Shown here: positions 1-53,098 of the stretch, one piece after another
Layout of the letters: each line of letters begins with the position of its first letter
How positions within the stretch are numbered: the stretch's first letter is position 1
DNA from: Patescibacteria group bacterium UBA1370
Lineage (GTDB): Bacteria > Patescibacteriota > Microgenomatia > UBA1400 > PJMF01
Reading direction: 5' to 3'
NCBI GenBank assembly: GCA_002306315.1
Contig: DBRK01000035.1
Span: 1 to 53,098, forward strand
Length of the DNA stretch: 53,098 bases
Translations under genes and position numbers: made by a program
The notes under the pieces: model-generated
Told to the model about the DNA's origin: nothing
What the model saw: the letters and a program-made list of their open reading frames with translations, nothing else
Databases searched by the model: none

Positions 1-896
1 CGGCGGGTGGGATCATCTTTGGGAAGATCCATATATTCAATCTTAAGTTCGGCATCCGGTCCGCGAACTGCTTCCTCAATAATCCGGGCAGTTTCCATGA
101 TGCTGTGTTCTTCAGGGTTTCCTAAGTTGACGGTTTCACCTTTGGCTTTATCCACACTCATCAACAACATTAAGCCTCTGACTAGATCGGACACGTAGCA
201 ATACGACCTGGTTTGTGAACCATCGCCATACACAGTCAGCGGTTCGCCTTTGAGCGCCTGCGTGGCTAGGTTGGGAATCACCCGGCCATCAGTGGGATCA
301 ATTCTGGGACCATAAGTGTTAAAAATCCGGGCTATCCTGACATCCATACTGTATTTCCGACTGAAGACGCCGCAGATTGCCTCGCCCATACGTTTGCTCT
401 CGTCATAGCAGGAGCGTTCACCGTTGGGATTGACGTTGCCCCAATAGCTTTCCGGCTGGGGATGCACCTCCGGATCGCCATAGACTTCTGAGGTGCTGGC
501 AAACAGAAACCTCGCCCCCGGATATTTTTGCTTCAAGTAGGTGAGTAAATTATGTGTTCCCACGGTATTGATCAAGTAGGTAGCCACCGGATGGGCTTGA
601 TACCGAGGCGGGCTAGCAGGAGAGGCCAGATGAAAAACCGCGTCCAAGTTAACTTCTACCGGCAGATATTCATCGGGAAATTTGCCGGCATCGGCTTGAA
701 CAAACTCGAACCTTTCGTGGCTGGATTTCTTAGCCTCAACATCATACAGATGCTGAAGATTTTCCATCCGGCCGGTGATGAGATTATCGACACCCAAAAC
801 TCGGGCTTCAGCAACCAATAGGGCATCAACCAGGTGCGAGCCAATAAAACCCGCAGCCCCGGTTACCAACACGGTTTTGTTTTTGAAGTAATCCAT
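1..896 (-). CDS. UDP-glucuronate decarboxylase-like NAD-dependent sugar epimerase/dehydratase (SDR); C-terminus cut by the window edge
   Basis: My own minus-strand translation from the ATG at 894-896 gives MDYFKNKTVLVTGAAGFIGSHLVDALL (Rossmann GxxGxxG). The frame stays open to position 1 and includes GDGSQTRSYCYVSDLV and LPKDDPTRR, typical of the UXS/ArnA-type family. It is missing from the ORF track because there is no stop in the window. Confidence 0.8.
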   Translation of the reverse strand, partial: MDYFKNKTVLVTGAAGFIGSHLVDALLVAEARVLGVDNLITGRMENLQHLYDVEAKKSSHERFEFVQADAGKFPDEYLPVEVNLDAVFHLASPASPPRYQAHPVATYLINTVGTHNLLTYLKQKYPGARFLFASTSEVYGDPEVHPQPESYWGNVNPNGERSCYDESKRMGEAICGVFSRKYSMDVRIARIFNTYGPRIDPTDGRVIPNLATQALKGEPLTVYGDGSQTRSYCYVSDLVRGLMLLMSVDKAKGETVNLGNPEEHSIMETARIIEEAVRGPDAELKIEYMDLPKDDPTR

Positions 897-1000
897 ATAA
901 ATTTTCTAAAGAAGTTTGTCCTCAGCGGACTTTCAGGATATGATTATATGACTAAATTGCTCTGTCATCATTCTAGACATAAAAAAAGCCGCAGTACAGT

Positions 1001-2482
1001 ATGAAGAAATTACTACTCAACCAGCTCCCCGTTCTAAGCCTGATTGTTATTGCTCTCATGTTCCGCTTGCCGCAAATCAGCGGCTCGTTCAACAATCTGG
1101 AATCCGGCGCAGCCCTGAGATCTACCCAACCAGTAATGACGCAGCTTGCAGATTTCCGCGTGTTGTTGTCTCCCGTTTTTAGCCTGATTCTTTTTGTCAC
1201 TCAACTTGTTTCCCACCAGGAGTGGTGGCTGCGATTCTGGGTGGCGCTGATACCGGGATTAATTACCATTTTTGCCACTTATAAAATTGGCGAAAAACTG
1301 CACTCGCAACTTACAGCTACCTTGGCTGCTTTGCTCCTAGCCAGCAGTTCATTTCATATTTACTTTTCCCAAGAATTAAGACCTTTTGCCCTGACCGCAA
1401 TGATCGCAATGGTAGCCTGGTATTTAATCATTGAAGGCCGGCTCGGAGAAGATAGAAAGCGCTATTTGTTGTTTGGCTTGATATCTGTAGTCGGTATGCT
1501 GACTCAGCACACCTATCCTTATGTTTTTATTGCCCAGCTTGTTTATGTTTATTACCGGCAAAGAGAGTTCTTCTGGCCGGCTTTGATTGTCGGCGGTTTC
1601 TGCGCCATCGCGTTCCTGCTGCAAATCCCTATCCTAGTCAATGCTCTCAGGCAACTCCAGGAAATCCGCAGCGACTTGCCAGAAATTGACGAGGTGATAG
1701 TTTTGCCGGCGCAGAAATTCATACCATTTCTGATCGGTACTTTTGTGTACGGCGTGATGGAGTTTAATTTCACCCCGCTGCAGATTTTCCCGGGCATACT
1801 CATCATTATCATCGCTGGTGCTTTAACTATTATCAACTTGGCAACCATGAAGAAAAAAATCCAGCCAGCCATCGATTTTACTGCTATGTCATTCCTAATC
1901 CCGGTGGGATTGCTGCTGATGATAACATTATTTTTTCCGGTGATCCAACCCCGAGCAGTGTTGTTCCTGCTGCCGATTTTTTACATTTATATCAGTGCCA
2001 TTGCCTCGCCGCATCTGAGCCAGACTGTTGGTACCACTAGAGGTGGCTTATCTGTCTTGTTGCTGATTACCATTGCCCTGATCAACATCCGCAGCACGGT
2101 GGAATACAACATCACCCCCAAACTGCAGCGGGAAAACTGGCGCCAACTGGTAGCCAGGATTGAAGATCGTTTTCCCGACCACAATTCTTGTCTGGCATTT
2201 AAGCTTCCGGAAGCACCAGCGCCGGTAATTTGGTATACGCAGGATACTGATTATAAAAAATTGACCTTAGGCGAAAATCATGTTTCTCAGGTGCCTAACC
2301 TTAACACCCAATACGCGGCTGCAGACAGCTGCAATCGGGTGCTGCTTTTTGATTATCAGAGTCACATCACTGATCCGGAAAACAAAGTGGAAGAAACCAT
2401 TGGAAACTTAGGTTTCCGCGACGTTGGCCGACTCACCCAGCCGCTCATCGGCGATGTTCATGTGTATACACGCTCTTTTTAG
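1001..2482 (+). CDS. polytopic membrane protein, GT-C fold glycosyltransferase-like (PMT_2/ArnT-type guess)
   Basis: 493 aa with many hydrophobic segments and a soluble C-terminal domain. It sits in a glycosyltransferase island. The family assignment is by architecture only. Confidence 0.45.
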   Translation: MKKLLLNQLPVLSLIVIALMFRLPQISGSFNNLESGAALRSTQPVMTQLADFRVLLSPVFSLILFVTQLVSHQEWWLRFWVALIPGLITIFATYKIGEKLHSQLTATLAALLLASSSFHIYFSQELRPFALTAMIAMVAWYLIIEGRLGEDRKRYLLFGLISVVGMLTQHTYPYVFIAQLVYVYYRQREFFWPALIVGGFCAIAFLLQIPILVNALRQLQEIRSDLPEIDEVIVLPAQKFIPFLIGTFVYGVMEFNFTPLQIFPGILIIIIAGALTIINLATMKKKIQPAIDFTAMSFLIPVGLLLMITLFFPVIQPRAVLFLLPIFYIYISAIASPHLSQTVGTTRGGLSVLLLITIALINIRSTVEYNITPKLQRENWRQLVARIEDRFPDHNSCLAFKLPEAPAPVIWYTQDTDYKKLTLGENHVSQVPNLNTQYAAADSCNRVLLFDYQSHITDPENKVEETIGNLGFRDVGRLTQPLIGDVHVYTRSF

Positions 2483-2485
2483 GTT

Positions 2486-2491
2486 TAGAAT
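2486..2491 (+). promoter_or_regulatory. -10-like TAGAAT, 6 nt before ATG 2498 (leaderless geometry)
   Basis: TAGAAT-gtaggt-ATG read directly. There is no TG extension, and co-transcription with the upstream gene is also possible. Confidence 0.25.
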
Positions 2492-2497
2492 GTAGGT

Positions 2498-3646
2498 ATG
2501 AAGGTTGGACTCGATATAACTCCAATTATTTATAGTCGCGGGGTTTCCCGCTACACTTCCAACCTGGCTATCAGTTTATTGGATTACACGGCTTTGTCGT
2601 TAAGTCTCTACGGCTCCAGTCTGCGAGGTTTTGCTCCTCTAAAATCTGCTGCCAAAAAGATCTCCAAGATTGCTCCTGGCCGGACCTCAGTGCAACTGCA
2701 ACATTATCCCCCGAGCGCCCTGGACTTGCTTTGGCGCCTAGGTGTGAACCGGCTGAGTAATCAACTGCCGGGTATCAAGGTTTTTCATTCCTGGGACTGG
2801 CTGCAGCCACCTGATACCAATTTTGCCCTAGTGTCTACTATTCATGACTTAGCCATGCTTAAATTTCCGGAAACAGCCCATCCTAAAATCCTGGCGATGC
2901 ACCGCCGCTCTTGGGAGATACTGAAAAAACGCCAGGCACACGTTATTGCTGTCAGCCGTACCACTAAGGCTGATATTGTCAGTCTGCTTGGTTATTCTTC
3001 CTACCTAGTGCATGTAGTTCATGAGGCGCTGCCTACCGAAGTGAGAATGGTGGCAGAAAAACTCACGGAAGAGAAGTATGACCGGATTAAAAACAAGTTG
3101 AAGCTGGATAAACCTTTTGTATTATTTGTTGGCACCCGGGAGCCGCGCAAAAATCTACTCAGGCTGATTAAAGCCTGGGAGCCGCTAGCTAACGATTTTG
3201 ATTTGCTGATAGCGGGCGAAGCTGGCTGGGATAAAACCAGTGAAGCCGATACTGTAACCACCCAAGAAAAAGGCCTGCGCTTCTTGGGCAGAGTGTCCGA
3301 TGAGGAACTGGCAGTTTTATACTCAGAGGCTGCTGTGTTTGCTTACCCCTCCCTCTATGAAGGTTTTGGTTTGCCTATTTTGGAAGCTTTCAGCTACGGG
3401 ACACCGGTCGTCACCTCCAATAATTCCGGGATGCAGGAAGTAGCAGGCAATGCCGCCGAATTGGTCGATCCTGAATCGGAAGAGAGCATCCGAGCTGGAT
3501 TAGAAAAGGTATTAAGCGAAACCGCCGGCGAACAGCAAAAACGGCTGCAGCGGATGATCATCAGGCAGCAGATGTTTAGCTGGCAAACAGTCGCCAGACA
3601 AACGTCCACAGTATACAAGAAAGCCGCCGAGGATTTCGCTTCTTAA
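2498..3646 (+). CDS. glycosyltransferase family 4 (GT-B, retaining)
   Basis: C-terminal EX7E-type signature YPSLYEGFGLPILEAFSYGTPVVTS, and FVGTREPRKN before it. Confidence 0.8.
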   Translation: MKVGLDITPIIYSRGVSRYTSNLAISLLDYTALSLSLYGSSLRGFAPLKSAAKKISKIAPGRTSVQLQHYPPSALDLLWRLGVNRLSNQLPGIKVFHSWDWLQPPDTNFALVSTIHDLAMLKFPETAHPKILAMHRRSWEILKKRQAHVIAVSRTTKADIVSLLGYSSYLVHVVHEALPTEVRMVAEKLTEEKYDRIKNKLKLDKPFVLFVGTREPRKNLLRLIKAWEPLANDFDLLIAGEAGWDKTSEADTVTTQEKGLRFLGRVSDEELAVLYSEAAVFAYPSLYEGFGLPILEAFSYGTPVVTSNNSGMQEVAGNAAELVDPESEESIRAGLEKVLSETAGEQQKRLQRMIIRQQMFSWQTVARQTSTVYKKAAEDFAS

Positions 3647-3653
3647 AGGAAAA

Positions 3654-4838
3654 ATGATCAAGATAGCTATTGACGGTAACGAGGCCAACATCAGCAATCG
3701 GGTAGGCAGCAATGTTTATGCGTTTGAGTTATTAAGAAGCCTGGAAAAACTGACCCACTCCAACCAAAATATCGATTTTACAGTTTTGCTCCGCCAGCAA
3801 CCAATTACCGACCTGCCCAAAGCCAGGTTGCGATGGAACTATCGGGTAGTTGGTCCCAGTCGGTTATGGACACAATGGGCATTGCCGCTGCATCTTTTCG
3901 CCTATCGTCACCAGTATGATCTCCTGTTCAGTCCCGGTCATTATGCGCCGCATACCTGTCCGGTTCCGTATGTGTCCTCGATCATGGACACTGCTTATTT
4001 AGATTTTCCTGATCATTTCCGCAAGACTGATTTGTTCCAACTGACTTTTTGGACTAAGAGAGCTGTAAAAAATGCTGCCAAAATCGTCGCCATCAGCGAG
4101 GCTACCAAAGCCGATATTGTGCGACATTACCATAAAAAACCACAAGATATTGTGGTTATATACCCTGCGCACACCGTGAAAAGAATAATTTTCACAGAAG
4201 CGGAAAAGAGTAAATTTTTTAAACAAAACCGCATCTCCGAACCCTATATTTTGTTTGTCGGCACCATTCAGCCCCGCAAGAATTTGACCACCCTTGTAGA
4301 AGCTTTTGAGATTTTTACCCGCATGGCCGCCAGCCGTGCCCTAAAAACCAGCCGCCGCACCAGCACCAAAACCTGTTCCGTAGCACCTAAGCTGGTGTTG
4401 GCTGGTAAAACCGGCTGGATGGCTGACAGCACCCTGGAACGAATTGATGCTTCGCCCCTGAAACAACGGATTATCCTGACCGGTTTCGTGACTGAGGCGC
4501 AAAAACAGATGCTCTACAAGAATGCTCTGGCTAGTGTTCTCATCGGCACCCACGAAGGCTTTGGCATTCCGCCGCTGGAATCGTTGGCGCACCGGACGAT
4601 CCCAGTGGTATCAAATACAACTAGTCTGCCAGAGGTGGTGGGAGATGCCGGTTTGCAGGTGGACCCCACCAATGCCCAAGCAGTTGCTGATGCTCTTTGG
4701 CAGGTTTATACTCTGACTGCCCGCGAACGGGCTCTCTACCGCCGCAAGGCCGCAGATCAAGTGAAAAGATTTTCTTGGGATAAGTCAGCGCGCATAGTTC
4801 TCAATACTCTTGAGAGTGTGGCTGCAGATCACAAATGA
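3654..4838 (+). CDS. glycosyltransferase family 4
   Basis: FVGTIQPRKN and HEGFGIPPLESLAHRTIPVVSN motifs; AAGGA Shine-Dalgarno upstream. Confidence 0.8.
   Translation: MIKIAIDGNEANISNRVGSNVYAFELLRSLEKLTHSNQNIDFTVLLRQQPITDLPKARLRWNYRVVGPSRLWTQWALPLHLFAYRHQYDLLFSPGHYAPHTCPVPYVSSIMDTAYLDFPDHFRKTDLFQLTFWTKRAVKNAAKIVAISEATKADIVRHYHKKPQDIVVIYPAHTVKRIIFTEAEKSKFFKQNRISEPYILFVGTIQPRKNLTTLVEAFEIFTRMAASRALKTSRRTSTKTCSVAPKLVLAGKTGWMADSTLERIDASPLKQRIILTGFVTEAQKQMLYKNALASVLIGTHEGFGIPPLESLAHRTIPVVSNTTSLPEVVGDAGLQVDPTNAQAVADALWQVYTLTARERALYRRKAADQVKRFSWDKSARIVLNTLESVAADHK
4176..4195. repeat. perfect palindrome GTGAAAA-gaataa-TTTTCAC (site A of a recurring motif), intragenic
   Basis: Read directly: 4176-4182 GTGAAAA and 4189-4195 TTTTCAC. 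The same arms occur at 12082, 41013 and 47120. Confidence 0.6.
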
Positions 4839-5365
4839 ACAAATTCGCCCCGATAACCATCCTCAGCATCGACCCAGGCTACGACCGGGTGGGCTGGGCT
4901 ATTGGCGAGTTGTCTGGCACTAGCTATCATTTAATCAATTGCGGATGTATCGAAACCAACAACAAAGCTGATATATTTGCCCGCTACATACAAATTCAAG
5001 AAGAACTGGAAGGGATTATCAGCGCCCACCAACCAAAAATCGCCGCTCTAGAGACGCTTTATTTTTCCAAGAACCGCACTACCGCAATCAGAGCCAGTGA
5101 AGCCCGCGGCATCATCATCGCCACGCTTCTGAACCACCAACTTGAGCTCTTTGAATACAATCCCGGGGAAATCAAGCTCGCTGTCACCGGCTATGGCAAT
5201 GCTGATAAAAAAGCCGTGGAAAAAATGGTGCGCATGCAGACTCAAGTCAACCAAAACAAACTTCTCGATGATGCCTTGGATGCGGTGGCCGTCGGCATGA
5301 CACATGCGCTGACATCGCATGCACTCAGAACTAAAGCCGCCCTCAACAAAGCCGCTGGTTCGTAG
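4835..5365 (+). CDS. ruvC: crossover junction endodeoxyribonuclease RuvC
   Basis: ILSIDPGYDRVGWAI N-terminal catalytic Asp motif and C-terminal DDALDAVAVG. ATGA overlap with the upstream gene. Confidence 0.85.
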   Translation: MNKFAPITILSIDPGYDRVGWAIGELSGTSYHLINCGCIETNNKADIFARYIQIQEELEGIISAHQPKIAALETLYFSKNRTTAIRASEARGIIIATLLNHQLELFEYNPGEIKLAVTGYGNADKKAVEKMVRMQTQVNQNKLLDDALDAVAVGMTHALTSHALRTKAALNKAAGS

Positions 5366-5371
5366 TATGCT
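5366..5371 (+). promoter_or_regulatory. -10-like TATGCT, 6 nt before ATG 5378 (leaderless geometry)
   Basis: TATGCT-ttgagt-ATG read directly. Confidence 0.3.
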
Positions 5372-5377
5372 TTGAGT

Positions 5378-5953
5378 ATGTTCGCCTTTCTTTCTGGCAA
5401 ACCAATTGTTCTCCGTGACAGGCTGATTCTCGACGTTAATGGCGTCGGTTACGACGTTGACGTCAGCACCGAGACACTGTCTGAGCTGATCGGCAATGAT
5501 CTTGCCTCCCTTTACATTTACACCTATGTCCGCGAGGATCGCATCGAACTTTATGGTTTTATCACACCGGAAGAAAAAGAGTTGTTCACCTTGCTGTTGG
5601 ATGTATCCGGAGTCGGGCCAAAAACAGCCCTGGCAATTGTCGGCCGGGGCACGCACGCCCTGATAGAGGCAGTGCAGCAAGCTAATGTTTCCTTTTTCAC
5701 CTCTGTTCCCAGAGTGGGCAAGAAATCAGCCCAAAAAATCATCATTGAACTAAAATCCAAACTCGGTGGCATCAAAGATTTGGACCTTGGCCCCAAGACA
5801 CCGCTGGAACAAGACATTGCCGAAGCCCTCACCACACTTGGTTTTTCGGACGCGGATATCAGTTCTGCCATGAGCAGCATGGATACCGAGAATATTTCTC
5901 TGGAACAAGGTGTTCAGCAAGCTATTAAATTGCTTGGATCGGCGAGAAAGTAA
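5378..5953 (+). CDS. ruvA: Holliday junction branch migration complex subunit RuvA
   Basis: MFAFLSGKP...VNGVGYDV OB-fold start and the helix-hairpin-helix motif VSGVGPKTALAI. The track ORF starts at TTG 5372; ATG 5378 is preferred. Confidence 0.85.
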   Translation: MFAFLSGKPIVLRDRLILDVNGVGYDVDVSTETLSELIGNDLASLYIYTYVREDRIELYGFITPEEKELFTLLLDVSGVGPKTALAIVGRGTHALIEAVQQANVSFFTSVPRVGKKSAQKIIIELKSKLGGIKDLDLGPKTPLEQDIAEALTTLGFSDADISSAMSSMDTENISLEQGVQQAIKLLGSARK

Positions 5954-5954
5954 G

Positions 5955-6983
5955 ATGACACTTGATAACAACAACTTAGCTGTTTCGCCAACTCTCAGCC
6001 CGGAAGAGGAGGTGCTTTTTACTTCCCTCCGGGCAAATGATTGGGAAGAATTTTTTGGCCAGGAACAAATTAAACAATCCCTGCGCATTGCTATCAAGGC
6101 TGCCAAACAACGCAGTGAGTCGATGGATCACACGCTCTTGTACGGGCCACCGGGGTTGGGGAAGACGACTTTGTCTCACATTATCGCCAAAGAGTTGGGA
6201 GTTAACATCAAAATTACGTCTGGCACCGCCCTAACAAAAGCCGGAGACCTGGCGGCAATTTTGACAAATTTAGAACCTGGGGACATCTTGTTTGTGGACG
6301 AAATCCACCGCCTGCCCAAAAATGTTGAAGAAACCCTTTATCCGGCCATGGAAGATTTTGCCCTTGATATTGTTATCGGCAAAGGTCCATCAGCCCGGAC
6401 AATCCGCCTGGATTTACCGAAGTTCACCCTGGTCGGGGCGACCACCCGGTTTGGGTTGCTGGCAGGGCCATTTCGAGACCGTTTTGGTTTGATTCACAGG
6501 TTGCAGTACTATCCCCCCGAAACTCTAGCGACGATTATGTTGAAAGCTGCCAAAAAGCTATCCATCAAGGTCACGCCAGAAGCTGCCGAGGAAATCTCCA
6601 AACGCTCCCGTGGCACACCGCGGGTTGCCTTGAAGCTCCTCAAGCGCGTCCGTGATTATGTCCAAGTAGATGGCCGTGACTTGATTGAACCCACCGATGT
6701 TGATCGCGCTCTGGAGATGTTTGCCATCGATAGGATGGGGTTGAGCGACTCGGATCGGCGTTTTCTGGTGCAGATAATAGAAAAACATCATGGTGGTCCG
6801 GTAGGCTTGTCCACGATTGCCGCCACCCTCAATGAAGATGCCCTGACAATTGAGGAAGTGCTCGAACCATACTTGCTGCAAACTGGCTTAATCCAGCGCA
6901 CACCTCAGGGCAGGGTCATCACCAAAGCCGGCTACGAACATGTGGGTTTGCCTTATCCCGAAAGCAAACTCAAAAGAAAATAA
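5955..6983 (+). CDS. ruvB: Holliday junction DNA helicase RuvB
   Basis: Walker [14 protein letters not shown] and Walker [13 protein letters not shown] 5955 directly follows the ruvA stop (5951-5953), whereas the track start at 5910 would overlap ruvA. Confidence 0.9.
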
Positions 6984-7021
6984 CTCAGCGCTTAAGACCG
7001 TTCCTGTTTGCCGTCAAGTTC

Positions 7022-7030
7022 TGCTACAAT
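7022..7030 (+). promoter_or_regulatory. extended -10 TGcTACAAT, 6 nt before ATG 7037 (leaderless geometry)
   Basis: TGCTACAAT-ggctcc-ATG read directly. Confidence 0.4.
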
Positions 7031-7036
7031 GGCTCC

Positions 7037-7648
7037 ATGAGCAGCACATCCTTGACGGGACGCCGATCCCTGCCGGAAAAAATTACTAATCGCCTAGCCA
7101 CAATTTGGCTGGAGGTTGTCACCGGTATTCTTTGGTGGGGGGTAGGGTGGTATCCCTCTCATTTGGTAAGACGATTTTTTTATCGACTGGCCGGCATGAA
7201 AATCGGCCGGGGAAGCACAATCCACATGATGGCAAGAATTTATGATCCCCGGAATATTATTATCGGTGAGGACACTCTGATTGGTGAAAAAGCCACGTTG
7301 GACGGCCGGAGACAGCTTAAAGACTCGCATGGCGGTCTGGAGATCGGCAGCCATGTTGATATCGCTTCCGAGGTCATGATTTGGACCAGTGAACACGATC
7401 TGGCGGATCCGGATATGCGACCAATTGAGGAGAAGGTGGTTATCGAAGATTATGTTTTCATTGGACCCCGGGCGATAATTCTTCCTGGAGTAAGAGTCGG
7501 CAAAGGAGCGGTAGTGGCTGCCGGCGCAGTGGTGACCAAGGACGTTGAGCCTTTTAGTATTGTTGCCGGTGTACCAGCCAAACCAATAGGCACTCGCCAA
7601 AACCAAAACCCTGACTATAAACTCGGCCGGCCACGATTGTTTCAATAA
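7037..7648 (+). CDS. hexapeptide-repeat (left-handed beta-helix) O-acetyltransferase with an N-terminal membrane segment
   Basis: Repeated [LIV]-G-x4 hexapeptide pattern ([46 protein letters not shown]), similar to WcaF/NeuD-type sugar acetyltransferases. Confidence 0.7.
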
Positions 7649-7650
7649 AT

Positions 7651-8679
7651 ATGAAAAAATCCGATTGCATCCTCTCGATGATTATTGTTTCCTACAACAC
7701 CAAAGAGTTGACGTTTGATTGCCTGGATTCCGTGGCCCGTGACCTACGCCGGTCGGTAACACTGTTGCCTGCAACCGAGATGATCGTCATTGACAATAAA
7801 TCAACCGATGGCTCGGTTGAAGCAATTAAACAATTTGCCAAAGAAAATAAAGATATCAAGATCACCTTGATAGAAAATCCCAAAAACACGGGTTTTGCTG
7901 CCGCCAATAATCTGGGCATTGCCAAAGCTAAAGGCCGTTATCTGTTACTCCTTAACTCCGACACCTATGTTCAAGCCGGGGCGCTGGAGCAGCTGGTAAT
8001 GAGTTTCGAAGTCCTTCCACAAGACAACACTTCAAGTGTCCTATCTTCTGAGCCGAGAAAACTCAATAGACTGGGGATCCTGGCTGCCACCTTAATAAAC
8101 AAGGACGGCACCTATCAACCTCAGGGCGGTGGTTTTCCCAACTTGCTGAGCATCATGAATCACATGCTGCTTCTTGATGACCTGCCGCTGATTGGCAAGT
8201 TTTTGCCCTCAACTCAGCACACCGGCCACAACGGCCGGGGTTTTAGTCTAAATGAACCAATTCAGAGCATGGAACTGCGACAGCGGGACTGGGTAGCTGG
8301 CACCGCCATGATGATCCACCGTGAGGTGATTGACGAAATCGGCAACCTGGACGAGCATTTGTTTATGTACGGAGAAGATGTGGAATTTTGCATGCGGGCG
8401 CGTAAACATCACTGGGATATTGCCGAACACCCGGGAGCCAGAATAACCCACTTCCGCAGCCAGAGTTCCTCAAAAACCAATGCTATCGTTGGCGAATTTA
8501 AAGGTTATTATTACATTTGGTCAAAACACAAACCGCTGTGGCAGGAGCCATTTTTGAAATTTTTCTTGCAGGTTGGCGCGCTGCTCAGGAAAACAATTTT
8601 TGGTAAAATTGCCGGCAAAGCAGACTTGGCTGACGCCTACCAGCAAGCCCTTCTAGCCATACCTAGAAACAGGAGATAA
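7651..8679 (+). CDS. glycosyltransferase family 2
   Basis: IIVSYNT, IDNKSTDGS, NTGFAAANNLG and LLNSDT (DxD-type) motifs. Confidence 0.8.
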   Translation: MKKSDCILSMIIVSYNTKELTFDCLDSVARDLRRSVTLLPATEMIVIDNKSTDGSVEAIKQFAKENKDIKITLIENPKNTGFAAANNLGIAKAKGRYLLLLNSDTYVQAGALEQLVMSFEVLPQDNTSSVLSSEPRKLNRLGILAATLINKDGTYQPQGGGFPNLLSIMNHMLLLDDLPLIGKFLPSTQHTGHNGRGFSLNEPIQSMELRQRDWVAGTAMMIHREVIDEIGNLDEHLFMYGEDVEFCMRARKHHWDIAEHPGARITHFRSQSSSKTNAIVGEFKGYYYIWSKHKPLWQEPFLKFFLQVGALLRKTIFGKIAGKADLADAYQQALLAIPRNRR

Positions 8680-8681
8680 AC

Positions 8682-10394
8682 ATGCCCAAAAATCTAAAAA
8701 AAGCTTTAACTTGGTTAGATAATAATATTCTCTTGGTGTTGGGCGGTTTGTTGGTTGCGTTTATACCTTTGTATCCCAAGTTGCCGTTATTTGAGGCAAT
8801 CCCCGGCTATATAGTGAGGGTTAGGTTAGAAGACTTGGTTATTCTCGCCACTGCTTTAATCTGGTTTATACAGCTGCTACGTCGCAAAGTGTCATTCAAA
8901 ACACCTCTGACCCCGTTGATTATCGCCTACGCGGTGGTGGGCTTGCTTTCCACGCTTTCAGCAGTAGTAATCACCAAAACTGTCCCGGTCAGCCCGCTGC
9001 ATATCGGCAAAACTCTGCTGCATTATTTCCGATATCTGGAGTACTTCTCATTGTTTTTTATTCTGTCTTCAGCGGTCAAAAACCGCCGCGACTTGAAGGT
9101 GTTGCTGGTTGTCATGGCTCTGACCCTGGTGGGAGTAGGAATTTACGGTTTCGGCCAAAAATATTACTACTGGCCGGTGTACTCAACCATGAATCGGGAA
9201 TTCAGCAAAGGGGTGAGGTTGTATCTGACCGAGCACGCTCGGGTGCAATCGACCTTTGGTGGCCATTATGATCTAGCCGCCTATTTGGTCATTCTCTTGC
9301 CGCTGCTCTTGGCTTTGTATTACGGCTTAAAGAAAAAATCAGTGAAGTTTTTGGTTTTCGTTGCTTTCTTGCTGGGTTTGTGGTTGTTGGTCACTAGTGC
9401 TTCCCGAACTTCTTTTGCTGCTTTCTTTTTGGGAGCTCTGGCTGTTGTGCTGCTTTTTGCCTGGCAAAGAAAACGCTGGCTGGAGAGAATTGCCTTTACT
9501 GTCACCAGATATGGAGGATTATTGGCAATTTGTTTTCTAATGCTGGTTAGTTTTGGCGATGATATGTACGAACGCCTGTTGCAGGTGCTGGAAGGTTATC
9601 CGGCTGTTTACAAACCATACATGCAAGCAGCCAAGACTGTGAGCGGTACAGTCAATGAGCTGGCGCCGGTGATCAAAGAAATCCCATTCTTTACAGCAGA
9701 AAAACCAGAAAACGGTTTATCTACTGAGGACGCTGAAGTCCTGGTAGCTTCCGACCAGCGGCCAGTTGAGGAAAACCCCAAAGACTTGCCTAGCGACGTC
9801 TATGTGATTGTGCCGGATGTAAAAAAAGTGGCAACTATTTCTGCCACCGGCCAAATTGAAATTATCGAGGTGCAAACTGAGCGCACTTATTCACCGAATG
9901 CTCTAAGGTATGGGTTGTCGCTGGCAATCCGGCTGGATGAACTCTGGCCAAAAGCGCTGAAAGGCTTTTACCGCAATCCGGCGTTAGGCAGCGGTTATGC
10001 CACCCTAACCAAGGACTCAACCATCCACTTTACCGAGGCTGAAAGTACCGATAACAATTACTTGCGGGTATTAGGCGAGACAGGCTTGCTTGGCTTCCTC
10101 ACCTTTTATGGCACTATTGCTGCGGCTATGTATTGGGCGTACCGTCTTTACAAAAAGAACAAGAATAAAAACTTCCTCTACACCGCGCTGGCGGTCGGCT
10201 ACATTGGCGCCAGTGTGGCGCTGCTCTTCAATGCCACTTACATCGATGTTTATGCAGCTTCGAAGGTTGCCCTGACTTATTGGGCGCTGACTGGCATTGT
10301 TTTGGCTGTAGCGATGACAGAGTTGCCGGAGAGTCGGGAGTTCTTAGGCAAGTTCGATCTGGCTCAACTCAAAAAGAAATTATTAAAAAAATGA
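8682..10394 (+). CDS. O-antigen ligase/polymerase-like (Wzy_C domain) polytopic membrane protein
   Basis: About 12 hydrophobic segments, a Wzy_C-like TSASRTSFAAFFLGALAV segment and a large extracytoplasmic loop. AGGAG Shine-Dalgarno upstream. Confidence 0.6.
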   Translation: MPKNLKKALTWLDNNILLVLGGLLVAFIPLYPKLPLFEAIPGYIVRVRLEDLVILATALIWFIQLLRRKVSFKTPLTPLIIAYAVVGLLSTLSAVVITKTVPVSPLHIGKTLLHYFRYLEYFSLFFILSSAVKNRRDLKVLLVVMALTLVGVGIYGFGQKYYYWPVYSTMNREFSKGVRLYLTEHARVQSTFGGHYDLAAYLVILLPLLLALYYGLKKKSVKFLVFVAFLLGLWLLVTSASRTSFAAFFLGALAVVLLFAWQRKRWLERIAFTVTRYGGLLAICFLMLVSFGDDMYERLLQVLEGYPAVYKPYMQAAKTVSGTVNELAPVIKEIPFFTAEKPENGLSTEDAEVLVASDQRPVEENPKDLPSDVYVIVPDVKKVATISATGQIEIIEVQTERTYSPNALRYGLSLAIRLDELWPKALKGFYRNPALGSGYATLTKDSTIHFTEAESTDNNYLRVLGETGLLGFLTFYGTIAAAMYWAYRLYKKNKNKNFLYTALAVGYIGASVALLFNATYIDVYAASKVALTYWALTGIVLAVAMTELPESREFLGKFDLAQLKKKLLKK

Positions 10395-11860
10395 AAAAGT
10401 TTTTAGCCCAGTACGGCTTGATCTCACTGATCGTGGCGGCAGCATTTATTGTTAGGCTGTACCGTATTCACTACCCTTTGCTGGACTGGCATAGTTTCCG
10501 GCAGGCAGATACTGCTTCCGTAACTCGAGAATACGTAAAAAACGGCATTGATCTGTTCAGGCCAACTTATCATGACATCTCCAGCCACCAAAGCGGCCTG
10601 GATAATCCCAGCGGCTACCGGATGGTGGAATTTCCAATTATTAATGGCTTGACGGCGCTGATTTTGAGAACATTCCCGGCTTTGCCGTTGGTGCCGACCA
10701 TTCGTATGTTGTCCATCATCTTTTCTATGGGTACTTTATTGTCTATTTTTTGCTTGGCAAAATCTCTGTCAGGCAAAAAGGTTGCCCATCTAGCTACTCT
10801 AACTTTTGCTCTGCTGCCTTATTCGATTTACTACACCAGGACTATTTTGCCAGAGATACCGTTGATATTTTTCTCGACTTTTTCCTTGGCAGCTTTTGTT
10901 AGCTGGCTGCGAAATAATGACGGGCGATGGTATATCCTGTCGGTATTAAGCCTAGCCCTGGCATTCCTGCTAAAACCATTTGTCGGCTTTTTGGCTCCGG
11001 TATATTTAGTATTGGTTTGGCAAAAGCAGGGCAGAAGAGCCTTGTTCAATATCCGTTATTATCTCTACGTGCTTATTGCGGTAGCACCCTTGGTGGCCTG
11101 GAGATACTGGATTACTCAATTTCCAGAGGGCATTCCGGCCTCTAAATGGCTGTTAAATGGCAACGGCATTCGTCTGCGCCCCGCTTGGTTTAGATGGCTC
11201 GGATATGAGCGTCTCACCAAATTGATGCTGGGTTACACAGGCATCGTATTCATACCAGCTGCTTTTGATCGAGTTGCCAAAGACACCTGGGTTTACCTTT
11301 CGTGGTGGCTGGGAATTGGCTTATACTTCATCGTCATCGCTACAGGAAATGTTCAGCACGATTATTACCAGATCCTGGCTTTGCCAATCCTCAGCATCAC
11401 GGTTGGCAAAGGAGTGCTCAATGCATATGAAATTGTCAAAAACAACTGGGGAAAACTAAAGGACAACCTTAAAATATACGGCCATCCGCTTTCTTTGGTC
11501 ACAATAGCCTGCATCTATGCTGTCATGCTGATACTAGCCTGGCAGCAAGTTAAAGGCTTTTTCAATGTGAACAATTGGGAATATGTCAGGGCCGGACAAG
11601 TAGTCGCTCAACGCACACCAGAAGATGCCAAAATAATCGCCCCCCTGATGTCAAACACAGCGTTTCTCTTTCAAACTGAGCGCAAAGGTTGGCCGATCGG
11701 CGGGGATATTGAAGAAAAAATCGAAAAGGGTGCCACGCATTACGTCACCACCATCAGAGACAAGGAAGCGCAGGAACTGGCAAGAAAGTACTTAATCCTT
11801 GAGCAAACAGATGAATATTTGATCATTGATCTGACCAAGAGGCGAGAGGAAACACCATGA
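10391..11860 (+). CDS. GT-C fold membrane glycosyltransferase (ArnT/PMT family, GT39/GT83-like)
   Basis: MKKFLAQYGLISLIVAAAFIVRLYRIHYPLLDWHSFRQADTASVTREY is a typical first TM plus periplasmic loop for this family. ATG 10391 overlaps the upstream stop (ATGA). The track start at 10280 lies inside the upstream gene. Confidence 0.6.
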   Translation: MKKFLAQYGLISLIVAAAFIVRLYRIHYPLLDWHSFRQADTASVTREYVKNGIDLFRPTYHDISSHQSGLDNPSGYRMVEFPIINGLTALILRTFPALPLVPTIRMLSIIFSMGTLLSIFCLAKSLSGKKVAHLATLTFALLPYSIYYTRTILPEIPLIFFSTFSLAAFVSWLRNNDGRWYILSVLSLALAFLLKPFVGFLAPVYLVLVWQKQGRRALFNIRYYLYVLIAVAPLVAWRYWITQFPEGIPASKWLLNGNGIRLRPAWFRWLGYERLTKLMLGYTGIVFIPAAFDRVAKDTWVYLSWWLGIGLYFIVIATGNVQHDYYQILALPILSITVGKGVLNAYEIVKNNWGKLKDNLKIYGHPLSLVTIACIYAVMLILAWQQVKGFFNVNNWEYVRAGQVVAQRTPEDAKIIAPLMSNTAFLFQTERKGWPIGGDIEEKIEKGATHYVTTIRDKEAQELARKYLILEQTDEYLIIDLTKRREETP

Positions 11861-13047
11861 AAGTCCTGATGTTGACCCCCTACCTGCCATATCCTCTCTT
11901 GTCTGGTGGTCAGATCCGTACTTACAACCTGCTGAAAAAGCTTTCCAAGCATCACGAGATTACTCTCTTTGCTCTCATAAAGGAAGAGGAGGAGAAGCAA
12001 TATATTCCCGAGCTGGAAAAGTATTGCGCTTCTGTCAGGGTCTTTAAACGTTCCAGCAAACCTTTTACCTTGGGCAATATTGTGAAAACTGGTTTTTCAC
12101 GCTACCCATTTTTGGTGATGCGCAACTATGTGCCAGGAGCCGTCAGGGCAATTCGGGAGGAGTTGGACAAGGGAAAGTACGACCTCATTCACGCTGAAAC
12201 CTTTTACATGATGCCACACATCCCGGCCTCTCCAATCCCGGTGATTTTAGTTGAGCAAACAATTGAATACCTGGGATATGAAAGTTTTGCCTCAAGAGCT
12301 AATCTCCTGCTTAAACCTCTCCTTTACTATGACATCAAGAAAATCCGCCGTTGGGAGACTCATTACTGGAATCTGTGCCACACTCTGATTGCTATGAGTG
12401 AAGATGATCGCCGTTATTTGGCGGCTCGCGTCAATGACCCTGACAAAGTCAAAGTTGTCGAAAACGGTGTCGATACCGACTGGTTCATGCAAAAACAGCG
12501 CCAAGAAACAGACAAACCAACTCTGCTGTCCGTGGGTACTTTCAAATGGCTGCCCAACGTAGAAGCAGTTGACTTTTTAGTACAAAAAATCTGGGGATTG
12601 GTCAAAGAAAAACTTCCAGATGCCAGGCTGCTTATCGTCGGCAACGCCCCAACCAAAAAAGTTCTGGGCTACCAGAACTCCGACAGCAGTATTCAGGTTT
12701 TAGGCAGGGTTGATGACATTCGTGATTACTTTAGCCAAGCCCATGTCTTAGTGGCACCAGTATTTAGCGGCAAGGGCACTCGCTATAAGATACTGGAAGC
12801 TATGGCTTCAGGCACACCGGTTGTTGCCACCAGTGTGGCCGTGGAAGGCTTGGGTGTTAAAGGCGGCAAACATGTTTTGATCAGCGATACCGCCCAGGGA
12901 ATGGCAGACGCAATTGTGCAACTGATTAGCGACAGCAGCAAACGCCGTCAACTTGCGGAATCCGGACGTGAGTTTGTCCGCAAAAACTACGATTGGTCTC
13001 TGATTTCCAAAAAACTTGATACAATTTACCAGAGCATCAATCGCTAG
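11857..13047 (+). CDS. glycosyltransferase family 4
   Basis: MKVLMLTPYLPYPLLSGGQIR N-terminus and GTRYKILEAMASGTPVVAT C-terminal motif. Confidence 0.8.
   Translation: MKVLMLTPYLPYPLLSGGQIRTYNLLKKLSKHHEITLFALIKEEEEKQYIPELEKYCASVRVFKRSSKPFTLGNIVKTGFSRYPFLVMRNYVPGAVRAIREELDKGKYDLIHAETFYMMPHIPASPIPVILVEQTIEYLGYESFASRANLLLKPLLYYDIKKIRRWETHYWNLCHTLIAMSEDDRRYLAARVNDPDKVKVVENGVDTDWFMQKQRQETDKPTLLSVGTFKWLPNVEAVDFLVQKIWGLVKEKLPDARLLIVGNAPTKKVLGYQNSDSSIQVLGRVDDIRDYFSQAHVLVAPVFSGKGTRYKILEAMASGTPVVATSVAVEGLGVKGGKHVLISDTAQGMADAIVQLISDSSKRRQLAESGREFVRKNYDWSLISKKLDTIYQSINR
12082..12100. repeat. perfect palindrome GTGAAAA-ctggt-TTTTCAC (site B), intragenic
   Basis: Read directly: 12082-12088 GTGAAAA and 12094-12100 TTTTCAC. 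Confidence 0.6.
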
Positions 13048-13060
13048 ATGGGCTGCAAAT

Positions 13061-13933
13061 ATGAGTAATATCGATTTGGAAATTATCATTACCACCTTTA
13101 ACAGCGAATTTTGGCTGAAAAAAACCTTGTCCACACTGAAGCAATACTACCTGGACAAAACCAGGCTTAATGTCAAAGTCACAGTTGTAGACAACAATTC
13201 CGAGGACAACACTCTAACCATGATTCGCCGGTCATTCCGCTGGGTCGACCTGATTGAGCTCAGCGATAATCATGGCTTTGCTTTTGCTAACAATCGGGCT
13301 TTAGAAAAAACTTCAGCCCGCTATATCATGCTCCTCAACTCAGATGTCGAGTTCAACCAACATTCCAACCTGGACGAGTTAATTAATTATCTGGAAAAGC
13401 ATCCGCGGGTTGGAATCATCTCACCGCGTGTGGAGTTTACTGATGGCACCATTGACCCAGCCTGCCATCGAGGCGAACCCACTCTGTGGGCTAGCGCCAC
13501 TTACTTTGCCAATCTCGAATATTGGTTTCCTGAAAGCCAGCTTTTTGGCCAGTATCACCAATACTACAAAGACCTAAACTCCATCCACACCGTTGATGCC
13601 GTCTCCGGCGCGGCTCTGGTTGCCCGCAAAGAAGCTATTGATGAGGTGGGTCTGTTGGATGAACAGTTCTTCATGTATGCCGAAGACTTGGATTGGTGTA
13701 AGCGCTTCCGGGAAAAAGGCTGGGAAGTTGTCTACAATCCAGAGGTCAGACTGATTCATCATAAAAATAAATCAGGCATCAAAAGTTCGTCACAGAAAAT
13801 AGCTAAAAAAACCAGAAAACATTTTTATATCACCATGTTACAATATTATGATAAGCATTATAAAAATCTATATCCTCAGTTCCTGAGGAATTTAGTCAGG
13901 TACATATTAATTGCTAAAAAAGGAGCGATCTAA
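13061..13933 (+). CDS. glycosyltransferase family 2
   Basis: MSNIDLEIIITTFNS, VVDNNSEDNT, NHGFAFANNRA and LLNSDV motifs. ATG 13061 is preferred over the overlapping upstream track start at 13016. Confidence 0.75.
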   Translation: MSNIDLEIIITTFNSEFWLKKTLSTLKQYYLDKTRLNVKVTVVDNNSEDNTLTMIRRSFRWVDLIELSDNHGFAFANNRALEKTSARYIMLLNSDVEFNQHSNLDELINYLEKHPRVGIISPRVEFTDGTIDPACHRGEPTLWASATYFANLEYWFPESQLFGQYHQYYKDLNSIHTVDAVSGAALVARKEAIDEVGLLDEQFFMYAEDLDWCKRFREKGWEVVYNPEVRLIHHKNKSGIKSSSQKIAKKTRKHFYITMLQYYDKHYKNLYPQFLRNLVRYILIAKKGAI

Positions 13934-14412
13934 TGCACTCACCTCTCCAATTTGAAATTGAACAACTGAGAATGAGAAACTTGGTTGACGCAGTTATGAG
14001 CATTCTCGGATTCTTCGCCGCCATATTTGCCACCGCTATTCTGCCCACACTTTTGGTTCAATATGTGATTCCTCAGGAACAGCTTCTTCAGGATCCTTTG
14101 ATCCTGCAGCTTATTCCTGTTATCAGCTTCGTTGCCGCCTTCGGATACTTTCTATACACCGTGATCATGAATATCATCCGTTCCCGTCGTGCTGCGGCTC
14201 TTGAATCAGAGCTGCGCAGCTACAATCGGCTGACTGATGATGGTGACATGATAAGTGAAGCAGAATTGGCAGAGCTTGAGACCATTGTCGAAGATGCGCT
14301 CAAACGTAAACCGGCCGCTAAAAAGTCGACACGCGCTACTACAGCCCGCAAGACCACCAAAGCGGCCAGCCGCAAGAAGCCAGCTACTAAACGCAAAACC
14401 AGCAAAAAATAA
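13933..14412 (+). CDS. hypothetical two-TM membrane protein with an acidic helix and a Lys/Ala/Thr-rich basic tail
   Basis: AGGAG Shine-Dalgarno, two hydrophobic segments and a C-terminal KRKPAAKKSTRATTARKTTKAASRKKPATKRKTSKK. Confidence 0.5.
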   Translation: MHSPLQFEIEQLRMRNLVDAVMSILGFFAAIFATAILPTLLVQYVIPQEQLLQDPLILQLIPVISFVAAFGYFLYTVIMNIIRSRRAAALESELRSYNRLTDDGDMISEAELAELETIVEDALKRKPAAKKSTRATTARKTTKAASRKKPATKRKTSKK

Positions 14413-14433
14413 GTGTTCGTCAATTTGTCCGCT

Positions 14434-14460
14434 ACAGCCAGAGCTTTCCGCTCTGGCTGT
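14434..14460 (+). terminator. hairpin (11-bp stem ACAGCCAGAGC/GCTCTGGCTGT, 5-nt loop) after the stop; weak T tract
   Basis: Perfect inverted repeat read directly. No clear U-run follows, so terminator function is uncertain. Confidence 0.3.
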
Positions 14461-14467
14461 AATGGTT

Positions 14468-14473
14468 TATGAT
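14468..14473 (+). promoter_or_regulatory. -10-like TATGAT, 7 nt before ATG 14481 (leaderless geometry)
   Basis: TATGAT-tagtaat-ATG read directly, downstream of the 14434-14460 hairpin. Confidence 0.3.
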
Positions 14474-14480
14474 TAGTAAT

Positions 14481-15581
14481 ATGAAAATCGGCCTTGATTG
14501 CCGACTGGCCGGCACTAAACACGCCGGTATCGGTCGTTATATTGCCAATTTATTGCAGGAACTAATCAAAGATTCGGACGTCAACTGGGTTTTGTTTTTT
14601 CATGATCGAGAACAGGTCGAAGAGGTGTTGGGAAAGGATACCAAAAAGCAAAACATCAAGCTCATCATAGCCCCGGTTCGCCATTACACCCTGGCGGAAC
14701 AACTGAAGATGCCGGCAATCTTTGCCAAAGAGAAACTTGATCTATTGCATGTGCCTCATTTCAATGTACCGATTTTTTATCCCGGCAAGCTGGCAGTGAC
14801 CATTCATGATCTCCTCTGGCATCATCATCGCGGCCAATCAGTAACCACCCTGCCTCCTTGGCAGTACTGGCTTAAATATGGTTTTTATCGATTGGTGACC
14901 GGAGTGGCAGTTCAGAAAGCAAAACGCATCTTTGTGCCTGCAGAAACCATCAAGGATACGGTTTCCCACTACTATCCCCGAGCAAAAAACAAAATTATTG
15001 TTACCAGAGAAGGGGTGGAGCCAGTATTTCGAAATAAAACCCTGTTAGCGACTTCAAAAAAACCGGCCAAAAATCTTCTTTTTGTCGGTTCTCTTTACCC
15101 GCACAAAAATGTCAGGCTGATCATCACCGCCCTCAAGCTTCTGCCCGAATACACTTTGACAATTGTTGGCACCAGGTCTGCTTTTGCCGATGAAGTCAAA
15201 AAATTTGTAGCCAAAAGAGGATTGGCTGACCGGGTGAAATTCGCCGGCCGGCTGACTGACAACGAGCTGGCAAAGGCATACTCAACTGCATTTGCGCTGG
15301 TTCAACCGTCATTTTCCGAAGGATTTGGCTTGACGGGAGTAGAAGCGATGGCGTCTGGTGCCCCAGTGCTGGCGTCTGATATTCCTATCTTTAGAGAAAT
15401 CTACCAAGATGCTGCCTTGTTTTTTGATCCTTATAGCGCCCAAGCTTTTGTGGCTGCAGTCAAAAAATTAGAGTCTTCCAATAGGGAAAAATTCATTTCC
15501 CGGGGCAGAGCAGTCAGTGCTCAATATGACTGGCAACACACCGCTCAATTAACAGCCGCTGCCTACAGGGAGCTTGTCTAA
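14481..15581 (+). CDS. glycosyltransferase family 4
   Basis: MKIGLDCRLAG start and SEGFGLTGVEAMASGAPVLASD motif. An alternative ATG at 14469 is in frame. Confidence 0.8.
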   Translation: MKIGLDCRLAGTKHAGIGRYIANLLQELIKDSDVNWVLFFHDREQVEEVLGKDTKKQNIKLIIAPVRHYTLAEQLKMPAIFAKEKLDLLHVPHFNVPIFYPGKLAVTIHDLLWHHHRGQSVTTLPPWQYWLKYGFYRLVTGVAVQKAKRIFVPAETIKDTVSHYYPRAKNKIIVTREGVEPVFRNKTLLATSKKPAKNLLFVGSLYPHKNVRLIITALKLLPEYTLTIVGTRSAFADEVKKFVAKRGLADRVKFAGRLTDNELAKAYSTAFALVQPSFSEGFGLTGVEAMASGAPVLASDIPIFREIYQDAALFFDPYSAQAFVAAVKKLESSNREKFISRGRAVSAQYDWQHTAQLTAAAYRELV

Positions 15582-15600
15582 CAGTAATCGATTGCCGCTC

Positions 15601-16794
15601 ATGAACTTGAACTCGCTGAAAATTGCCTTGATTTATGACAAAGTCAACACGCCTTTTGGCGGGGCAGAACATGTTTTAGCAGCCTTGCACCAAGCATTCC
15701 CAAACGCTCCGCTTTTTACCTCTATCTATGAGCCTGTACATGCAGAATGGGCTAGGGATTTTGCGGTAATGAGCTCTTTTTTGAACAAGATGCCTTTTTT
15801 TCGAAGCAAGCATCAAATATTGCTTCCTCTGATGCCGCTGGCGTTTGAGTCATTTAATCTTGATGATTACGATGTCATTATCTCAGTGACGGCGGGGGAG
15901 GCAAAAGGGGTACTGACCAAACCTCACCAATTGCACATTTGCTATTTACTCACGCCTCCCAGATATCTTTACACGCACCAGGAGGAGTATTTACAATCTT
16001 ATCGATTTGCCAAATTGCCGATCTTCAGGCAGATCGCCAAACTCTGGTTGAGATACCTGAAGTGGTGGGATGAAGCAGCTGGATTTCGTCCTGACTTTAT
16101 TATTCCTATCTCCGGATTGGTAAAAGCCCGAGCTGAAAAGATTTATGGAAGAGCAATTGAAGAGCCGCTTTATCCGCCGGTTCCGTCGATGCCGGACAAT
16201 AACACAACTTTGCCTGTAGAGGGGTGCCTGCTGAGCGCTTCCAGGTTAGTTCCCTACAAACGATTAGATCTCAGTATTGCTGCCTGCAAAAAGCTAGGCC
16301 TGACCCTGGTGGTCACCGGGGATGGAGCAGCCCGGCCAAGCCTCCTCAAAGCCGCCGGTCGGGTAGGAATCAGCAGAATTCCTGGGGAACCGTTGGGTGA
16401 CTTTTTGGTCCGGGCTGCCGCAAACCACAAAACTATTCTTTTTGCCAACAAATGCACTGAAAATGAACTGGCCGCGCTTTTTAGAACCTGTAGAGCTTTG
16501 CTCATGCCCGGAGTTGAAGATTTTGGGATCACTGCCATGCAGGCTGCGGCGGTCGGTCTGCCGGTAATCATGGCCAAAAAGAGCGGTGCGGCCGAACTTT
16601 TACACAACAATAAACAAGCATTCTTTTTGAACACTGTCTCTGAAAAAGCCCTGATCGAGGCAATCAAGCAACTGCCTCACACGCGTCCGCCTTACAGGAA
16701 GCAGCCCAAATCCGATGTTTTTACTACCCAATTTGCCAAAAAAGTGTATGATTTGTTCATATCACATCAAGATTTGATAGCGAAAGGGACCTGA
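15601..16794 (+). CDS. glycosyltransferase family 4-like
   Basis: LKIALIYDKVNTPFGGAEHV N-terminus and VEDFGITAMQAAAVGLPVI C-terminal motif. The track start at 15574 is TTG and overlaps the upstream gene, so ATG 15601 is preferred. Confidence 0.7.
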   Translation: MNLNSLKIALIYDKVNTPFGGAEHVLAALHQAFPNAPLFTSIYEPVHAEWARDFAVMSSFLNKMPFFRSKHQILLPLMPLAFESFNLDDYDVIISVTAGEAKGVLTKPHQLHICYLLTPPRYLYTHQEEYLQSYRFAKLPIFRQIAKLWLRYLKWWDEAAGFRPDFIIPISGLVKARAEKIYGRAIEEPLYPPVPSMPDNNTTLPVEGCLLSASRLVPYKRLDLSIAACKKLGLTLVVTGDGAARPSLLKAAGRVGISRIPGEPLGDFLVRAAANHKTILFANKCTENELAALFRTCRALLMPGVEDFGITAMQAAAVGLPVIMAKKSGAAELLHNNKQAFFLNTVSEKALIEAIKQLPHTRPPYRKQPKSDVFTTQFAKKVYDLFISHQDLIAKGT

Positions 16795-17897
16795 TGAGCT
16801 TCCTTGACCATACATACGCAATTGTCCTAGCCGGAGGCGGCGGCACTCGTCTTTGGCCAAAATCACGCAAACAGTCGCCAAAACAGTTTTTACGCTTGAT
16901 AGGCAAAGATACCTTGCTCCAGGTAACCGTATCTAGAATCAATAAGCTTGTCCCCTCCGAGCGGATTATTATCGTTACCAACCAACTTTATCGTGATGAG
17001 GTAGTCAGCCTACTGCCAGAGGTGCCGAGCGATAACATTATCGCCGAACCGGAAAAGCGCGATACTGCACTTGCCATGCTGACTGGCGCGCTCTATGCCC
17101 GAAGCAAAGATCCTGAGGCAGTGGTCATCAACTGCGCCAGCGACCACGTGGTCACTAATGAGTCTGAATTCATCCGGGTAATGAAAGCAGCCGCCGAGGT
17201 AGCCAATGACAACGACTATCTGGTGGCAGTGGGCATTACCCCAACCTTTCCGTCCACAGGTTTTGGCTATATCAAAATCGGCGATGACCTGAAAAAACTT
17301 GACCGAGGCCTTTCACTCTTCAAAGTCGAAAGCTTCACTGAAAAACCTAATGAGGCAACGGCCAGAGCTTTCATCTCCACCGGCAAGTACTTCTGGAACG
17401 CTAATATGTACGTCTGGAGAGCTAAAGTTCTAGTTGAAGCGTTCCAAAAACATCATCCGGAGCTGTTGGAATCAGCCAACAAATTGCTCGACCTCAAAGG
17501 TGAGGACTTCATCGGCCATCTTCCTGACGTCTACAAGGACGCCCAAGCTATTTCGATTGACTATGCTATTTCAGAAAAAGCAGACAACCTGGTGCTCATT
17601 CCGGGCGACTTTGGCTGGAATGACGTCGGTGATTGGAGGGTGGTCTATGACCTGGAAACCAAGGATTTGTCGGGAAATGTGGTCCTTGGCGAGGGCTCAG
17701 AGGTGCACGCGCTTTCTATCGAATCCCACAACAATCTTATTCATACCAATGGCAGATTGGTGGCGCTGGTAGGCATCAATGACCTGGTCGTCATCGACAC
17801 CGATGAAATCCTGATGATTTGCCCGAAAAATAAAACTCAGGAAGTAAAACGCCTGGTTGATAGACTTAAGGAAGAAAAGAGACAAGAATACCTCTGA
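16794..17897 (+). CDS. manC: mannose-1-phosphate guanylyltransferase (NTP-transferase domain only, no C-terminal cupin)
   Basis: AIVLAGGGGTRLWPKSR signature and FGYIK. Length 367 aa. Confidence 0.8.
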   Translation: MSFLDHTYAIVLAGGGGTRLWPKSRKQSPKQFLRLIGKDTLLQVTVSRINKLVPSERIIIVTNQLYRDEVVSLLPEVPSDNIIAEPEKRDTALAMLTGALYARSKDPEAVVINCASDHVVTNESEFIRVMKAAAEVANDNDYLVAVGITPTFPSTGFGYIKIGDDLKKLDRGLSLFKVESFTEKPNEATARAFISTGKYFWNANMYVWRAKVLVEAFQKHHPELLESANKLLDLKGEDFIGHLPDVYKDAQAISIDYAISEKADNLVLIPGDFGWNDVGDWRVVYDLETKDLSGNVVLGEGSEVHALSIESHNNLIHTNGRLVALVGINDLVVIDTDEILMICPKNKTQEVKRLVDRLKEEKRQEYL

Positions 17898-17903
17898 GCG
17901 CTA

Positions 17904-17912
17904 TGGTATATT
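17904..17912 (+). promoter_or_regulatory. extended -10 TGgTATATT upstream of the sugar transferase gene
   Basis: Read directly. It is 27 nt before ATG 17940, and the short leader contains GTTTTCAC (17921-17928). Confidence 0.35.
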
Positions 17913-17939
17913 GAACTCTAGTTTTCACAAGCAACTACC

Positions 17940-18560
17940 ATGAATTACGACCAGCAAAAACGACTTCTAGATATTTTTGTGGCCAGTATCCTCTTTGTCC
18001 TTTTCCTGCCTATCTGGATTATTGTGCCGATCTTGATTTATTTTGATTCCGGCTTGCCAATTATTTTTAAGCATAAGCGAGTAGGCAAGGACGGCAAGGA
18101 GTTTTATCTCTTCAAATTCCGGTCCATGGTTAGGGATGCTGACGATCTTCTCCACAAACACGACAAGAAATTGTTGAAGAAATTTAAAGAAAACGACTGG
18201 AAAATCGAGAATGATCCGCGTATTACCAGGCTTGGCAAAGCCCTGCGCTCCCTGACTATCGATGAGTTCCCGCAGCTTTATAATGTCCTGATTGGGGAGA
18301 TGAGCATGGTCGGGCCGCGGGCTTACGTTAAAAAAGAATTAGAAGAACAGACTCGCAAATATCCAGAAACCAGAGGATTCGTCGACGCCATAAAATCTGT
18401 CAAACCCGGCATCACCGGCCCCTGGCAAACCAGTGGCCGCAATGAAATTCCTTTTGCGCAACGTGCAGCCATGGACGCTGATTACGCAGCTAACAGATCA
18501 ATCTGGAAAGATATTCAGATCCTCCTGAAGACACCCAAAGCTATGATCTCCAAGTGGTAA
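17940..18560 (+). CDS. polyprenyl-phosphate sugar-1-phosphate transferase (Bac_transf family, small WbaP/EpsL-like)
   Basis: One N-terminal TM, then DEFPQLYNVLIGEMSMVGPRA and PGITGPWQ motifs. Confidence 0.8.
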   Translation: MNYDQQKRLLDIFVASILFVLFLPIWIIVPILIYFDSGLPIIFKHKRVGKDGKEFYLFKFRSMVRDADDLLHKHDKKLLKKFKENDWKIENDPRITRLGKALRSLTIDEFPQLYNVLIGEMSMVGPRAYVKKELEEQTRKYPETRGFVDAIKSVKPGITGPWQTSGRNEIPFAQRAAMDADYAANRSIWKDIQILLKTPKAMISKW

Positions 18561-18598
18561 ACATTCTCAATTGGTCGTTCACGCAGCTATGCTAATTT

Positions 18599-18607
18599 TG
18601 GTATACT
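18599..18607 (+). promoter_or_regulatory. extended -10 TGgTATACT, 9 nt before ATG 18617
   Basis: Read directly. Confidence 0.4.
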
Positions 18608-18616
18608 AATTCTCTC

Positions 18617-20596
18617 ATGTTTGATTTTTCAAAAGTCACTATCCCGTTTAGAAAAAAGCCAAATACAGAGGATGATCACACCTCAGTGGTAACTCAGGAG
18701 CAACCTGAAAAACCATGTCTACCTTGGTACCGCCGCCTCAAGCGCTGGCAAATTGGCTTGATATTAGCCAGTGTTTCCCTGCTGGCTTCTCTGGCCACCC
18801 TTGGGGTTTTTACTTATTTCGTAGTTATGGACCTCAGGGTGCAGGCTCAGACAGCCAGAGCCACAGCCACGGAGGCTTACACCACTTTTAAAAGCCAGGA
18901 TTTGCCAAAAACCGAAGAAAGTCTGCTCAGCTTGGATGATCAACTGAAAACCATTGATACCACCTATCACAAGCTGTCAATTTATCGCTATGTGCCCTTT
19001 GTCCGCCGCTATTATCTTGACGGCGAACACGTCTTGAACGCCGCAGCAGCAGGGTTATCAGCCGGCAAAAAATCCCTGGCTGCCATCACTCCATACGCCG
19101 ATGTCCTCGGATTTACGGGAGAAGGCAGTTTTGAGGGCGGCACCACAGAAGACCGGGTAAAAGTTATTCTGGAAACATTGGACAAAGTCTCCCCCATTCT
19201 TGACGAGATCACAGCTGATTTGCAGACCGTAGAATCCGAGCTGGCAGAGATTAATCCCGAGGACTATCCGGAAAATCTCCGTGGCATACCTGCTCGCAGC
19301 TATGTGCTTCACGCGCATGAACTCAGCCAAGGAGCTGTTTCTGCCGTCACCGAGTACCGTCCGGTGCTAACTGAGCTACCAAAGATTGCCGGCGGCAATG
19401 GTGAAACTAAAAAATACTTAATCCTTTTCCAAAATGACAATGAGCTCCGTCCTACGGGCGGTTTCCTAACAGCCTATGCCATTATAAATGTCACTGATGG
19501 CAAAGTAGAGGCCGTTCGTTCCGATGATATTTACGAACTTGATCAAAAATTCCGCAAACGGGAACCAATTCCGGAAAAACTGGGCAAATATCTGACCACT
19601 GAACGGCGGTGGAACTTGCGGGATATGAATATTTCTCCCGATTTTAAAGAATCAATGGATACATTTTTTACTCATTATGCTGATGTTCCCGGCGAACCCG
19701 CCGATGAAATCGATGGCATCATCGCCGTCGACACAGAGTTCCTGAAAAAGTTGCTTACGGTGCTAGGACCCGTACAGGTTCCAGGCTATGGAACTTTCAG
19801 CGCCGAAACAGATGCTCGCTGCGACTGTCCGCAAATTATTTATGTACTTTCCGAGATCATCACCCGTCCCACTCCATATCTGAGAGAGGACCGCAAGGGT
19901 ATTCTGGGACCGTTGATGCGGGCAATTTTAAGCAAAGCATACGCAGCACCCAAACAACAGTGGCCAGAACTATTCCGCAGCGGATTTGAAAGCATTGGCA
20001 ACCGTCATATCCAGTTCTATTTCCTGGACGAAAATGCGCAGCTGGCTGCAGAGGCTGCCAACGCCGCCGGAAGACTGGTGCCTGCCGAGGGATCTGATTT
20101 CTTGGCAGTGGTCAATGCCAACCTCGGCGGAGCCAAATCCAACCTATTTACCAGTTATGACATTACACAAACAGTTAGTGCACCAGAAAACGGATATGTA
20201 ACCAGGACAGTGGAAATTACTTATAAAAACAGCCGCAAAGCAGACAACTGCAATCTGGAAGCTGGGTTGTTGTGTCTGAATGCCACTTTGCGAGACTGGA
20301 CGCGGGTATACGTGCCAGCAGGCTCGGAATTGGTCGATGCCCAAGGCTTCACCCAGAGTCCGGAAACTTACGAAGAGAATGGTTTTACGGTCTTTGACGG
20401 CTTCTTTGTGCTCGAGCCTATGGCCCAGGCCAAATTAAAACTCACCTACCGGGTGCCATACCAAGATCCTAATTCCTACAAACTGAAAATCTGGAAGCAG
20501 GGTGGGGTGGATGCTTTTGAGACCATGATTGATGTCACGGGCGGACAGGAGAAACTGACAATTGCTGGCGACACCTTGTACGAAACCCCCTTCTAG
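18617..20596 (+). CDS. DUF4012-like membrane-anchored extracytoplasmic protein
   Basis: One TM (IGLILASVSLLASLATLGVF) and a LILFQNDNELRPTGGF segment that I recall as the DUF4012 hallmark. The family call is from memory. Confidence 0.55.
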   Translation: MFDFSKVTIPFRKKPNTEDDHTSVVTQEQPEKPCLPWYRRLKRWQIGLILASVSLLASLATLGVFTYFVVMDLRVQAQTARATATEAYTTFKSQDLPKTEESLLSLDDQLKTIDTTYHKLSIYRYVPFVRRYYLDGEHVLNAAAAGLSAGKKSLAAITPYADVLGFTGEGSFEGGTTEDRVKVILETLDKVSPILDEITADLQTVESELAEINPEDYPENLRGIPARSYVLHAHELSQGAVSAVTEYRPVLTELPKIAGGNGETKKYLILFQNDNELRPTGGFLTAYAIINVTDGKVEAVRSDDIYELDQKFRKREPIPEKLGKYLTTERRWNLRDMNISPDFKESMDTFFTHYADVPGEPADEIDGIIAVDTEFLKKLLTVLGPVQVPGYGTFSAETDARCDCPQIIYVLSEIITRPTPYLREDRKGILGPLMRAILSKAYAAPKQQWPELFRSGFESIGNRHIQFYFLDENAQLAAEAANAAGRLVPAEGSDFLAVVNANLGGAKSNLFTSYDITQTVSAPENGYVTRTVEITYKNSRKADNCNLEAGLLCLNATLRDWTRVYVPAGSELVDAQGFTQSPETYEENGFTVFDGFFVLEPMAQAKLKLTYRVPYQDPNSYKLKIWKQGGVDAFETMIDVTGGQEKLTIAGDTLYETPF

Positions 20597-20609
20597 ACAA
20601 TACTTTCCC

Positions 20610-20618
20610 TGTTATACT
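20610..20618 (+). promoter_or_regulatory. extended -10 TGtTATACT, 8 nt before ATG 20627
   Basis: Read directly. Confidence 0.4.
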
Positions 20619-20626
20619 GTGGCTGC

Positions 20627-21175
20627 ATGAAAGCAAAAACATACACAATCTCCGGGATTGTCCTGAAACGCGTCAGCACCGGCGAAACCGACCGGATAGT
20701 GACTCTGTTGACCCAAGATCAAGGCAAAATTACCTGTATCGCCAAAGGAGTGCGCAAGCTAAATTCCTCCCGAAGCGCGGTTTTAGAACCGGGAAATTTT
20801 ATCAAAGCCTTCTTGGTTTCCACTAAATCTCTGCCAATCATGACTCAGGCAATTATCATTGAGGACTGTAATGGTATGGCTAATTCCTTGGCCAGCATTC
20901 GCGCCCTTTCACAATTGTTGGAAATTCTGGAAAAACTTTTTGTGGAAGAACAGCTTGATAATCAGACATATCGACTTGTGTTGCTTCTCCGCAAGCAAGT
21001 GATTACCAACAATGCCTCGCCCCAGATCATGCGCCGGCTTTTTGGCCAGCTTATTACCTTGCTTGGATACCAACATCCCGACGATTCCAAATACGACACC
21101 ATCAGCGACTACATCTCTGCTTTATCTGATAAACCGGTGCGCAGCTTTGAATATTTGCAGGTCAAAGGCAGCTAG
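20627..21175 (+). CDS. recO: DNA repair protein RecO (short form, 182 aa)
   Basis: N-terminal OB-fold pattern GIVLKRVSTGETDRIVTLLTQDQGKITCIAKGVRK. It is shorter than typical RecO (about 240-260 aa). Confidence 0.7.
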   Translation: MKAKTYTISGIVLKRVSTGETDRIVTLLTQDQGKITCIAKGVRKLNSSRSAVLEPGNFIKAFLVSTKSLPIMTQAIIIEDCNGMANSLASIRALSQLLEILEKLFVEEQLDNQTYRLVLLLRKQVITNNASPQIMRRLFGQLITLLGYQHPDDSKYDTISDYISALSDKPVRSFEYLQVKGS

Positions 21176-21203
21176 AACAGTGAAAACAACATAACCCCTA
21201 ATG

Positions 21204-21212
21204 TGTTAAAAT
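21204..21212 (+). promoter_or_regulatory. extended -10 TGtTAAAAT upstream of glyQS
   Basis: Read directly, 15 nt before ATG 21228. GTGAAAAC lies at 21180-21187 just upstream. Confidence 0.35.
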
Positions 21213-21227
21213 TGACATATTCGTTTT

Positions 21228-22646
21228 ATGTCTGAAAACCAAGCCCAACCCCCGCTGGAAGATATTGTCTCGCTCTGTAAAAGACGGGGTTTTGTTTTTC
21301 GTACCTCCGAAATTTATGGCGGTTTTGCCAATTCCTATGATTACGGTCCACTCGGAGCAGAACTCTTGCACAACATCCGCAACCTCTGGTGGCAGGAATT
21401 TGTCACCCTGCGGCCGGATATGGTCGGTATTGATTCGCAGATTCTTCAGCATCCGGAAACCTGGGTGGCCTCCGGGCATGTTGGCTCTTTTCACGATCCA
21501 CTAGTCGAAGACACAGTAACCCACAAGCGGTACCGGGCAGATCATGTCATTGAGGCTTGGGTGCAAAAAGCCAAAGAGGAAAACCCCGCAAGTTTTCAGG
21601 ATTTTTCCGTCGAAGACCTCAGCATTGAGGAGATGGAAGCTTTTCTGAGCGAAAATCAAGTCACCAGCCCTGATGGCAATCCTCTAACAGCTCCAAAAAC
21701 CTTTAATTTGCTGATGGAAACTGAACTCGGAGTTATTTCCGGTGAAAAATACAAGGTATATCTCCGCGGAGAAACAGCTCAAGGTATTTTTACTAATTTC
21801 CGGCAAATTCTGGACACAACCAGAGTTACTCTGCCTTTTGGCATCGGCCAGATTGGCAAAAGCTTCCGCAATGAGATCACCACCGGACAATTTGTCTTCC
21901 GGACCATCGAGTTTGAACAGGCAGAAATCGAGTACTTCTTCAACCCCGAAACTACCCACTGGCAGGAGTTATTCCAATCCTGGCAAGAGAGCATGTGGAA
22001 TTTTGTCACCAAAACCCTGGGTGTTAGGGAAGAAAACCTACAATGGCGGCAACACTCAGACAAGGAACGAAGTTTCTACAGCAAGGACACTTGGGATCTT
22101 GACTACCGCTTCCCATTTGGCTGGAAGGAATTGTGGGGCATTGCTTACAGGACTGATTACGATCTCAAGGCTCAGCAGACTCACTCCGGACAAAACCTGG
22201 AATACCGTGACCCGCACACTGGGGAAACTTTCCTGCCGCACGTTATCGAGCCGGCAGTCGGCATCAATCGCTTGCTGCTGATGGTGCTGACAGACGCCTA
22301 CTGGGTTGATCAAGAAAACAACCGAACAGTCTTGCGGTTGAGTCCACGGGCAGCGCCTTATAAGGCTGCTGTCTTTCCTTTGCTCAAGAATAAACCTGAG
22401 CTTGTCAGCAAAGCACAGGAGATCTTTGCGGGCTTGAGCCGGCAATTTCCGGTGGTTTGGGATGACCGCGGAAATATCGGTAAACGATATCTTTATCAAG
22501 ACGAAATCGGCACTCCTTTCTGTATCACCGTTGATTTTGAAACTCTGGAGAACGGCACCGTCACCCTCCGGCACCGGGATACCACCGAGCAAGAGCGGTT
22601 ACATGCAGACGAAGTTGCTGACTGGATAAAATCTCTCCTTCAGTAA
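21228..22646 (+). CDS. glyQS: glycine--tRNA ligase (homodimeric class II type)
   Basis: LCKRRGFVFRTSEIYGGFANSYDYGPLG, RGETAQGIF and FRNEITTGQFVFRTIEFEQAEIEYF motifs. Confidence 0.9.
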   Translation: MSENQAQPPLEDIVSLCKRRGFVFRTSEIYGGFANSYDYGPLGAELLHNIRNLWWQEFVTLRPDMVGIDSQILQHPETWVASGHVGSFHDPLVEDTVTHKRYRADHVIEAWVQKAKEENPASFQDFSVEDLSIEEMEAFLSENQVTSPDGNPLTAPKTFNLLMETELGVISGEKYKVYLRGETAQGIFTNFRQILDTTRVTLPFGIGQIGKSFRNEITTGQFVFRTIEFEQAEIEYFFNPETTHWQELFQSWQESMWNFVTKTLGVREENLQWRQHSDKERSFYSKDTWDLDYRFPFGWKELWGIAYRTDYDLKAQQTHSGQNLEYRDPHTGETFLPHVIEPAVGINRLLLMVLTDAYWVDQENNRTVLRLSPRAAPYKAAVFPLLKNKPELVSKAQEIFAGLSRQFPVVWDDRGNIGKRYLYQDEIGTPFCITVDFETLENGTVTLRHRDTTEQERLHADEVADWIKSLLQ

Positions 22647-22674
22647 TATCCCTAATTATTAGGCTATTTCGGCG

Positions 22675-22857
22675 GTGGCAATTGCTGGCTTCATTGTGTT
22701 GCCTGGTTGCGCTCTGGCACCAATCAACAGCTTGGTTGCTCATGAAACAAGGGGGTCGCGAAAACTTTTTGAGGCTGATAATTTAGCCAGGGAAGAAGGT
22801 TTTCCAGGCACATTAGCAGAGTTCAAAGCACAACAACAAATGAAACACCCTATTTAA
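22675..22857 (+). CDS. possible small lipoprotein-like ORF (GTG start), doubtful
   Basis: 60 aa with a weak lipobox-like LPGC and no Shine-Dalgarno. It is the only ORF in a 256-bp gap. Confidence 0.2.
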   Translation: MAIAGFIVLPGCALAPINSLVAHETRGSRKLFEADNLAREEGFPGTLAEFKAQQQMKHPI

Positions 22858-22902
22858 TTGTTTTTGTTGCAATCTAACTCCAGACAAGCAATAATCTACA
22901 CT

Positions 22903-23703
22903 ATGAATAAAAAATTCCTCGCTATAGGCGGTGTTATCTTGGCCTTACTGATAGTTGGCGGCATCTTTGCCTACAACCAGTTCACCAAGCCCGCTGCCGA
23001 CACCCAAACCAACAATAAGAAAAAGATAGCTGAGCCGCTCAATGTTATCCCCGTGGCTGAGCGTCCCTATATGCAGATCTCACCTGTTGCAGATGGCAGA
23101 AATATCCAAATTATTGTCAAAGAAGTAAAAAAGCCTGCTGAAAGCGTTGACTATGAGTTGGAATATCAGGCTGGTACACTTTTGCAAGGTATTTTTGGCA
23201 CGCTGCAACTGAGTAATTTGCCTGCTAGCGTAACAGAATTGATGGGCAGCTGCAGTGCCGGGGGAGCTTGTGCCTACCACGAGGATGTTAAAGGCGGCAC
23301 TCTCCTAACCAGATTTTCCGGTCCGGAAAATTATGCTCTGAAATCTGACTGGAAATATATCGATAATTCAACCAGGGAAACAGAGTTCGCCTCCAAAGAC
23401 TCCAAATTCCAGCTCACCTCTGCCAGCCTGGCTAACCAGAGGTATCTGGTTATCTTCAACACTGCCGGCTATCCGGAGGGCTTGGAAGGAAACCCAGTCT
23501 CAGATCCTTATTCTTTGGCTGTATCCTCCGCGTTGAGCGGCAAGGGCACTCTCACCATGAGAGCAAATGAGGATGGCGAGCTAAAGATCATGGGTTGGAA
23601 TGGCAGCGAGTGGATCAACTTTGGCGGCGAGGTAAGTGCCGAGGATTCCAAGATGGTCTCAGCTGAAGTAGATTTGGTTGAACTCTATATTGTCGTCAAA
23701 TAA
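22903..23703 (+). CDS. hypothetical N-terminally membrane-anchored extracytoplasmic protein
   Basis: MNKKFLAIGGVILALLIVGGIFAY anchor. I recognise no family. ATG 22903 is preferred over TTG 22858. Confidence 0.5.
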   Translation: MNKKFLAIGGVILALLIVGGIFAYNQFTKPAADTQTNNKKKIAEPLNVIPVAERPYMQISPVADGRNIQIIVKEVKKPAESVDYELEYQAGTLLQGIFGTLQLSNLPASVTELMGSCSAGGACAYHEDVKGGTLLTRFSGPENYALKSDWKYIDNSTRETEFASKDSKFQLTSASLANQRYLVIFNTAGYPEGLEGNPVSDPYSLAVSSALSGKGTLTMRANEDGELKIMGWNGSEWINFGGEVSAEDSKMVSAEVDLVELYIVVK

Positions 23704-23723
23704 GAAGAACATTTGATTTTTTT

Positions 23724-23749
23724 AGGCCGGTCTCCTGACCGGCCTTTTT
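23724..23749 (+). terminator. rho-independent terminator
   Basis: AGGCCGGTC-tcct-GACCGGCCT stem-loop followed by TTTT. Confidence 0.7.
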
Positions 23750-23820
23750 ATTGCCCTTAAAATTCCCCTAATAAATATTTATAAGCTGTTTTGTCATAGT
23801 ACTTTCGGATATTGTGAGCC

Positions 23821-23849
23821 TTTACAAGTAAAATTATGCCTGGCATACT
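23821..23849 (+). promoter_or_regulatory. candidate dcw promoter: -35 TTTACA, 17-nt spacer, extended -10 TGgCATACT
   Basis: Read directly: TTTACA at 23821-23826 and TGGCATACT at 23841-23849. Confidence 0.45.
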
Positions 23850-23861
23850 TCATTTATTAAC

Positions 23862-23880
23862 AAATGGGATAAAATGGGAA
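23862..23880 (+). promoter_or_regulatory. candidate MraZ operator: two direct AAATGGGA repeats with 10-bp periodicity
   Basis: AAATGGGAT-A-AAATGGGAA, between the candidate promoter and the mraZ ATG. E. coli MraZ binds TGGGN direct repeats spaced by 5 nt. Confidence 0.35.
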
Positions 23881-23892
23881 ATAAGCTTATAA

Positions 23893-24324
23893 ATGTTCAT
23901 CGGGAAATATTATCACAAGTTGGAAAGCAATCGACGGCTTTCCTTACCGAAAAGTTTCCGCGATGGACATAGCGCCTGGGTCATAACCCGAGGACTGGAC
24001 GGCAGCTTATTTCTCTATACCGCAGAGGACTTCGAAACGGAAATAGCCAACTTCGAAGCCCGCACCTTCACAAAAAAAACCAACCGCGACTTCATCCGGC
24101 TAATGACTAATGAGGCGCAAATGCTGCAGGTCGACAGAAGTGGCCGAGTACAACTGCCCGAGTACTTGGCAAATCTGGCTGGCTTAAATAAAGAAGTGGT
24201 TGTTGTCGGCTCCCTAAAAAGAATTGAGATCTGGGACCAACAACGCTACCACGCCTACGTGGACACAATAGAAAGCCAAGCCGAAGAGATCGCAGAACGA
24301 CTCGAGGAAGACAAGGATGAATAA
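23893..24324 (+). CDS. mraZ: transcriptional regulator MraZ
   Basis: MFIGKYYHKLESNRRLSLPKSFR and a second half with GRVQLPEYL (duplicated SpoVT/AbrB-like domains). Confidence 0.9.
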   Translation: MFIGKYYHKLESNRRLSLPKSFRDGHSAWVITRGLDGSLFLYTAEDFETEIANFEARTFTKKTNRDFIRLMTNEAQMLQVDRSGRVQLPEYLANLAGLNKEVVVVGSLKRIEIWDQQRYHAYVDTIESQAEEIAERLEEDKDE

Positions 24325-25204
24325 CGCGCACGTGCCGGTGATGCTCTCCGAAGCCACTGAGGCTTTGCAGATCCACCCGAATGAATGGTATATCGATGCC
24401 ACCTTTGGGGGTGGCGGACATACCGGAGAAATCCTCAGGCAGGGAGGCAATGTCCTGGCATTTGACTGGGATCGTCCGGCAATTGAAGCTGGCAACAAGA
24501 AGTTTGCCGACCATATCAATCAAGGCAAGCTTGTTCTCATCAGAGAAAGTTTTGCCAAGCTGCATGATGAAACCACAAAGATGCAGACTGAACAAAAAGT
24601 CGGAAGAATTCAAGGAATCCTGTTCGATTTCGGGACCAGCACCGACCAGCTGCTATCAAGCGAACGAGGTTTCAGCTTCACCGGAGACGGCGAGCTGGAC
24701 ATGAGAATGGATGACCGGTTGGGAGTTCAAGCCAAAGACATTTTGGCGGTTGTGCCGGAAAAACAGCTCAGCGAGTTGTTTCTGGAAACCGGCGGCGAAC
24801 CACAGGCCAGGAAAATTGCCAAGGCAATTAAATCCAGCCCAGTGCCAATAACTACTACCGGCCAACTAGCCGAACTGGTGAAAAAAGTCAAAAAAGGCAG
24901 AACAGGCAAACTGCATCCCGCCACCAAGGTTTTCCAAGCCTTGCGGATTGCAGTAAACAGTGAGCTTGAACAGATTAGTTTAGCCTTGCCGCAGGCTTTG
25001 GATCTGCTGCAACCTGGAGGCAGTATTGTCACCATCGCTTTCCATGAAGGAGAGGACAGGATAGCCAAGCGCTATTTCCGGGAATGGGCTAAAACAGGCT
25101 TAGGAGAAGAGTCCGGGCCTTTCACCCCGGCGGATGGGGAAGTGCAGAAAAATCCGCGTGCCAGGAGCGCCAAGCTCCGCGTGTTTAGAAAGACAAATGA
25201 ATAA
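24317..25204 (+). CDS. rsmH: 16S rRNA (cytosine1402-N4)-methyltransferase RsmH
   Basis: HVPVMLSE, DATFGGGGH, FDFGTSTDQL, HPATKVFQALRIAVN and FHEGEDR motifs. Confidence 0.9.
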   Translation: MNNAHVPVMLSEATEALQIHPNEWYIDATFGGGGHTGEILRQGGNVLAFDWDRPAIEAGNKKFADHINQGKLVLIRESFAKLHDETTKMQTEQKVGRIQGILFDFGTSTDQLLSSERGFSFTGDGELDMRMDDRLGVQAKDILAVVPEKQLSELFLETGGEPQARKIAKAIKSSPVPITTTGQLAELVKKVKKGRTGKLHPATKVFQALRIAVNSELEQISLALPQALDLLQPGGSIVTIAFHEGEDRIAKRYFREWAKTGLGEESGPFTPADGEVQKNPRARSAKLRVFRKTNE

Positions 25205-25484
25205 AAAAATTGCTTTACTTTATATCGTCAGTTTGATAGTACTCGCCGGCAAAGTAGTCGGGACTATCTACCAAGGCAGCATGGTGGTCAACCATGGCAG
25301 CAGAATAGCAGAGCTGCAACGGGAAAAACAACAACTGGAAAAACGTGAGCTGGAGCTGCAAACCACGTTGGCCGGGTCCATTTCAATTGCCAGTGTTGCC
25401 AATTCGCAGGAAATCAAAAACTACGAACCGATCGATAGTCCAATCGTGGTCATTCCCACCTCTGCTGTGGCCGCCAATCTCTAG
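25197..25484 (+). CDS. FtsL-like cell division protein (small bitopic, coiled coil)
   Basis: 95 aa with a TM (IALLYIVSLIVLAGKVV) followed by the heptad-like LQREKQQLEKRELELQ. Position is canonical, between rsmH and ftsI. ATG 25197 overlaps the rsmH stop. Confidence 0.55.
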   Translation: MNKKIALLYIVSLIVLAGKVVGTIYQGSMVVNHGSRIAELQREKQQLEKRELELQTTLAGSISIASVANSQEIKNYEPIDSPIVVIPTSAVAANL

Positions 25485-25523
25485 TACCCTTCATAGCCCA
25501 GGTGAAGTACCATAGGCGTGTAT

Positions 25524-27308
25524 ATGGATAACACCAACAGAGAAAAACTGGTTGTTTTTTTGATGTATGCCGCCTTTGTTACCATCATTTCCAGACTATT
25601 CTATTGGCAAATCATAAAAGGCGAGTCTCTGCAGGCTGCTGCGGAAAATCAATATGAGCGCACTATCACTCAAACCGGCAGCCGGGGAACCATTTATACA
25701 GCAGATGGCTACATTCTAGTGAGCAATAAACCAGTTTATAGGTTGTTTGCACAGCCGGCTCAACTGGAGATTCCGCCGGAGTCGGTTGTCAACCAAATCG
25801 TTCCCCTGCTTTTGCCTGAGTACAAGGAATACAAGGACGCGAGCACTAGCGCGGCATTGGAAGAGCTAAGCACAAAGATCAAGGAGGATTTTAACAGCAA
25901 GCTCTCCAAGAAAGATTCTCAATGGGTCAGCCTGAAAACCGAAATTTCAGAACCAACTAAAGAACAAATTGAATCATTAAAAATCCATGGCCTCGGTTTT
26001 GACCAATATCAAAAGCGGGATTATCCGGAAGCTTCGATGGCTGCTCACTTGACAGGTTTCGTAGGCAAAGATGAAAGCGGCAATGACTTGGGATATTTCG
26101 GGCTGGAAGGGGCACTGGAAAAAGAACTACAGGCACGTTCCAGTACAAATACCGTCATTACTGATGCCCTTGGAGGATTGCTGGTGGGTAATCCTGCATC
26201 AGTCAGCTATGTGGACGGCCGTAACGTGACCACCTCGATTAGACGGGATGTGCAATATGCTGTCGAACAGAGCTTGAAGGTAGGAATTGAAAAATACGGT
26301 GCGGCTGCGGGCGAGGCAATAGTTATGGAGCCGGCAACAGGAAAAATCCTTGCCCTAGCAGCTTATCCGAACTATGACCAGTCTGCTTTCATCGACTTCA
26401 GCCCGGATTTGTACAAAAATCCCAGTATCGCCAACCTTTACGAACCAGGTTCGACGTTTAAAATCTTGACAGTCGCCGCCGGCATAGATACCGGCAAAAT
26501 TACAGCCGAAACCACTTGCCCGAGGTGTTCCAGTCCCAGAGTTTTTGGTCAGTACACTATCCGGACTTGGAATGATGTTTATAATCCCAATATTTCCATG
26601 ATTGATGCATTGGCCAAATCCGATAACACAGCTATGATATATGTCGCCGAGTTACTTGGGGCAGACACTTTTCAAAAATACATCAAGGCTTTTGGTATCG
26701 GAGAGCCATTGCACTTGGAACTGCAGGAGGATACTGCCACTCCTTTTCCTGACCAATGGAACCCAGTCAGGCTGGCAACCGCCTCCTTTGGTCAGGGAAT
26801 TTTAACCAACAGCCTGCAAATGCTCAGGGCGGTCAGCACCATAGCCAATGATGGCGTGATGATGAAACCGATTATTGTCACCGAGGTTTCTGATCCGACT
26901 ACTGGAGAGACAATCACAACCCCTGTAAGAGAAGAACGGCGGGTGGTCTCAGCTGCCACTGCCCAAGAAGTCACCAGAATGATGATCCACGCCGCCCAAA
27001 GCGGCGAAGCTCAATGGACCGCCTCTCGCACTCACACTATCGCTGGAAAAACCGGAACTTCGCAGGTGGCGATAGTGGGAGGATATGCGGAGGATAAAAC
27101 GGTGGCTAGTTTTATTGGTTTCGCACCGCCGGATAACCCTAAGTTTGTTCTCTTAGTCAAATTAACCGAACCAACCAGTTCACCCTGGGCAGCAGAAACA
27201 GCAGCGCCTTTGTGGTATCACATCGCCGAGAGGTTATATCTGCTTTTAAACATTCCGCCAGACAGAATTCAGTCAAGCTCCTCAAGTCCCGAGCAAACCG
27301 AAAACTAG
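25524..27308 (+). CDS. ftsI: class B penicillin-binding protein / peptidoglycan D,D-transpeptidase (FtsI-like)
   Basis: N-terminal TM, then SxxK (GSTFKILT), SxN (KSDNTAM) and KTG (GKTGTSQ) motifs. GTG 25518 is an alternative start. Confidence 0.85.
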   Translation: MDNTNREKLVVFLMYAAFVTIISRLFYWQIIKGESLQAAAENQYERTITQTGSRGTIYTADGYILVSNKPVYRLFAQPAQLEIPPESVVNQIVPLLLPEYKEYKDASTSAALEELSTKIKEDFNSKLSKKDSQWVSLKTEISEPTKEQIESLKIHGLGFDQYQKRDYPEASMAAHLTGFVGKDESGNDLGYFGLEGALEKELQARSSTNTVITDALGGLLVGNPASVSYVDGRNVTTSIRRDVQYAVEQSLKVGIEKYGAAAGEAIVMEPATGKILALAAYPNYDQSAFIDFSPDLYKNPSIANLYEPGSTFKILTVAAGIDTGKITAETTCPRCSSPRVFGQYTIRTWNDVYNPNISMIDALAKSDNTAMIYVAELLGADTFQKYIKAFGIGEPLHLELQEDTATPFPDQWNPVRLATASFGQGILTNSLQMLRAVSTIANDGVMMKPIIVTEVSDPTTGETITTPVREERRVVSAATAQEVTRMMIHAAQSGEAQWTASRTHTIAGKTGTSQVAIVGGYAEDKTVASFIGFAPPDNPKFVLLVKLTEPTSSPWAAETAAPLWYHIAERLYLLLNIPPDRIQSSSSSPEQTEN

Positions 27309-27376
27309 AAACAACCTTGTTAAATCCTCCAGTAAAGATCCAGGCTGGATTTGGTAGACTTACACTTTGCTTCGGC

Positions 27377-27382
27377 TATAAT
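27377..27382 (+). promoter_or_regulatory. -10 TATAAT, 6 nt before ATG 27389 (leaderless geometry)
   Basis: TATAAT-aggttc-ATG read directly. Confidence 0.35.
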
Positions 27383-27388
27383 AGGTTC

Positions 27389-28603
27389 ATGCTCAAAGAA
27401 GCGCTCTATACCGCCAAGAGGCCATATCACCTGGTCAAAACCGGATTGTTGAATGGCTTACCGGCGGCGATAAAATACCGTTTCCCTGCCCGCAAGCTCC
27501 ATATTTCCGCTATTACCGGCACAGACGGCAAAACCACTTCCTCGACCTTGCTCTACCATGTGCTGAAAAACTCAGGCTACAAAGCTGGTTTGCTATCTAC
27601 CGTGGCAGCTTATATCGGCAACGAAGAAATTGATACCGGTTTTCATGTTACTTCTCCGCAACCATCTGACCTGCAGAATTTTATGCGCTGCCTGGTGGAT
27701 CAGGGTTATACACATCTGGTGATGGAGGTGACCTCGCATGGCAGTTATCAGTATCGGACTTGGGGGGTGAAACCAGAGTTGGCGGGGATTACTAATGTTG
27801 CTCATGAGCATCTTGACTATCATCTGACTTATCAACGCTACCTCAAGGCTAAAGCCGACGTGCTGAAACCAGCTCCAACCATTGTTTTGAACGAGCAGGA
27901 TAACTCGTATTTAAAATTGAAAAAGGAAATCGGCTTCAACCACACTCTCTTGACCTACTCGATGGACATGAATCTGCCCAAAAAGATAAGTGCTGCAATC
28001 GAAAAGCGTTTCCCCGAAACCTACAATCAGCTTAATGCCAGACTGGTATATCAATTGGCTAAAACCCTTGGAGTTGGTGATGACAGCTTTGCAGCAGCAA
28101 TAGAAACTTTCCCAGGAATAGCGGGAAGAATGGAATACATAAAAACCAGAAGACATTTTGATGTCATTATTGATTTTGCTCATACGCCGCAAGGTCTGAA
28201 AGCCGCACTCACTAGTGTTAGAGATAAACACAAAAAAACAAAACTCTCGGGCAGAATAATCGCAGTTTTCGGCTGCGCCGGGCTCCGGGATTTTGCTAAG
28301 CGGCCGATGATGGGCAAGATTGCGGTGGAGTTAGCCGATTTGACAGTATTTACTGCAGAAGACCCCCGCACCGAGAATGTTTGGTCTATCATCAGACAGA
28401 TGAAGGAGCAGCTCCCCGCCAACCACAATAAAGTCATCTCCATCGCTGACCGCCGGGAAGCCATTCATTTTGCCATCAATAAACTAGCTGCTAGCGGCGA
28501 TACGGTCATTATTTTGGGCAAAGGCCACGAAAAGAGCATCTGTTACGGCACAACTGAGTATCCCTGGAGCGACCGAGCGGTGGCTGAGGAAGCACTCGGA
28601 TAG
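27389..28603 (+). CDS. murE: Mur ligase, MurE-like (UDP-MurNAc-L-Ala-D-Glu:diamino acid ligase) with a very short N-terminal domain
   Basis: P-loop ITGTDGKTT only about 45 aa from the start, plus EVTSHG, NVAHEHLDYH, DFAHTPQGL, FGCAGLRDFAKRPMMG, TAEDPRTE (DNPR-like) and LGKGHE motifs. The track start at 27212 overlaps ftsI. Confidence 0.75.
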   Translation: MLKEALYTAKRPYHLVKTGLLNGLPAAIKYRFPARKLHISAITGTDGKTTSSTLLYHVLKNSGYKAGLLSTVAAYIGNEEIDTGFHVTSPQPSDLQNFMRCLVDQGYTHLVMEVTSHGSYQYRTWGVKPELAGITNVAHEHLDYHLTYQRYLKAKADVLKPAPTIVLNEQDNSYLKLKKEIGFNHTLLTYSMDMNLPKKISAAIEKRFPETYNQLNARLVYQLAKTLGVGDDSFAAAIETFPGIAGRMEYIKTRRHFDVIIDFAHTPQGLKAALTSVRDKHKKTKLSGRIIAVFGCAGLRDFAKRPMMGKIAVELADLTVFTAEDPRTENVWSIIRQMKEQLPANHNKVISIADRREAIHFAINKLAASGDTVIILGKGHEKSICYGTTEYPWSDRAVAEEALG

Positions 28604-28608
28604 AAGCT

Positions 28609-29616
28609 ATGAGCACACCTCAAACAGTGACTATGGGCGGCGGCACCGGCACATTCGCGGTCATCTCTGCCTTAAAAAAACTGCCAGTAAAAATTTCCAC
28701 AGTCATTGCGGTTTCTGATTCCGGCGGTTCGACCGGTAGAATCCGAGACGAGTTTGGTTTTCCCCCTGTCGGTGACTTGCGGCAATCCTTAGCTGCATTA
28801 GCTGAGCCGGAGAGCCAAGAATGGATTCGCAAAATTCTTCTTTATCGCTTTGATAAGGGAGAGGGATTGCGGGGTCATAACCTCGGCAACCTGATTCTGA
28901 CTGCGCTTCAGGATATGACAGAAGGCGACACCACTCGAGCACTAGAGATAGCCGAAAGCGTATTTGATCTGCAGGGCAAGGTCATTCCTGTAACAGCCGA
29001 AAATGTTGAACTGGTTATCTATTATGCCAACGGTACCAAGGTAGTTGGTGAACACATCCTGGATGAGACGGGTGATAATCCTAAAAAAGTTGCTAGGATT
29101 GAATTAACGCCGGCAGCTACACTCAATTCGGTGGCAGCGGACGCGTTGGCTAAAGCAAACCTGATTATCATTGGACCAGGCGACTACTATGCCAGCCTGA
29201 TGGCAACTCTAGTAGTAGAGGGAATTAGCGAGGTTTTTGCAAAAACTCAAGCCAAGATTGTCTACATCACCAACCTGATGACCAGAAGAACCCAAACACA
29301 TGGGATGACAGCTGCTGATCATCTCCGAGGCATTGAAAACCAGATTGGGAGAAAAGTGGATCGAATCCTCATCAACAATGAATTCATACCTGAGGAGATT
29401 ATCAATGCCTATGCTGCTGAGGACGAGTATCCAGTTGTTGATGACTTAACTAGTGATGAAAGGGTTTTACGTTTGCCGTTGATCAGGACTACAATAGTGC
29501 AAAAAGCTGCTGAGGACACTGCCTACAGGTCGCTTTTGCGTCATGATGAGGACAAGCTGCGAGCAGCGCTGCAACAGCTGCTGTCAGAAATAAAGGAAAG
29601 CCATGGAAATTCTTAA
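28609..29616 (+). CDS. yvcK: YvcK/GlmR-family protein (UPF0052, CofD-like fold)
   Basis: MGGGTGTFAVISALKK N-terminal glycine loop, VSDSGGSTGRIRDE, and DLRQSLAAL (the family DhRNCL-type motif). Confidence 0.75.
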   Translation: MSTPQTVTMGGGTGTFAVISALKKLPVKISTVIAVSDSGGSTGRIRDEFGFPPVGDLRQSLAALAEPESQEWIRKILLYRFDKGEGLRGHNLGNLILTALQDMTEGDTTRALEIAESVFDLQGKVIPVTAENVELVIYYANGTKVVGEHILDETGDNPKKVARIELTPAATLNSVAADALAKANLIIIGPGDYYASLMATLVVEGISEVFAKTQAKIVYITNLMTRRTQTHGMTAADHLRGIENQIGRKVDRILINNEFIPEEIINAYAAEDEYPVVDDLTSDERVLRLPLIRTTIVQKAAEDTAYRSLLRHDEDKLRAALQQLLSEIKESHGNS

Positions 29617-31012
29617 GTATCAAAACTTCTACCTAGTAGGTATTAAAGGTGTAGGCATGGCTTCCTTGGCACAGCTCTTGCTTGATGCCGGCAAAAACGT
29701 CAGCGGCAGTGATGTTGATGGAAAATTCGTGACCGCAGCTTTGTTGGAAAAGTTGCAAATTCAGATTGACGAAGGTTTCAACCAACCCTTGCCGGCAAAC
29801 ACGGATTGCGTAATCTATACAGCTGCCCATCAAGGCAGGTTTAATCCTCAGGTTCAACAGGCAGAGCAGGCTGGTTTGCCTGTATATTCTCATGCTGAAG
29901 CCCTGGGAGAATTTTTTAATAGCCAAAAGGGCATCGCTGTTTGTGGAGTTGGCGGAAAAACCACCACCAGCGCCATGATTACCTGGATCTTGCATCAACT
30001 CAAGCTGCAGCCTTCTTATTCCATCGGAATAGCCCAAATTCATGGTCTTGAGAATACCGGCCATTACAATCTAAACAGTGAATACTTCGTCGCCGAGGCC
30101 GATGAGTACGCAACCGACCCAGTGGGAGTTCAGCGAGGCGGCGAAGTGGTGCCGCGGTTCGCATTCCTGAATCCGCACATTACTGTCATGAGGGGTCTGC
30201 AATTTGATCATCCAGATGTGTATCGGGACTTTGATCATACGAAATCAGTATTCAATAAATTTTTCCAACAAATTGATCATGACGGGACATTGATTTTTCC
30301 GGCTTCACAAAAATATCCTGAGTTAGTTACCAGCGCAAGCAACTTGATCTTTTATGGAGAAGGCGAAGATAATGATGCTCAAATCAGATATGATCAAGCA
30401 GCCTCGCGTGGGAAGACAGTAGGGCATATAAAATACCAGGGGGTCGAACAGGTAATTGAAATAAGTTTGCCTGGTAAATATAACTTTGACAATGCCGCTG
30501 CTGCCGTGCTGGCAACAACAGCCGCCGGAGTCCCAATCGAAGAAGCTGCGGAGGCCATGAAATCTTTTTCGTCGGTGAAGCGGCGGTTTGAACGCAAGGC
30601 AGACAAAAACGGCTTGCTTTGTTTTGACGATTACGCCCACCATCCCCATGAAATCAAAGCCGTGGTGCAAACCCTCAACGAGTGGTATCCGGCGGAACGT
30701 AAATTTATTGCTTTTCAACCCCACACCTTTTCCAGGACAAAAGAGTTGTTTGATGAGTTCGTGGATGCTTTCGCAGAGTCTCAGAGTGTCTTGTTAGCTG
30801 ACATATTTGCCTCCGCGAGAGAATCTGCTGATTCATCTGTTTCATCCGCCCAACTGGCGGAAGCTATTGCCAGAAAATATCCCGCTACCCAAGCAGAATA
30901 TTTAGGCTCCCTAGAGAATATTGCTGATTACATGAAAGAAAATGCCCGCCCCGGCGATGTTTTTATAACCTTGGGTGCAGGGGATATTTATCAAGTGCAC
31001 GAAATGTTATAG
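29603..31012 (+). CDS. murC: UDP-N-acetylmuramate--L-alanine ligase
   Basis: YLVGIKGVGMASLAQLL, GVGGKTTTSAM and DDYAHHPHEIKA motifs. Confidence 0.85.
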   Translation: MEILKYQNFYLVGIKGVGMASLAQLLLDAGKNVSGSDVDGKFVTAALLEKLQIQIDEGFNQPLPANTDCVIYTAAHQGRFNPQVQQAEQAGLPVYSHAEALGEFFNSQKGIAVCGVGGKTTTSAMITWILHQLKLQPSYSIGIAQIHGLENTGHYNLNSEYFVAEADEYATDPVGVQRGGEVVPRFAFLNPHITVMRGLQFDHPDVYRDFDHTKSVFNKFFQQIDHDGTLIFPASQKYPELVTSASNLIFYGEGEDNDAQIRYDQAASRGKTVGHIKYQGVEQVIEISLPGKYNFDNAAAAVLATTAAGVPIEEAAEAMKSFSSVKRRFERKADKNGLLCFDDYAHHPHEIKAVVQTLNEWYPAERKFIAFQPHTFSRTKELFDEFVDAFAESQSVLLADIFASARESADSSVSSAQLAEAIARKYPATQAEYLGSLENIADYMKENARPGDVFITLGAGDIYQVHEML

Positions 31013-31013
31013 T
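31005..31013 (+). promoter_or_regulatory. extended -10 TGtTATAGT, 6 nt before ATG 31020 (leaderless geometry), overlapping the murC stop
   Basis: TGTTATAGT-accttc-ATG read directly. Confidence 0.4.
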
Positions 31014-31019
31014 ACCTTC

Positions 31020-31982
31020 ATGACAGAGACACAGCAGCAGTTTGCGACTACATTTCCTGGTGTCAACTTTGAGTTCGACAAACCTCTGGCGCCGATGACG
31101 TATTTCAAAATCGGCGGCAATGCCGAGATCTTCCTGGAAACAGCGGATGAATCTTTGATAGGTAGGTTAGCCGAATTTGCCCAGCAAAATCAGATCCCTT
31201 ACCGCGTCTTTGGCGGTGGCAGCAATGTGTTGGTGCCCGACGAGGGCGTTCCCGGATTAACCTTGAAAATTGCTTTGGATGATATCAAGGAAGTCGGCAC
31301 TGACAACAATGGAAAGCGGCTAGTTCAGGCAGGAGCAGGAATTAAGACTGCGCTGCTGGTGTCTCAGACTGTGGCTTTGGGTTTGACTGGCCTAGAGTAT
31401 TTCCTGGGCGTACCCGGCACACTGGGCGGAGCCGTTTATAACAACTCACATTATCTAGAAGACCTTATCGGTGAACACATCACCAGGGTACAGGTAGTCA
31501 AGGATTCTCAAGGTCCTTACTGGCTGGCAAATGAGGAGTGCGATTTTGGTTATGACCATTCCCGTTTTCATTCAACTAAGGAAGTTATCCTCAGGGTAGA
31601 ATTCGCCCTAGCTAACGGAGACCGTGAAACCTCTCAAGCTTTAATTAGAAAAGCCACTGAGTACCGTGCACAAACACAGCCGTTAGGACCGCCAAGCTCA
31701 GGTTGTATCTTCCGCAACACTCCCAACACACCGGAACTCCGCAAAAGGTTTCCTCAATTTGCAGAGAGGTCACATGTACCTGCCGGGTTTCTGATTGATC
31801 AAGCCGGACTAAAAGGAGCTTCTGAAGGCGGAGTTGTAGTCAGCGATAAACACGCGGCCTGGATTATCAATACCGGCGATGCCACTGCCAAAGAGGTAAT
31901 TAGTTTAGTCAACAAAGTAAAACAAACCGTCAAAGAACAATTCGGAGTTGAGCTGCAGGAGGAAATTTTCCTTCTTAAATGA
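31020..31982 (+). CDS. murB: UDP-N-acetylenolpyruvoylglucosamine reductase
   Basis: MTYFKIGGNAEIF, FGGGSNVLV and PSSGCIFRN motifs. Confidence 0.85.
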   Translation: MTETQQQFATTFPGVNFEFDKPLAPMTYFKIGGNAEIFLETADESLIGRLAEFAQQNQIPYRVFGGGSNVLVPDEGVPGLTLKIALDDIKEVGTDNNGKRLVQAGAGIKTALLVSQTVALGLTGLEYFLGVPGTLGGAVYNNSHYLEDLIGEHITRVQVVKDSQGPYWLANEECDFGYDHSRFHSTKEVILRVEFALANGDRETSQALIRKATEYRAQTQPLGPPSSGCIFRNTPNTPELRKRFPQFAERSHVPAGFLIDQAGLKGASEGGVVVSDKHAAWIINTGDATAKEVISLVNKVKQTVKEQFGVELQEEIFLLK

Positions 31983-32012
31983 TCAAGAATAAGCCGAGTA
32001 GAAAGGATCTCT

Positions 32013-33332
32013 ATGGCAAGATTTTATGTTACCGGCGGCACACCCCTGCACGGTTCGGTCAGGATTGGTGGTGCAAAAAATGCGTCTTACAAAATCATGA
32101 TTGCCTCGTTGTTGGCAGATACAGAGTCGCGGATTCTTAATTTTTCCCATATTAGCGATGTTGAATTAGTTGCTAAGATTATTGGTTATCTGGGAGCAGA
32201 GGTAAATCGGGCGGGGGAGAGGGCAATTTTTATTAATCCCACCCAGCTTAATTCTTTTGAGATTGACCCGGCACATGGGGAACAGGGCAGATTCTCGACA
32301 ATGTTTATTCCGCCCCTGCTGGCCCGCTTTGGCAAAGCTCGTGTCCCAGCTCCAGGCGGTGACAAAATCAGTAAAAGACCACTGGACAGACATTTTGAAG
32401 GTTTGCGGGCGTTGGGAGCGACAGTTGGATACGAAAACGGCATGTATGTTGCCGAAACTTCCGGACTTAAAGGTGCAACCTACCGTTTTGAAAAAAATAC
32501 CCATACCGGCACAGAAACACTTATCCTGGCAGCTGTGAAAGCCAGTGGCAAGACCGTGCTGGAAAATGCAGCTGAAGAACCGGAAATCGACGATTTGATC
32601 TTATTCCTGAACAGCATGGGCGCCAAAGTCCAGCGCCGGCCGGACAGAGTTATTGAGATTGAAGGTGTGGAAAAACTCAACGGTGCCATCCACCGGTTAA
32701 TGCCTGACCGCAATGAGGCGGTCAGCTACGCCTGCGCCGCCATTGCTACCCGAGGTGATGTGATCATCGAGAATGCTCGGCATCAAGATTTGACAGCTTT
32801 TCTTGAAAAACTCGAGGAAATCGGAGCTGGTTTTGAAGTAGGCAACTTCGGGATTCGTTTTTATCGCAAAGGTGAGCTCAGAGCCACCGATGTCACCACC
32901 GAGATCCATCCGGGTTTTATGACGGACTGGCAGCCGTTATGGGCGACGGTGATGACCCAATGCTCTGGCGTCAGCACCATTCATGAAACCATCATGTCCA
33001 ACCGTTTTCAGTATGTAGATGCCTTGGTCAAGATGGGTGCGAAGATTGAAAAATTCAACCCCGAGACAGCAAATCCAGATGAGGTTTATAATTTTGACCT
33101 CAAAGACGACCAACCAGGAACTATGCACGCCATCCGCATCTCCGGTCCAACTCCGTTGCAAGCCGGCGAGTTTGAAGTTGTAGACCTGCGCCATGGGGCA
33201 ACGCTGATTACTGCAGCAATGTCTGCCCAGGGAACCTCGATTATATCCGGAATTGAACACGTCGATCGTGGTTACGAAAAGCTCGATGAGCGCCTCAGAT
33301 CCATGGGTGCAAAAATCGAACGCAAGGATTAA
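32013..33332 (+). CDS. murA: UDP-N-acetylglucosamine 1-carboxyvinyltransferase (Asp in place of the fosfomycin-target Cys)
   Basis: GGAKNASYKIM, and PGGDKISKRPLDRH aligning with E. coli PGGCAIGARPVDLH. AAGGA Shine-Dalgarno upstream. Confidence 0.9.
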   Translation: MARFYVTGGTPLHGSVRIGGAKNASYKIMIASLLADTESRILNFSHISDVELVAKIIGYLGAEVNRAGERAIFINPTQLNSFEIDPAHGEQGRFSTMFIPPLLARFGKARVPAPGGDKISKRPLDRHFEGLRALGATVGYENGMYVAETSGLKGATYRFEKNTHTGTETLILAAVKASGKTVLENAAEEPEIDDLILFLNSMGAKVQRRPDRVIEIEGVEKLNGAIHRLMPDRNEAVSYACAAIATRGDVIIENARHQDLTAFLEKLEEIGAGFEVGNFGIRFYRKGELRATDVTTEIHPGFMTDWQPLWATVMTQCSGVSTIHETIMSNRFQYVDALVKMGAKIEKFNPETANPDEVYNFDLKDDQPGTMHAIRISGPTPLQAGEFEVVDLRHGATLITAAMSAQGTSIISGIEHVDRGYEKLDERLRSMGAKIERKD

Positions 33333-33362
33333 AAAGTAAGAGCACAATCTCCAGCTACCTGG

Positions 33363-33391
33363 TTGGAAACTCATGGCTGCTCATCTATAAT
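33363..33391 (+). promoter_or_regulatory. sigma70-type internal promoter: TTGGAA, 17-nt spacer, TATAAT, upstream of mraY
   Basis: Read directly: TTGGAA at 33363-33368 and TATAAT at 33386-33391. It sits in a 103-bp gap, with an AAGGA Shine-Dalgarno before ATG 33436. Confidence 0.45.
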
Positions 33392-33435
33392 GGACGACAG
33401 GGCTGCTGGTAGAGTCAGCTACTAAGAAGGAAATC

Positions 33436-34482
33436 ATGGGATCATTGGCTTTGGCGCTTAGCGTACTAATGTTGTCTTTTATCGGCACCAGCATTTTAAT
33501 TATCCCCTTTATCAACTTGCTCTACCGATTACGGTTTCAGCGGGCCAAACAAGACACTACCCGTGATGTCTTCGGCAGGCTAACGCCTATTTTCAACCGC
33601 TTTCACCAACAGAAAGCCGGAGTTCCGGTCGGCGGCGGCTTACTGGTTTTGGTGGTGGTGTCGATTCTTTTTGCAATCCTGCTGCCGATTCTCCGGGCAT
33701 TTGGCATTGAAATTACCAGCGTGTATCCCAATGTTGCCGCTGAGATCAATGTCCTCTTCTTTACTTTTTTGTCATTCGGGATAGTGGGTTTATACGACGA
33801 TATCAAGAAATTTTTCAAATTTAAGGCAACCGGTTTTTTTGGCCTGAGAATGAAACATAAGTTGTTGTTACAGGTGTTGCTGGCAACAGTAATCGCCGGT
33901 ATTTTATATTTCCAATTGGGTATATCCATACTCAACATTCCTTTCATTGGCACTTTTGAACTCGGTTGGGCCTATATTCCTTTTGCGGTAGCCGCTATCG
34001 TGGCTTTTGCCAATGCTGTCAATATCACCGACGGCTTGGATGGCTTGGCTGCCGGGACTTTAATGATCTCCTTGTTTGGATTGTGGTTTTTATCGGCTAC
34101 GATTCTTGATGTGCCCCTTAATCTTTTCCTGGCACTCTGGATTGGGTCGCTGATCTCGTTTTTGTATTTCAATGTTTTCCCCGCCAGAATGTTCATGGGT
34201 GACGTCGGTTCGCTGGCCTTCGGGGCGACCCTGGCGGTAGTTGGTTTGCTCTTGGGCAAAGCTTTTGCCTTGGTGGTAATTGGTTTTATCTTTGTTCTGG
34301 AAGTGGGTAGTTCGTTGGTTCAGCTGTTGGCAAAAAGATTCCTGAGACGCAAACTCTTGCCGGCAGCGCCTCTGCACTTGTCTCTGCAACAATATGGATG
34401 GGAAGAACCAAAAATTGTCCAGCGAGCCTGGCTTGTGCAAATCATGCTGACTATCTTTGGCATGTGGCTGGCGGTACTTTAA
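33436..34482 (+). CDS. mraY: phospho-N-acetylmuramoyl-pentapeptide transferase
   Basis: 10-TM pattern with KAGVPVGGG, NAVNITDGLDGLA and FMGDVGSLAFG motifs. Confidence 0.9.
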   Translation: MGSLALALSVLMLSFIGTSILIIPFINLLYRLRFQRAKQDTTRDVFGRLTPIFNRFHQQKAGVPVGGGLLVLVVVSILFAILLPILRAFGIEITSVYPNVAAEINVLFFTFLSFGIVGLYDDIKKFFKFKATGFFGLRMKHKLLLQVLLATVIAGILYFQLGISILNIPFIGTFELGWAYIPFAVAAIVAFANAVNITDGLDGLAAGTLMISLFGLWFLSATILDVPLNLFLALWIGSLISFLYFNVFPARMFMGDVGSLAFGATLAVVGLLLGKAFALVVIGFIFVLEVGSSLVQLLAKRFLRRKLLPAAPLHLSLQQYGWEEPKIVQRAWLVQIMLTIFGMWLAVL

Positions 34483-34512
34483 TTATCAGCCTTTTCTTGA
34501 ATTTCTTGGGGT

Positions 34513-35595
34513 ATGAAAAAGAAGCCGATCTCTCCTCAGCAATCCGTGCTTTTCCTGATCGGCATCCTGGTGGTATTGAGTTTGTTGGGGTTGCTGTTTG
34601 TTTTTGAAGCTTCAACCTCAGAAGCATACCGAACTTTTGGCGATCAATACCACTTTTTAAAACATCACGCTATTGGCTTGGCAATTGGGCTGGTTTTCTT
34701 CAGCATGGCAGCATTGGTCCCGGCTGATTTATGGCTCAAAGCAGCGCCGCTCCTCTATGCCGGAGGCATCCTCAGTCTACTGCTGGTTTTCATCCCCGGA
34801 ATTGGGTTGAACTTAAACGGAGCGCGGCGCTGGATTTCTTTCGGTCCTGCAGTCTTTCAACCGGTGGAATTGATGAAACTGGCTTTGATTGCCTATCTCA
34901 GCTCTTGGCTGAGCAAATACCAAAAATTGCCGCAGTTCTTGGTGTTGCTGGGTATTCCTACCTTGTTAGTTTTGTTGCAGCCGGACCTTGGTTCGATGAT
35001 GGTGTTATGCGCTATTGGTTTTTCCCTGTACTTTGTAGCGGGCGGACAGCTGAAACAATTTATGCTCACCATAGGTGGAGCTGCCATTATGGTGCTCTTG
35101 GCAATTCTGGCTTCGCCTTACCGGCGGGAACGGTTGCTGACTTTTCTCAATCCCACCGCGGACCCGACTGGATCGAGCTTTCATGTTAGACAATTAACTA
35201 TAGCCCTAGGGCGAGGCGGCTTGTTTGGTCAAGGTATTGGTAACTCCAGTCAAAAATACGCTTACCTGCCTGAAGCCAGCACCGACTCCATCTTTGCAAT
35301 TGTGGCGGAAGAAATTGGCTTTGTTGGATCTACAATTATTATCACGCTCTTTCTTACTTTTCTGATTTTGCTTTTTCGGAATGTCATCAAATTGCCGACT
35401 GGTTCGCCGCAGCGGCTGCTGGGATTTGGCATCTTTTTTTGGCTGGCGATTCAGATCATCCTGAATTTGGCTGCGGTAGTAGGATTGGTGCCATTGACCG
35501 GCATTCCGCTGCCGTTTTTCTCATATGGCAGATCTGCTCAAGTCATGTTATTGTTGGCCTCAGGTATTATAGTAAGTTTAGGAAGACGTAAATGA
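34513..35595 (+). CDS. ftsW: SEDS-family peptidoglycan glycosyltransferase FtsW
   Basis: QPVELMKLALI, LQPDLGS and PLTGIPLPFFSYGRSA motifs. Position is between mraY and murG. Confidence 0.85.
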   Translation: MKKKPISPQQSVLFLIGILVVLSLLGLLFVFEASTSEAYRTFGDQYHFLKHHAIGLAIGLVFFSMAALVPADLWLKAAPLLYAGGILSLLLVFIPGIGLNLNGARRWISFGPAVFQPVELMKLALIAYLSSWLSKYQKLPQFLVLLGIPTLLVLLQPDLGSMMVLCAIGFSLYFVAGGQLKQFMLTIGGAAIMVLLAILASPYRRERLLTFLNPTADPTGSSFHVRQLTIALGRGGLFGQGIGNSSQKYAYLPEASTDSIFAIVAEEIGFVGSTIIITLFLTFLILLFRNVIKLPTGSPQRLLGFGIFFWLAIQIILNLAAVVGLVPLTGIPLPFFSYGRSAQVMLLLASGIIVSLGRRK

Positions 35596-36725
35596 AGATT
35601 TTGCTCTCCGGCGGGCATTTAACGCCGGCTTTGGCTTTTATTGAATATATTCAACAAAACCACCCGGAAGTGGAATTATATTTTGCCGGCCGCGTTTATA
35701 GTCGCAAAGAAGAGAAACAACTTTCCAGAGAAAGAGAGGAAATGCAGGCAAGGGGAGTAACCTTTATATCTTTTAGCTCCGGCAAACTTGGCCAAGGCAA
35801 CGCTGTTAGTTTGTTAAGGAATAGTCTTAGGATGTTGCGAGGATTTGGCCAAGCATTGTTGATTTTTCCCAGATACAAACCCGATGTTTTTGTCTCGTTC
35901 GGTGGCTATTTGGCGGTGCCTTTGGCTGTAGCCGCCTGGTTTTGGCGGATTCCAGTGATTACTCATGAACAAACCAGAACCGCAGGCATTGCCAATAATC
36001 TAATTGCTCCATTTGCCAAAAAAATCGCCCTTTCTTATCAGGAAACAAAAGAGTTTTTTCCTGCCAGTAAAACAGTCATCACCGGCAATCTAATCCGTCA
36101 GGAAATCCTGAAAGAGATCAAAGAGCCACCTCCTTGGTTTAAATACCAGGAGAAAAAACCGCTGCTTTATATCACCGGCGGCAGTCAAGGCTCAGAGGTA
36201 ATCAATGCTACTGTTGCCCGCAGTCTGAATGTAATCCTCAAGGACTGGGTGGTTATTCACCAATGCGGCAGCCCTACGAAAAGACGCAATTACGAAAAGG
36301 AACTGCAGCGTGAACGGGCTCAACTAACCAAAGCAAAACAAGAACGCTATTACATCAAGCCTTGGATTAATGAGCAAGACTTAGCCTGGATATATACCAA
36401 AGCAACTGCTGTCATTTCCCGGGCAGGAGCTAATACCACCCATGAGTTGCAAGTGCGTCGGGTGCCAGCAATTTTGATACCGTTGCCGTTTTCCCATAAC
36501 GACGAGCAGTATTTAAATGCCAAAGCACTGGCTGACACCGGCGGAGCTATTCTGCTGCCGCAAAAAGATCTAACCAGTGAAAAACTGATCGAAGCGTTGG
36601 AATTGATTAAAAAGCAACCCATGAGTTTCCGCCGCAAGCTTGCCAAAGCAGATGATTACAAAGAAAACGCAGCTGAATCTTTATTCAAACTAGCTGCCGA
36701 GGCTGCAAATTACAAACCAACCTAA
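35592..36725 (+). CDS. murG: undecaprenyldiphospho-muramoylpentapeptide beta-N-acetylglucosaminyltransferase
   Basis: KILLSGGHLTPALA, ITGGSQGS and ISRAGANTTHEL motifs. Confidence 0.85.
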   Translation: MKILLSGGHLTPALAFIEYIQQNHPEVELYFAGRVYSRKEEKQLSREREEMQARGVTFISFSSGKLGQGNAVSLLRNSLRMLRGFGQALLIFPRYKPDVFVSFGGYLAVPLAVAAWFWRIPVITHEQTRTAGIANNLIAPFAKKIALSYQETKEFFPASKTVITGNLIRQEILKEIKEPPPWFKYQEKKPLLYITGGSQGSEVINATVARSLNVILKDWVVIHQCGSPTKRRNYEKELQRERAQLTKAKQERYYIKPWINEQDLAWIYTKATAVISRAGANTTHELQVRRVPAILIPLPFSHNDEQYLNAKALADTGGAILLPQKDLTSEKLIEALELIKKQPMSFRRKLAKADDYKENAAESLFKLAAEAANYKPT

Positions 36726-36731
36726 GAGAAT

Positions 36732-37454
36732 ATGACTGCCCAAAAACACCCTTTTCGTTTTGCCGGTTTGGTAGTGGTTGCTGTGACCATGTGTTTGCTG
36801 GTGGTGCTTTCTCATCAGCTTTTCCGCATTAACAAGATCGTTTGCACCCTGGAAGATGGAGGGCAGTGCCCGAATAATTTGCAGCGCCAGCTAGATAATA
36901 TGATTGGTACAGCAGTGTTTTTCACTAAATATGAAGCGCTGTTGGTAGCCGAGCCCTTCGCCAGCGAGCCTTACACGCTCGTGAGCCATAACAAGATCTT
37001 GCCAGACACCTTGTCGGTAGTTTTCAGACCAGAGCCGTTGCTGTATGGCCTCAAGCTGGATAACGGCAACACATATTATGTTGGAGAAAAAGGTTCGCTG
37101 ATGAATATCTCCGGCAACCCGGACACCAACTCGATACACGCCACCGGGCCTGAAGAGCAGTTTCTGACTGACCACAACACTATTAACCCGCACTTTCACA
37201 GCTTGTTCGCTACGACTTTGTCGGCTTTAGCAAAACACCAATTCGAGCTTTCTGAAATCAGCTGGCAGAGTCCAACTGAAATAAAGCTAAAGCTTCGCAA
37301 CGCTCCGGATGCTATTATGGATGAATCAAATCCTGCATTGGCTGTGGAAAAACTGGCGTTGCTGTTGAATTCCAAAAACCTGGAAGAACTCGAGGGTCAA
37401 ATATCAGTTATTGATTTGCGGTTTGAGATGCCAGTACTACGCACTGGGCAATAA
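36732..37454 (+). CDS. FtsQ/DivIB-like cell division protein (bitopic)
   Basis: N-terminal TM (FAGLVVVAVTMCLLVVL) and canonical position between murG and ftsA. Sequence similarity was not assessed. Confidence 0.5.
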   Translation: MTAQKHPFRFAGLVVVAVTMCLLVVLSHQLFRINKIVCTLEDGGQCPNNLQRQLDNMIGTAVFFTKYEALLVAEPFASEPYTLVSHNKILPDTLSVVFRPEPLLYGLKLDNGNTYYVGEKGSLMNISGNPDTNSIHATGPEEQFLTDHNTINPHFHSLFATTLSALAKHQFELSEISWQSPTEIKLKLRNAPDAIMDESNPALAVEKLALLLNSKNLEELEGQISVIDLRFEMPVLRTGQ

Positions 37455-37457
37455 TTT

Positions 37458-37466
37458 TGTTATGCT
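37458..37466 (+). promoter_or_regulatory. extended -10 TGtTATGCT upstream of ftsA
   Basis: Read directly, 17 nt before ATG 37484. Confidence 0.35.
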
Positions 37467-37483
37467 AGAAACGGGCAAGAAAT

Positions 37484-38791
37484 ATGCCACAAAACCGGAT
37501 TATCACTGCTATTGATGTCGGGACAGATAAGTCTGTGTCGCTTATCGCTTCTCATGACCCCGAAACCCAAAAACTTCGGGTTATGGGTGTGGCTGCCGTC
37601 CCTTCCAAAGGCATGAAGCGCAGCCAAATTGTCGATCTGGAAAAGGTTGTAGAAACCATCACCGAGAGCCTTGATGCAGCCGAGAGGATGGCCGGCCTTG
37701 ATGTTAAAAGCGCCTTTTTGTCAGTTTCCGGTGCCCACATCACCTCGCAAAATTCCAAAGGGGTCGTGGCCGTAGCTTCACCTGACCAAGAAATTATTCC
37801 CGATGATGTTTCCAGGGTGATTGAAGCCGCCCGGGCAGTTTCTCTGCCTTCCGACCGGGAAATAATTCATGTTATTCCTAAAGATTTTAAAGTAGATTCT
37901 CAAGAAGGCATTAAGGATCCCGTAGGTATGACCGGTGTGCGTCTCGAATCCGAAGCCCACATTATCACCGGGCTCTCCACCTCGCTGCGCAACCTGCAAA
38001 AGTGTATCGAGGACATTGGCCTCACCGTTGAGGCCTTTGTGTTTTCGGCGCTAGCAGCTTCGGAAGTAGTGCTATCGGAAACGGAAAAGGAACTAGGTGT
38101 AGCCTTGGTGGATATCGGTGCTGGCTCTACCTCGATGTGCGTGTTTGTGGACGGGTCGCTGGAGTATTCCGGGTCGCTGCCGATTGGCGCCCGGCATATT
38201 ACCCAAGATATAGCCTTGGGTTGCCGGGTCAGCATCGAAACCGCGGAAAAAATCAAGCTTTCACTCACCAACGATCCATTCCTGAATATTGCGCCCCGAT
38301 CCGGCGAGTCAAAACAAGAATTTTCGCAGAGGCGCAAAAAGGCTGAACAACTCAAGCTTGCAGATTTTGAAGGACCTGCCAACTCTGAGGTTCTCTCAAA
38401 ACGCACTATCGTCGAAGGCATCATGATGCCCCGAATACAGGAAATTTTTAGTTTGGTAGAAGATACTCTCAAAGATAAAAGCCTTCTTAACGATATTCCC
38501 GCCGGTTTGGTGCTAACTGGGGGTGGGGCAGAGACGGTGAAAATTGCCGAAATCGCTAAACGGCATCTAAATATTCCCGTCCGCATTGGCCAAGTTCCTG
38601 AATTGGAAGGCATGATCACCGACATCCAAAAACCGCTTTATGCCACCAGCATCGGCCTGCTTTATTATGCTCGCCAGCACGGTGGTGGCGCCGCCGCCGG
38701 CCACTTCCAAATCGGGTCGTTTTTCGACTCTCTTTCGGTTGGCAGCCTGCCTGGAAAAATTGGCCGTTTCCTCAAGTCGCTGATGCCCTAG
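37484..38791 (+). CDS. ftsA: cell division protein FtsA
   Basis: ITAIDVGTDKS, DIGAGSTS and LTGGGAE actin-fold phosphate motifs, with a C-terminal amphipathic tail. Confidence 0.9.
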   Translation: MPQNRIITAIDVGTDKSVSLIASHDPETQKLRVMGVAAVPSKGMKRSQIVDLEKVVETITESLDAAERMAGLDVKSAFLSVSGAHITSQNSKGVVAVASPDQEIIPDDVSRVIEAARAVSLPSDREIIHVIPKDFKVDSQEGIKDPVGMTGVRLESEAHIITGLSTSLRNLQKCIEDIGLTVEAFVFSALAASEVVLSETEKELGVALVDIGAGSTSMCVFVDGSLEYSGSLPIGARHITQDIALGCRVSIETAEKIKLSLTNDPFLNIAPRSGESKQEFSQRRKKAEQLKLADFEGPANSEVLSKRTIVEGIMMPRIQEIFSLVEDTLKDKSLLNDIPAGLVLTGGGAETVKIAEIAKRHLNIPVRIGQVPELEGMITDIQKPLYATSIGLLYYARQHGGGAAAGHFQIGSFFDSLSVGSLPGKIGRFLKSLMP

Positions 38792-38818
38792 ATTTTCTAT
38801 TGCGTAATCATCATTACG

Positions 38819-38837
38819 TGGTACACTTTGATATACA
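38819..38837 (+). promoter_or_regulatory. two adjacent extended -10-like elements (TGgTACACT, TGaTATACA) upstream of ftsZ
   Basis: Read directly. They are preceded by the small palindrome CGTAAT-catc-ATTACG (38803-38818). Confidence 0.3.
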
Positions 38838-38868
38838 GTTAAATTATTTTTTGGTCTGCTAAAACCTC

Positions 38869-40197
38869 ATGGCACTTGTAAAACCTACCAATACCACCTT
38901 CGCGAAAATTAAAGTTATTGGTGTCGGTGGCGGTGGTGGCAACGCCGTCAACTCGATGATTGCCTCCAACAAAATCAACGGCGTTGAATTTATTGCCGTT
39001 AACACCGATGCCCAAGCTCTGCTGACTTCCCGAGCCGAAACCAAACTGCAGATCGGCAGCAATTTCACCAAAGGCCTCGGTTCCGGAGCGGATCCTGAAG
39101 TTGGCCGTACTGCCGCCGAGGAATCCTACGAAAAACTCCGCGACCTGCTTTTTGACACTGACATGGTATTTTTGACTGCCGGCATGGGCGGCGGCACCGG
39201 CACCGGTGCCTCACCCATCATCGCCGAGATTGCCAAAGAAACCGGCGCCCTGACCGTGGCAGTGGTCACCAAACCATTTGCCTTTGAGGGCATCCGGCGG
39301 ATGCAGACAGCTGAGGAAGGCATTGCCTTGCTCAAAGACAGCGTCGACACCCTGATTGTCATCCCCAATCAACGCCTCATGGAAGTCGTAGACAAGAAAA
39401 TGCCTTTCCTAGACGCCTTTAAGCTGGCGGATAATGTCCTCGGCCAAGGTGTCCAAGGCATTTCCGACTTGATCACTGTGCCCGGTTTAATCAATGTTGA
39501 CTTTGCCGACGTCAAAACCATCATGACCGAGTCTGGCTCAGCCCTGATGGGCATCGGCGAAGCCAGCGGCGAAAACCGCGCCGCCACAGCTGCCCGGATG
39601 GCAGTTTCTTCACCCCTGCTTGAGGTTTCTATCGATGGTGCAAAAGGCATCCTCTACAATATCATTGGCGGTCCAGACATGACCATGAGCGAGGTGTCTG
39701 ACGCTTCGGCGATTATTTCTCAAGCTGCCGACCCGGATGCCAACATTATCTTTGGGGCTACCATCAACGAAGAAATGGGTTCCAACATCAAAATCAGTGT
39801 CATTGCCACCGGGTTCGATGACCGGCAAATGGGTTATGGCGCCTCCACCAGGCCATTGTTCGGTGCCTATTCCCGCGAGTCGCAACTGAAACTCCGCAAC
39901 CAACAACGCCAGGAGGAGCGCCGCGCTGAAGAACAGCCTGCAGGTTCGCCCCTGATTGATAGGGCGCCCGGCAGCTTCACCCAACCCCTAACCACCAGTC
40001 AAATTCAAAGCACCACCCCCACGCAACCGTTTGTAAAATCCCAAGCGTTTGGTGATGATGTCAGCAACACCACCCCGGCAGCAGATGACATCGACGATGA
40101 TGAGGCCAGCACATCCGACAATGGCCATTCCGACATCAACCCTTCAGAGTTCGAGGATGAGTTCGAGATTCCGGCCTTCATGAGGAAACGGCGCTAA
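38869..40197 (+). CDS. ftsZ: cell division GTPase FtsZ
   Basis: [11 protein letters not shown], the tubulin signature GGTGTGA, a long low-complexity linker and a C-terminal peptide [12 protein letters not shown]. Confidence 0.95.
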
Positions 40198-40721
40198 TCT
40201 TTTCCAAGAATATTTACCCGCAGTCGATACAACCGATCCAAAAACTCTCTAAAACCGTACAGATCGCTGTAAGTCATACCCAGGCTGTTTTGGATGTCGA
40301 CAACTCTCCGGCTGATGCTTTCCAAGGCTTGTATATCACTTTTAGTTAATAATCCTTCTAGATAATTCCGTTCAATTTGAAGTAATGAACGGCCATCAAT
40401 TAAAAACTGCTGCATGATTAGATGCTTTCTCATACCCAGATATTTGTTAATGATTTGCTCAGACAACTCGGCAATTCTGATTTTTCCGGCAATAGCCAGC
40501 AGATAGAGTTTTGCACCCAACTCCTGTGTTTCCAGAGAATGTCTGCCTCTAAGCACACCAATGTCGGTGACAAGCAAGAGTTTATGCATTCTCTCAACAA
40601 TTTCATAAGCTTTTTGCAAAGAAATTCCTTCCTTGCCGAGAGCTTCTGCGGTGAAGGCTTCGTCAAGACTTTTTGGTGCCGGCTCTTTTTTCCTGAAAAA
40701 TCTTTTAAATACTTCTGACAT
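40194..40721 (-). CDS. hypothetical all-helical 175-aa protein, convergent with ftsZ
   Basis: The only long ORF here. I recognise no motif. Its stop codon overlaps the ftsZ stop (CTAA at 40194-40197). Confidence 0.5.
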
Positions 40722-40781
40722 CTTAATAATGCTTCCAAGCCAAAGTCACAGATTGATTATAACCTGTTATTCTCACTCCTA

Positions 40782-40790
40782 TGCTATAAT
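40782..40790 (+). promoter_or_regulatory. extended -10 TGcTATAAT driving the ileS T-box leader
   Basis: Read directly. Confidence 0.45.
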
Positions 40791-40796
40791 TAAGAG

Positions 40797-41004
40797 GCAA
40801 CAGCGTTTGAGCCAGGCAATCACCCGGCGAGCTGGCCGCAGAAATGCCGCCTAGGCAAAGTAGATCGGTCCGGGTAAGCCCGTAATAGCTGGAACGAAGC
40901 GCGGCAACGCAAATAGACTCACAGCCGCGGAAAAGAGGTGGTACCGCCGAAATGAAGGCCCTCTTGTGGACAGCACCAACAGCTGTTTGCAAGAGGGCTT
41001 TTTT
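40797..41004 (+). promoter_or_regulatory. T-box riboswitch leader (tRNA-Ile sensing, transcription attenuation type)
   Basis: AGAGGUGGUACCGCCG at 40934-40949 matches the T-box consensus. The antiterminator has a 7-nt UGGUACC bulge. A mutually exclusive terminator follows. There is a long Stem I-like hairpin at 40803-40902 with Ile codons in its internal loop. ileS lies downstream. Confidence 0.8.
40956..41004 (+). terminator. intrinsic terminator of the T-box leader
   Basis: AGGCCCTCTTG (40956-40966) pairs with CAAGAGGGCTT (40990-41000), with an inner ACAGC/GCTGT helix, followed by a TTTTTT run (40999-41004). Confidence 0.8.
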
Positions 41005-41010
41005 GAAATT

Positions 41011-41084
41011 CCGTGAAAACAACACATTTCACGGTGCCCGCCTGGTATTAGACGCGTGAAAACAGCGTGAAAAATCGTGAAAAG
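41011..41084 (+). repeat. cluster of five CGTGAAAA-type motif copies (one inverted pair plus three tandem direct copies at 10-11 bp spacing)
   Basis: CCGTGAAA(41011-18)-N8-TTTCACGG(41027-34), then CGTGAAAAC at 41055, CGTGAAAAA at 41066 and CGTGAAAAG at 41076. Read directly. Confidence 0.6.
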
Positions 41085-41094
41085 CAAAGGAAAA

Positions 41095-43983
41095 ATGAGT
41101 AAAGAACCCCTGCCAACCACCTTGGATTTTCCAGAGATGGAAAAGCAAGTGCTGATCTACTGGAAAGACACCAAAGCCTTCGAGCGCCAAGTAGAAATGC
41201 GGCCGGAAAATAAGCCTTATGTGTTTTACGACGGGCCGCCTTTTGCGACCGGCATGCCGCATTATGGCCATCTTCTAGGTTCTACCGCCAAGGATGTCAT
41301 TCCCCGTTATTGGGCGATGAAAGGCTACCGGGTGGAACGTGTCTGGGGTTGGGATTGCCACGGCTTGCCGATAGAAAACATGATTGAGCAGCAACTGCAG
41401 ATCAAGGGCGGCAAAAAAGGCATCGAGGAGATGGGCATCGCCCGCTTTAACGCTGCCTGCCGCGCCGAAGTCCTGCGGCTTGACCAAGAATGGGAAACCA
41501 TTATCGACCGACTCGGCCGCTGGGTGGATTTCGCCAATAATTACAAAACCATGGACACCTCTTTTATGGAATCGGTGTGGTGGGGTTTTTCACAGCTGCA
41601 TGAGAATGGTCTGATCTATGAAGGCCGCAAAGTGGTTATGTACTGCCCGCGCTGTGCCACGCCGCTTTCTAACTTTGAGATAGCCATGGACAACTCCTAT
41701 GAGATGGTTGAAGATCACTCAATTTTTGTGAAATTCCCTGTTGATGGCAAGGCTGATGAGTATCTCTTGGCCTGGACAACTACTCCCTGGACTCTGCCTG
41801 GCAACGTTGGTCTGGCGGTTGATCCTCAAGCTGACTATGTCAAAGTCAGGGCCGGGGATGAGCATCTCTGGCTCGCCGAGGCTTTGCTGGAAAAGGTGAT
41901 GGGTGACCGAGAATATCAGGCCGTGGAAACGGTTAAGGGAGAAGCACTGGTTGGCACCCGTTACACGCCGCTTTACCCGTATATGGAGGAGCACCGGACC
42001 GAAAATGCCTGGATGGTAATGCCCGGGGATTTCGTCAGCATGGAAGACGGCACCGGGGTAGTGCACACCGCTGCTTTGTTTGGCGAGGACGACTATGACT
42101 TAGCCTTGGAATACAAGCTACCGCTGGTACCGACACTTGACGACGGCGGCAAATTTCTGCCCTTTGTTGAGGTGGCTGCCGGTTTGTTTTACAAAAAAGC
42201 AGAAGATACCATCAACACCGACCTGCAAGCACGTGGCTTGGTGTTCAAGCTGGAAAAAATTTATCACTCTTATCCTTTCTGCTACCGCTGTTCGACACCG
42301 CTTTATTACAACGCGGTTCCGGCTTGGTTTATCAATGTTCAAAAATTGAAGCCTGATTTGATTGCCCAAAACGAAAATATCAACTGGTATCCCGAACATC
42401 TCAAATACGGACGTTTTGGCAAAGGCTTGGAGTCGGCGCCGGACTGGAACATTTCCCGTTCCCGCTATTGGGGCACACCGATGCCGGTGTGGCGGCATGA
42501 TGAAAGCGGCCGCTACCGAGTAATTGGTTCACGGGACGAGCTGCGGCAGTGGGCGGTCAATCCGGGCGATGTTGGTAAACTAGAAGATATCCACCGCGAA
42601 TTTATCGACGATATCGAAGTCTGGGTGGATGATGAACGAACCATGAAAGGCCGCCGTATTCCGGAGGTTTTTGATTGCTGGGTGGAGTCCGGTTCGATGC
42701 CATTTGCCCAACATCACTATCCGTTTGAGAATAAGGAAAAATTTGAGCGGTCGTATCCGGCTCAGTTTGTCAGCGAGTACATCGCGCAGACGCGGGCGTG
42801 GTTTTACACTATGCACGTGATGTCAGTGGGAATTTTTGGCAGCAATGCGGTAGAAAATACCCTAACCACCGGCACAATCATGGCTGAGGACGGCAGCAAG
42901 ATGAGCAAGTCCAAGAAAAACTTTCCCGATCCAGTGGCCTTGATGGACAAATACGGCGTCGACAGCTTGCGGCTTTACATGATGAGTTCGCCGGTGATGA
43001 AATCCGAAAATATCAACTTTAACGAAGCCGAGGTCGGCGAAATCCGCAAGCGGGTATTCAACATTTGGTACAACATGTATGCCTTTTACCGGATGTATGC
43101 CGGCGAACGGGCGGTGCTTGTTGGTGAAGTGCCCCAGCCCCACGATGTGATGGACAGGTGGGTGATGAGCCGGGTGCAAAGCCTAATTCAATCAGTCACT
43201 GAAGCCATGGATGGTTATAACGTCGTCAAGGCTTCCCGAGCGCTGATGGCGGCCGTTGATGAGGTCTCTACCTGGTATTTGCGCCGCAGCCGAGACCGGT
43301 TGCGCGGCGTCAATAGCGGTGAAAGTCAGGGCGAAGCGCGCGGGGATGACGCAGCAGTGGCAGTTTTTGGTTATGTGCTGGTGACTTTAGCTCAATTGTT
43401 TGCGCCGTTTGCGCCATTCTTTACCGAGTGGTTGTTCCAACATCTGGTCGATCCGAGCAAGAGTGTGCATCACACCGACTGGCCGGTCGCCCATCCTGAG
43501 CTCATCGACACCGATCTGGAAACACAAATGGAAACTATCCGTCGGACAGTGGAACGCACTCATGCTGCCCGCAAAGAAGCGGGCATCAAGGTTCGTCAAC
43601 CGTTGGCTAGGGTGAGTGTGTTTACCAACGCGTCCAAGCCGGCCGAGGAACTGCTGGCGGTGCTGTTGGATGAAGTGAATGTCAAGGAGGCCGTTTGGCA
43701 GGATAAGCAGGTCTCTGCGGAAAGCGACAGCCAATCCGAAACCGACAGTGCTTTCCTGGACGTCCAACTCGACACCAACATCACTCCAGAATTGCAAGCA
43801 GAAGGCGAAGCTCGCGAACTCATCCGGGAAATTCAAAAACTCAGAAAAAAAGCCGGCCTGACAATCAATGACAGGGTGGTCGTGCAAGCTCCGGCTTGGC
43901 CACAGTCTTGGCAAACAGAAATCGAAAACCGGACGAATTCCAGCCTAGTGAGAGGCGAGCAGCTGAACCTGGAGAAGGCTTGA
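41095..43983 (+). CDS. ileS: isoleucine--tRNA ligase, type 2 (eukaryote-like) form
   Basis: YDGPPFATGMPHYGHLL (HIGH region) and SKMSKSKKN (KMSKS). The C-terminus has no Cys-rich zinc domain. ATG 41095 is preceded by AAGGA; GTG 41077 is an in-frame alternative. Confidence 0.9.
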   Translation: MSKEPLPTTLDFPEMEKQVLIYWKDTKAFERQVEMRPENKPYVFYDGPPFATGMPHYGHLLGSTAKDVIPRYWAMKGYRVERVWGWDCHGLPIENMIEQQLQIKGGKKGIEEMGIARFNAACRAEVLRLDQEWETIIDRLGRWVDFANNYKTMDTSFMESVWWGFSQLHENGLIYEGRKVVMYCPRCATPLSNFEIAMDNSYEMVEDHSIFVKFPVDGKADEYLLAWTTTPWTLPGNVGLAVDPQADYVKVRAGDEHLWLAEALLEKVMGDREYQAVETVKGEALVGTRYTPLYPYMEEHRTENAWMVMPGDFVSMEDGTGVVHTAALFGEDDYDLALEYKLPLVPTLDDGGKFLPFVEVAAGLFYKKAEDTINTDLQARGLVFKLEKIYHSYPFCYRCSTPLYYNAVPAWFINVQKLKPDLIAQNENINWYPEHLKYGRFGKGLESAPDWNISRSRYWGTPMPVWRHDESGRYRVIGSRDELRQWAVNPGDVGKLEDIHREFIDDIEVWVDDERTMKGRRIPEVFDCWVESGSMPFAQHHYPFENKEKFERSYPAQFVSEYIAQTRAWFYTMHVMSVGIFGSNAVENTLTTGTIMAEDGSKMSKSKKNFPDPVALMDKYGVDSLRLYMMSSPVMKSENINFNEAEVGEIRKRVFNIWYNMYAFYRMYAGERAVLVGEVPQPHDVMDRWVMSRVQSLIQSVTEAMDGYNVVKASRALMAAVDEVSTWYLRRSRDRLRGVNSGESQGEARGDDAAVAVFGYVLVTLAQLFAPFAPFFTEWLFQHLVDPSKSVHHTDWPVAHPELIDTDLETQMETIRRTVERTHAARKEAGIKVRQPLARVSVFTNASKPAEELLAVLLDEVNVKEAVWQDKQVSAESDSQSETDSAFLDVQLDTNITPELQAEGEARELIREIQKLRKKAGLTINDRVVVQAPAWPQSWQTEIENRTNSSLVRGEQLNLEKA

Positions 43984-44029
43984 TTCATGCACTCCCTGTG
44001 TCTTGGGTTGCGCCAGCTACTGCCCGCTG

Positions 44030-44035
44030 TACAAT
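44030..44035 (+). promoter_or_regulatory. -10 TACAAT, 6 nt before ATG 44042 (leaderless geometry)
   Basis: TACAAT-aggctc-ATG read directly, the same geometry as at 7025. Confidence 0.35.
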
Positions 44036-44041
44036 AGGCTC

Positions 44042-45118
44042 ATGAGATTGTGGTTTCTGCCGGGCGTGCTGACTGTTTTTGCCTTATTAAGCGTGCTCAC
44101 TCTCCAGAGTATTGCGCCGACCTTGGCGCCACGGCAATTGGCATTTTTTTTCATCAGCGCGGTGATTTTTATCGTCGCCAGCCGTGTACCTTTTGAAAAT
44201 ATCAAGCGTCTGAGCCCGCTGGGATATGGCATAACTATTTTTCTGTTAATCTTAACCTTAATAATTTCCCTGGAAACCAGAAACACATCTCGTTGGATCG
44301 AAGTCGGTGGTTTATTCAAACTACAGCCATCACAGTTGGCGGTGCCGTTTACTGCCATCATGCTGGCTCGTTTCGCGGCAGAAAACAGTTTAAAACTGTG
44401 GAAAAACCTACTCAAAGCTCTAACCATTGTTGCCATCCCCGGTGTCTTGATTTTGATCGAGCCCGATTTGGGAACAACTTTGGTATATCTGGCGAGTTTG
44501 GCCGTGGTTTTCTTTTTCAGCGACATCCGTTGGCAACAAGTGCTGGCACTGGGAGCAGCCGGGCTGATTATGGTGGTTATTGCCTGGATGTTTTTGCTGC
44601 AACCATACCAAAAAGAACGGATCACTTCGTTTATGGATGATAGCCAAACGGAAAGTACCTTGTTATCAAGCAAGTACAATGCTAGGCAAGCTTTGATCGC
44701 CGTCGGGTCGGGACAGCTGGTGGGGAGAGGGCTGGGGCAGGGAGTGCAATCGCATCTGCGTTTTCTGCCAGAGCGGCAAACAGACTTTATTTTTGCTTCG
44801 CTAGCCGAGGAGTTCGGCTTTATCGGCGCATCCCTGTTGATAGGCTTGTACGGATTGATCTTTTCTTTTATCATCTACACCGGTTACCATGCGGCAAAAC
44901 CTGAAGAAAGCTGGTTCTGTTACACCACAGCAGCAATGATTTTGCTTCAAGCCGGAGTAAATATGGGTATGAACATGGGCCTGCTGCCGATTACAGGAGT
45001 TACCCTGCCATTATTGTCATACGGCGGCAGTTCTATATTGACTATAGCCGGCACCCTAGGCATTGTGCAGTCAATCACTCAGAACAGAAAAAAAGGCATA
45101 AAATTAAGTATTAGATAG
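44042..45118 (+). CDS. rodA: SEDS-family protein, RodA-like
   Basis: QPSQLAVPFTAIMLA, IEPDLGT, RFLPERQTDFIFASLAEEFGFIG and PITGVTLPLLSYGGSS motifs. It is the second SEDS paralog after ftsW. Confidence 0.8.
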   Translation: MRLWFLPGVLTVFALLSVLTLQSIAPTLAPRQLAFFFISAVIFIVASRVPFENIKRLSPLGYGITIFLLILTLIISLETRNTSRWIEVGGLFKLQPSQLAVPFTAIMLARFAAENSLKLWKNLLKALTIVAIPGVLILIEPDLGTTLVYLASLAVVFFFSDIRWQQVLALGAAGLIMVVIAWMFLLQPYQKERITSFMDDSQTESTLLSSKYNARQALIAVGSGQLVGRGLGQGVQSHLRFLPERQTDFIFASLAEEFGFIGASLLIGLYGLIFSFIIYTGYHAAKPEESWFCYTTAAMILLQAGVNMGMNMGLLPITGVTLPLLSYGGSSILTIAGTLGIVQSITQNRKKGIKLSIR

Positions 45119-45154
45119 AAAAAAGCAAAGAATCAGATTAAATTTCCTCTGTTG

Positions 45155-45163
45155 TGATATAAT
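45155..45163 (+). promoter_or_regulatory. extended -10 TGaTATAAT upstream of rplU
   Basis: Read directly. It would give a leader of about 60 nt containing a hairpin at 45177-45205 and an AAGGAG Shine-Dalgarno. Confidence 0.4.
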
Positions 45164-45231
45164 ACTACCTCTTTGTCCTGCAGCTGGGAGACCATGCTCC
45201 GCAGGGTAGCAAGAAGTAACAAAGGAGAAAT

Positions 45232-45543
45232 ATGTACGCGATTATTTCGCTCGCCGGCAAACAATACCGGGTAGAAAAGGGCACAAAATTAACTGTTGAC
45301 CGCCTCAACGCTGAAGAGGGGAAAAACATCACAGTCAACGAAGTGCTTTTTGCCAGTGATGGCAAAAAAGTCAGCGTCGGCACCCCAGTGCTCGATAAAG
45401 CCAGTGTTATCCTAAAGGTACTGGAACACGGCCAAGACAAAAAAATCAGAGTTGCTACTTACAAAGCCAAGTCTCGATACCGGAAAGTCAAAGGCCACCG
45501 GCAGCAAATCACTTCCGTTGAGGTAACCGATATCAAAGCTTAA
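45232..45543 (+). CDS. rplU: 50S ribosomal protein L21
   Basis: MYAIISLAGKQYRVEKG start and KVLEHGQDKKIRVATYKAKSRYRKVKGHRQ. Confidence 0.9.
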   Translation: MYAIISLAGKQYRVEKGTKLTVDRLNAEEGKNITVNEVLFASDGKKVSVGTPVLDKASVILKVLEHGQDKKIRVATYKAKSRYRKVKGHRQQITSVEVTDIKA

Positions 45544-45567
45544 TGGCAACTAATTAATTAGACGGTT

Positions 45568-45584
45568 GTACGGCCAAGCCGTAC
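45568..45584 (+). other. 7-bp hairpin GTACGGC-caa-GCCGTAC between rplU and the next gene
   Basis: Perfect inverted repeat read directly, followed by GTTTAT and then ATG 45591. No clear U-run and no Shine-Dalgarno. Confidence 0.25.
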
Positions 45585-45590
45585 GTTTAT

Positions 45591-46766
45591 ATGCAACAAT
45601 ATTTTTTCCAACTCGGCAACACGCCGGAATTATCGCTGGCAGAGCTGCAGGTTGTCTTACCAGGCACTATTTTTTCTCAAGTCCATCCTGACCTGGCGAG
45701 TGCCAAATTGGATGACAATGTTGACGTTGCCAGCCTTATGGAAAAATTAGGTGGTACCGTCAAGATCATCAAGGTTCTGGCTAACAAGGAAGGGACAGCC
45801 AAAGAAAATCTGGAAGCTGTCCTGGCTCAAGTGTTGGCTGATACACACCCCCAGGAGGGCAAAATCCATTTCGCCCTGGCCGAGTTAGGCCGGGATCACC
45901 TGCCAATGCTGGATCCGACTGATGTCAAGAGAGCTCTGGTCGAAATGGGTTATGGAGCAAGATTTGTAGAAGGCTCCAGGCATGGTTTGTCAGCTTCGGT
46001 ATTGTTGCATAGCCAACGTGTCAGGGAGCTTTATGTAATCCAGACCAGCGAAAAGATCTTCCTCGGCGAAACCGCTGCTGTACAAAACATTGATGAATGG
46101 AGCCGCCGCGATCGCTCCAAACCATACGCTGACCGCAAAAAAGGCATGCTGCCACCCAAAGTAGCCCGGATGATGGTGAATATGGGTTTGGGTATGCTCC
46201 AACGGGAGCAGCAGACACAAATTCCACTCTTGCTCGATCCATTTTGTGGTTCCGGCACGATTGCTATGGAAGCGCTGTTGAGCGACTGCGATGTCATCGC
46301 TGGCGACCTCGATTCAGATGCCGTTCATGGCACCAGACAGAACCTGGATTGGCTAAACACAGTTCAACCCTTTGACGGCACCTACGCCGTGGTCCATCAG
46401 GATGCTACCTTGATCAAGATACCCAAAGACCGCAAGGTTAACTTATTAGTAACTGAGCCTTTTTTGGGCAAACCAAGACCAAACCCCGCAAAGTTGCCTT
46501 TTATTTTCAAAGGTTTGGAAAAATTGTACTTGGGCGCCTTCAAACACTGGACCAAAATTCTCAACCCCGGAGCCGCCGTTGTCATTGTTTTTCCGGTTGT
46601 AGAAACCAACAATAATGGCAAGCAAATCCGTTATGACTTGAGGAAATTGATTGACAAGATCAGCCATTTGGGCTACACTACTCATTCTGAACCCATCCTG
46701 TACCACCGGCCGCAAGCCGTGGTGCAGCGGGAAATACACGCGTTTATTTTTCAACCTGGTAAATAA
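45591..46766 (+). CDS. putative SAM-dependent RNA methyltransferase (Trm11/RlmL/UPF0020-like catalytic domain; N-terminal domain unassigned)
   Basis: Motif [18 protein letters not shown] and an acidic loop AGDLDSDAV. The motif IV position reads VTEPFLGK instead of (D/N)PP(Y/F). Confidence 0.6.
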
Positions 46767-46798
46767 AATCAGGTTGCCCAAAAACAAAGAAAGTAAAT

Positions 46799-47056
46799 AT
46801 GTCAAAAGTTAAAGCTTCAGGAAAAGTAGCTCAACACTCGCAGAAAAACCGTGGTGGCAAGCGCCTGGGTGTAAAAAAATTCGGCGGTGAATCAGTCATC
46901 CCCGGCAACATCATCGTTCGCCAGCGGGGAGCCAAATTCAAAGCCGGCGAAGGTGTTGGAATGGGCAAGGACCACACTATCTTTGCTCTGGTTAAAGGCT
47001 TTGTGAAATTTGGCCGTAAACATGGCAACACAGTTGTCAATGTTTCCACCAAGTAA
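46799..47056 (+). CDS. rpmA: 50S ribosomal protein L27
   Basis: [45 protein letters not shown]. Confidence 0.9.
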
Positions 47057-47076
47057 GCAAAACACATTTGATCTTG

Positions 47077-47100
47077 ACAGCACCTCCGGGTGCTGTTTTT
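47077..47100 (+). terminator. rho-independent terminator after rpmA
   Basis: ACAGCACC-tccg-GGTGCTGT followed by TTTTT. Confidence 0.75.
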
Positions 47101-47119
47101 GATTCTCCTTTTTCAGGCC

Positions 47120-47138
47120 GTGAAAACTCGATTTCCAC
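47120..47138. repeat. near-palindrome GTGAAAA-ctcga-TTTcCAC (site D), 39 bp upstream of the parB ATG
   Basis: Read directly, with one mismatch to the TTTTCAC arm. The 10-mer CCGTGAAAAC (47118-47127) is identical to 41011-41020. Confidence 0.5.
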
Positions 47139-47158
47139 AGTACAAATGGTGGACATTT

Positions 47159-47167
47159 TGATATACT
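47159..47167 (+). promoter_or_regulatory. extended -10 TGaTATACT, 9 nt before ATG 47177
   Basis: Read directly. Confidence 0.4.
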
Positions 47168-47176
47168 GGGAAACAT

Positions 47177-48016
47177 ATGGCAGACTCACAAAGCATCCAA
47201 CTACTTGACGTAACTGTTCTACAACCAAATCCCTTCCAACCCCGCAACAAAATCATGAAAGAGGATCTGGAAGAATTGTCTGAGTCTATCAGACGCTATG
47301 GAATTCTCGAACCTTTGTTAATCGCTCACACCCCAGCCGGCTACCAAATAATCGCTGGAGAACGCCGCTGGCGTGCTGCTCAGCTTGCCGGTTTAACCGA
47401 AATACCCGCTATTATCCGCAAATGTTCGCCGCGGGAAATGCTGGAAATGGCGTTGATTGAAAATGTCCAGCGTGTCGATCTCAGCCCACTGGAACGCGCT
47501 CATTCCTTCCAACAACTGCACCGCGAATTTGGATTCAGCGTTTCGGAAATTGCCGACAAAATCAGCAAGTCGTCGGCTTTCGTCAGCAACACCATGCGCT
47601 TGCTGACCTTGCCGGATGCGATCAAAGACGGTTTGGTCGGCGGGTTAATCACCGAAGGCCACGCCCGGGCTCTGGCTGGTCTTGAAGATAAGCAGGCTAT
47701 GATTGAAGCTTACAAACAAATTCTCCGGGAAAATGCTTCAGTTAGAAGAGCAGAGATGATAGTCAGAAAGTTTAAACATGCGCTCGGCCAGAAAAGGACT
47801 GCAACCCAGCGCATGGTTTATCAGGCCGATGACAAAGAGATCAAGGCTTGGGAAGCACGCCTGAAAAAACTTATACAAGTGAGGACAAAAATCCGCCTCA
47901 GCCGCTCCGACCGCCAAACCAGAATTACCATCACCCTGCATGGCCGTCCGGAAGAAACCCAGTCAGACCTGGAAAAAATTATCCGCCTCACCGGTGGAAC
48001 GGCAACAATCAGCTAA
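47177..48016 (+). CDS. parB: chromosome partitioning protein ParB (Spo0J family)
   Basis: LQPNPFQPR box, the GERRWRAA arginine patch (CTP-binding motif) and an HTH region SVSEIADKISKSSAFVSNTMRLL. No parA is adjacent. Confidence 0.85.
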   Translation: MADSQSIQLLDVTVLQPNPFQPRNKIMKEDLEELSESIRRYGILEPLLIAHTPAGYQIIAGERRWRAAQLAGLTEIPAIIRKCSPREMLEMALIENVQRVDLSPLERAHSFQQLHREFGFSVSEIADKISKSSAFVSNTMRLLTLPDAIKDGLVGGLITEGHARALAGLEDKQAMIEAYKQILRENASVRRAEMIVRKFKHALGQKRTATQRMVYQADDKEIKAWEARLKKLIQVRTKIRLSRSDRQTRITITLHGRPEETQSDLEKIIRLTGGTATIS

Positions 48017-48027
48017 CGCCAGGAGGT

Positions 48028-48606
48028 TTATTGGTATCGAACGTGCTCAATCAAGCCGATTTTATCTGCCGGCCAGTAGCGGAAAAATGCCCTGCCGACA
48101 ATATCTGCAGCAATAATCGGCCCCCAAGCACGTGAATCGCTGGAATAAGGACGGTTATCACCAACCACAAAATATTCATTGTCGCCAAGGGTTACCTCCC
48201 GGTCGCGGGTAAAGGCGCCGGGTTGGGTTTCAAAATCTGCTGGAATGTAATTTTCGGCTAACGGCTGGCCGTTGATAATTATCGTATTATCCCTAACCTC
48301 TATAGTTTCACCGGGCAAACCAATTATCCGCTTAATAAAGTCGCAACCTGTGCCGGTGGGGCAGTTTGCTTCTCTGGGAGCATGAAAAACCACTACATCG
48401 CCACGCTCGGGTTTGCCAACCCGATAGCTGACCTTATCGGTCAAAACATACTCGCCGCTTTGAAATGTGGGTACCATTGATTGTCCATTCACCTGGTGAG
48501 GCTGCATCAAAAACAGATAGACAACCAAAAACAGTGACAAGCCGACAACCAGGGTTTCGGTTAAATCAAGAAAAAAACTGCTGAATGATCGAATGGCTTT
48601 GCGCAT
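48028..48606 (-). CDS. lepB: signal peptidase I
   Basis: N-terminal TM, a catalytic Ser box GQSMVPTF, VFHAP and GDNRPYSSDSR motifs. Confidence 0.85.
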   Translation of the reverse strand: MRKAIRSFSSFFLDLTETLVVGLSLFLVVYLFLMQPHQVNGQSMVPTFQSGEYVLTDKVSYRVGKPERGDVVVFHAPREANCPTGTGCDFIKRIIGLPGETIEVRDNTIIINGQPLAENYIPADFETQPGAFTRDREVTLGDNEYFVVGDNRPYSSDSRAWGPIIAADIVGRAFFRYWPADKIGLIEHVRYQ

Positions 48607-48614
48607 ACTTTAGC

Positions 48615-48620
48615 ATTATC
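48615..48620 (-). promoter_or_regulatory. -10-like GATAAT (minus strand), 8 nt before the lepB ATG
   Basis: The minus strand reads GATAAT-gctaaagt-ATG. Confidence 0.3.
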
Positions 48621-48666
48621 CACTTTCACCAATAGTGATTCAAGCGCAAACCGTCAAGAGTTAGGG

Positions 48667-48672
48667 TATACT
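48667..48672 (+). promoter_or_regulatory. -10 TATACT, 6 nt before ATG 48679 (leaderless geometry)
   Basis: TATACT-tgaagc-ATG read directly. Confidence 0.35.
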
Positions 48673-48678
48673 TGAAGC

Positions 48679-49899
48679 ATGGGATACACCAAAAGCGCCT
48701 TGTCAGGTTTCAGTTGGAACTCACTGCTCCGGCTGCTAACCATGGGCGTAGTTTTGTTTAAGATCTCAGTGCTGGCGCGGCTACTCAGCCCAGAAGATTT
48801 CGGCTTGTTTTCTTTGGTGATGATTGCTCTAGGAATTATTGAGGCTTCGACCGAAACCGGCGTCAACCTGACTATCATCAACTCCAAACAGTCGTTGAAT
48901 TATTTTCTGAATACAGCCTGGGTGATTGCCATCGTCCGTGGATTTTTAATAGGCATCCTAATGGTGGCCGTCGGGTTATTGATGAGTAATTATTTTGGGG
49001 AGCCGGAGTTGTCGTGGCTAGTGGCGTTAGCTGCTTTGGTACCGGTGATTAAAGGTTTTATTAATCCCGCCATCATCAGTCTCCAGAAGGAGCTACGATT
49101 TTTCCGCGACTCTCTCTATCGGTTTTCCCTAGTGGCAATTGAGGCGGGGATGGCCGTTATTTTCGGCATCTGGTTGCAATCAGTAGTTGCCCTGATACTA
49201 GGTCTGATAGCAGCAGCAATATTCGAGGTGGCAATCTCATTTTTCTTCTTCAAAGCTAAGCCTGCCTTCCAATACATACCCAGCCGCGCCAGGATAATAT
49301 TTGGTAATGCCAAAGGGCTGACGATTTCTGCGGCCTTATCTTATTTGCATGAAAATGTCGATGACTTTCTGCTGGGGAAGTTGGCTGGTACGCAAAACCT
49401 GGGTTTCTATCACAATGCTTACAGCCTGTCCCACAAAGCCAATTATGAACTCGCCAAAGCCGCTCAACATAGCACTATGCCCGTTTACTCCAAAATCAGT
49501 ACCGATGTTCAACGCCTCTTCAGAGCTTTTGTACGGTCGGTAGGAGCTACCGGAGTGTTAATAATTTTGGCCTCTATTCCGCTCTTTTTGTTCCCAGGTT
49601 TTTTTGTCGAACTGGTTTTAGGTGATCAGTGGCAGCCGGTAATTCCGCTAGTCCGCTGGCTACTGCTGGCTGGCGTTGTCCAGGGTGTTTCCATTATTTG
49701 TTACAATGCCCTCTATGTGCAACACAAATATATGTCTGTAAATTTGCACCTTTTTGCCACTGTGACACTGTTGATTTTGGGCTTAATTACCTTGACACCC
49801 CGCTTTGGAATTGAGGGCGGCGCTATGGCAGTTGCTGCTTCCAGAACCCTGACTTTTCCGTTATTAGCATTCGGCACAATTAGATCGCTTAGAAAATGA
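48679..49899 (+). CDS. Wzx-like oligosaccharide flippase (MOP superfamily polysaccharide biosynthesis protein)
   Basis: About 12 TM segments and an N-terminal pattern VLFKISVLARLLSPEDFGLF typical of Wzx-type proteins. Confidence 0.7.
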   Translation: MGYTKSALSGFSWNSLLRLLTMGVVLFKISVLARLLSPEDFGLFSLVMIALGIIEASTETGVNLTIINSKQSLNYFLNTAWVIAIVRGFLIGILMVAVGLLMSNYFGEPELSWLVALAALVPVIKGFINPAIISLQKELRFFRDSLYRFSLVAIEAGMAVIFGIWLQSVVALILGLIAAAIFEVAISFFFFKAKPAFQYIPSRARIIFGNAKGLTISAALSYLHENVDDFLLGKLAGTQNLGFYHNAYSLSHKANYELAKAAQHSTMPVYSKISTDVQRLFRAFVRSVGATGVLIILASIPLFLFPGFFVELVLGDQWQPVIPLVRWLLLAGVVQGVSIICYNALYVQHKYMSVNLHLFATVTLLILGLITLTPRFGIEGGAMAVAASRTLTFPLLAFGTIRSLRK

Positions 49900-50654
49900 C
49901 AAAACTTCCTCTCACAGTCATCATTCTTACCAATCGTAACGATCAGCGCTTCGTCAACGCTTTGCAGTCTGGCCAGTTTGCAGAAGAGGTGTTGGTGGTC
50001 GACAACCACAGCGGCAACGACTGGAAAAAACTAGCTAAGAAAAATCGCTTTCGATTGATTAAATACACGGAAAGAATTGAAAACTTCGCTCAAGTGCGCA
50101 ACTTCGCACTGGAGAAAGCTACTTATGAATGGGTGTTCTTTTTAGATAGTGATGAGATCATTCCCGCCTCAGAGCAGCCAGCTATACAACGAGCCATTAA
50201 AAATGGAAAACTTGATGGCGCGTTTGTCAAACGAACTGATGTTTTTATGGGCAAACAGTTGCGTTATGGTGAAGCTGGAAAACAACGAATTCTCAGGCTG
50301 TTTAGACGGGATCTCGGCCATTTTAATCGGGCAGTGCATGAGGTCGCCAAAGTAAACGGCAAGGTTGGCAATATTGATGTGACCATCATTCACCATGCCC
50401 ACGTTTCCATTTCCGAATTTATCTCCACCGTCAGCTGGTATGCTCAACAAATAGGCTTTAATCGCTCATTCTTGCCCCATGAAGTCTTGTTGGAACTGCT
50501 CATTTATCCACCCGGTAAATTTATTTTTAATTATTTTTTTACCCTGGGCTTTCTAGATGGCTGGCGAGGCTTGATTTATGCTTTGGTGATGAGTATGCAT
50601 TCTGCAGCAGTCAGGGTTTATGCCTATGAAAAAGAGTACGCAGAGACTCTTTGA
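49896..50654 (+). CDS. glycosyltransferase family 2 (small, with a C-terminal membrane-associated helix)
   Basis: LTVIILTNRNDQRF, VVDNHSGND and FLDSDE motifs. Confidence 0.65.
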   Translation: MTKLPLTVIILTNRNDQRFVNALQSGQFAEEVLVVDNHSGNDWKKLAKKNRFRLIKYTERIENFAQVRNFALEKATYEWVFFLDSDEIIPASEQPAIQRAIKNGKLDGAFVKRTDVFMGKQLRYGEAGKQRILRLFRRDLGHFNRAVHEVAKVNGKVGNIDVTIIHHAHVSISEFISTVSWYAQQIGFNRSFLPHEVLLELLIYPPGKFIFNYFFTLGFLDGWRGLIYALVMSMHSAAVRVYAYEKEYAETL

Positions 50655-51813
50655 GTTAATGTTTTTGGTCTTTGCAGCCAGTTTTGCCCTCGGTCATTTG
50701 CAGAGGGTAGAGCTGGGCAATCTTGGGTCAGTGTATTTTCATGATTTGGTGATCTTGGTCTGGTTGCTGGGGAGTATAACATTACTAGAAACCAGAATGA
50801 TTGTGGCTTCTGGAGTTAACAGTTTTTTCACCCGCCTCAAAGTTCATAAATTCTGGAAGCCATTAGTTTTTTTTGTCGGCTGGGCATTCCTCGGCATAGC
50901 AATCCATACTCTAACAGCTGGGGATATTCAGCCATGGCTGTATCTGTTCAGAATTGTCGTCTACATTGCGTTCGGATTAAGCACGGTGTGGTTATTGCCG
51001 GCAGGCGAACAAGTATATTTTTGGCTCTTTCCATCTGTTCTGATGACATTCTTGGCGCTGCTGCAATATATTTTTCTGCCTGATTTGCGGTTTTTGACAG
51101 TGCTGGGATGGGACGATCATTATTTTCGCCTGGCTGGAACACTTTTTGATCCCCAGTTTACCGGGATGATTATGGTGCTTATTGTTGCTTTTGCCCTGGC
51201 TTCACCGCCTAAAAAGGAATTCTTTTGGCTGCCCAAGCTGGCATTGATCCTAGCAATGCCGGCGATCATCCTTACTTATTCCCGATCCACCTATTTGGCA
51301 TTGTTAATATTGGTAACAATTGGTCTTCTTGGGCGGGGTATTAAACCGAAACATCTGCTGATCTTGGGAGTATTATTGTTTTTTGGTTTACAAATTTTTC
51401 TGCTTGCTCCCAAACCCGGCGGCTTGGGCGTCAACTTGCTGCGGACAGAGACTATTCAGGCACGAATCGAAAACAGCCAGCGCTCGTTAAGCACAATGCT
51501 GCCTCACCACTGGCTTATCGGCCGCGGGTTGTTTGCCCCTTTGCCCAACAGCGAACACTCGCAAGCAAAATTTCCTGATAATCTGTTGGTGATGATGCTG
51601 ACTGCTACCGGCATTCCCGGCTTGTTCGCCTTTTTCATCTTAGCGGTCAGAAGCGCTGGCTTATTGGCTGCAAAAAACAAGTGGCTGCTGGCTGCTTTTC
51701 TAGCACTGCTTACCCACAGCCAGTTCAACAACACCTTGTTGCAGCCATTTATCTTTCTCTTTTCAATTGGAGGATTTGCCTCACTTTTCTCTACAAAGAA
51801 AATTTCACACTGA
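50626..51813 (+). CDS. O-antigen ligase/polymerase-like (Wzy_C) membrane protein
   Basis: Polytopic, with the Wzy_C-like segment ILTYSRSTYLALLILVTIGLL. ATG 50626 is preferred; the track start at 50620 is also ATG. Confidence 0.6.
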   Translation: MKKSTQRLFELMFLVFAASFALGHLQRVELGNLGSVYFHDLVILVWLLGSITLLETRMIVASGVNSFFTRLKVHKFWKPLVFFVGWAFLGIAIHTLTAGDIQPWLYLFRIVVYIAFGLSTVWLLPAGEQVYFWLFPSVLMTFLALLQYIFLPDLRFLTVLGWDDHYFRLAGTLFDPQFTGMIMVLIVAFALASPPKKEFFWLPKLALILAMPAIILTYSRSTYLALLILVTIGLLGRGIKPKHLLILGVLLFFGLQIFLLAPKPGGLGVNLLRTETIQARIENSQRSLSTMLPHHWLIGRGLFAPLPNSEHSQAKFPDNLLVMMLTATGIPGLFAFFILAVRSAGLLAAKNKWLLAAFLALLTHSQFNNTLLQPFIFLFSIGGFASLFSTKKISH

Positions 51814-52507
51814 GAGCAGCCTCGCCAGTATTGCCGGCTTTGTCTTCAGCCTTGATCTTGATTTCATTATTACCCTCTTTGAGCATCATGGTGTAGCGGA
51901 AGTTGCCCTCTGAGTCAGGCAAAACCAAGCGGTCATTGATAAAAACCCGGCTGCCAACCTCGGTGTTGCCTTTTATCTCCAAATTCTGATTTGCCCGAGA
52001 CACAATTTCCGCTCCGTCTTGTGGTGAATCAACTACGATGAGAGGCGCTTGCTTATCCAGAGTCACAATATACGATCGGGTCACAGCTGACTCATTGTCG
52101 GCTTTATCCTTAGCATAGGCAGCGATAATGTTTTCACCTTCCTCAAGAGTAATGTCAACTGTGAAAGTTCCGTCCTCAGTAACCACAGTCCTAGCATACT
52201 CCGGACCGTTTAACATGATGACGATTTCACTCTCCGGCTCGCCAAAACCGTTAAGGCTCAGCTTGGACTCCGACACCGCATCAGCAGGAGGATTGAATAC
52301 CGGTATCTGCGGCGGAATGGTATCAGAAGTTTCAAACGGATTTGAATTATCCAAGAATGAGTCCACCAAACGGATGAATCCGGGCAAAATCAAAAACACA
52401 AAGACCAGCGTCACCACCACCGCCAGCCCGCCAAATAATATCGTCTGGCGCATCAAGCGCTCTTTTTCTTTTCTAACGACTCGAGATTTTGCTCTGCGTG
52501 CACTCAT
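51791..52507 (-). CDS. membrane-anchored protein with two tandem Ig-like/beta-sandwich repeats
   Basis: Basic N-terminus plus a TM (ILFGGLAVVVTLVFVFLILPGF). Two internal repeats share the pattern V.I..NG....V..DG.F.....L.EG.N.I...A.DKA.N. The 3' end overlaps the convergent upstream gene by 23 nt. Confidence 0.5.
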   Translation of the reverse strand: MSARRAKSRVVRKEKERLMRQTILFGGLAVVVTLVFVFLILPGFIRLVDSFLDNSNPFETSDTIPPQIPVFNPPADAVSESKLSLNGFGEPESEIVIMLNGPEYARTVVTEDGTFTVDITLEEGENIIAAYAKDKADNESAVTRSYIVTLDKQAPLIVVDSPQDGAEIVSRANQNLEIKGNTEVGSRVFINDRLVLPDSEGNFRYTMMLKEGNNEIKIKAEDKAGNTGEAALSVKFSL

Positions 52508-52513
52508 ATATTT

Positions 52514-52522
52514 AGTATATCA
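52514..52522 (-). promoter_or_regulatory. extended -10 TGaTATACT (minus strand), 6 nt before ATG at 52507 (leaderless geometry)
   Basis: The minus strand reads TGATATACT-aaatat-ATG, the same 9-mer as the parB element. Confidence 0.4.
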
Positions 52523-52544
52523 AGAAAGTTGCCTGTTTGTAGTT

Positions 52545-52620
52545 TGGAGCCGGGAAGGGGACTCGAACCCCTGACCTACGGTTTACGATACCGCCGCTCT
52601 ACCAACTGAGCTATCCCGGC
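52545..52620 (-). tRNA. tRNA-Thr (anticodon CGT), CCA encoded
   Basis: The reverse complement folds as a cloverleaf. Acceptor stem GCCGGGA/TCCCGGC, D stem GCTC/GAGC, anticodon stem GCGGT/ACCGT with loop AT-CGT-AA, T stem AGGGG/CCCCT with loop TTCGAGT, discriminator T, then CCA. Total 76 nt. Confidence 0.9.
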
Positions 52621-52633
52621 TTGCAGAGTATTA

Positions 52634-53077
52634 TTATACTATCTTCAGGATATTATCCGCCCATTCCGCTGCTCCAGCCAAAGTGTTTTCATCTGGATAG
52701 CCATCAATTCTATGAATTTCCCCGATAATCACTGCATCCATCTCTTTGAGCAGTTCAGCGCTGATTTCGCCGCTTTTGGAAAAGTTGGGATAAAGCGAGT
52801 CACCGAGTGAAAAAATTGCAAATCTAGTCTGGCCGCAATTATGACCTATCCGCTGGGCTGCTTGGAAAAACATCTCCGAGATAGGATTAAGATCGCCGTC
52901 TCCATAAGTAGAGCCGCCTAAAAAAACCAAGTCATAGCATTTGAGGGTATCGGCTATGGCTCCAGCCAGATCAATCGAATCTACCTGGTGACATTGCTGC
53001 CTCAAGTGTTCGGCAAGATAATTGGCAACAACACTGGTGTTTCCGGAAAGGGTGGCAAAGGCAACGGCGATGTTCAT
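52634..53077 (-). CDS. flavodoxin (short-chain type)
   Basis: MNIAVAFATLSGNTSVVANYL (FMN phosphate loop S/T-x-T/S-G-N-T) and GGSTYGDGDL. Confidence 0.75.
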   Translation of the reverse strand: MNIAVAFATLSGNTSVVANYLAEHLRQQCHQVDSIDLAGAIADTLKCYDLVFLGGSTYGDGDLNPISEMFFQAAQRIGHNCGQTRFAIFSLGDSLYPNFSKSGEISAELLKEMDAVIIGEIHRIDGYPDENTLAGAAEWADNILKIV

Positions 53078-53098
53078 GAGTTGTGGAGCGGGTAACGG

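Follow-up and report, generated by a model that had tools for sequence, protein, structure and literature searches.

Four everted repeats in the window

The window, that is, the whole analysed stretch of 53,098 nt from an uncultured Patescibacteria (CPR) bacterium, contains four inverted repeats with closely similar arms, designated A to D and given here without strand. Site A (cGTGAAAA-gaataa-TTTTCACa; 4175–4196, core 4176–4195) is a perfect 7+7 everted repeat inside a GT4 gene (3654–4838), where its product, VKRIIFT, is part of a variable linker. Site B (tGTGAAAA-ctggt-TTTTCACg; 12081–12101, core 12082–12100), also a perfect 7+7 everted repeat, lies inside another GT4 gene (11857–13047) and encodes VKTGFSR in a conserved peptide. 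In its own register, site C is a perfect 8+8 everted repeat with an N8 spacer (CCGTGAAA-acaacaca-TTTCACGG; 41011–41034); in the register of A and B it has one mismatch (GTGAAAA caacac ATTTCAC; 41013–41032). Site D (CCGTGAAAA-ctcga-TTTCCAC; 47118–47138, 7-mer core 47120–47138) likewise has one mismatch and is only a 10-mer match with a degenerate arm.

The positions of the four sites, the perfect arms of A and B and the one-mismatch copies C and D had been given in a preliminary description and were all recovered here. Its manual list, offered as possibly incomplete, lacked nothing at this level, as no fifth site was found in the window at ≤1 mismatch with spacers of 3–10. The claimed pairing of the sites beyond their arms held for A and C (16 of 20 positions), whereas B and D matched at 16 of 19 positions rather than 15 of 19. 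Two features had been missed: three direct CGTGAAAA repeats at 41054–41083, and an extra outer C/G on five of the eight arms of A–D, giving CGTGAAAA. No further site and no parS were found in 15 kb of additional flanking DNA from the same species.

The window's densest half-site cluster was the ileS leader. A T-box leader was located at 40797–41005 (forward strand) by a weak Rfam match with a short stem I; tRNA alone was found at the gathering threshold, and the weak T-box match came from an E-value search of 40600–41200. The T-box terminator consists of a stem (40958–40966 / 40990–40998) and a subsequent U tract, and site C lies downstream of it. GCGTGAAAACA-type half-sites, repeated directly three times with a period of 10–11 (41054–41083, forward strand), form a TRF-detectable tandem array that immediately precedes the ribosome-binding site of ileS and its ATG at 41095. 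Site C and the direct repeats together make up a ~70-nt lineage-specific insertion, and the C region was the only one inserted relative to the relatives.

An orphan parB and its DNA-contact residues

The candidate binding protein is encoded by parB (47177–48016, forward strand) and has ParB_N and HTH_ParB domains and a GERRWRAAQ box. It is an orphan parB, with no parA in the 68 kb examined. Site D lies between the rpmA terminator (47076–47097) and the parB −10 box TATACT (47162–47167), at the expected −35 position. It is 39–57 bp upstream of parB, while C is ~6 kb upstream and A and B are 35–43 kb away. GTGAAA as a −35 element in its own right was rejected, since both orientations occur and the distance from the −10 box varies.

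In the window ParB, S and V take the place of the DNA-contact residues R173 and Q162 (Caulobacter numbering), respectively. R173 hydrogen-bonds guanine 1 of parS and has been reported to be absolutely conserved (PMC7383237). It was missing in 35 of 35 ParB orthologues of the clade, which retained N178, G201 and R204. The loss of R173 across the clade fits a half-site with a position 1 other than G. At positions 173, 179, 184 and 201, the window ParB carries S, T, T and G, respectively.

The half-site and known ParB systems

The half-site (C)GTGAAAA = TTTTCAC(G), which extends to CGTGAAAA, has seven contiguous bases (TTTCACG) in common with canonical parS TGTTTCACGTGAAACA; the resemblance to parS claimed in the preliminary description was borne out. 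The outer C/G accompanied 7 of the 10 perfect GTGAAAA/TTTTCAC 7-mers within A–D or the direct repeats; among the 14 isolated GTGAAAA words, a single one had it. The search for a canonical parS that had been suggested returned none in the window at ≤3 mismatches and none in the 15-kb flanks at ≤4. Likewise, no 16-bp parS palindrome was present within 68 kb, even with 3 mismatches allowed.

The sites share with canonical parS (TGTTNCACGTGAAACA) the TTTCACG core, the frequent intragenic position and, at least for D and C, apparently the nearness to parB. However, the arms of parS meet head to head without a spacer, whereas the halves of A–D are turned outward around 5–6 bp, which sets them apart from canonical parS. 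Everted half-sites 13–14 bp apart cannot be bound in the mode in which a ParB dimer binds parS.

In P. aeruginosa, ParB binds half-parS heptamers (GTTTCAC/GTTCCAC) and dimerisation is not needed (PMC10419367). These half-parS sites occur in genes and intergenic DNA and serve to hold ParB on the nucleoid or exert mild local regulation (PMC10419367, PMC5961200). The units described here are similar in that each roughly corresponds to one parS arm and that they are scattered across genes and intergenic DNA. TTTTCAC is identical to the heptamer at 6 of 7 positions (the TTTCAC core, then G as in parS), and the second arm of D, TTTCCAC, matches GTTCCAC at 6 of 7. In contrast, the P. aeruginosa sites are singletons with G at position 1 of the arm, whereas the window has fixed everted pairs (5–6 bp spacer) and tandem arrays in which TTTTCAC(G) has T at position 1.

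The Noc-binding site NBS (ATTTCCCGGGAAAT) is a ParB-family site that diverged from parS via changes of residue 173, and such sites are scattered within genes. The window has in common with it a ParB-family protein altered at 173 and sites within genes. A–D are nevertheless unlike the NBS palindrome, and Noc has Q173, K179, K184 and R201 (QKKR), in contrast to the residues of the window ParB. CRP/FNR-type operators have the consensus TGTGA-N6-TCACA; this candidate was rejected, as GTGA and TCAC are 11–12 bp apart here and do not have that spacing.

Statistical tests of the four-site set

Perfect 7+7 inverted repeats with a spacer of 5–6 numbered 14, several of them nested, compared with 7.8–9.4 in Markov shuffles. 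An arm common to two perfect inverted repeats had a probability of 0.006–0.034 in such shuffles, and two perfect repeats with a common arm were found in 2 of 35 natural pseudo-windows made from relatives. The preliminary description had held the set to be non-random and had named a shuffle or Markov-model test that could show otherwise. The test placed the set beyond expectation: no 7-mer arm had two perfect and two near copies (≤1 mismatch) in any of the shuffles (1000 per Markov order, with orders 1, 3 and 5). Because no shuffle gave such a combination, the four-site set is unusual, at roughly p = 1e-3. When the spacer was relaxed to 4–8, the rate of an arm with two perfect and two near copies was ≤0.004 in shuffles. 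Moreover, synonymous-codon resampling with all proteins kept gave an expectation of 0.0225 perfect sites, with two or more in 0 of 400 runs. The 16-position pattern CGTGAAAA-N5-6-TTTTCACG, at up to 3 mismatches, retrieved A–D only, with scores of 1, 1, 1 and 2. GTGAAAA itself, with 24 copies in 53 kb, was not an abundant word and was no outlier among k-mers under order-2 or maximal-order Markov expectation, and the idea of an uptake sequence or abundant word was rejected.

Peptide constraint and conservation of the sites

The view that the palindromes do not derive from a shared peptide was borne out. The codon phases differ as had been described (A, GTG AAA AGA ATA ATT TTC ACA; B, GTG AAA ACT GGT TTT TCA CGC), the peptide at site A is a variable linker, and there is no indel. 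At site B, the inner AAAA-N5-TTTT is dictated by the conserved K-T-x-F-S-R peptide. A miniature mobile or REP-like element was rejected, since A and B are in frame, and neither the 19 homologues compared nor the closest orthologues differ from them by an indel.

Conservation in orthologous genes, which had been named as a test of the sites, spoke against them, as the closest relative had none of the four. This relative (GCA_964455555.1) is fully syntenic, and its ParB is 80% identical with the same DNA-contact residues and an identical ISKSSAFVSNT.RLL recognition region; the 38 kb examined contained no half-site pairs and no parS. All four sites were kept in 20 same-species contigs (99.6–99.99% identical), a conservation that has no power because only ~0.05 SNPs are expected per site. 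A metagenome scan with a GT4 protein as the query yielded nothing useful.

The half-site in other Patescibacteria

Among 30 non-redundant Patescibacteria lineages, GTGAAA/TTTCAC occurred upstream of parB in 14, compared with 2.8 expected (p = 1.2e-7), and ranked second in hexamer enrichment there, with only the −10 box higher. In either orientation, the motif preceded the parB start codon by 30–85 nt. In the 200 nt that precede parB, the 7-mer reached 1.61/kb, compared with an overall density of 0.145/kb, and a second peak was seen at the ileS leader; because sampling of the relatives covered only ±10 kb around ileS or parB, the nearness to parB is partly a sampling effect. TTTCACG was not over-represented in total in the relatives (128 vs 120), but it was clustered, with 9 pairs within 40 bp versus 0.74 ± 0.81 expected. 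These data support a tie of the half-site to parB and the ileS leader across the clade.

The everted arrangement was found in this species alone, and the relatives had direct repeats, canonical parS or a palindrome with an expanded centre. Specifically, in the lineage L076 a perfect canonical parS follows the T-box terminator of ileS and precedes the start of the gene, a position that corresponds to the window's densest cluster. The ileS leader of L031 contained four half-sites, including TTTCACGCGTGAAA, and in L024 the same expanded palindrome, TTTCACGCGTGAAA, was located 37 nt upstream of parB. In the Gottesmanbacteria-like group, a 22-bp direct GTGAAAA repeat around a TTGACA box was rejected; it was left out as independent evidence because it lies inside the conserved FVKNVIDRCEN coding sequence of a methyltransferase gene.

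Possible functions of the sites

We tentatively regard A–D as lineage-specific ParB-bound half-parS pairs, a reading that is quite possible rather than probable. The four everted and the three direct ileS repeats would be arrays built from a half-site of parS origin, (C)GTGAAAA = TTTTCAC(G), and the orphan chromosomal ParB (47177–48016) would bind these arrays with one DNA-binding domain per half-site. This mode of binding would be nearer to that of the P. aeruginosa half-parS sites than to that of the canonical 16-bp parS. At site D, ParB may be seated on its own promoter, and sites A–C may give the parB-proximal region additional points of anchoring or nucleation. Both ParB as the binding protein of A–D and any role of the two intragenic sites are what we infer from the DNA and protein sequences.

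Alternatively, A–D may have no common function and may reflect coincidence and local repeat growth, which we consider somewhat unlikely. A and B would then have arisen by chance in codon choice and D as a chance near-match, while the C region would be a lineage-specific insertion enlarged by duplications, both tandem and inverted, of an 11-bp unit. The lack of all four sites in the closest syntenic relative, the partly peptide-dictated site B, the detection of the C repeats by TRF as a tandem array and the 15-kb flanks free of extra sites are all consistent with such an origin. Moreover, the pattern was chosen in the preliminary description among many possible ones, and two perfect repeats with a common arm occurred in 0.6–3.4% of Markov shuffles and in 2 of the 35 pseudo-windows. 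However, two perfect plus two near copies occurred in none of the 3000 shuffles, the flanking C/G is common to the sites though it was not used to select them, and other lineages independently show enrichment and clustering of the half-site near parB and ileS.

Operators of a non-ParB transcription factor that reads GTGAAA-type half-sites, controlling parB, ileS and possibly internal promoters of the glycosyltransferase cluster, are unlikely. The position of D at the expected −35 region of parB, the motif 30–85 nt before the parB start codon of relatives in either orientation and the direct repeats with a period of 10–11 bp, which is typical of operator arrays, would suit this explanation. It leaves the seven-base identity to parS and the canonical parS at the equivalent position in the L076 ileS leader unexplained; two of the four sites are deep within genes, and no candidate regulator gene was found beside the sites; the adjacent ORFs at 40194–40721 and 22858–23703, of no assigned function, have no DNA-binding domain. 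RNA hairpins acting in mRNAs as attenuators, stabilisers or processing sites are very improbable. Although A and C fold at −6.7 and −9.7 kcal/mol (z-scores of −5.5 and −3.5 against shuffled controls) and C lies within a 5′ leader, D, which at −2.2 kcal/mol does not exceed its shuffles, fails to fold, B is marginal and the stems are A-U-rich, so that A–D do not share a terminator-like or other structured-RNA hairpin. Pairing also explains neither the direct repeats nor the conservation of the half-site across differing arrangements. DnaA boxes or another replication-origin signal can be given hardly any credence: TTTTCACA resembles the relaxed consensus TTWTNCACA, and the right arm of D, ATTTCCACA, is one mismatch from it, but exact TTWTNCACA matches numbered 7 versus 5.6 expected with none at A–D, and 8 of 10 half-sites end in CACG, not CACA. 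The GC skew of the window was flat and thus uninformative on the position of oriC, neither it nor gene orientation pointed to an origin in the window, and dnaA lies outside the DNA covered.

The binding of half-parS pairs by ParB could be part of a wider pattern, which is a more doubtful proposition. ParB of the clade would lack the contact of R173 with guanine 1, and canonical parS would have been mostly replaced by modular TTTCACG half-site arrays. The arrangements (everted pairs, direct repeats, expanded-centre palindromes and occasionally canonical parS) would be interchangeable, with fast turnover between species. This would amount to a centromere, or ParB-anchoring, architecture without a fixed palindrome. 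Both parS and the ParB residues recognising it are considered to be conserved in nearly all bacteria, and chromosome segregation in this phylum is almost entirely uncharacterised. If a large uncultured clade pairs an R173-less ParB with flexible arrays, it would show a centromere rebuilt from a half-site and how ParB loading handles non-palindromic targets. Even if the sites are coincidental, the clade-wide loss of R173 and the half-site clusters near parB would be worth a look. Covariation of residue 173 with motif variants was rejected as a diagnostic, since the residue varies among the ParB proteins of the clade and L076, with T in its place, has a canonical parS nonetheless.

Everted repeats in the window

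All four everted repeats of the preliminary description were recovered exactly at their coordinates, with correct codon phases for sites A and B. Site A (4176-4195, GTGAAAA-gaataa-TTTTCAC) encodes VKRIIFT, without an indel, in a linker that varies within a well-conserved GT4, and site B (12082-12100, GTGAAAA-ctggt-TTTTCAC) encodes VKTGFSR in a conserved GT4 segment. Site C (41013-41032), in the ileS leader 3' of the T-box terminator, has one mismatch as a 7+7 repeat; its natural register is a perfect 8+8 palindrome, CCGTGAAA-N8-TTTCACGG (41011-41034). Site D (47120-47138, GTGAAAA-ctcga-TTTCCAC) is flanked by the rpmA terminator (47076-47097) and the -10 box of parB, at the expected place of the parB -35 element. 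The likeness of A to C outside the arms (16 of 20 positions) was as described, and B does pair with D, at 16 rather than 15 of 19 positions. No further GTGAAAA/TTTTCAC everted site was found in the window at up to one mismatch with spacers of 3-10. Three GCGTGAAAACA-type units in direct repeat (41054-41083), directly 5' of the ileS start codon at 41095, had been overlooked, as had the fact that the arms are often one base longer (CGTGAAAA). The extra C was present on 7 of the 10 perfect 7-mers of sites A-D and the direct repeats, versus 1 of 14 isolated GTGAAAA words. The 16-position pattern CGTGAAAA-N5-6-TTTTCACG, with up to three mismatches, retrieved A-D only (scores 1, 1, 1 and 2).

A single 7+7 hairpin is ordinary: 14 perfect ones with a spacer of 5-6, several nested, were present in the window, versus 8-9 in Markov shuffles. 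An arm common to two perfect repeats, taken alone, is weak evidence, occurring in 0.6-3.4% of Markov-1, -2, -3 and -5 shuffles and in 2 of 35 natural pseudo-windows made from related genomes. A single arm with two perfect and two one-mismatch copies appeared in 0 of 1000 shuffles at each of orders 1, 3 and 5, and in at most 0.4% when spacers of 4-8 were permitted; among the natural pseudo-windows, two perfect and two near copies were found for AT-only arms alone. When synonymous codons were resampled with all proteins kept, 0.0225 perfect sites were expected per window, and 0 of 400 runs had two. The claim that the set is improbable was thereby borne out: it is real and statistically unusual in both shuffles and codon resampling, and we estimate a window-level p of ~1e-3, which is not overwhelming given that the pattern was chosen by eye. 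The word GTGAAAA was no frequency outlier in the window, indicating that it is not an abundant uptake-type word.

Comparison with the closest relative and same-species strains

A second protein search identified a closer relative, GCA_964455555.1, with identical gene order (ParB 80% identical, GT4-B 76%, GT4-A 61-62%). Conservation in orthologous genes, the check suggested initially, failed for all four sites (0/4). In its ileS leader the terminator almost abuts the start codon, which makes the C cluster an insertion of ~70 nt confined to the lineage of the window. Part of the parB promoter (gtacaaa...acattttgNtatact) is conserved, and site D is missing. The codons orthologous to site A are unrelated; those orthologous to site B read TTT AAA ACT GCA TTT TCC AGA, so a conserved K-T-x-F-S-R peptide yields the inner AAAA-N5-TTTT as a by-product, and what the window adds is limited to GTG and ...A C... 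Neither half-site pairs nor parS were found in 38 kb of this genome, despite the same ParB DNA-contact residues. Same-species strains keep all four sites, which carries no weight because they are 99.6-99.99% identical; 15 kb of extra same-species sequence held no additional everted site.

Half-sites around parB and ileS in related lineages

The ileS...parB gene order is kept in ~35 related lineages. GTGAAA/TTTCAC occurred upstream of parB in 14 of 30 non-redundant regions versus 2.8 expected (p = 1.2e-7), often as direct repeats 9-11 bp apart, and in an unbiased hexamer ranking of these regions it came second, after the -10 box only. Over the 200 nt upstream of parB the density of CGTGAAA/TTTCACG was 1.61/kb, versus 0.145/kb overall, with a second peak in the ileS leader. 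Across 923 kb of relatives this word was not over-represented (128 versus 120 expected) but clustered, with 9 pairs within 40 bp versus 0.74 +/- 0.81 in Markov-4 shuffles. Some clustered pairs fall within genes: the related locus L063 has two direct pairs of TTTTCACGG half-sites, 10-12 bp apart, inside its ileS and ftsW (L063:12284-12310 and 13220-13245), 2.6-3.5 kb upstream of its parB.

In a related MAG (L076:9898-9913, JBGTEY010000013), a perfect canonical parS, TGTTTCACGTGAAACA, follows the ileS T-box terminator and precedes the ileS start codon; no second perfect parS occurs in the related loci (~1.1 Mb), nearly all of which have parB within 10 kb. The L031 ileS leader carries four half-sites, among them TTTCACGCGTGAAA (L031:9841-9854), an expanded-centre palindrome of two abutting TTTCACG half-sites that recurs with up to one mismatch in three lineages, including L024 (16649-16662, 37 nt upstream of parB) and L059 (2272-2285). 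Taken with the parB-upstream enrichment and the clustering, the L076 parS and these palindromes show one half-site, TTTCACG, an uninterrupted 7-base stretch of parS, returning around parB and ileS in different layouts. Of the lineages compared, the window's species alone has it in everted form.

The ParB protein

By sequence, the window ParB (47177-48016, plus strand) is a standard chromosomal ParB (E ~1e-47 to Caulobacter, Thermus and Bacillus structures); no parA was found in the 68 kb examined. R173 (Caulobacter numbering), which hydrogen-bonds guanine 1 of parS, was reported to be absolutely conserved in ~1,800 ParBs (Jalal et al.; PMC7383237). The window ParB has Ser (ISKSSAFVSNTMRLL) aligned to R173 and Val at Q162, and all 35 Patescibacteria orthologues examined (L011-L064, L076, L104; region of window ParB residues ~118-165) lack both. 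Position 173 is variable among them (S, T, V, G, L, Q, I, E, A, P, K, D), and N178, G201 and R204 are kept in the clade. The loss of R173 fits a half-site with T or a variable base, not G, at position 1; it is not diagnostic, since L076 also lacks R173 yet has a canonical parS. P. aeruginosa ParB occupies hundreds of half-parS heptamers, for which dimerisation is not needed (PMC10419367). For CPR bacteria, our literature search returned no work on ParB or parS.

Interpretation of the repeats

The proposed "inside-out parS" gained independent support from relatives for its half-site as well as for C and D, and lost ground in that the sites themselves are species-specific. With ParB as the putative binder, it is the best available explanation, and ParB-bound half-parS arrays are our leading, if tentative, candidate. 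The two perfect intragenic copies, A and B, may be coincidental. Coincidence combined with local duplication as the origin of the whole set is somewhat less likely: the lineage-specific C cluster and the peptide at site B are compatible with it, and the shuffles and codon resampling speak against it. A different transcription factor is conceivable, given the promoter position of D and of the equivalent motifs in relatives; we consider such a regulator less likely again, as no candidate gene was found next to the sites and the identity to parS would be left unexplained. All other readings together are very improbable. For the RNA-hairpin reading, folding was modest at A and C, marginal at B and absent at D. 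DnaA boxes gave seven exact matches versus 5.6 expected; none of these falls on a site, and the half-sites have CACG, not CACA, as their ending. Mobile elements were rejected since sites A and B are without indels, and the spacing does not fit a CRP/FNR operator.

Gene context

The host is an uncultured Patescibacteria (CPR) bacterium, and the closest IleS matches (55-69% identical) are from Patescibacteria MAGs. The window encodes a glycosylation cluster with ruvCAB inside, recO, a dcw cluster up to ftsZ, T-box-regulated ileS, ftsW, rplU, a methyltransferase, rpmA and parB, with a signal peptidase gene on the opposite strand. A CofD/YvcK-family gene (28609-29616) is embedded among the Mur ligase genes of the dcw cluster. 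The ileS T-box leader (40797-41005) has a very short stem I and scores only 27.8 bits, where the Rfam gathering score is 93, but its T-box sequence, GGUGGUACCGC, is clear and a terminator is present; relatives have the same compact form. At 45232-47056, the UPF0020-type methyltransferase gene (391 aa) lies between rplU (L21) and rpmA (L27), an order kept clade-wide. A Gottesmanbacteria-like group carries a consensus TTGACA-17-TATACT promoter for rpmA-parB in the methyltransferase 3' end (L035:15485-15513).

NBS-like matches to ATTTCCCGGGAAAT with up to three mismatches occupied 11 window positions (e.g. 17665-17678 and 44264-44277) versus 3.8 +/- 2.0 after dinucleotide shuffling, where a single shuffle out of 100 reached 11. 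In many relatives, too, TAATTTCCC stands immediately 3' of the rpmA stop codon. To the right of window position 53098, the same-species strains L004, L006 and L007 (past locus position ~15950) differ in an inserted block adjoining flavodoxin and tRNA genes. This block contains unknown 208-aa and 237-aa genes, the latter present twice in opposite orientation in some strains.

Follow-up and report, generated by a model that had tools for sequence, protein, structure and literature searches.

T-boxes are a model system for RNA–RNA recognition in gene control, and the current account of them ties the architecture of the decoder to the regulatory output: kinetically controlled transcriptional switches, with fast capture of the tRNA, have a long Stem I that carries an elbow platform, and translational equilibrium switches have a short one, known only from Actinobacteria (PMC7583486, section 6.2; PMC7778990; PMC10482949). 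Reviews hold that transcriptional T-boxes generally need a long, platform-bearing Stem I because with it the tRNA is captured faster, before the polymerase arrives at the terminator, and that loss of the platform is tolerated in translational T-boxes, which face “no strict time limit” (PMC7583486, section 6.2). Among the examples of the short design that these sources name are the Class III ileS T-boxes of Mycobacterium tuberculosis, M. smegmatis and Nocardia farcinica (Sherwood 2015, as cited; PMC7583486; PMC10482949). Class III leaders have a short Stem I without the IDTM, with the Specifier in an apical loop of five or six nucleotides, and require Stem II, with N. farcinica ileS as the reference (PMC10482949); in the N. 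farcinica structure, a “5-purine string” of Stem II clamps the codon–anticodon helix (PMC7583486). Classes III and IV “mostly” regulate translation initiation (PMC10482949), and TBDB treats short-Stem-I leaders as “class II translational”, searched for only in Actinobacteria (PMC7778990).

We analyzed a leader at positions 40782-41004 of a 53,098-nt stretch of contig DBRK01000035.1 from Patescibacteria group bacterium UBA1370 (the window). This segment is very probably the promoter of ileS followed by a T-box leader in which a decoder of the rare short-Stem-I (“Class III”) type acts by transcription attenuation (Table 1). The initial annotation of the window, made from its letters, had proposed a T-box leader in front of ileS in a contig possibly of CPR/Patescibacteria origin, and this outline holds: the elements are present, conserved and covarying, and the codon matches the gene. 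The downstream gene, matched to TIGR00392, encodes a type 2 isoleucyl-tRNA synthetase (IleRS) by its Pfam domains, with a DUF5915 C-terminus and without the zf-FPG_IleRS domain, and an SD sequence (AAGGA) lies ~8 nt 5′ of its AUG. The gene order ftsZ-leader-ileS-rodA is conserved among CPR loci; a 175-aa ORF upstream of the leader in the window (40194-40721, minus strand) has no NCBIfam or Pfam match.

The extended -10 promoter is present as first read, with no recognizable -35, and would place the transcription start at ~40797-40799. Its position is conserved: TGnTAnnnT precedes Stem I by 10-25 nt in 20/23 CPR leaders. A two-hexamer promoter scan and a simple terminator scan of 40500-41300 flagged neither a promoter nor a terminator; the former failed because the -35 is absent, and the 17-bp terminator missed by the latter was nevertheless found by RNAfold.

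Table 1. Features of the ileS leader and its gene in window coordinates.
Feature	Position	Strand	Detail or basis
Extended -10 promoter, TGCTATAAT	40782-40790	+	Read in sequence
Ultrashort Stem I	40802-40833	+	Covariation and R1 alignment
Stem I C-stem, AGC/GCU	40802-04/40831-33	+	
Stem I K-turn-like bulge, GUUU	40805-08	+	Tandem G.A, 40809-10 vs 40829-30
Stem I helix, GCCAGG/CCCGGC	40811-16/40823-28	+	6 positions, one A.C mismatch
Stem I apical hexaloop, CAAUCA	40817-22	+	
Specifier AUC (Ile; pairs with anticodon GAU), then conserved purine A	40819-40822	+	Conservation, gene match
Stem II	40834-40870	+	Lower helix 40834-38/40866-70
Stem II putative S-turn strands, CAGAAAU and AAAGUAGAU	40839-45 and 40857-65	+	Keep GAA...AGUAGA purines
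Stem II short upper helix	40846-48/40854-56	+	Loop GCCUA
Stem IIA/B pseudoknot	40871-40892	+	IIA 40871-73/40880-82 (CGG/CCG)
IIB, loop UAAGC with GCUGG	40875-79/40888-92	+	3′ tail includes AUA-G, 40885-88
Stem III, 6-bp helix, 18-nt loop	40900-05/40924-29	+	RNAfold, -10.7 kcal/mol
T-box core, AGAGGUGGUACCGCCG	40934-40949	+	
Antiterminator/discriminator	40934-40964	+	Helix A1 AGAGG/CCUCU, 40934-38/40960-64
Antiterminator helix A2, GCC/GGC	40946-48/40957-59	+	Loop 40949-56
T-box bulge UGGUACC, 7 nt	40939-45	+	UGGU complementary to tRNA 3′ ACCA
Intrinsic terminator, 17-bp hairpin, 7-nt loop	40958-74/40982-98	+	RNAfold, -29.9 kcal/mol
U6 tract	40999-41004	+	Directly 3′ of terminator hairpin
ileS, isoleucyl-tRNA synthetase, 962 aa	41095-43983	+	TIGR00392, 838 bits

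A search of GTDB representative genomes with IleRS returned 80 loci, ~60 of them from CPR/Patescibacteria metagenome-assembled genomes (MAGs; 46-69% identity) and ~20 from Actinomycetota (36-40% identity). The top relatives whose records can be placed by name include Patescibacteria group, Gottesman-, Woese- and Uhrbacteria, as the proposed CPR setting leads one to expect; many other MAGs carry implausible NCBI names. Most of the 80 loci have the core GGUGGUACC upstream of ileS, and ~20 related CPR loci have no leader at all. The anchored leaders have a common layout, in which a short hairpin with the loop N-N-A-U-C-A is followed by a helix bracketed by GAAGAA...AGUAGA, then CGGG-N4-CCCG and ACAGC, a variable hairpin and the T-box core. 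We aligned 20 decoding modules with MAFFT, not fitted to any structure (alignment A1), and built from them a covariance model, R1, that covers CPR and actinobacterial leaders together; two further alignments, fitted to the model, hold 56 leaders (A2) and the 25 CPR leaders only (A4). R1 scores the window at 90.4 bits (E ~1e-23) and matched 56 of 81 sequences, once per locus, on the strand of ileS and just upstream of it, with no match elsewhere in 689 kb.

The 3′ half of the leader carries the switch. The T-box core and the antiterminator, with helix A1, the UGGUACC bulge and helix A2, are as the initial annotation described them, and helix A1 covaries among leaders (AGAGG/CCUCU, UAAGG/CCUUA, AAAGG/CCUUU, CGAGG/CCUCG). 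The bulge begins with UGGC in L007 and L015 and with UGGA in L024 and L031, which would suit tRNAs with G73 and U73. In the nascent RNA as far as 40981, before the 3′ arm of the terminator has been made, the antiterminator (-9.0 kcal/mol) is the optimal fold. The competing hairpin and its six U residues were likewise recognized earlier, but the stem is longer than the proposed 40956-40966/40990-41000. The 3′ strands of A2 and A1 both form part of its 5′ arm, and terminator and antiterminator are therefore mutually exclusive. A further match to the T-box core, GGTGGTACCGT at 45750-60, is part of an ORF (45591-46766), where it codes for G-G-T-V; it shows no T-box signal, and we regard it as a coincidence.

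We took a census of expression platforms by combining Watson-Crick-weighted detection of helix A1 with a detector of hairpins at U-tracts. A terminator overlapping the 3′ strand of A1 was found in 37/38 CPR leaders versus 0/18 actinobacterial leaders, all 18 of which have the SD-sequestering arrangement described for that phylum (PMC1262725). The CPR terminators range from -1 to -36 kcal/mol, and all but one are at least as strong as -10, the exception being marginal (L031, -1.2). As a control, the detector recovered 29/29 real sites with an unambiguous A1 strand and fired at 45/1160 random positions (3.9%).

Control of translation, with a hairpin that sequesters the SD, whether or not it also terminates transcription, is an improbable reading of the window leader. 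SD sequestration throughout the actinobacterial relatives speaks for it, and so do two CPR leaders, L020 and L022, in which the 3′ arm of the hairpin, UAGAGG, doubles as an SD just 5′ of the AUG; L020 has no detected terminator, and in L022 the hairpin, read only from the anchored leader, has U7 and then the AUG on its 3′ side. In the window, however, the hairpin is complete at 40998, and the SD (~41086) and AUG (~41095) come ~80-90 nt past the U-tract, out of its reach; control there must therefore be transcriptional. Moreover, U6 directly after a GC-rich stem of 17 bp is the classic form of an intrinsic terminator, and a U-tract precedes ileS by 30-390 nt in 37/38 CPR leaders.

The 5′ half of the leader is the decoder, and here covariation supports an ultrashort Stem I. 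In the 56 leaders, as in the 25 from CPR alone, the Stem I helix shows compensatory changes at 6/6 pairs, with 91% of cells paired. At its base, the C-stem, tandem G.A and a 4-nt bulge (usually 3 nt) suggest a K-turn, with A.A in place of G.A in some relatives. The lower helix of Stem II shows compensatory changes at 5/5 pairs and is 97-98% paired across the same leaders (56; 25 CPR). Leaders of both CPR and Actinomycetota keep the AGAA(C/A) and AGUAGA motifs, and G841-A842-A843 and A859-G860-U861-A862-G863-A864 of the window match them at the level of sequence; by analogy with the structures from N. farcinica and M. tuberculosis (PMC7583486), these strands would adopt an S-turn geometry. IIA is invariant across leaders, and IIB has two near-invariant G-C pairs and a third that covaries (AU:15, GC:13, UA:3, CG:2). 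Only 3 Watson-Crick IIB pairs are present in the window (40877-79/40888-90), and the actinobacterial IIB variants GGAC/GUCC and CCAGC/GCUGG are compensatory. The predicted Stem III, flanked by the purine-rich linkers AACGAAG and GAAAA, varies in length and is missing from the closest relatives (L001 and L040).

Taken together, short Stem I, Stem II, IIA and IIB are 85.6% paired in the 56-leader alignment, with a covariation score of 0.444 against 0.132 for shuffles (0/500), and 94.8% paired in the CPR-only alignment (0.652 against 0.191; 0/500). Alignments fitted to a covariance model are biased towards its structure; this bias is lessened because the unfitted 20-module alignment gives the same result (80.9% paired, 0.399 against 0.141; 0/500). 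Both sides have changed at 18/22 pairs of this model in the 56 leaders, and controls with slid partners were only 20-49% paired.

These data also weigh on a further alternative, that the leader is a relic acquired with the type-2 ileS, its terminator constitutive or leaky and its tRNA sensing lost. The presence of type-2 IleRS in both CPR and Actinomycetota is compatible with a joint transfer, and the related CPR loci that have no leader also speak for this alternative; within CPR, however, Stem I and Stem II carry dense compensatory changes, which shows that the structure is still under selection, and the specifier, the S-turn purines, the IIA/B core and the UGGNACC bulge have all been kept. 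We consider a relic very unlikely, less probable even than translational control.

The initial annotation drew instead an aberrant Stem I of ~100 nt (40803-40902), with AUA-G in an internal loop as the specifier for a tRNA-Ile reading AUA. In this single sequence such pairs do exist, and they come close to the minimum-free-energy fold, but covariation already refutes this Stem I: its pairing across relatives is at the level of chance (49.1% of cells against 47.3% in shuffles, with a score of 0.112 against 0.096, in the 56-leader alignment, and 52.7% against 49.8% in the unfitted one; covariation overall 0.11-0.13 against 0.10-0.11), its CCAG/CUGG, CCCGG/CCGGG and GGCCGCA-GAAA-UGCCGCC helices are not conserved across leaders, the partner region at 40899-40902 is missing from the two closest relatives, and its freely varying 5′ strands are matched on the 3′ side to the pseudoknot tail and the invariant IIA strand. 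Helices of this kind cannot covary, since they join a strand that varies, the 3′ side of the true Stem I, to one of IIA that does not. Thermodynamics cannot choose between the two models, because single-sequence folding of the upstream region is no better than that of shuffled sequence (z = +0.37). The annotation had also failed to find an AG-bulge/distal-loop platform, and the leaders indeed have no conserved distal element. It called this Stem I non-canonical, but the design is the known short-Stem-I “Class III” one of actinobacterial ileS T-boxes (PMC10482949, PMC7583486), and the elbow-binding platform is missing because the decoding module is Class III.

Both candidate specifiers noted at the outset, AUC-A at 40819-22 and AUA-G at 40885-88, are present in the sequence, and the comparison separates them. 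AUC is invariant in the unfitted alignment and in every leader whose Stem I loop aligned; among these, 20/24 CPR and 15/18 actinobacterial leaders have AUCA, and the remainder AUCG, AUCU or AUC-. The AUC codon (Ile) agrees with the IleRS gene downstream. The AUA triplet favored at first belongs to the pseudoknot tail, where 33/56 leaders have ACA and 10 have AUA; covariation places AUC in the specifier position, which overturns the AUA reading on the terms that the annotation itself had set. Scans for a tRNA-Ile gene, which could confirm anticodon GAU and discriminator A73, found none in the window or in 60 CPR loci.

A search with Rfam model RF00230, which had been proposed as a check, fell short of the gathering score: no match was returned at that threshold from the whole window, and a 421-nt scan of the intergenic region gave 27.8 bits (E = 2e-4) against a gathering score of 93. 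The alignment is nonetheless full-length: the K-turn of the model, Stem II, IIA/B, Stem III and the T-box core are all represented, and 8 nt stand for 76 model positions of Stem I, which is thereby reduced to a tiny hairpin. At the gathering threshold, Rfam found no T-box in 16 related loci either. Because three actinobacterial short-Stem-I ileS leaders, of the known Class III kind, are also below the RF00230 threshold, the sub-threshold score of the window marks a limit in the scope of the model, not in the RNA. Standard Rfam annotation is blind to the CPR leaders, and RNA-based regulation of aminoacyl-tRNA synthetases is therefore under-reported in CPR genomes.

On the attenuation reading, AUC in the Stem I loop would decode uncharged tRNA-Ile(GAU), and the S-turn purines of Stem II would clamp the codon-anticodon duplex. 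The K-turn and the IIA/B pseudoknot would orient Stem I and Stem II towards each other, the pseudoknot setting the geometry, in a decoder that works without a platform for the tRNA elbow; these three-dimensional roles are modeled on the solved actinobacterial complexes. The free ACCA end of the uncharged tRNA would then pair with UGGU and stack on the weak antiterminator (-9 kcal/mol), stabilizing it, so that the terminator could not form and transcription would read through into ileS. With charged tRNA, or with no help from a tRNA, the 17-bp terminator (-30 kcal/mol) would capture the 3′ strand of the antiterminator, and RNA polymerase would halt at U6, at ~41000, ~90 nt short of the ileS start codon.

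We also scanned metagenomes for the IIA/B core, which gave another 80 loci, chosen independently of IleRS. R1 matches 36/80 of these, further ileS leaders among them, and the same short-Stem-I design with a hairpin and U-tract precedes genes other than ileS. The downstream genes were identified from NCBIfam, with few members per amino-acid class. Two leaders with GUC-A in the loop and a UGGU bulge (L098, L128) stand before valS. Three with a UGGC bulge stand before aspS: L148 has the loop CCGACA (GAC-A), L134 has GAC-A in a degenerate Stem I, and L091 has GAC-C and a Stem I that could not be resolved. The last, L153, has the loop CACGACA and a UGGU bulge and precedes an archaeal-type PEP carboxylase gene. 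G73 is the usual discriminator of tRNA-Asp, and the UGGC bulge of the Asp leaders would pair with it. Such agreement of codon, gene and bulge is hard to obtain by chance and favors functional T-boxes. BLAST comparison of the Val and Asp contigs with the window and the labelled loci was uninformative about their origin.

The leader in the window is thus a member of a conserved family in another, very large bacterial radiation. We hold it to be evenly balanced whether Class III T-boxes, which lack the platform, routinely serve CPR bacteria as one-shot transcription attenuators, at ileS and, provided that the metagenome contigs have a similar origin, at valS, aspS and the archaeal-type PEP carboxylase gene as well. 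If they do, the family would be a natural and widespread counter-example to the view that contact between Stem I and the elbow is needed to capture the tRNA before the terminator is made. Either the anticodon clamp of Stem I and Stem II would be kinetically sufficient, or CPR transcription, through pausing or slow elongation, would buy time. It would also extend the short-Stem-I design for the first time beyond isoleucine and beyond Actinobacteria. Since the CPR family joins a short-Stem-I decoder to a terminator, it supplies natural sequences for a direct test of the elbow-contact requirement. Furthermore, the type-2 IleRS and the leader design common to CPR and Actinomycetota raise the question of a joint history.

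Among described systems, the Class II glyQS leader of Bacillus subtilis is likewise a transcriptional T-box of reduced architecture, but the reduction is of another kind: glyQS has lost Stem II but retains the long Stem I with its IDTM, whereas the window leader has Stem II with IIA/B but no long Stem I. With Class I leaders (e.g., B. subtilis tyrS; RF00230), it has in common attenuation by competing antiterminator and terminator helices, the T-box bulge, the S-turn motif of Stem II, the IIA/B pseudoknot, Stem III and a specifier that matches the gene. It differs from them in a Stem I of ~32 nt instead of ~100 nt, in the absence of the AG bulge/distal loop (IDTM) and hence of a tRNA-elbow contact, and in a specifier placed in the apical loop rather than in an internal loop.

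The nearest relatives are the actinobacterial Class III ileS leaders. These precede the same gene, for a type-2 IleRS, and share with the window AUC plus A in a hexanucleotide apical loop, a short Stem I without the IDTM (the tRNA-elbow platform), the GAA...AGUAGA S-turn purines, the CGGG-N4-CCCG of IIA with the IIB pseudoknot, and the UGGUACC bulge. In detail, where they have a K-turn at the base of Stem I with a bulge of 3 nt, the window leader has a K-turn-like base with a bulge of 4 nt; it further has a Stem I helix of 6 positions rather than 4-5 bp, and 2-3 Watson-Crick pairs in IIB rather than 5; Stem III is short or absent here, and helix A2 is free of long insertions. The phylum is also different, Patescibacteria/CPR, and so is the output, an intrinsic terminator in CPR in place of the SD sequestrator of Actinomycetota. 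The window leader does not have the translational platform of Class III, a trait that is typical of the class, not strictly defining (PMC10482949). Our literature search found no paper joining T-boxes with Patescibacteria, CPR or Saccharibacteria, and isolated transcriptional examples with a short Stem I may already be on record. What is noteworthy, and was not seen in the initial annotation, is the systematic coupling in CPR of a known short-Stem-I decoder to an intrinsic terminator.

Short-Stem-I leaders followed by terminators were also found with specifiers other than Ile, on eight metagenome contigs (L098, L128, L148, L134, L091, L141, L153 and L126). Among these metagenome leaders, a GUC specifier lies upstream of valS, a GAC specifier upstream of aspS and of a gene for an archaeal-type PEP carboxylase, and a leader with a UGGA bulge precedes a cysteine synthase gene; the bulge of the Asp leaders is UGGC. 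To our knowledge, the short-Stem-I design has been described only for ileS. Within the ileS leaders of CPR, the fourth bulge position deviates in four related loci, reading UGGC in L007 and L015 and UGGA in L024 and L031. Because this base pairs with the discriminator of the tRNA, the variant bulges predict that those genomes carry a tRNA-Ile with G73 or U73, or that a mismatch is tolerated.

The output of the switch may also vary within CPR. At two related CPR ileS loci, L020 and L022, the 3′ arm of the hairpin (UAGAGG) constitutes a Shine-Dalgarno sequence a few nucleotides upstream of the AUG, and in L022 this arm is additionally followed by U7. Read from the sequence, the arrangement suggests a translational platform, or a dual terminator and sequestrator platform, inside CPR.

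Two further features flank the ileS leader of the window (see table). The interval from ftsZ to the promoter of ileS is taken up by a 175-aa ORF with a 4-nt overlap at the ftsZ stop codon; in the 80 related loci, the leader usually follows ftsZ directly. It has no match in NCBIfam or Pfam and no homologue in any of these 80 loci, and is either a lineage-specific insertion or no gene at all. Downstream, in the spacer from the terminator to the start codon of ileS, CGTGAAAA occurs four times in direct and once in inverted orientation (TTTCACG); the inverted copy forms an 8-bp inverted repeat with positions 41011-41018. The motif occurs eight times in the entire window against 2.9 expected. No such array was seen in the closest relatives, which have far shorter ileS spacers. 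It might serve for protein binding or form an additional layer of regulation.

Further along the window, another extended -10 element, TGTGATATAAT, is followed by a leader of ~70 nt, which matched none of the Rfam families, and by a 103-aa ORF that, judged by its N-terminus, may encode ribosomal protein L21. A near-perfect T-box core, GGTGGTACCGT, lies within a 391-aa ORF, where it encodes G-G-T-V; it was rejected as a second T-box, as it carries no T-box signal and is a look-alike by chance. The sole tRNA gene in the window is tRNA-Thr(CGU).

Locations of features in the window and of hairpins in related loci
Feature	Sequence	Location	Strand	Context
175-aa ORF	window	40194-40721	-	ftsZ-to-ileS-promoter gap
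CGTGAAAA array, 4 direct and 1 inverted	window	41012-41083		spacer from terminator to ileS start codon
Direct CGTGAAAA copies	window	41012, 41055, 41066, 41076		same spacer
Inverted CGTGAAAA copy	window	41027-41033		same spacer
Extended -10 and leader	window	45150-45231		upstream of 103-aa ORF
TGTGATATAAT	window	about 45153-45163		extended -10
103-aa ORF	window	45232-45543		
391-aa ORF	window	45591-46766		
GGTGGTACCGT	window	45750-45760		within 391-aa ORF
tRNA-Thr(CGU)	window	52545-52620	-	
SD-containing hairpin	L020	about 2939-2970		
SD-containing hairpin	L022	about 2939-2972		

Among L001-L054, many MAG contigs whose ftsZ-ileS-rodA locus is of the CPR type bear other titles in public records (‘uncultured Pseudomonadales’, ‘Gammaproteobacteria’, ‘Vitreimonas’, ‘Limisphaerales’, ‘Methylococcaceae’), and one set of such contigs carries the name HK-STAS-PATE. 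The public organism labels on these loci look unreliable.

About 12 CPR ileS leaders (L002-L004, L015-L018, L038, L039, L043, L050 and L066), as well as the loci L124, L108 and L147, carry an extra hairpin between the 3′ G·A of the K-turn and the C-stem (in L015, GUCCUGC...GCGGGAC), by which the predicted junction of Stem I and Stem II becomes a three-way junction; where this hairpin is inserted, our covariance model passes over Stem I. Reduced variants also occur: L128 and L134 have a plain hairpin as Stem II, with no S-turn motifs. In the related ileS locus L013, an ordinary hairpin stands in place of the IIA/B pseudoknot, which resembles the published result in which a hairpin could partly replace the pseudoknot.

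Follow-up and report, generated by a model that had tools for sequence, protein, structure and literature searches.

The ileS leader and its gene context

The window, by which we mean the whole 53,098-nt stretch of DNA that was analyzed, derives from an uncultured, Microgenomates-like member of the Patescibacteria (CPR) whose closest species representatives have a 69 % identical IleRS and which was found in DNA runs and metagenomes of sludge, digester, and groundwater and in no RNA run. The genes run from a glycosyltransferase cluster through ruvCAB, recO, a class II aaRS gene, the mraZ-mraW-dcw cluster, ftsA, and ftsZ to an unknown gene on the - strand, followed by ileS, ftsW/rodA, rplU, a methyltransferase gene, rpmA, parB, and lepB, the last again on the - strand. 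Upstream of the ileS leader, positions 40194-40721 encode a divergent 175-aa protein that has neither a family match nor an obvious DNA-binding motif. The leader comprises the following features.

40782..40790, + strand: TGCTATAAT, the extended -10 promoter from which the ileS T-box leader starts; its class, TGnTATAnT, is nearly confined to intergenic DNA in the window
40797..40966, + strand: T-box leader (RF00230), in which stem I is very short, the specifier context is AUC, and the core is AGAGGTGGTACCGCC
40955..41007, + strand: T-box terminator hairpin (arms 40955-40974 and 40982-41001), then a T-run
41011..41034, ileS leader: everted palindrome CCGTGAAAACAACACATTTCACGG, made up of box 1 (+) and the sole inverted box
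41012 (start), + strand: box 1, an exact CGTGAAAA, from an exact-word scan
41026-41033, - strand: inverted box CGTGAAAT
41043..41051, + strand: TGGTATTAG, a -10-like word that is probably no functional promoter (G at -7)
41055, 41066, and 41076 (span 41055..41083), + strand: three tandem CGTGAAAA boxes, spaced 11 and 10 bp and in phase with box 1
41095..43983, + strand: ileS, isoleucyl-tRNA synthetase, 962 aa, from ATG 41095

The T-box is real, though weak against Rfam (27.8 bits, E = 2.4e-4, under the RF00230 gathering score of 93), and the same architecture is present in relatives. Transcription of the leader probably starts near 40797, where the T-box match begins. A simple terminator scan overlooked the T-box terminator because of an internal loop in its stem, and a promoter and terminator scan of 40600-41200 gave no match, its rules being too strict for this organism. 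ATG 41095 has an AAGGA Shine-Dalgarno sequence, but GTG 41077, although in frame, does not. Searching the window and the leader against Rfam returned only the weak T-box and a tRNA, with no family on the array.

On the 3' side of the terminator T-run (TTTTTT), the order is GAAATT-CCGTGAAAACAACACATTTCACGG-TGCCCGCCTGGTATTAGACG-CGTGAAAACAG-CGTGAAAAAT-CGTGAAAAG-CAAAGGAAAAATG. The first-pass annotation had described five copies of one motif here, including an inverted pair around an N8 spacer and three tandem copies about one helical turn apart, and every one of its coordinates and spacings was confirmed. The arms of the pair, CCGTGAAA (41011-18) and TTTCACGG (41027-34), are complementary at 8/8 positions and lie 8 nt apart. 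Start-to-start distances among the + copies of CGTGAAAA are 43, 11, and 10 bp, and the phasing extends beyond the tandem copies to box 1, with one helical phase common to all four + copies at 10.6 to 10.7 bp per turn.

The box array and its everted palindromes

Across the 53-kb window, counted on both strands, the exact word CGTGAAAA was found 8 times against 2.87 expected, and four copies inside 72 bp have a window-corrected P of ~3e-8. When the four + copies were aligned, 8/8 core columns were invariant and 3/3 following columns varied (Fisher p = 0.006), and the tandem unit length was either 10 or 11 bp. Slippage copies whole units and neutral decay hits cores too, so that invariant cores between variable flanks and unit lengths suggest that the cores have been selected.

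Between the terminator T-run and the start codon lie 20 to 38 nt in ~25 related T-box leaders and 90 nt in the window, and the ~60 extra nt relative to the relatives' leaders point to a lineage-specific gain. The array was absent from all ~25 orthologous CPR ileS leaders compared, and the two closest sampled relatives (L010 and L049) have neither the ileS array nor boxes at parB. That the T-box model leaves the array unexplained, as the annotation had argued, is borne out, since orthologous T-box leaders lack it; the Rfam match also stops at 40966, and by these comparisons the array is outside the T-box. Of the outcomes that the annotation had named as speaking against its proposal, one, absence from orthologous ileS loci, formally holds for the array; another was that the word would prove common and free of positional bias, which is not what was found. 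Within the species, 13 contigs share 99.3 to 99.99 % identity, and those that cover the array show no difference in it; at this level of identity the set has no power to detect selection. The array before ileS is a real, nonrandom, lineage-specific set of DNA boxes, and the five boxes most likely make up a protein-binding DNA array.

The same word recurs elsewhere in the window, giving a family of 21- to 24-bp everted palindromes of the form YGTGAAAA-N5-6-TTTYCACR at four places. Apart from the one in the ileS leader, these are as follows.

4174..4197: everted palindrome CCGTGAAAAGAATAATTTTCACAG, within the GT4 glycosyltransferase gene at 3654-4838
12080..12102: everted palindrome TTGTGAAAACTGGTTTTTCACGC, within a second GT4 glycosyltransferase gene, at 11857-13047
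47118..47141: everted palindrome CCGTGAAAACTCGATTTCCACAG, downstream of the rpmA terminator and upstream of the parB promoter

The palindrome at 4174 keeps its arms in three other strains, with an A-to-G change in the spacer of one strain, and the protein positions of the 4174 and 12080 palindromes are not homologous. Allowing <=1 mismatch, the window has 4 sites of the form GTGAAAA-N5-6-TTTTCAC, whereas 0.2 are expected and the highest count among 200 Markov-3 simulations was 2, and among all 4096 hexamers GTGAAA ranks top for such everted pairs. A further 16 kb of the same genome held none of these palindromes, and in relatives, orthologous coding positions apart, everted palindromes were at background level. 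The 24-bp palindrome was absent from the viral contigs searched, with no sign of a phage or mobile origin. The presence of two intragenic sites and one at the parB promoter is a spread typical of parS rather than of operators. A metagenome scan for GTGAAAA-N3-4 x3 gave, among the matches listed, perfect but unrelated microsatellites and, in unrelated contigs (L114, L164, and L205), a few iteron-like arrays, and it is uninformative on the ileS array.

The parB neighborhood and the likeness to parS

The parB gene is encoded ~6 kb downstream of the array, in the following arrangement.

47159..47167, + strand: extended -10 TGATATACT of parB, 9 nt upstream of the ATG; relatives have this promoter type at parB too
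47177..48016, + strand: parB, 279 aa, with ParB_N and HTH_ParB domains

A -10 element just 9 nt from the ATG implies a near-leaderless mRNA. The GERRWRAA CTP motif of the protein is intact, and no parA partner was found in the 69 kb examined around parB.

Synteny from ileS to rpmA-parB is conserved among relatives. In the rpmA-parB spacers of 31 of them, TTTTCAC/GTGAAAA was found 20 times in 2752 nt versus 1.15 expected (P ~2e-18), where the expectation was drawn from other intergenic DNA of the same loci and the P value ignores phylogeny, the set representing ~9 independent lineages. Nearly all truly intergenic copies of the word in relatives fall in these spacers. They differ in copy number and orientation, examples being the 10-bp tandem pair TTTTCACGGATTTTCACG and also CGTGAAAATTCCTCGTGAAAAA, and they lie on either strand, at or 5' of the -35 position of an extended -10 promoter that is itself conserved. 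Their placement at or upstream of -35 on either strand suggests that they act on DNA and not on RNA. Some of them could be -35-like hexamers (TTCACG, with a 15- to 17-nt spacer) and not operators. By this comparative pattern, the boxes are members of a family of motifs that is linked to parB across this CPR clade. Motif clusters within coding regions of the relatives were also considered as sites and rejected; Phe-His- and Phe-Thr-rich membrane proteins and conserved methyltransferase and rpmA codons explain them.

The parS site is among the most conserved cis elements in bacteria. The word CGTGAAAA equals the parS arm CGTGAAAC at 7/8 positions, the central CG included, and the half-site core shared with parS is CGTGAAA / TTTCACG. 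With its flank, the box reads (G/T/C)TTTTCACG, one T longer than GTTTCACG, and the arms found here (GTTTTCAC, TTTTTCAC, CTTTTCAC, ATTTCAC, and ATTTCCAC) match the half-parS heptamer at 6/7 positions or can be read as a 1-nt expansion of it. Like parS sites, the palindromes cluster within tens of kilobases of parB, with several copies that may be genic or intergenic (four palindromes within the 43 kb ending at parB) and with one site at the parB promoter. They differ from parS in having no abutted 16-bp palindrome, the arms being everted with a 5- to 6-bp spacer or tandem at 10 to 11 bp, and in the extra T per arm. The canonical 16-bp parS, TGTTNCACGTGAAACA, was not found with <=3 mismatches in the window or in the ~69 kb around parB, and a search that kept the core and allowed <=4 mismatches likewise gave none in ~69 kb of this genome. 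A canonical parS may exist in this genome beyond the 69 kb seen.

Two relatives carry parS-like DNA at the corresponding position. In L075, with 60 % IleRS identity, the ileS leader is expanded too and has a perfect TGTTTCACGTGAAACA between its T-box terminator and the ATG, and this is a further likeness between the locus and parS. The ileS leader of L030 has a near-parS cluster, TTTCACG..ATTTCACATTTCACGCGTGAAAACA, with four copies that include TTTCAC-GC-GTGAAA. Together with the window species, these suggest that three lineages independently placed parS-like DNA in the ileS leader.

We compared the ParB protein with Caulobacter ParB (6T1F) in an alignment, taking the contact residues from the map of Jalal et al. 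2020 (PMC7383237). In Caulobacter numbering, the contacts K171, S172, N178, G201, and R204 are kept, and Q162 is replaced by Asp, G170 by Ser, and R173 by Ser. In Caulobacter, guanine 1 of the half-site is read by R173, a residue reported to be absolutely conserved among ParB orthologs (PMC7383237). In 36 relatives, the equivalent of residue 173 is hypervariable and is Arg in none. The absence of this G1-reading arginine from the cognate ParB is another difference from the parS system, and its loss fits a half-site with an unspecified first position (nTTTCAC). The substitution alone is no proof of a new specificity, since the ParB of L075 also lacks R173 and its locus has a perfect parS. We found nothing in the literature on parS or ParB in Patescibacteria, and an 8-mer search gave primers only.

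Single arms have been described as ParB targets elsewhere. Genome-wide binding to single half-parS heptamers (GTTCCAC/GTTTCAC), with no need for dimerization, is documented for the ParB proteins of P. aeruginosa and several other species, and a model on record has a single ParB dimer bridging two half-sites (PMC10419367; PMC7022226). The boxes resemble those heptamers as single arms without a partner arm and in being both genic and intergenic, the heptamers being proposed to retain or bridge ParB on the nucleoid (PMC10419367; PMC7022226). The two differ in that the heptamers are scattered singles beside strong full parS sites, whereas here the arms form ordered arrays and pairs of fixed spacing, with no full parS in the 69 kb seen. 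KorB and plasmid ParB proteins offer a second parallel, as ParB-family sites in promoter regions, including those of their own operon, that repress transcription; KorB sites, however, are 13-bp palindromes (TTTAGCSGCTAAA) and KorB works with a KorA partner, and neither such a partner nor a plasmid context is present here.

Candidate readings and their implications

Our leading interpretation, offered tentatively, is that the array is a lineage-specific cluster of half-parS-like boxes that would act at the DNA level for the orphan ParB, in nucleation or retention, possibly with a roadblock on ileS. From the observed sequence features, statistics, and comparative pattern, we infer the following binder, mode of binding, and effect. 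Each box, (C)GTGAAAA or TTTTCAC(G), would be one arm of the universal parS (TGTTTCAC/GTGAAACA), with the first arm position, normally read by the missing arginine, left unspecified. One box would be taken by each ParB helix-turn-helix, and ParB dimers joined by their C-terminal domains, or higher oligomers, would then cover, along one face of the helix, both the everted pair and the three tandem boxes in phase, so that avidity could be achieved without a canonical 16-bp parS. The array and the three other everted palindromes within 43 kb would serve in ParB nucleation or retention near parB, and the palindrome at the parB promoter would be an autoregulatory operator. Because the array lies between the T-box terminator and the start codon, and is thus transcribed, a roadblock on ileS read-through is conceivable; this role of an occupied array would be secondary.

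The first-pass annotation had proposed a helical-phase array of half-sites for a DNA-binding protein, had raised the idea of a nucleation site, and had pointed to the encoded ParB. The former accounts best for the invariant cores, variable spacers, phasing, palindromes elsewhere, and clade-wide boxes at parB, and the latter two remain the best lead, CGTGAAA being the parS core and L075 having a perfect parS at the same place. It is also possible, if doubtful, that the ParB of this Microgenomates-like branch of the Patescibacteria has lost R173 and is no longer tied to the 16-bp parS, and that it uses single parS arms, in everted pairs with a fixed 5- to 6-bp spacer and in one-turn tandem arrays, for centromere or loading sites and as its own operator, with the ileS leader as a recurrent landing place. 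The ileS leader is one of the few sizeable intergenic regions of these compact genomes.

Some features of the boxes sit less well with ParB. Everted pairs with a 5- to 6-bp spacer and tandem boxes at 10 to 11 bp are unlike the arrangement of parS, and to our knowledge CTP-dependent clamp loading occurs only at the abutted palindrome, which counts against ParB as the binder. One-turn direct repeats would more typically be sites of an OmpR/PhoB-type regulator, MraZ, or DnaA. The box is also one T longer than the half-parS heptamer (GTTTTCAC versus GTTTCAC), and the lack of both array and parB boxes in L010 and L049 likewise speaks against ParB.

These features bear on a serious competitor that we consider possible but on the whole unlikely, namely that another DNA-binding regulator of parB owns the boxes as its operators and exerts a second, T-box-independent control on ileS by roadblock or occlusion. 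Candidates for it would be an OmpR/PhoB-type response regulator, for which head-to-tail repeats are expected, another dimeric helix-turn-helix protein, or DnaA on relaxed boxes. Phased direct repeats are the classic architecture of winged-helix response regulator, MraZ, and DnaA arrays, and direct repeats phased at 10 to 11 bp with invariant cores are what is seen here; in addition, at parB promoters the boxes overlap the -35 region or lie next to it, as operators do. An OmpR/PhoB-type protein would fit the 10- to 11-bp spacing, but the everted pairs are unlike head-to-tail sites and no cognate regulator was found in 69 kb. Arms that end in TCACAG resemble actinobacterial PhoP/MtrA half-sites, a resemblance that we treat as a lead only. 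Two of the four palindromes are intragenic, which is unusual for operators, and the word is the parS core and tracks parB, so that a ParB site needs one assumption fewer.

DnaA is a minor part of this alternative. The boxes are similar to DnaA-box clusters in their T-rich ...TCAC core and phased arrays, and one of them, TTTTTCACG, is a single mismatch from the relaxed DnaA box TTWTNCACA; the other four of the five boxes, however, have 2 to 3 mismatches to it (1, 2, 2, 2, and 3 for all five), and neither dnaA nor dnaN was present in any locus searched. An origin of replication with a DnaA-box cluster was rejected, given the poor fit of the boxes, the lack of dnaA, the co-oriented genes (uniformly + through the region), and the lack of an AT-rich unwinding element. 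MraZ was considered as well, the mraZ gene being in the window and MraZ operators repeating a short G-rich core about every 10 bp, to which the array is similar in its three or more one-turn direct repeats with a GTG core. An MraZ operator was rejected, the region upstream of mraZ having two copies of AAATGGGA with a TGGGA core, unlike CGTGAAAA; MraZ thus has its own operator here, AAATGGGATAAAATGGGAAA (23862-23881), with the core TGGGA and not GTGAAAA, and we know of no MraZ sites that are everted palindromes.

It is improbable that the array is a functionless by-product of slippage or insertion in an A-rich, poorly constrained leader, with the palindromes and the likeness to parS being coincidental. 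The array would have to be young, in keeping with its absence from every sampled orthologous leader, and the spot tolerates slippage, as shown by the relative L020, which at this point of its leader has ACCAAAT x4, a perfect tandem repeat of unrelated sequence. GTGAAAA-type tandem repeats of 10 to 11 bp are also common as metagenome microsatellites among the matches listed, and the strains (99.3 to 99.99 % identical) are too alike to reveal purifying selection. The four copies nevertheless have 8/8 identical cores while all flanking columns and the unit lengths differ (p = 0.006), and a coincidence would have to extend to four everted palindromes where 0.2 are expected and to the enrichment of the motif at parB across the clade.

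Action of the repeats in the mRNA we likewise hold to be quite improbable. The leader would then form a hairpin (CCGUGAAA/UUUCACGG) followed by three single-stranded CGUGAAAA copies, either bound by an RNA-binding protein or acting as an A-rich enhancer or stabilizer for ileS read-through. The sense strand has all four of the perfect cores, the lone antisense copy pairs with the first, and the leader is transcribed and A-rich right upstream of the Shine-Dalgarno sequence. Against this, the folding energy of 41003-41110 is ordinary (z = -0.99, with 36/200 shuffles folding as well), the Shine-Dalgarno sequence is not sequestered, and no Rfam family matches the region. The relatives' boxes lie upstream of the parB -10 on either strand, hence outside the RNA, and the 47118 palindrome sits between a terminator and a promoter. 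The RNA element that the annotation had offered as an alternative is therefore unlikely, the fold being no better than that of shuffled sequences and the relatives' boxes being upstream of promoters on both strands.

The annotation's further proposal, that TGGTATTAG at 41043-41051 serves as a promoter that bypasses the T-box and is controlled by the boxes on either side, with a transcript from near 41058, is very unlikely: although its place, with the palindrome on one side and the tandem boxes on the other, would allow repression or activation by a regulator, and although it shares TGGTAT with the genuine extended -10 promoters at 17904 and 18599, it has a G at -7 and so departs from TGnTAnnnT, whereas the seven intergenic TGnTATAnT matches in the window (6 of the 8 on the + strand and one more on the - strand) all end in T, it has no -35 element, and the 20- to 38-nt UTRs of relatives leave no room for such a promoter.

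If the boxes are indeed ParB sites, a CPR clade that lacks R173 and has arm-only arrays tracking parB would indicate that the ParB-DNA interface and the centromere architecture can be rebuilt. The array would be the first noncanonical chromosomal parS architecture to be described and the first cis element assigned in CPR chromosome organization, and annotators could use the motif to find where ParB sites lie in CPR genomes. The organisms are not culturable, and an in vitro test with recombinant ParB and duplexes of 22 to 90 bp would be cheap. If ParB occupancy also hinders ileS read-through, chromosome organization would be coupled to an essential, T-box-controlled aminoacyl-tRNA synthetase. 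If the binder is another regulator, the array would still mark a rare, testable transcription factor regulon in a phylum with almost no characterized regulation.

The ileS T-box leader and its post-terminator stretch

The leader of ileS in the window contains an RNA element:

Window 40797-40966: ileS T-box with an ultrashort stem I (Rfam RF00230)

This element scored only 27.8 bits against the RF00230 gathering score of 93, and standard annotation would miss it. The ultrashort-stem-I form was common to the relatives, some of which carried the core variant GGTTGGTACC. RNAfold of the full-length T-box leader predicted long-range pairing of its 5' end (40803-40817, GCGUUUGAGCCAGGC) with 41040-41056 (GCCUGGUAUUAGACGC), the GC-rich spacer between the everted palindrome and the three tandem boxes.

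At comparison locus L020, a perfect tandem TACCAAA x4 followed by an A-run was observed about 80 nt 5' of the ileS ATG (near 9900-9975), in the same post-terminator position as the array of parS-half-site-like boxes in the window but of unrelated sequence. The post-terminator stretch of the ileS leader tolerates repeat expansion. In unrelated metagenome contigs (L114:2440-2500, L164 and L205), units similar to CCGTGAAAA form imperfect arrays of 11-bp period that resemble iterons.

Divergent from the ileS leader, between ftsZ and ileS, lies a gene for a 175-aa helical protein (window 40194-40721, minus strand). The protein was found in all strains and had no match in Pfam or NCBIfam.

parS-like DNA in the leaders of relatives and the ParB of the clade

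A canonical parS without mismatches, TGTTTCACGTGAAACA, was located after the T-box terminator and before the ileS ATG (L075:9898-9913) in JBGTEY010000013, a MAG of related Patescibacteria, in a leader that is also expanded, at about 105 nt. In a second relative's ileS T-box leader (L030:9815-9861), four TTTCAC/GTGAAA copies were found directly upstream of the T-box core. These include TTTCAC-GC-GTGAAA, a palindrome that equals parS with its centre expanded by 2 bp and that takes the place of stem III.

In Caulobacter ParB, R173 reads G1 of parS and has been reported to be invariant (PMC7383237). Arginine was absent at the equivalent position in ParB of this CPR clade (window 47177-48016; relatives L010-L086). 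The residue is serine in the window's ParB and hypervariable in 36 relatives (V, G, L, T, Q, S, I, E, A, P, K, D). The Q162 and G170 positions of the window's ParB are changed too, and it has an intact CTP motif, GERRWRAA. Within about 69 kb of the window's parB, no parA was found.

Other genes and promoter motifs in and next to the window

Two further sets of features were listed:

Window 23862-23881: 10-bp direct repeat AAATGGGATA/AAATGGGAAA, directly 5' of mraZ (23893-24324)
Window 17904, 18599, 20610, 40782, 45155 and 47159 (+) and 52514 (-): extended -10 TGnTATAnT

The repeat, with its TGGGA core, looks like a typical MraZ operator. A CofD/YvcK-family gene (28609-29616) was observed inside the dcw cluster, flanked by two Mur ligase genes. 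Just past the right end of the window, between the flavodoxin and LemA genes, a strain-variable insertion carries a pair of genes without annotation, which encode 237 and 208 aa (L092:12679-14162 versus L090 and L093).

The TGnTATAnT motifs were nearly restricted to intergenic DNA in the window. Several of them end only 8-10 nt 5' of a start codon (18617, 20627 and 47177), an arrangement suggestive of mRNAs that are nearly leaderless in this organism.
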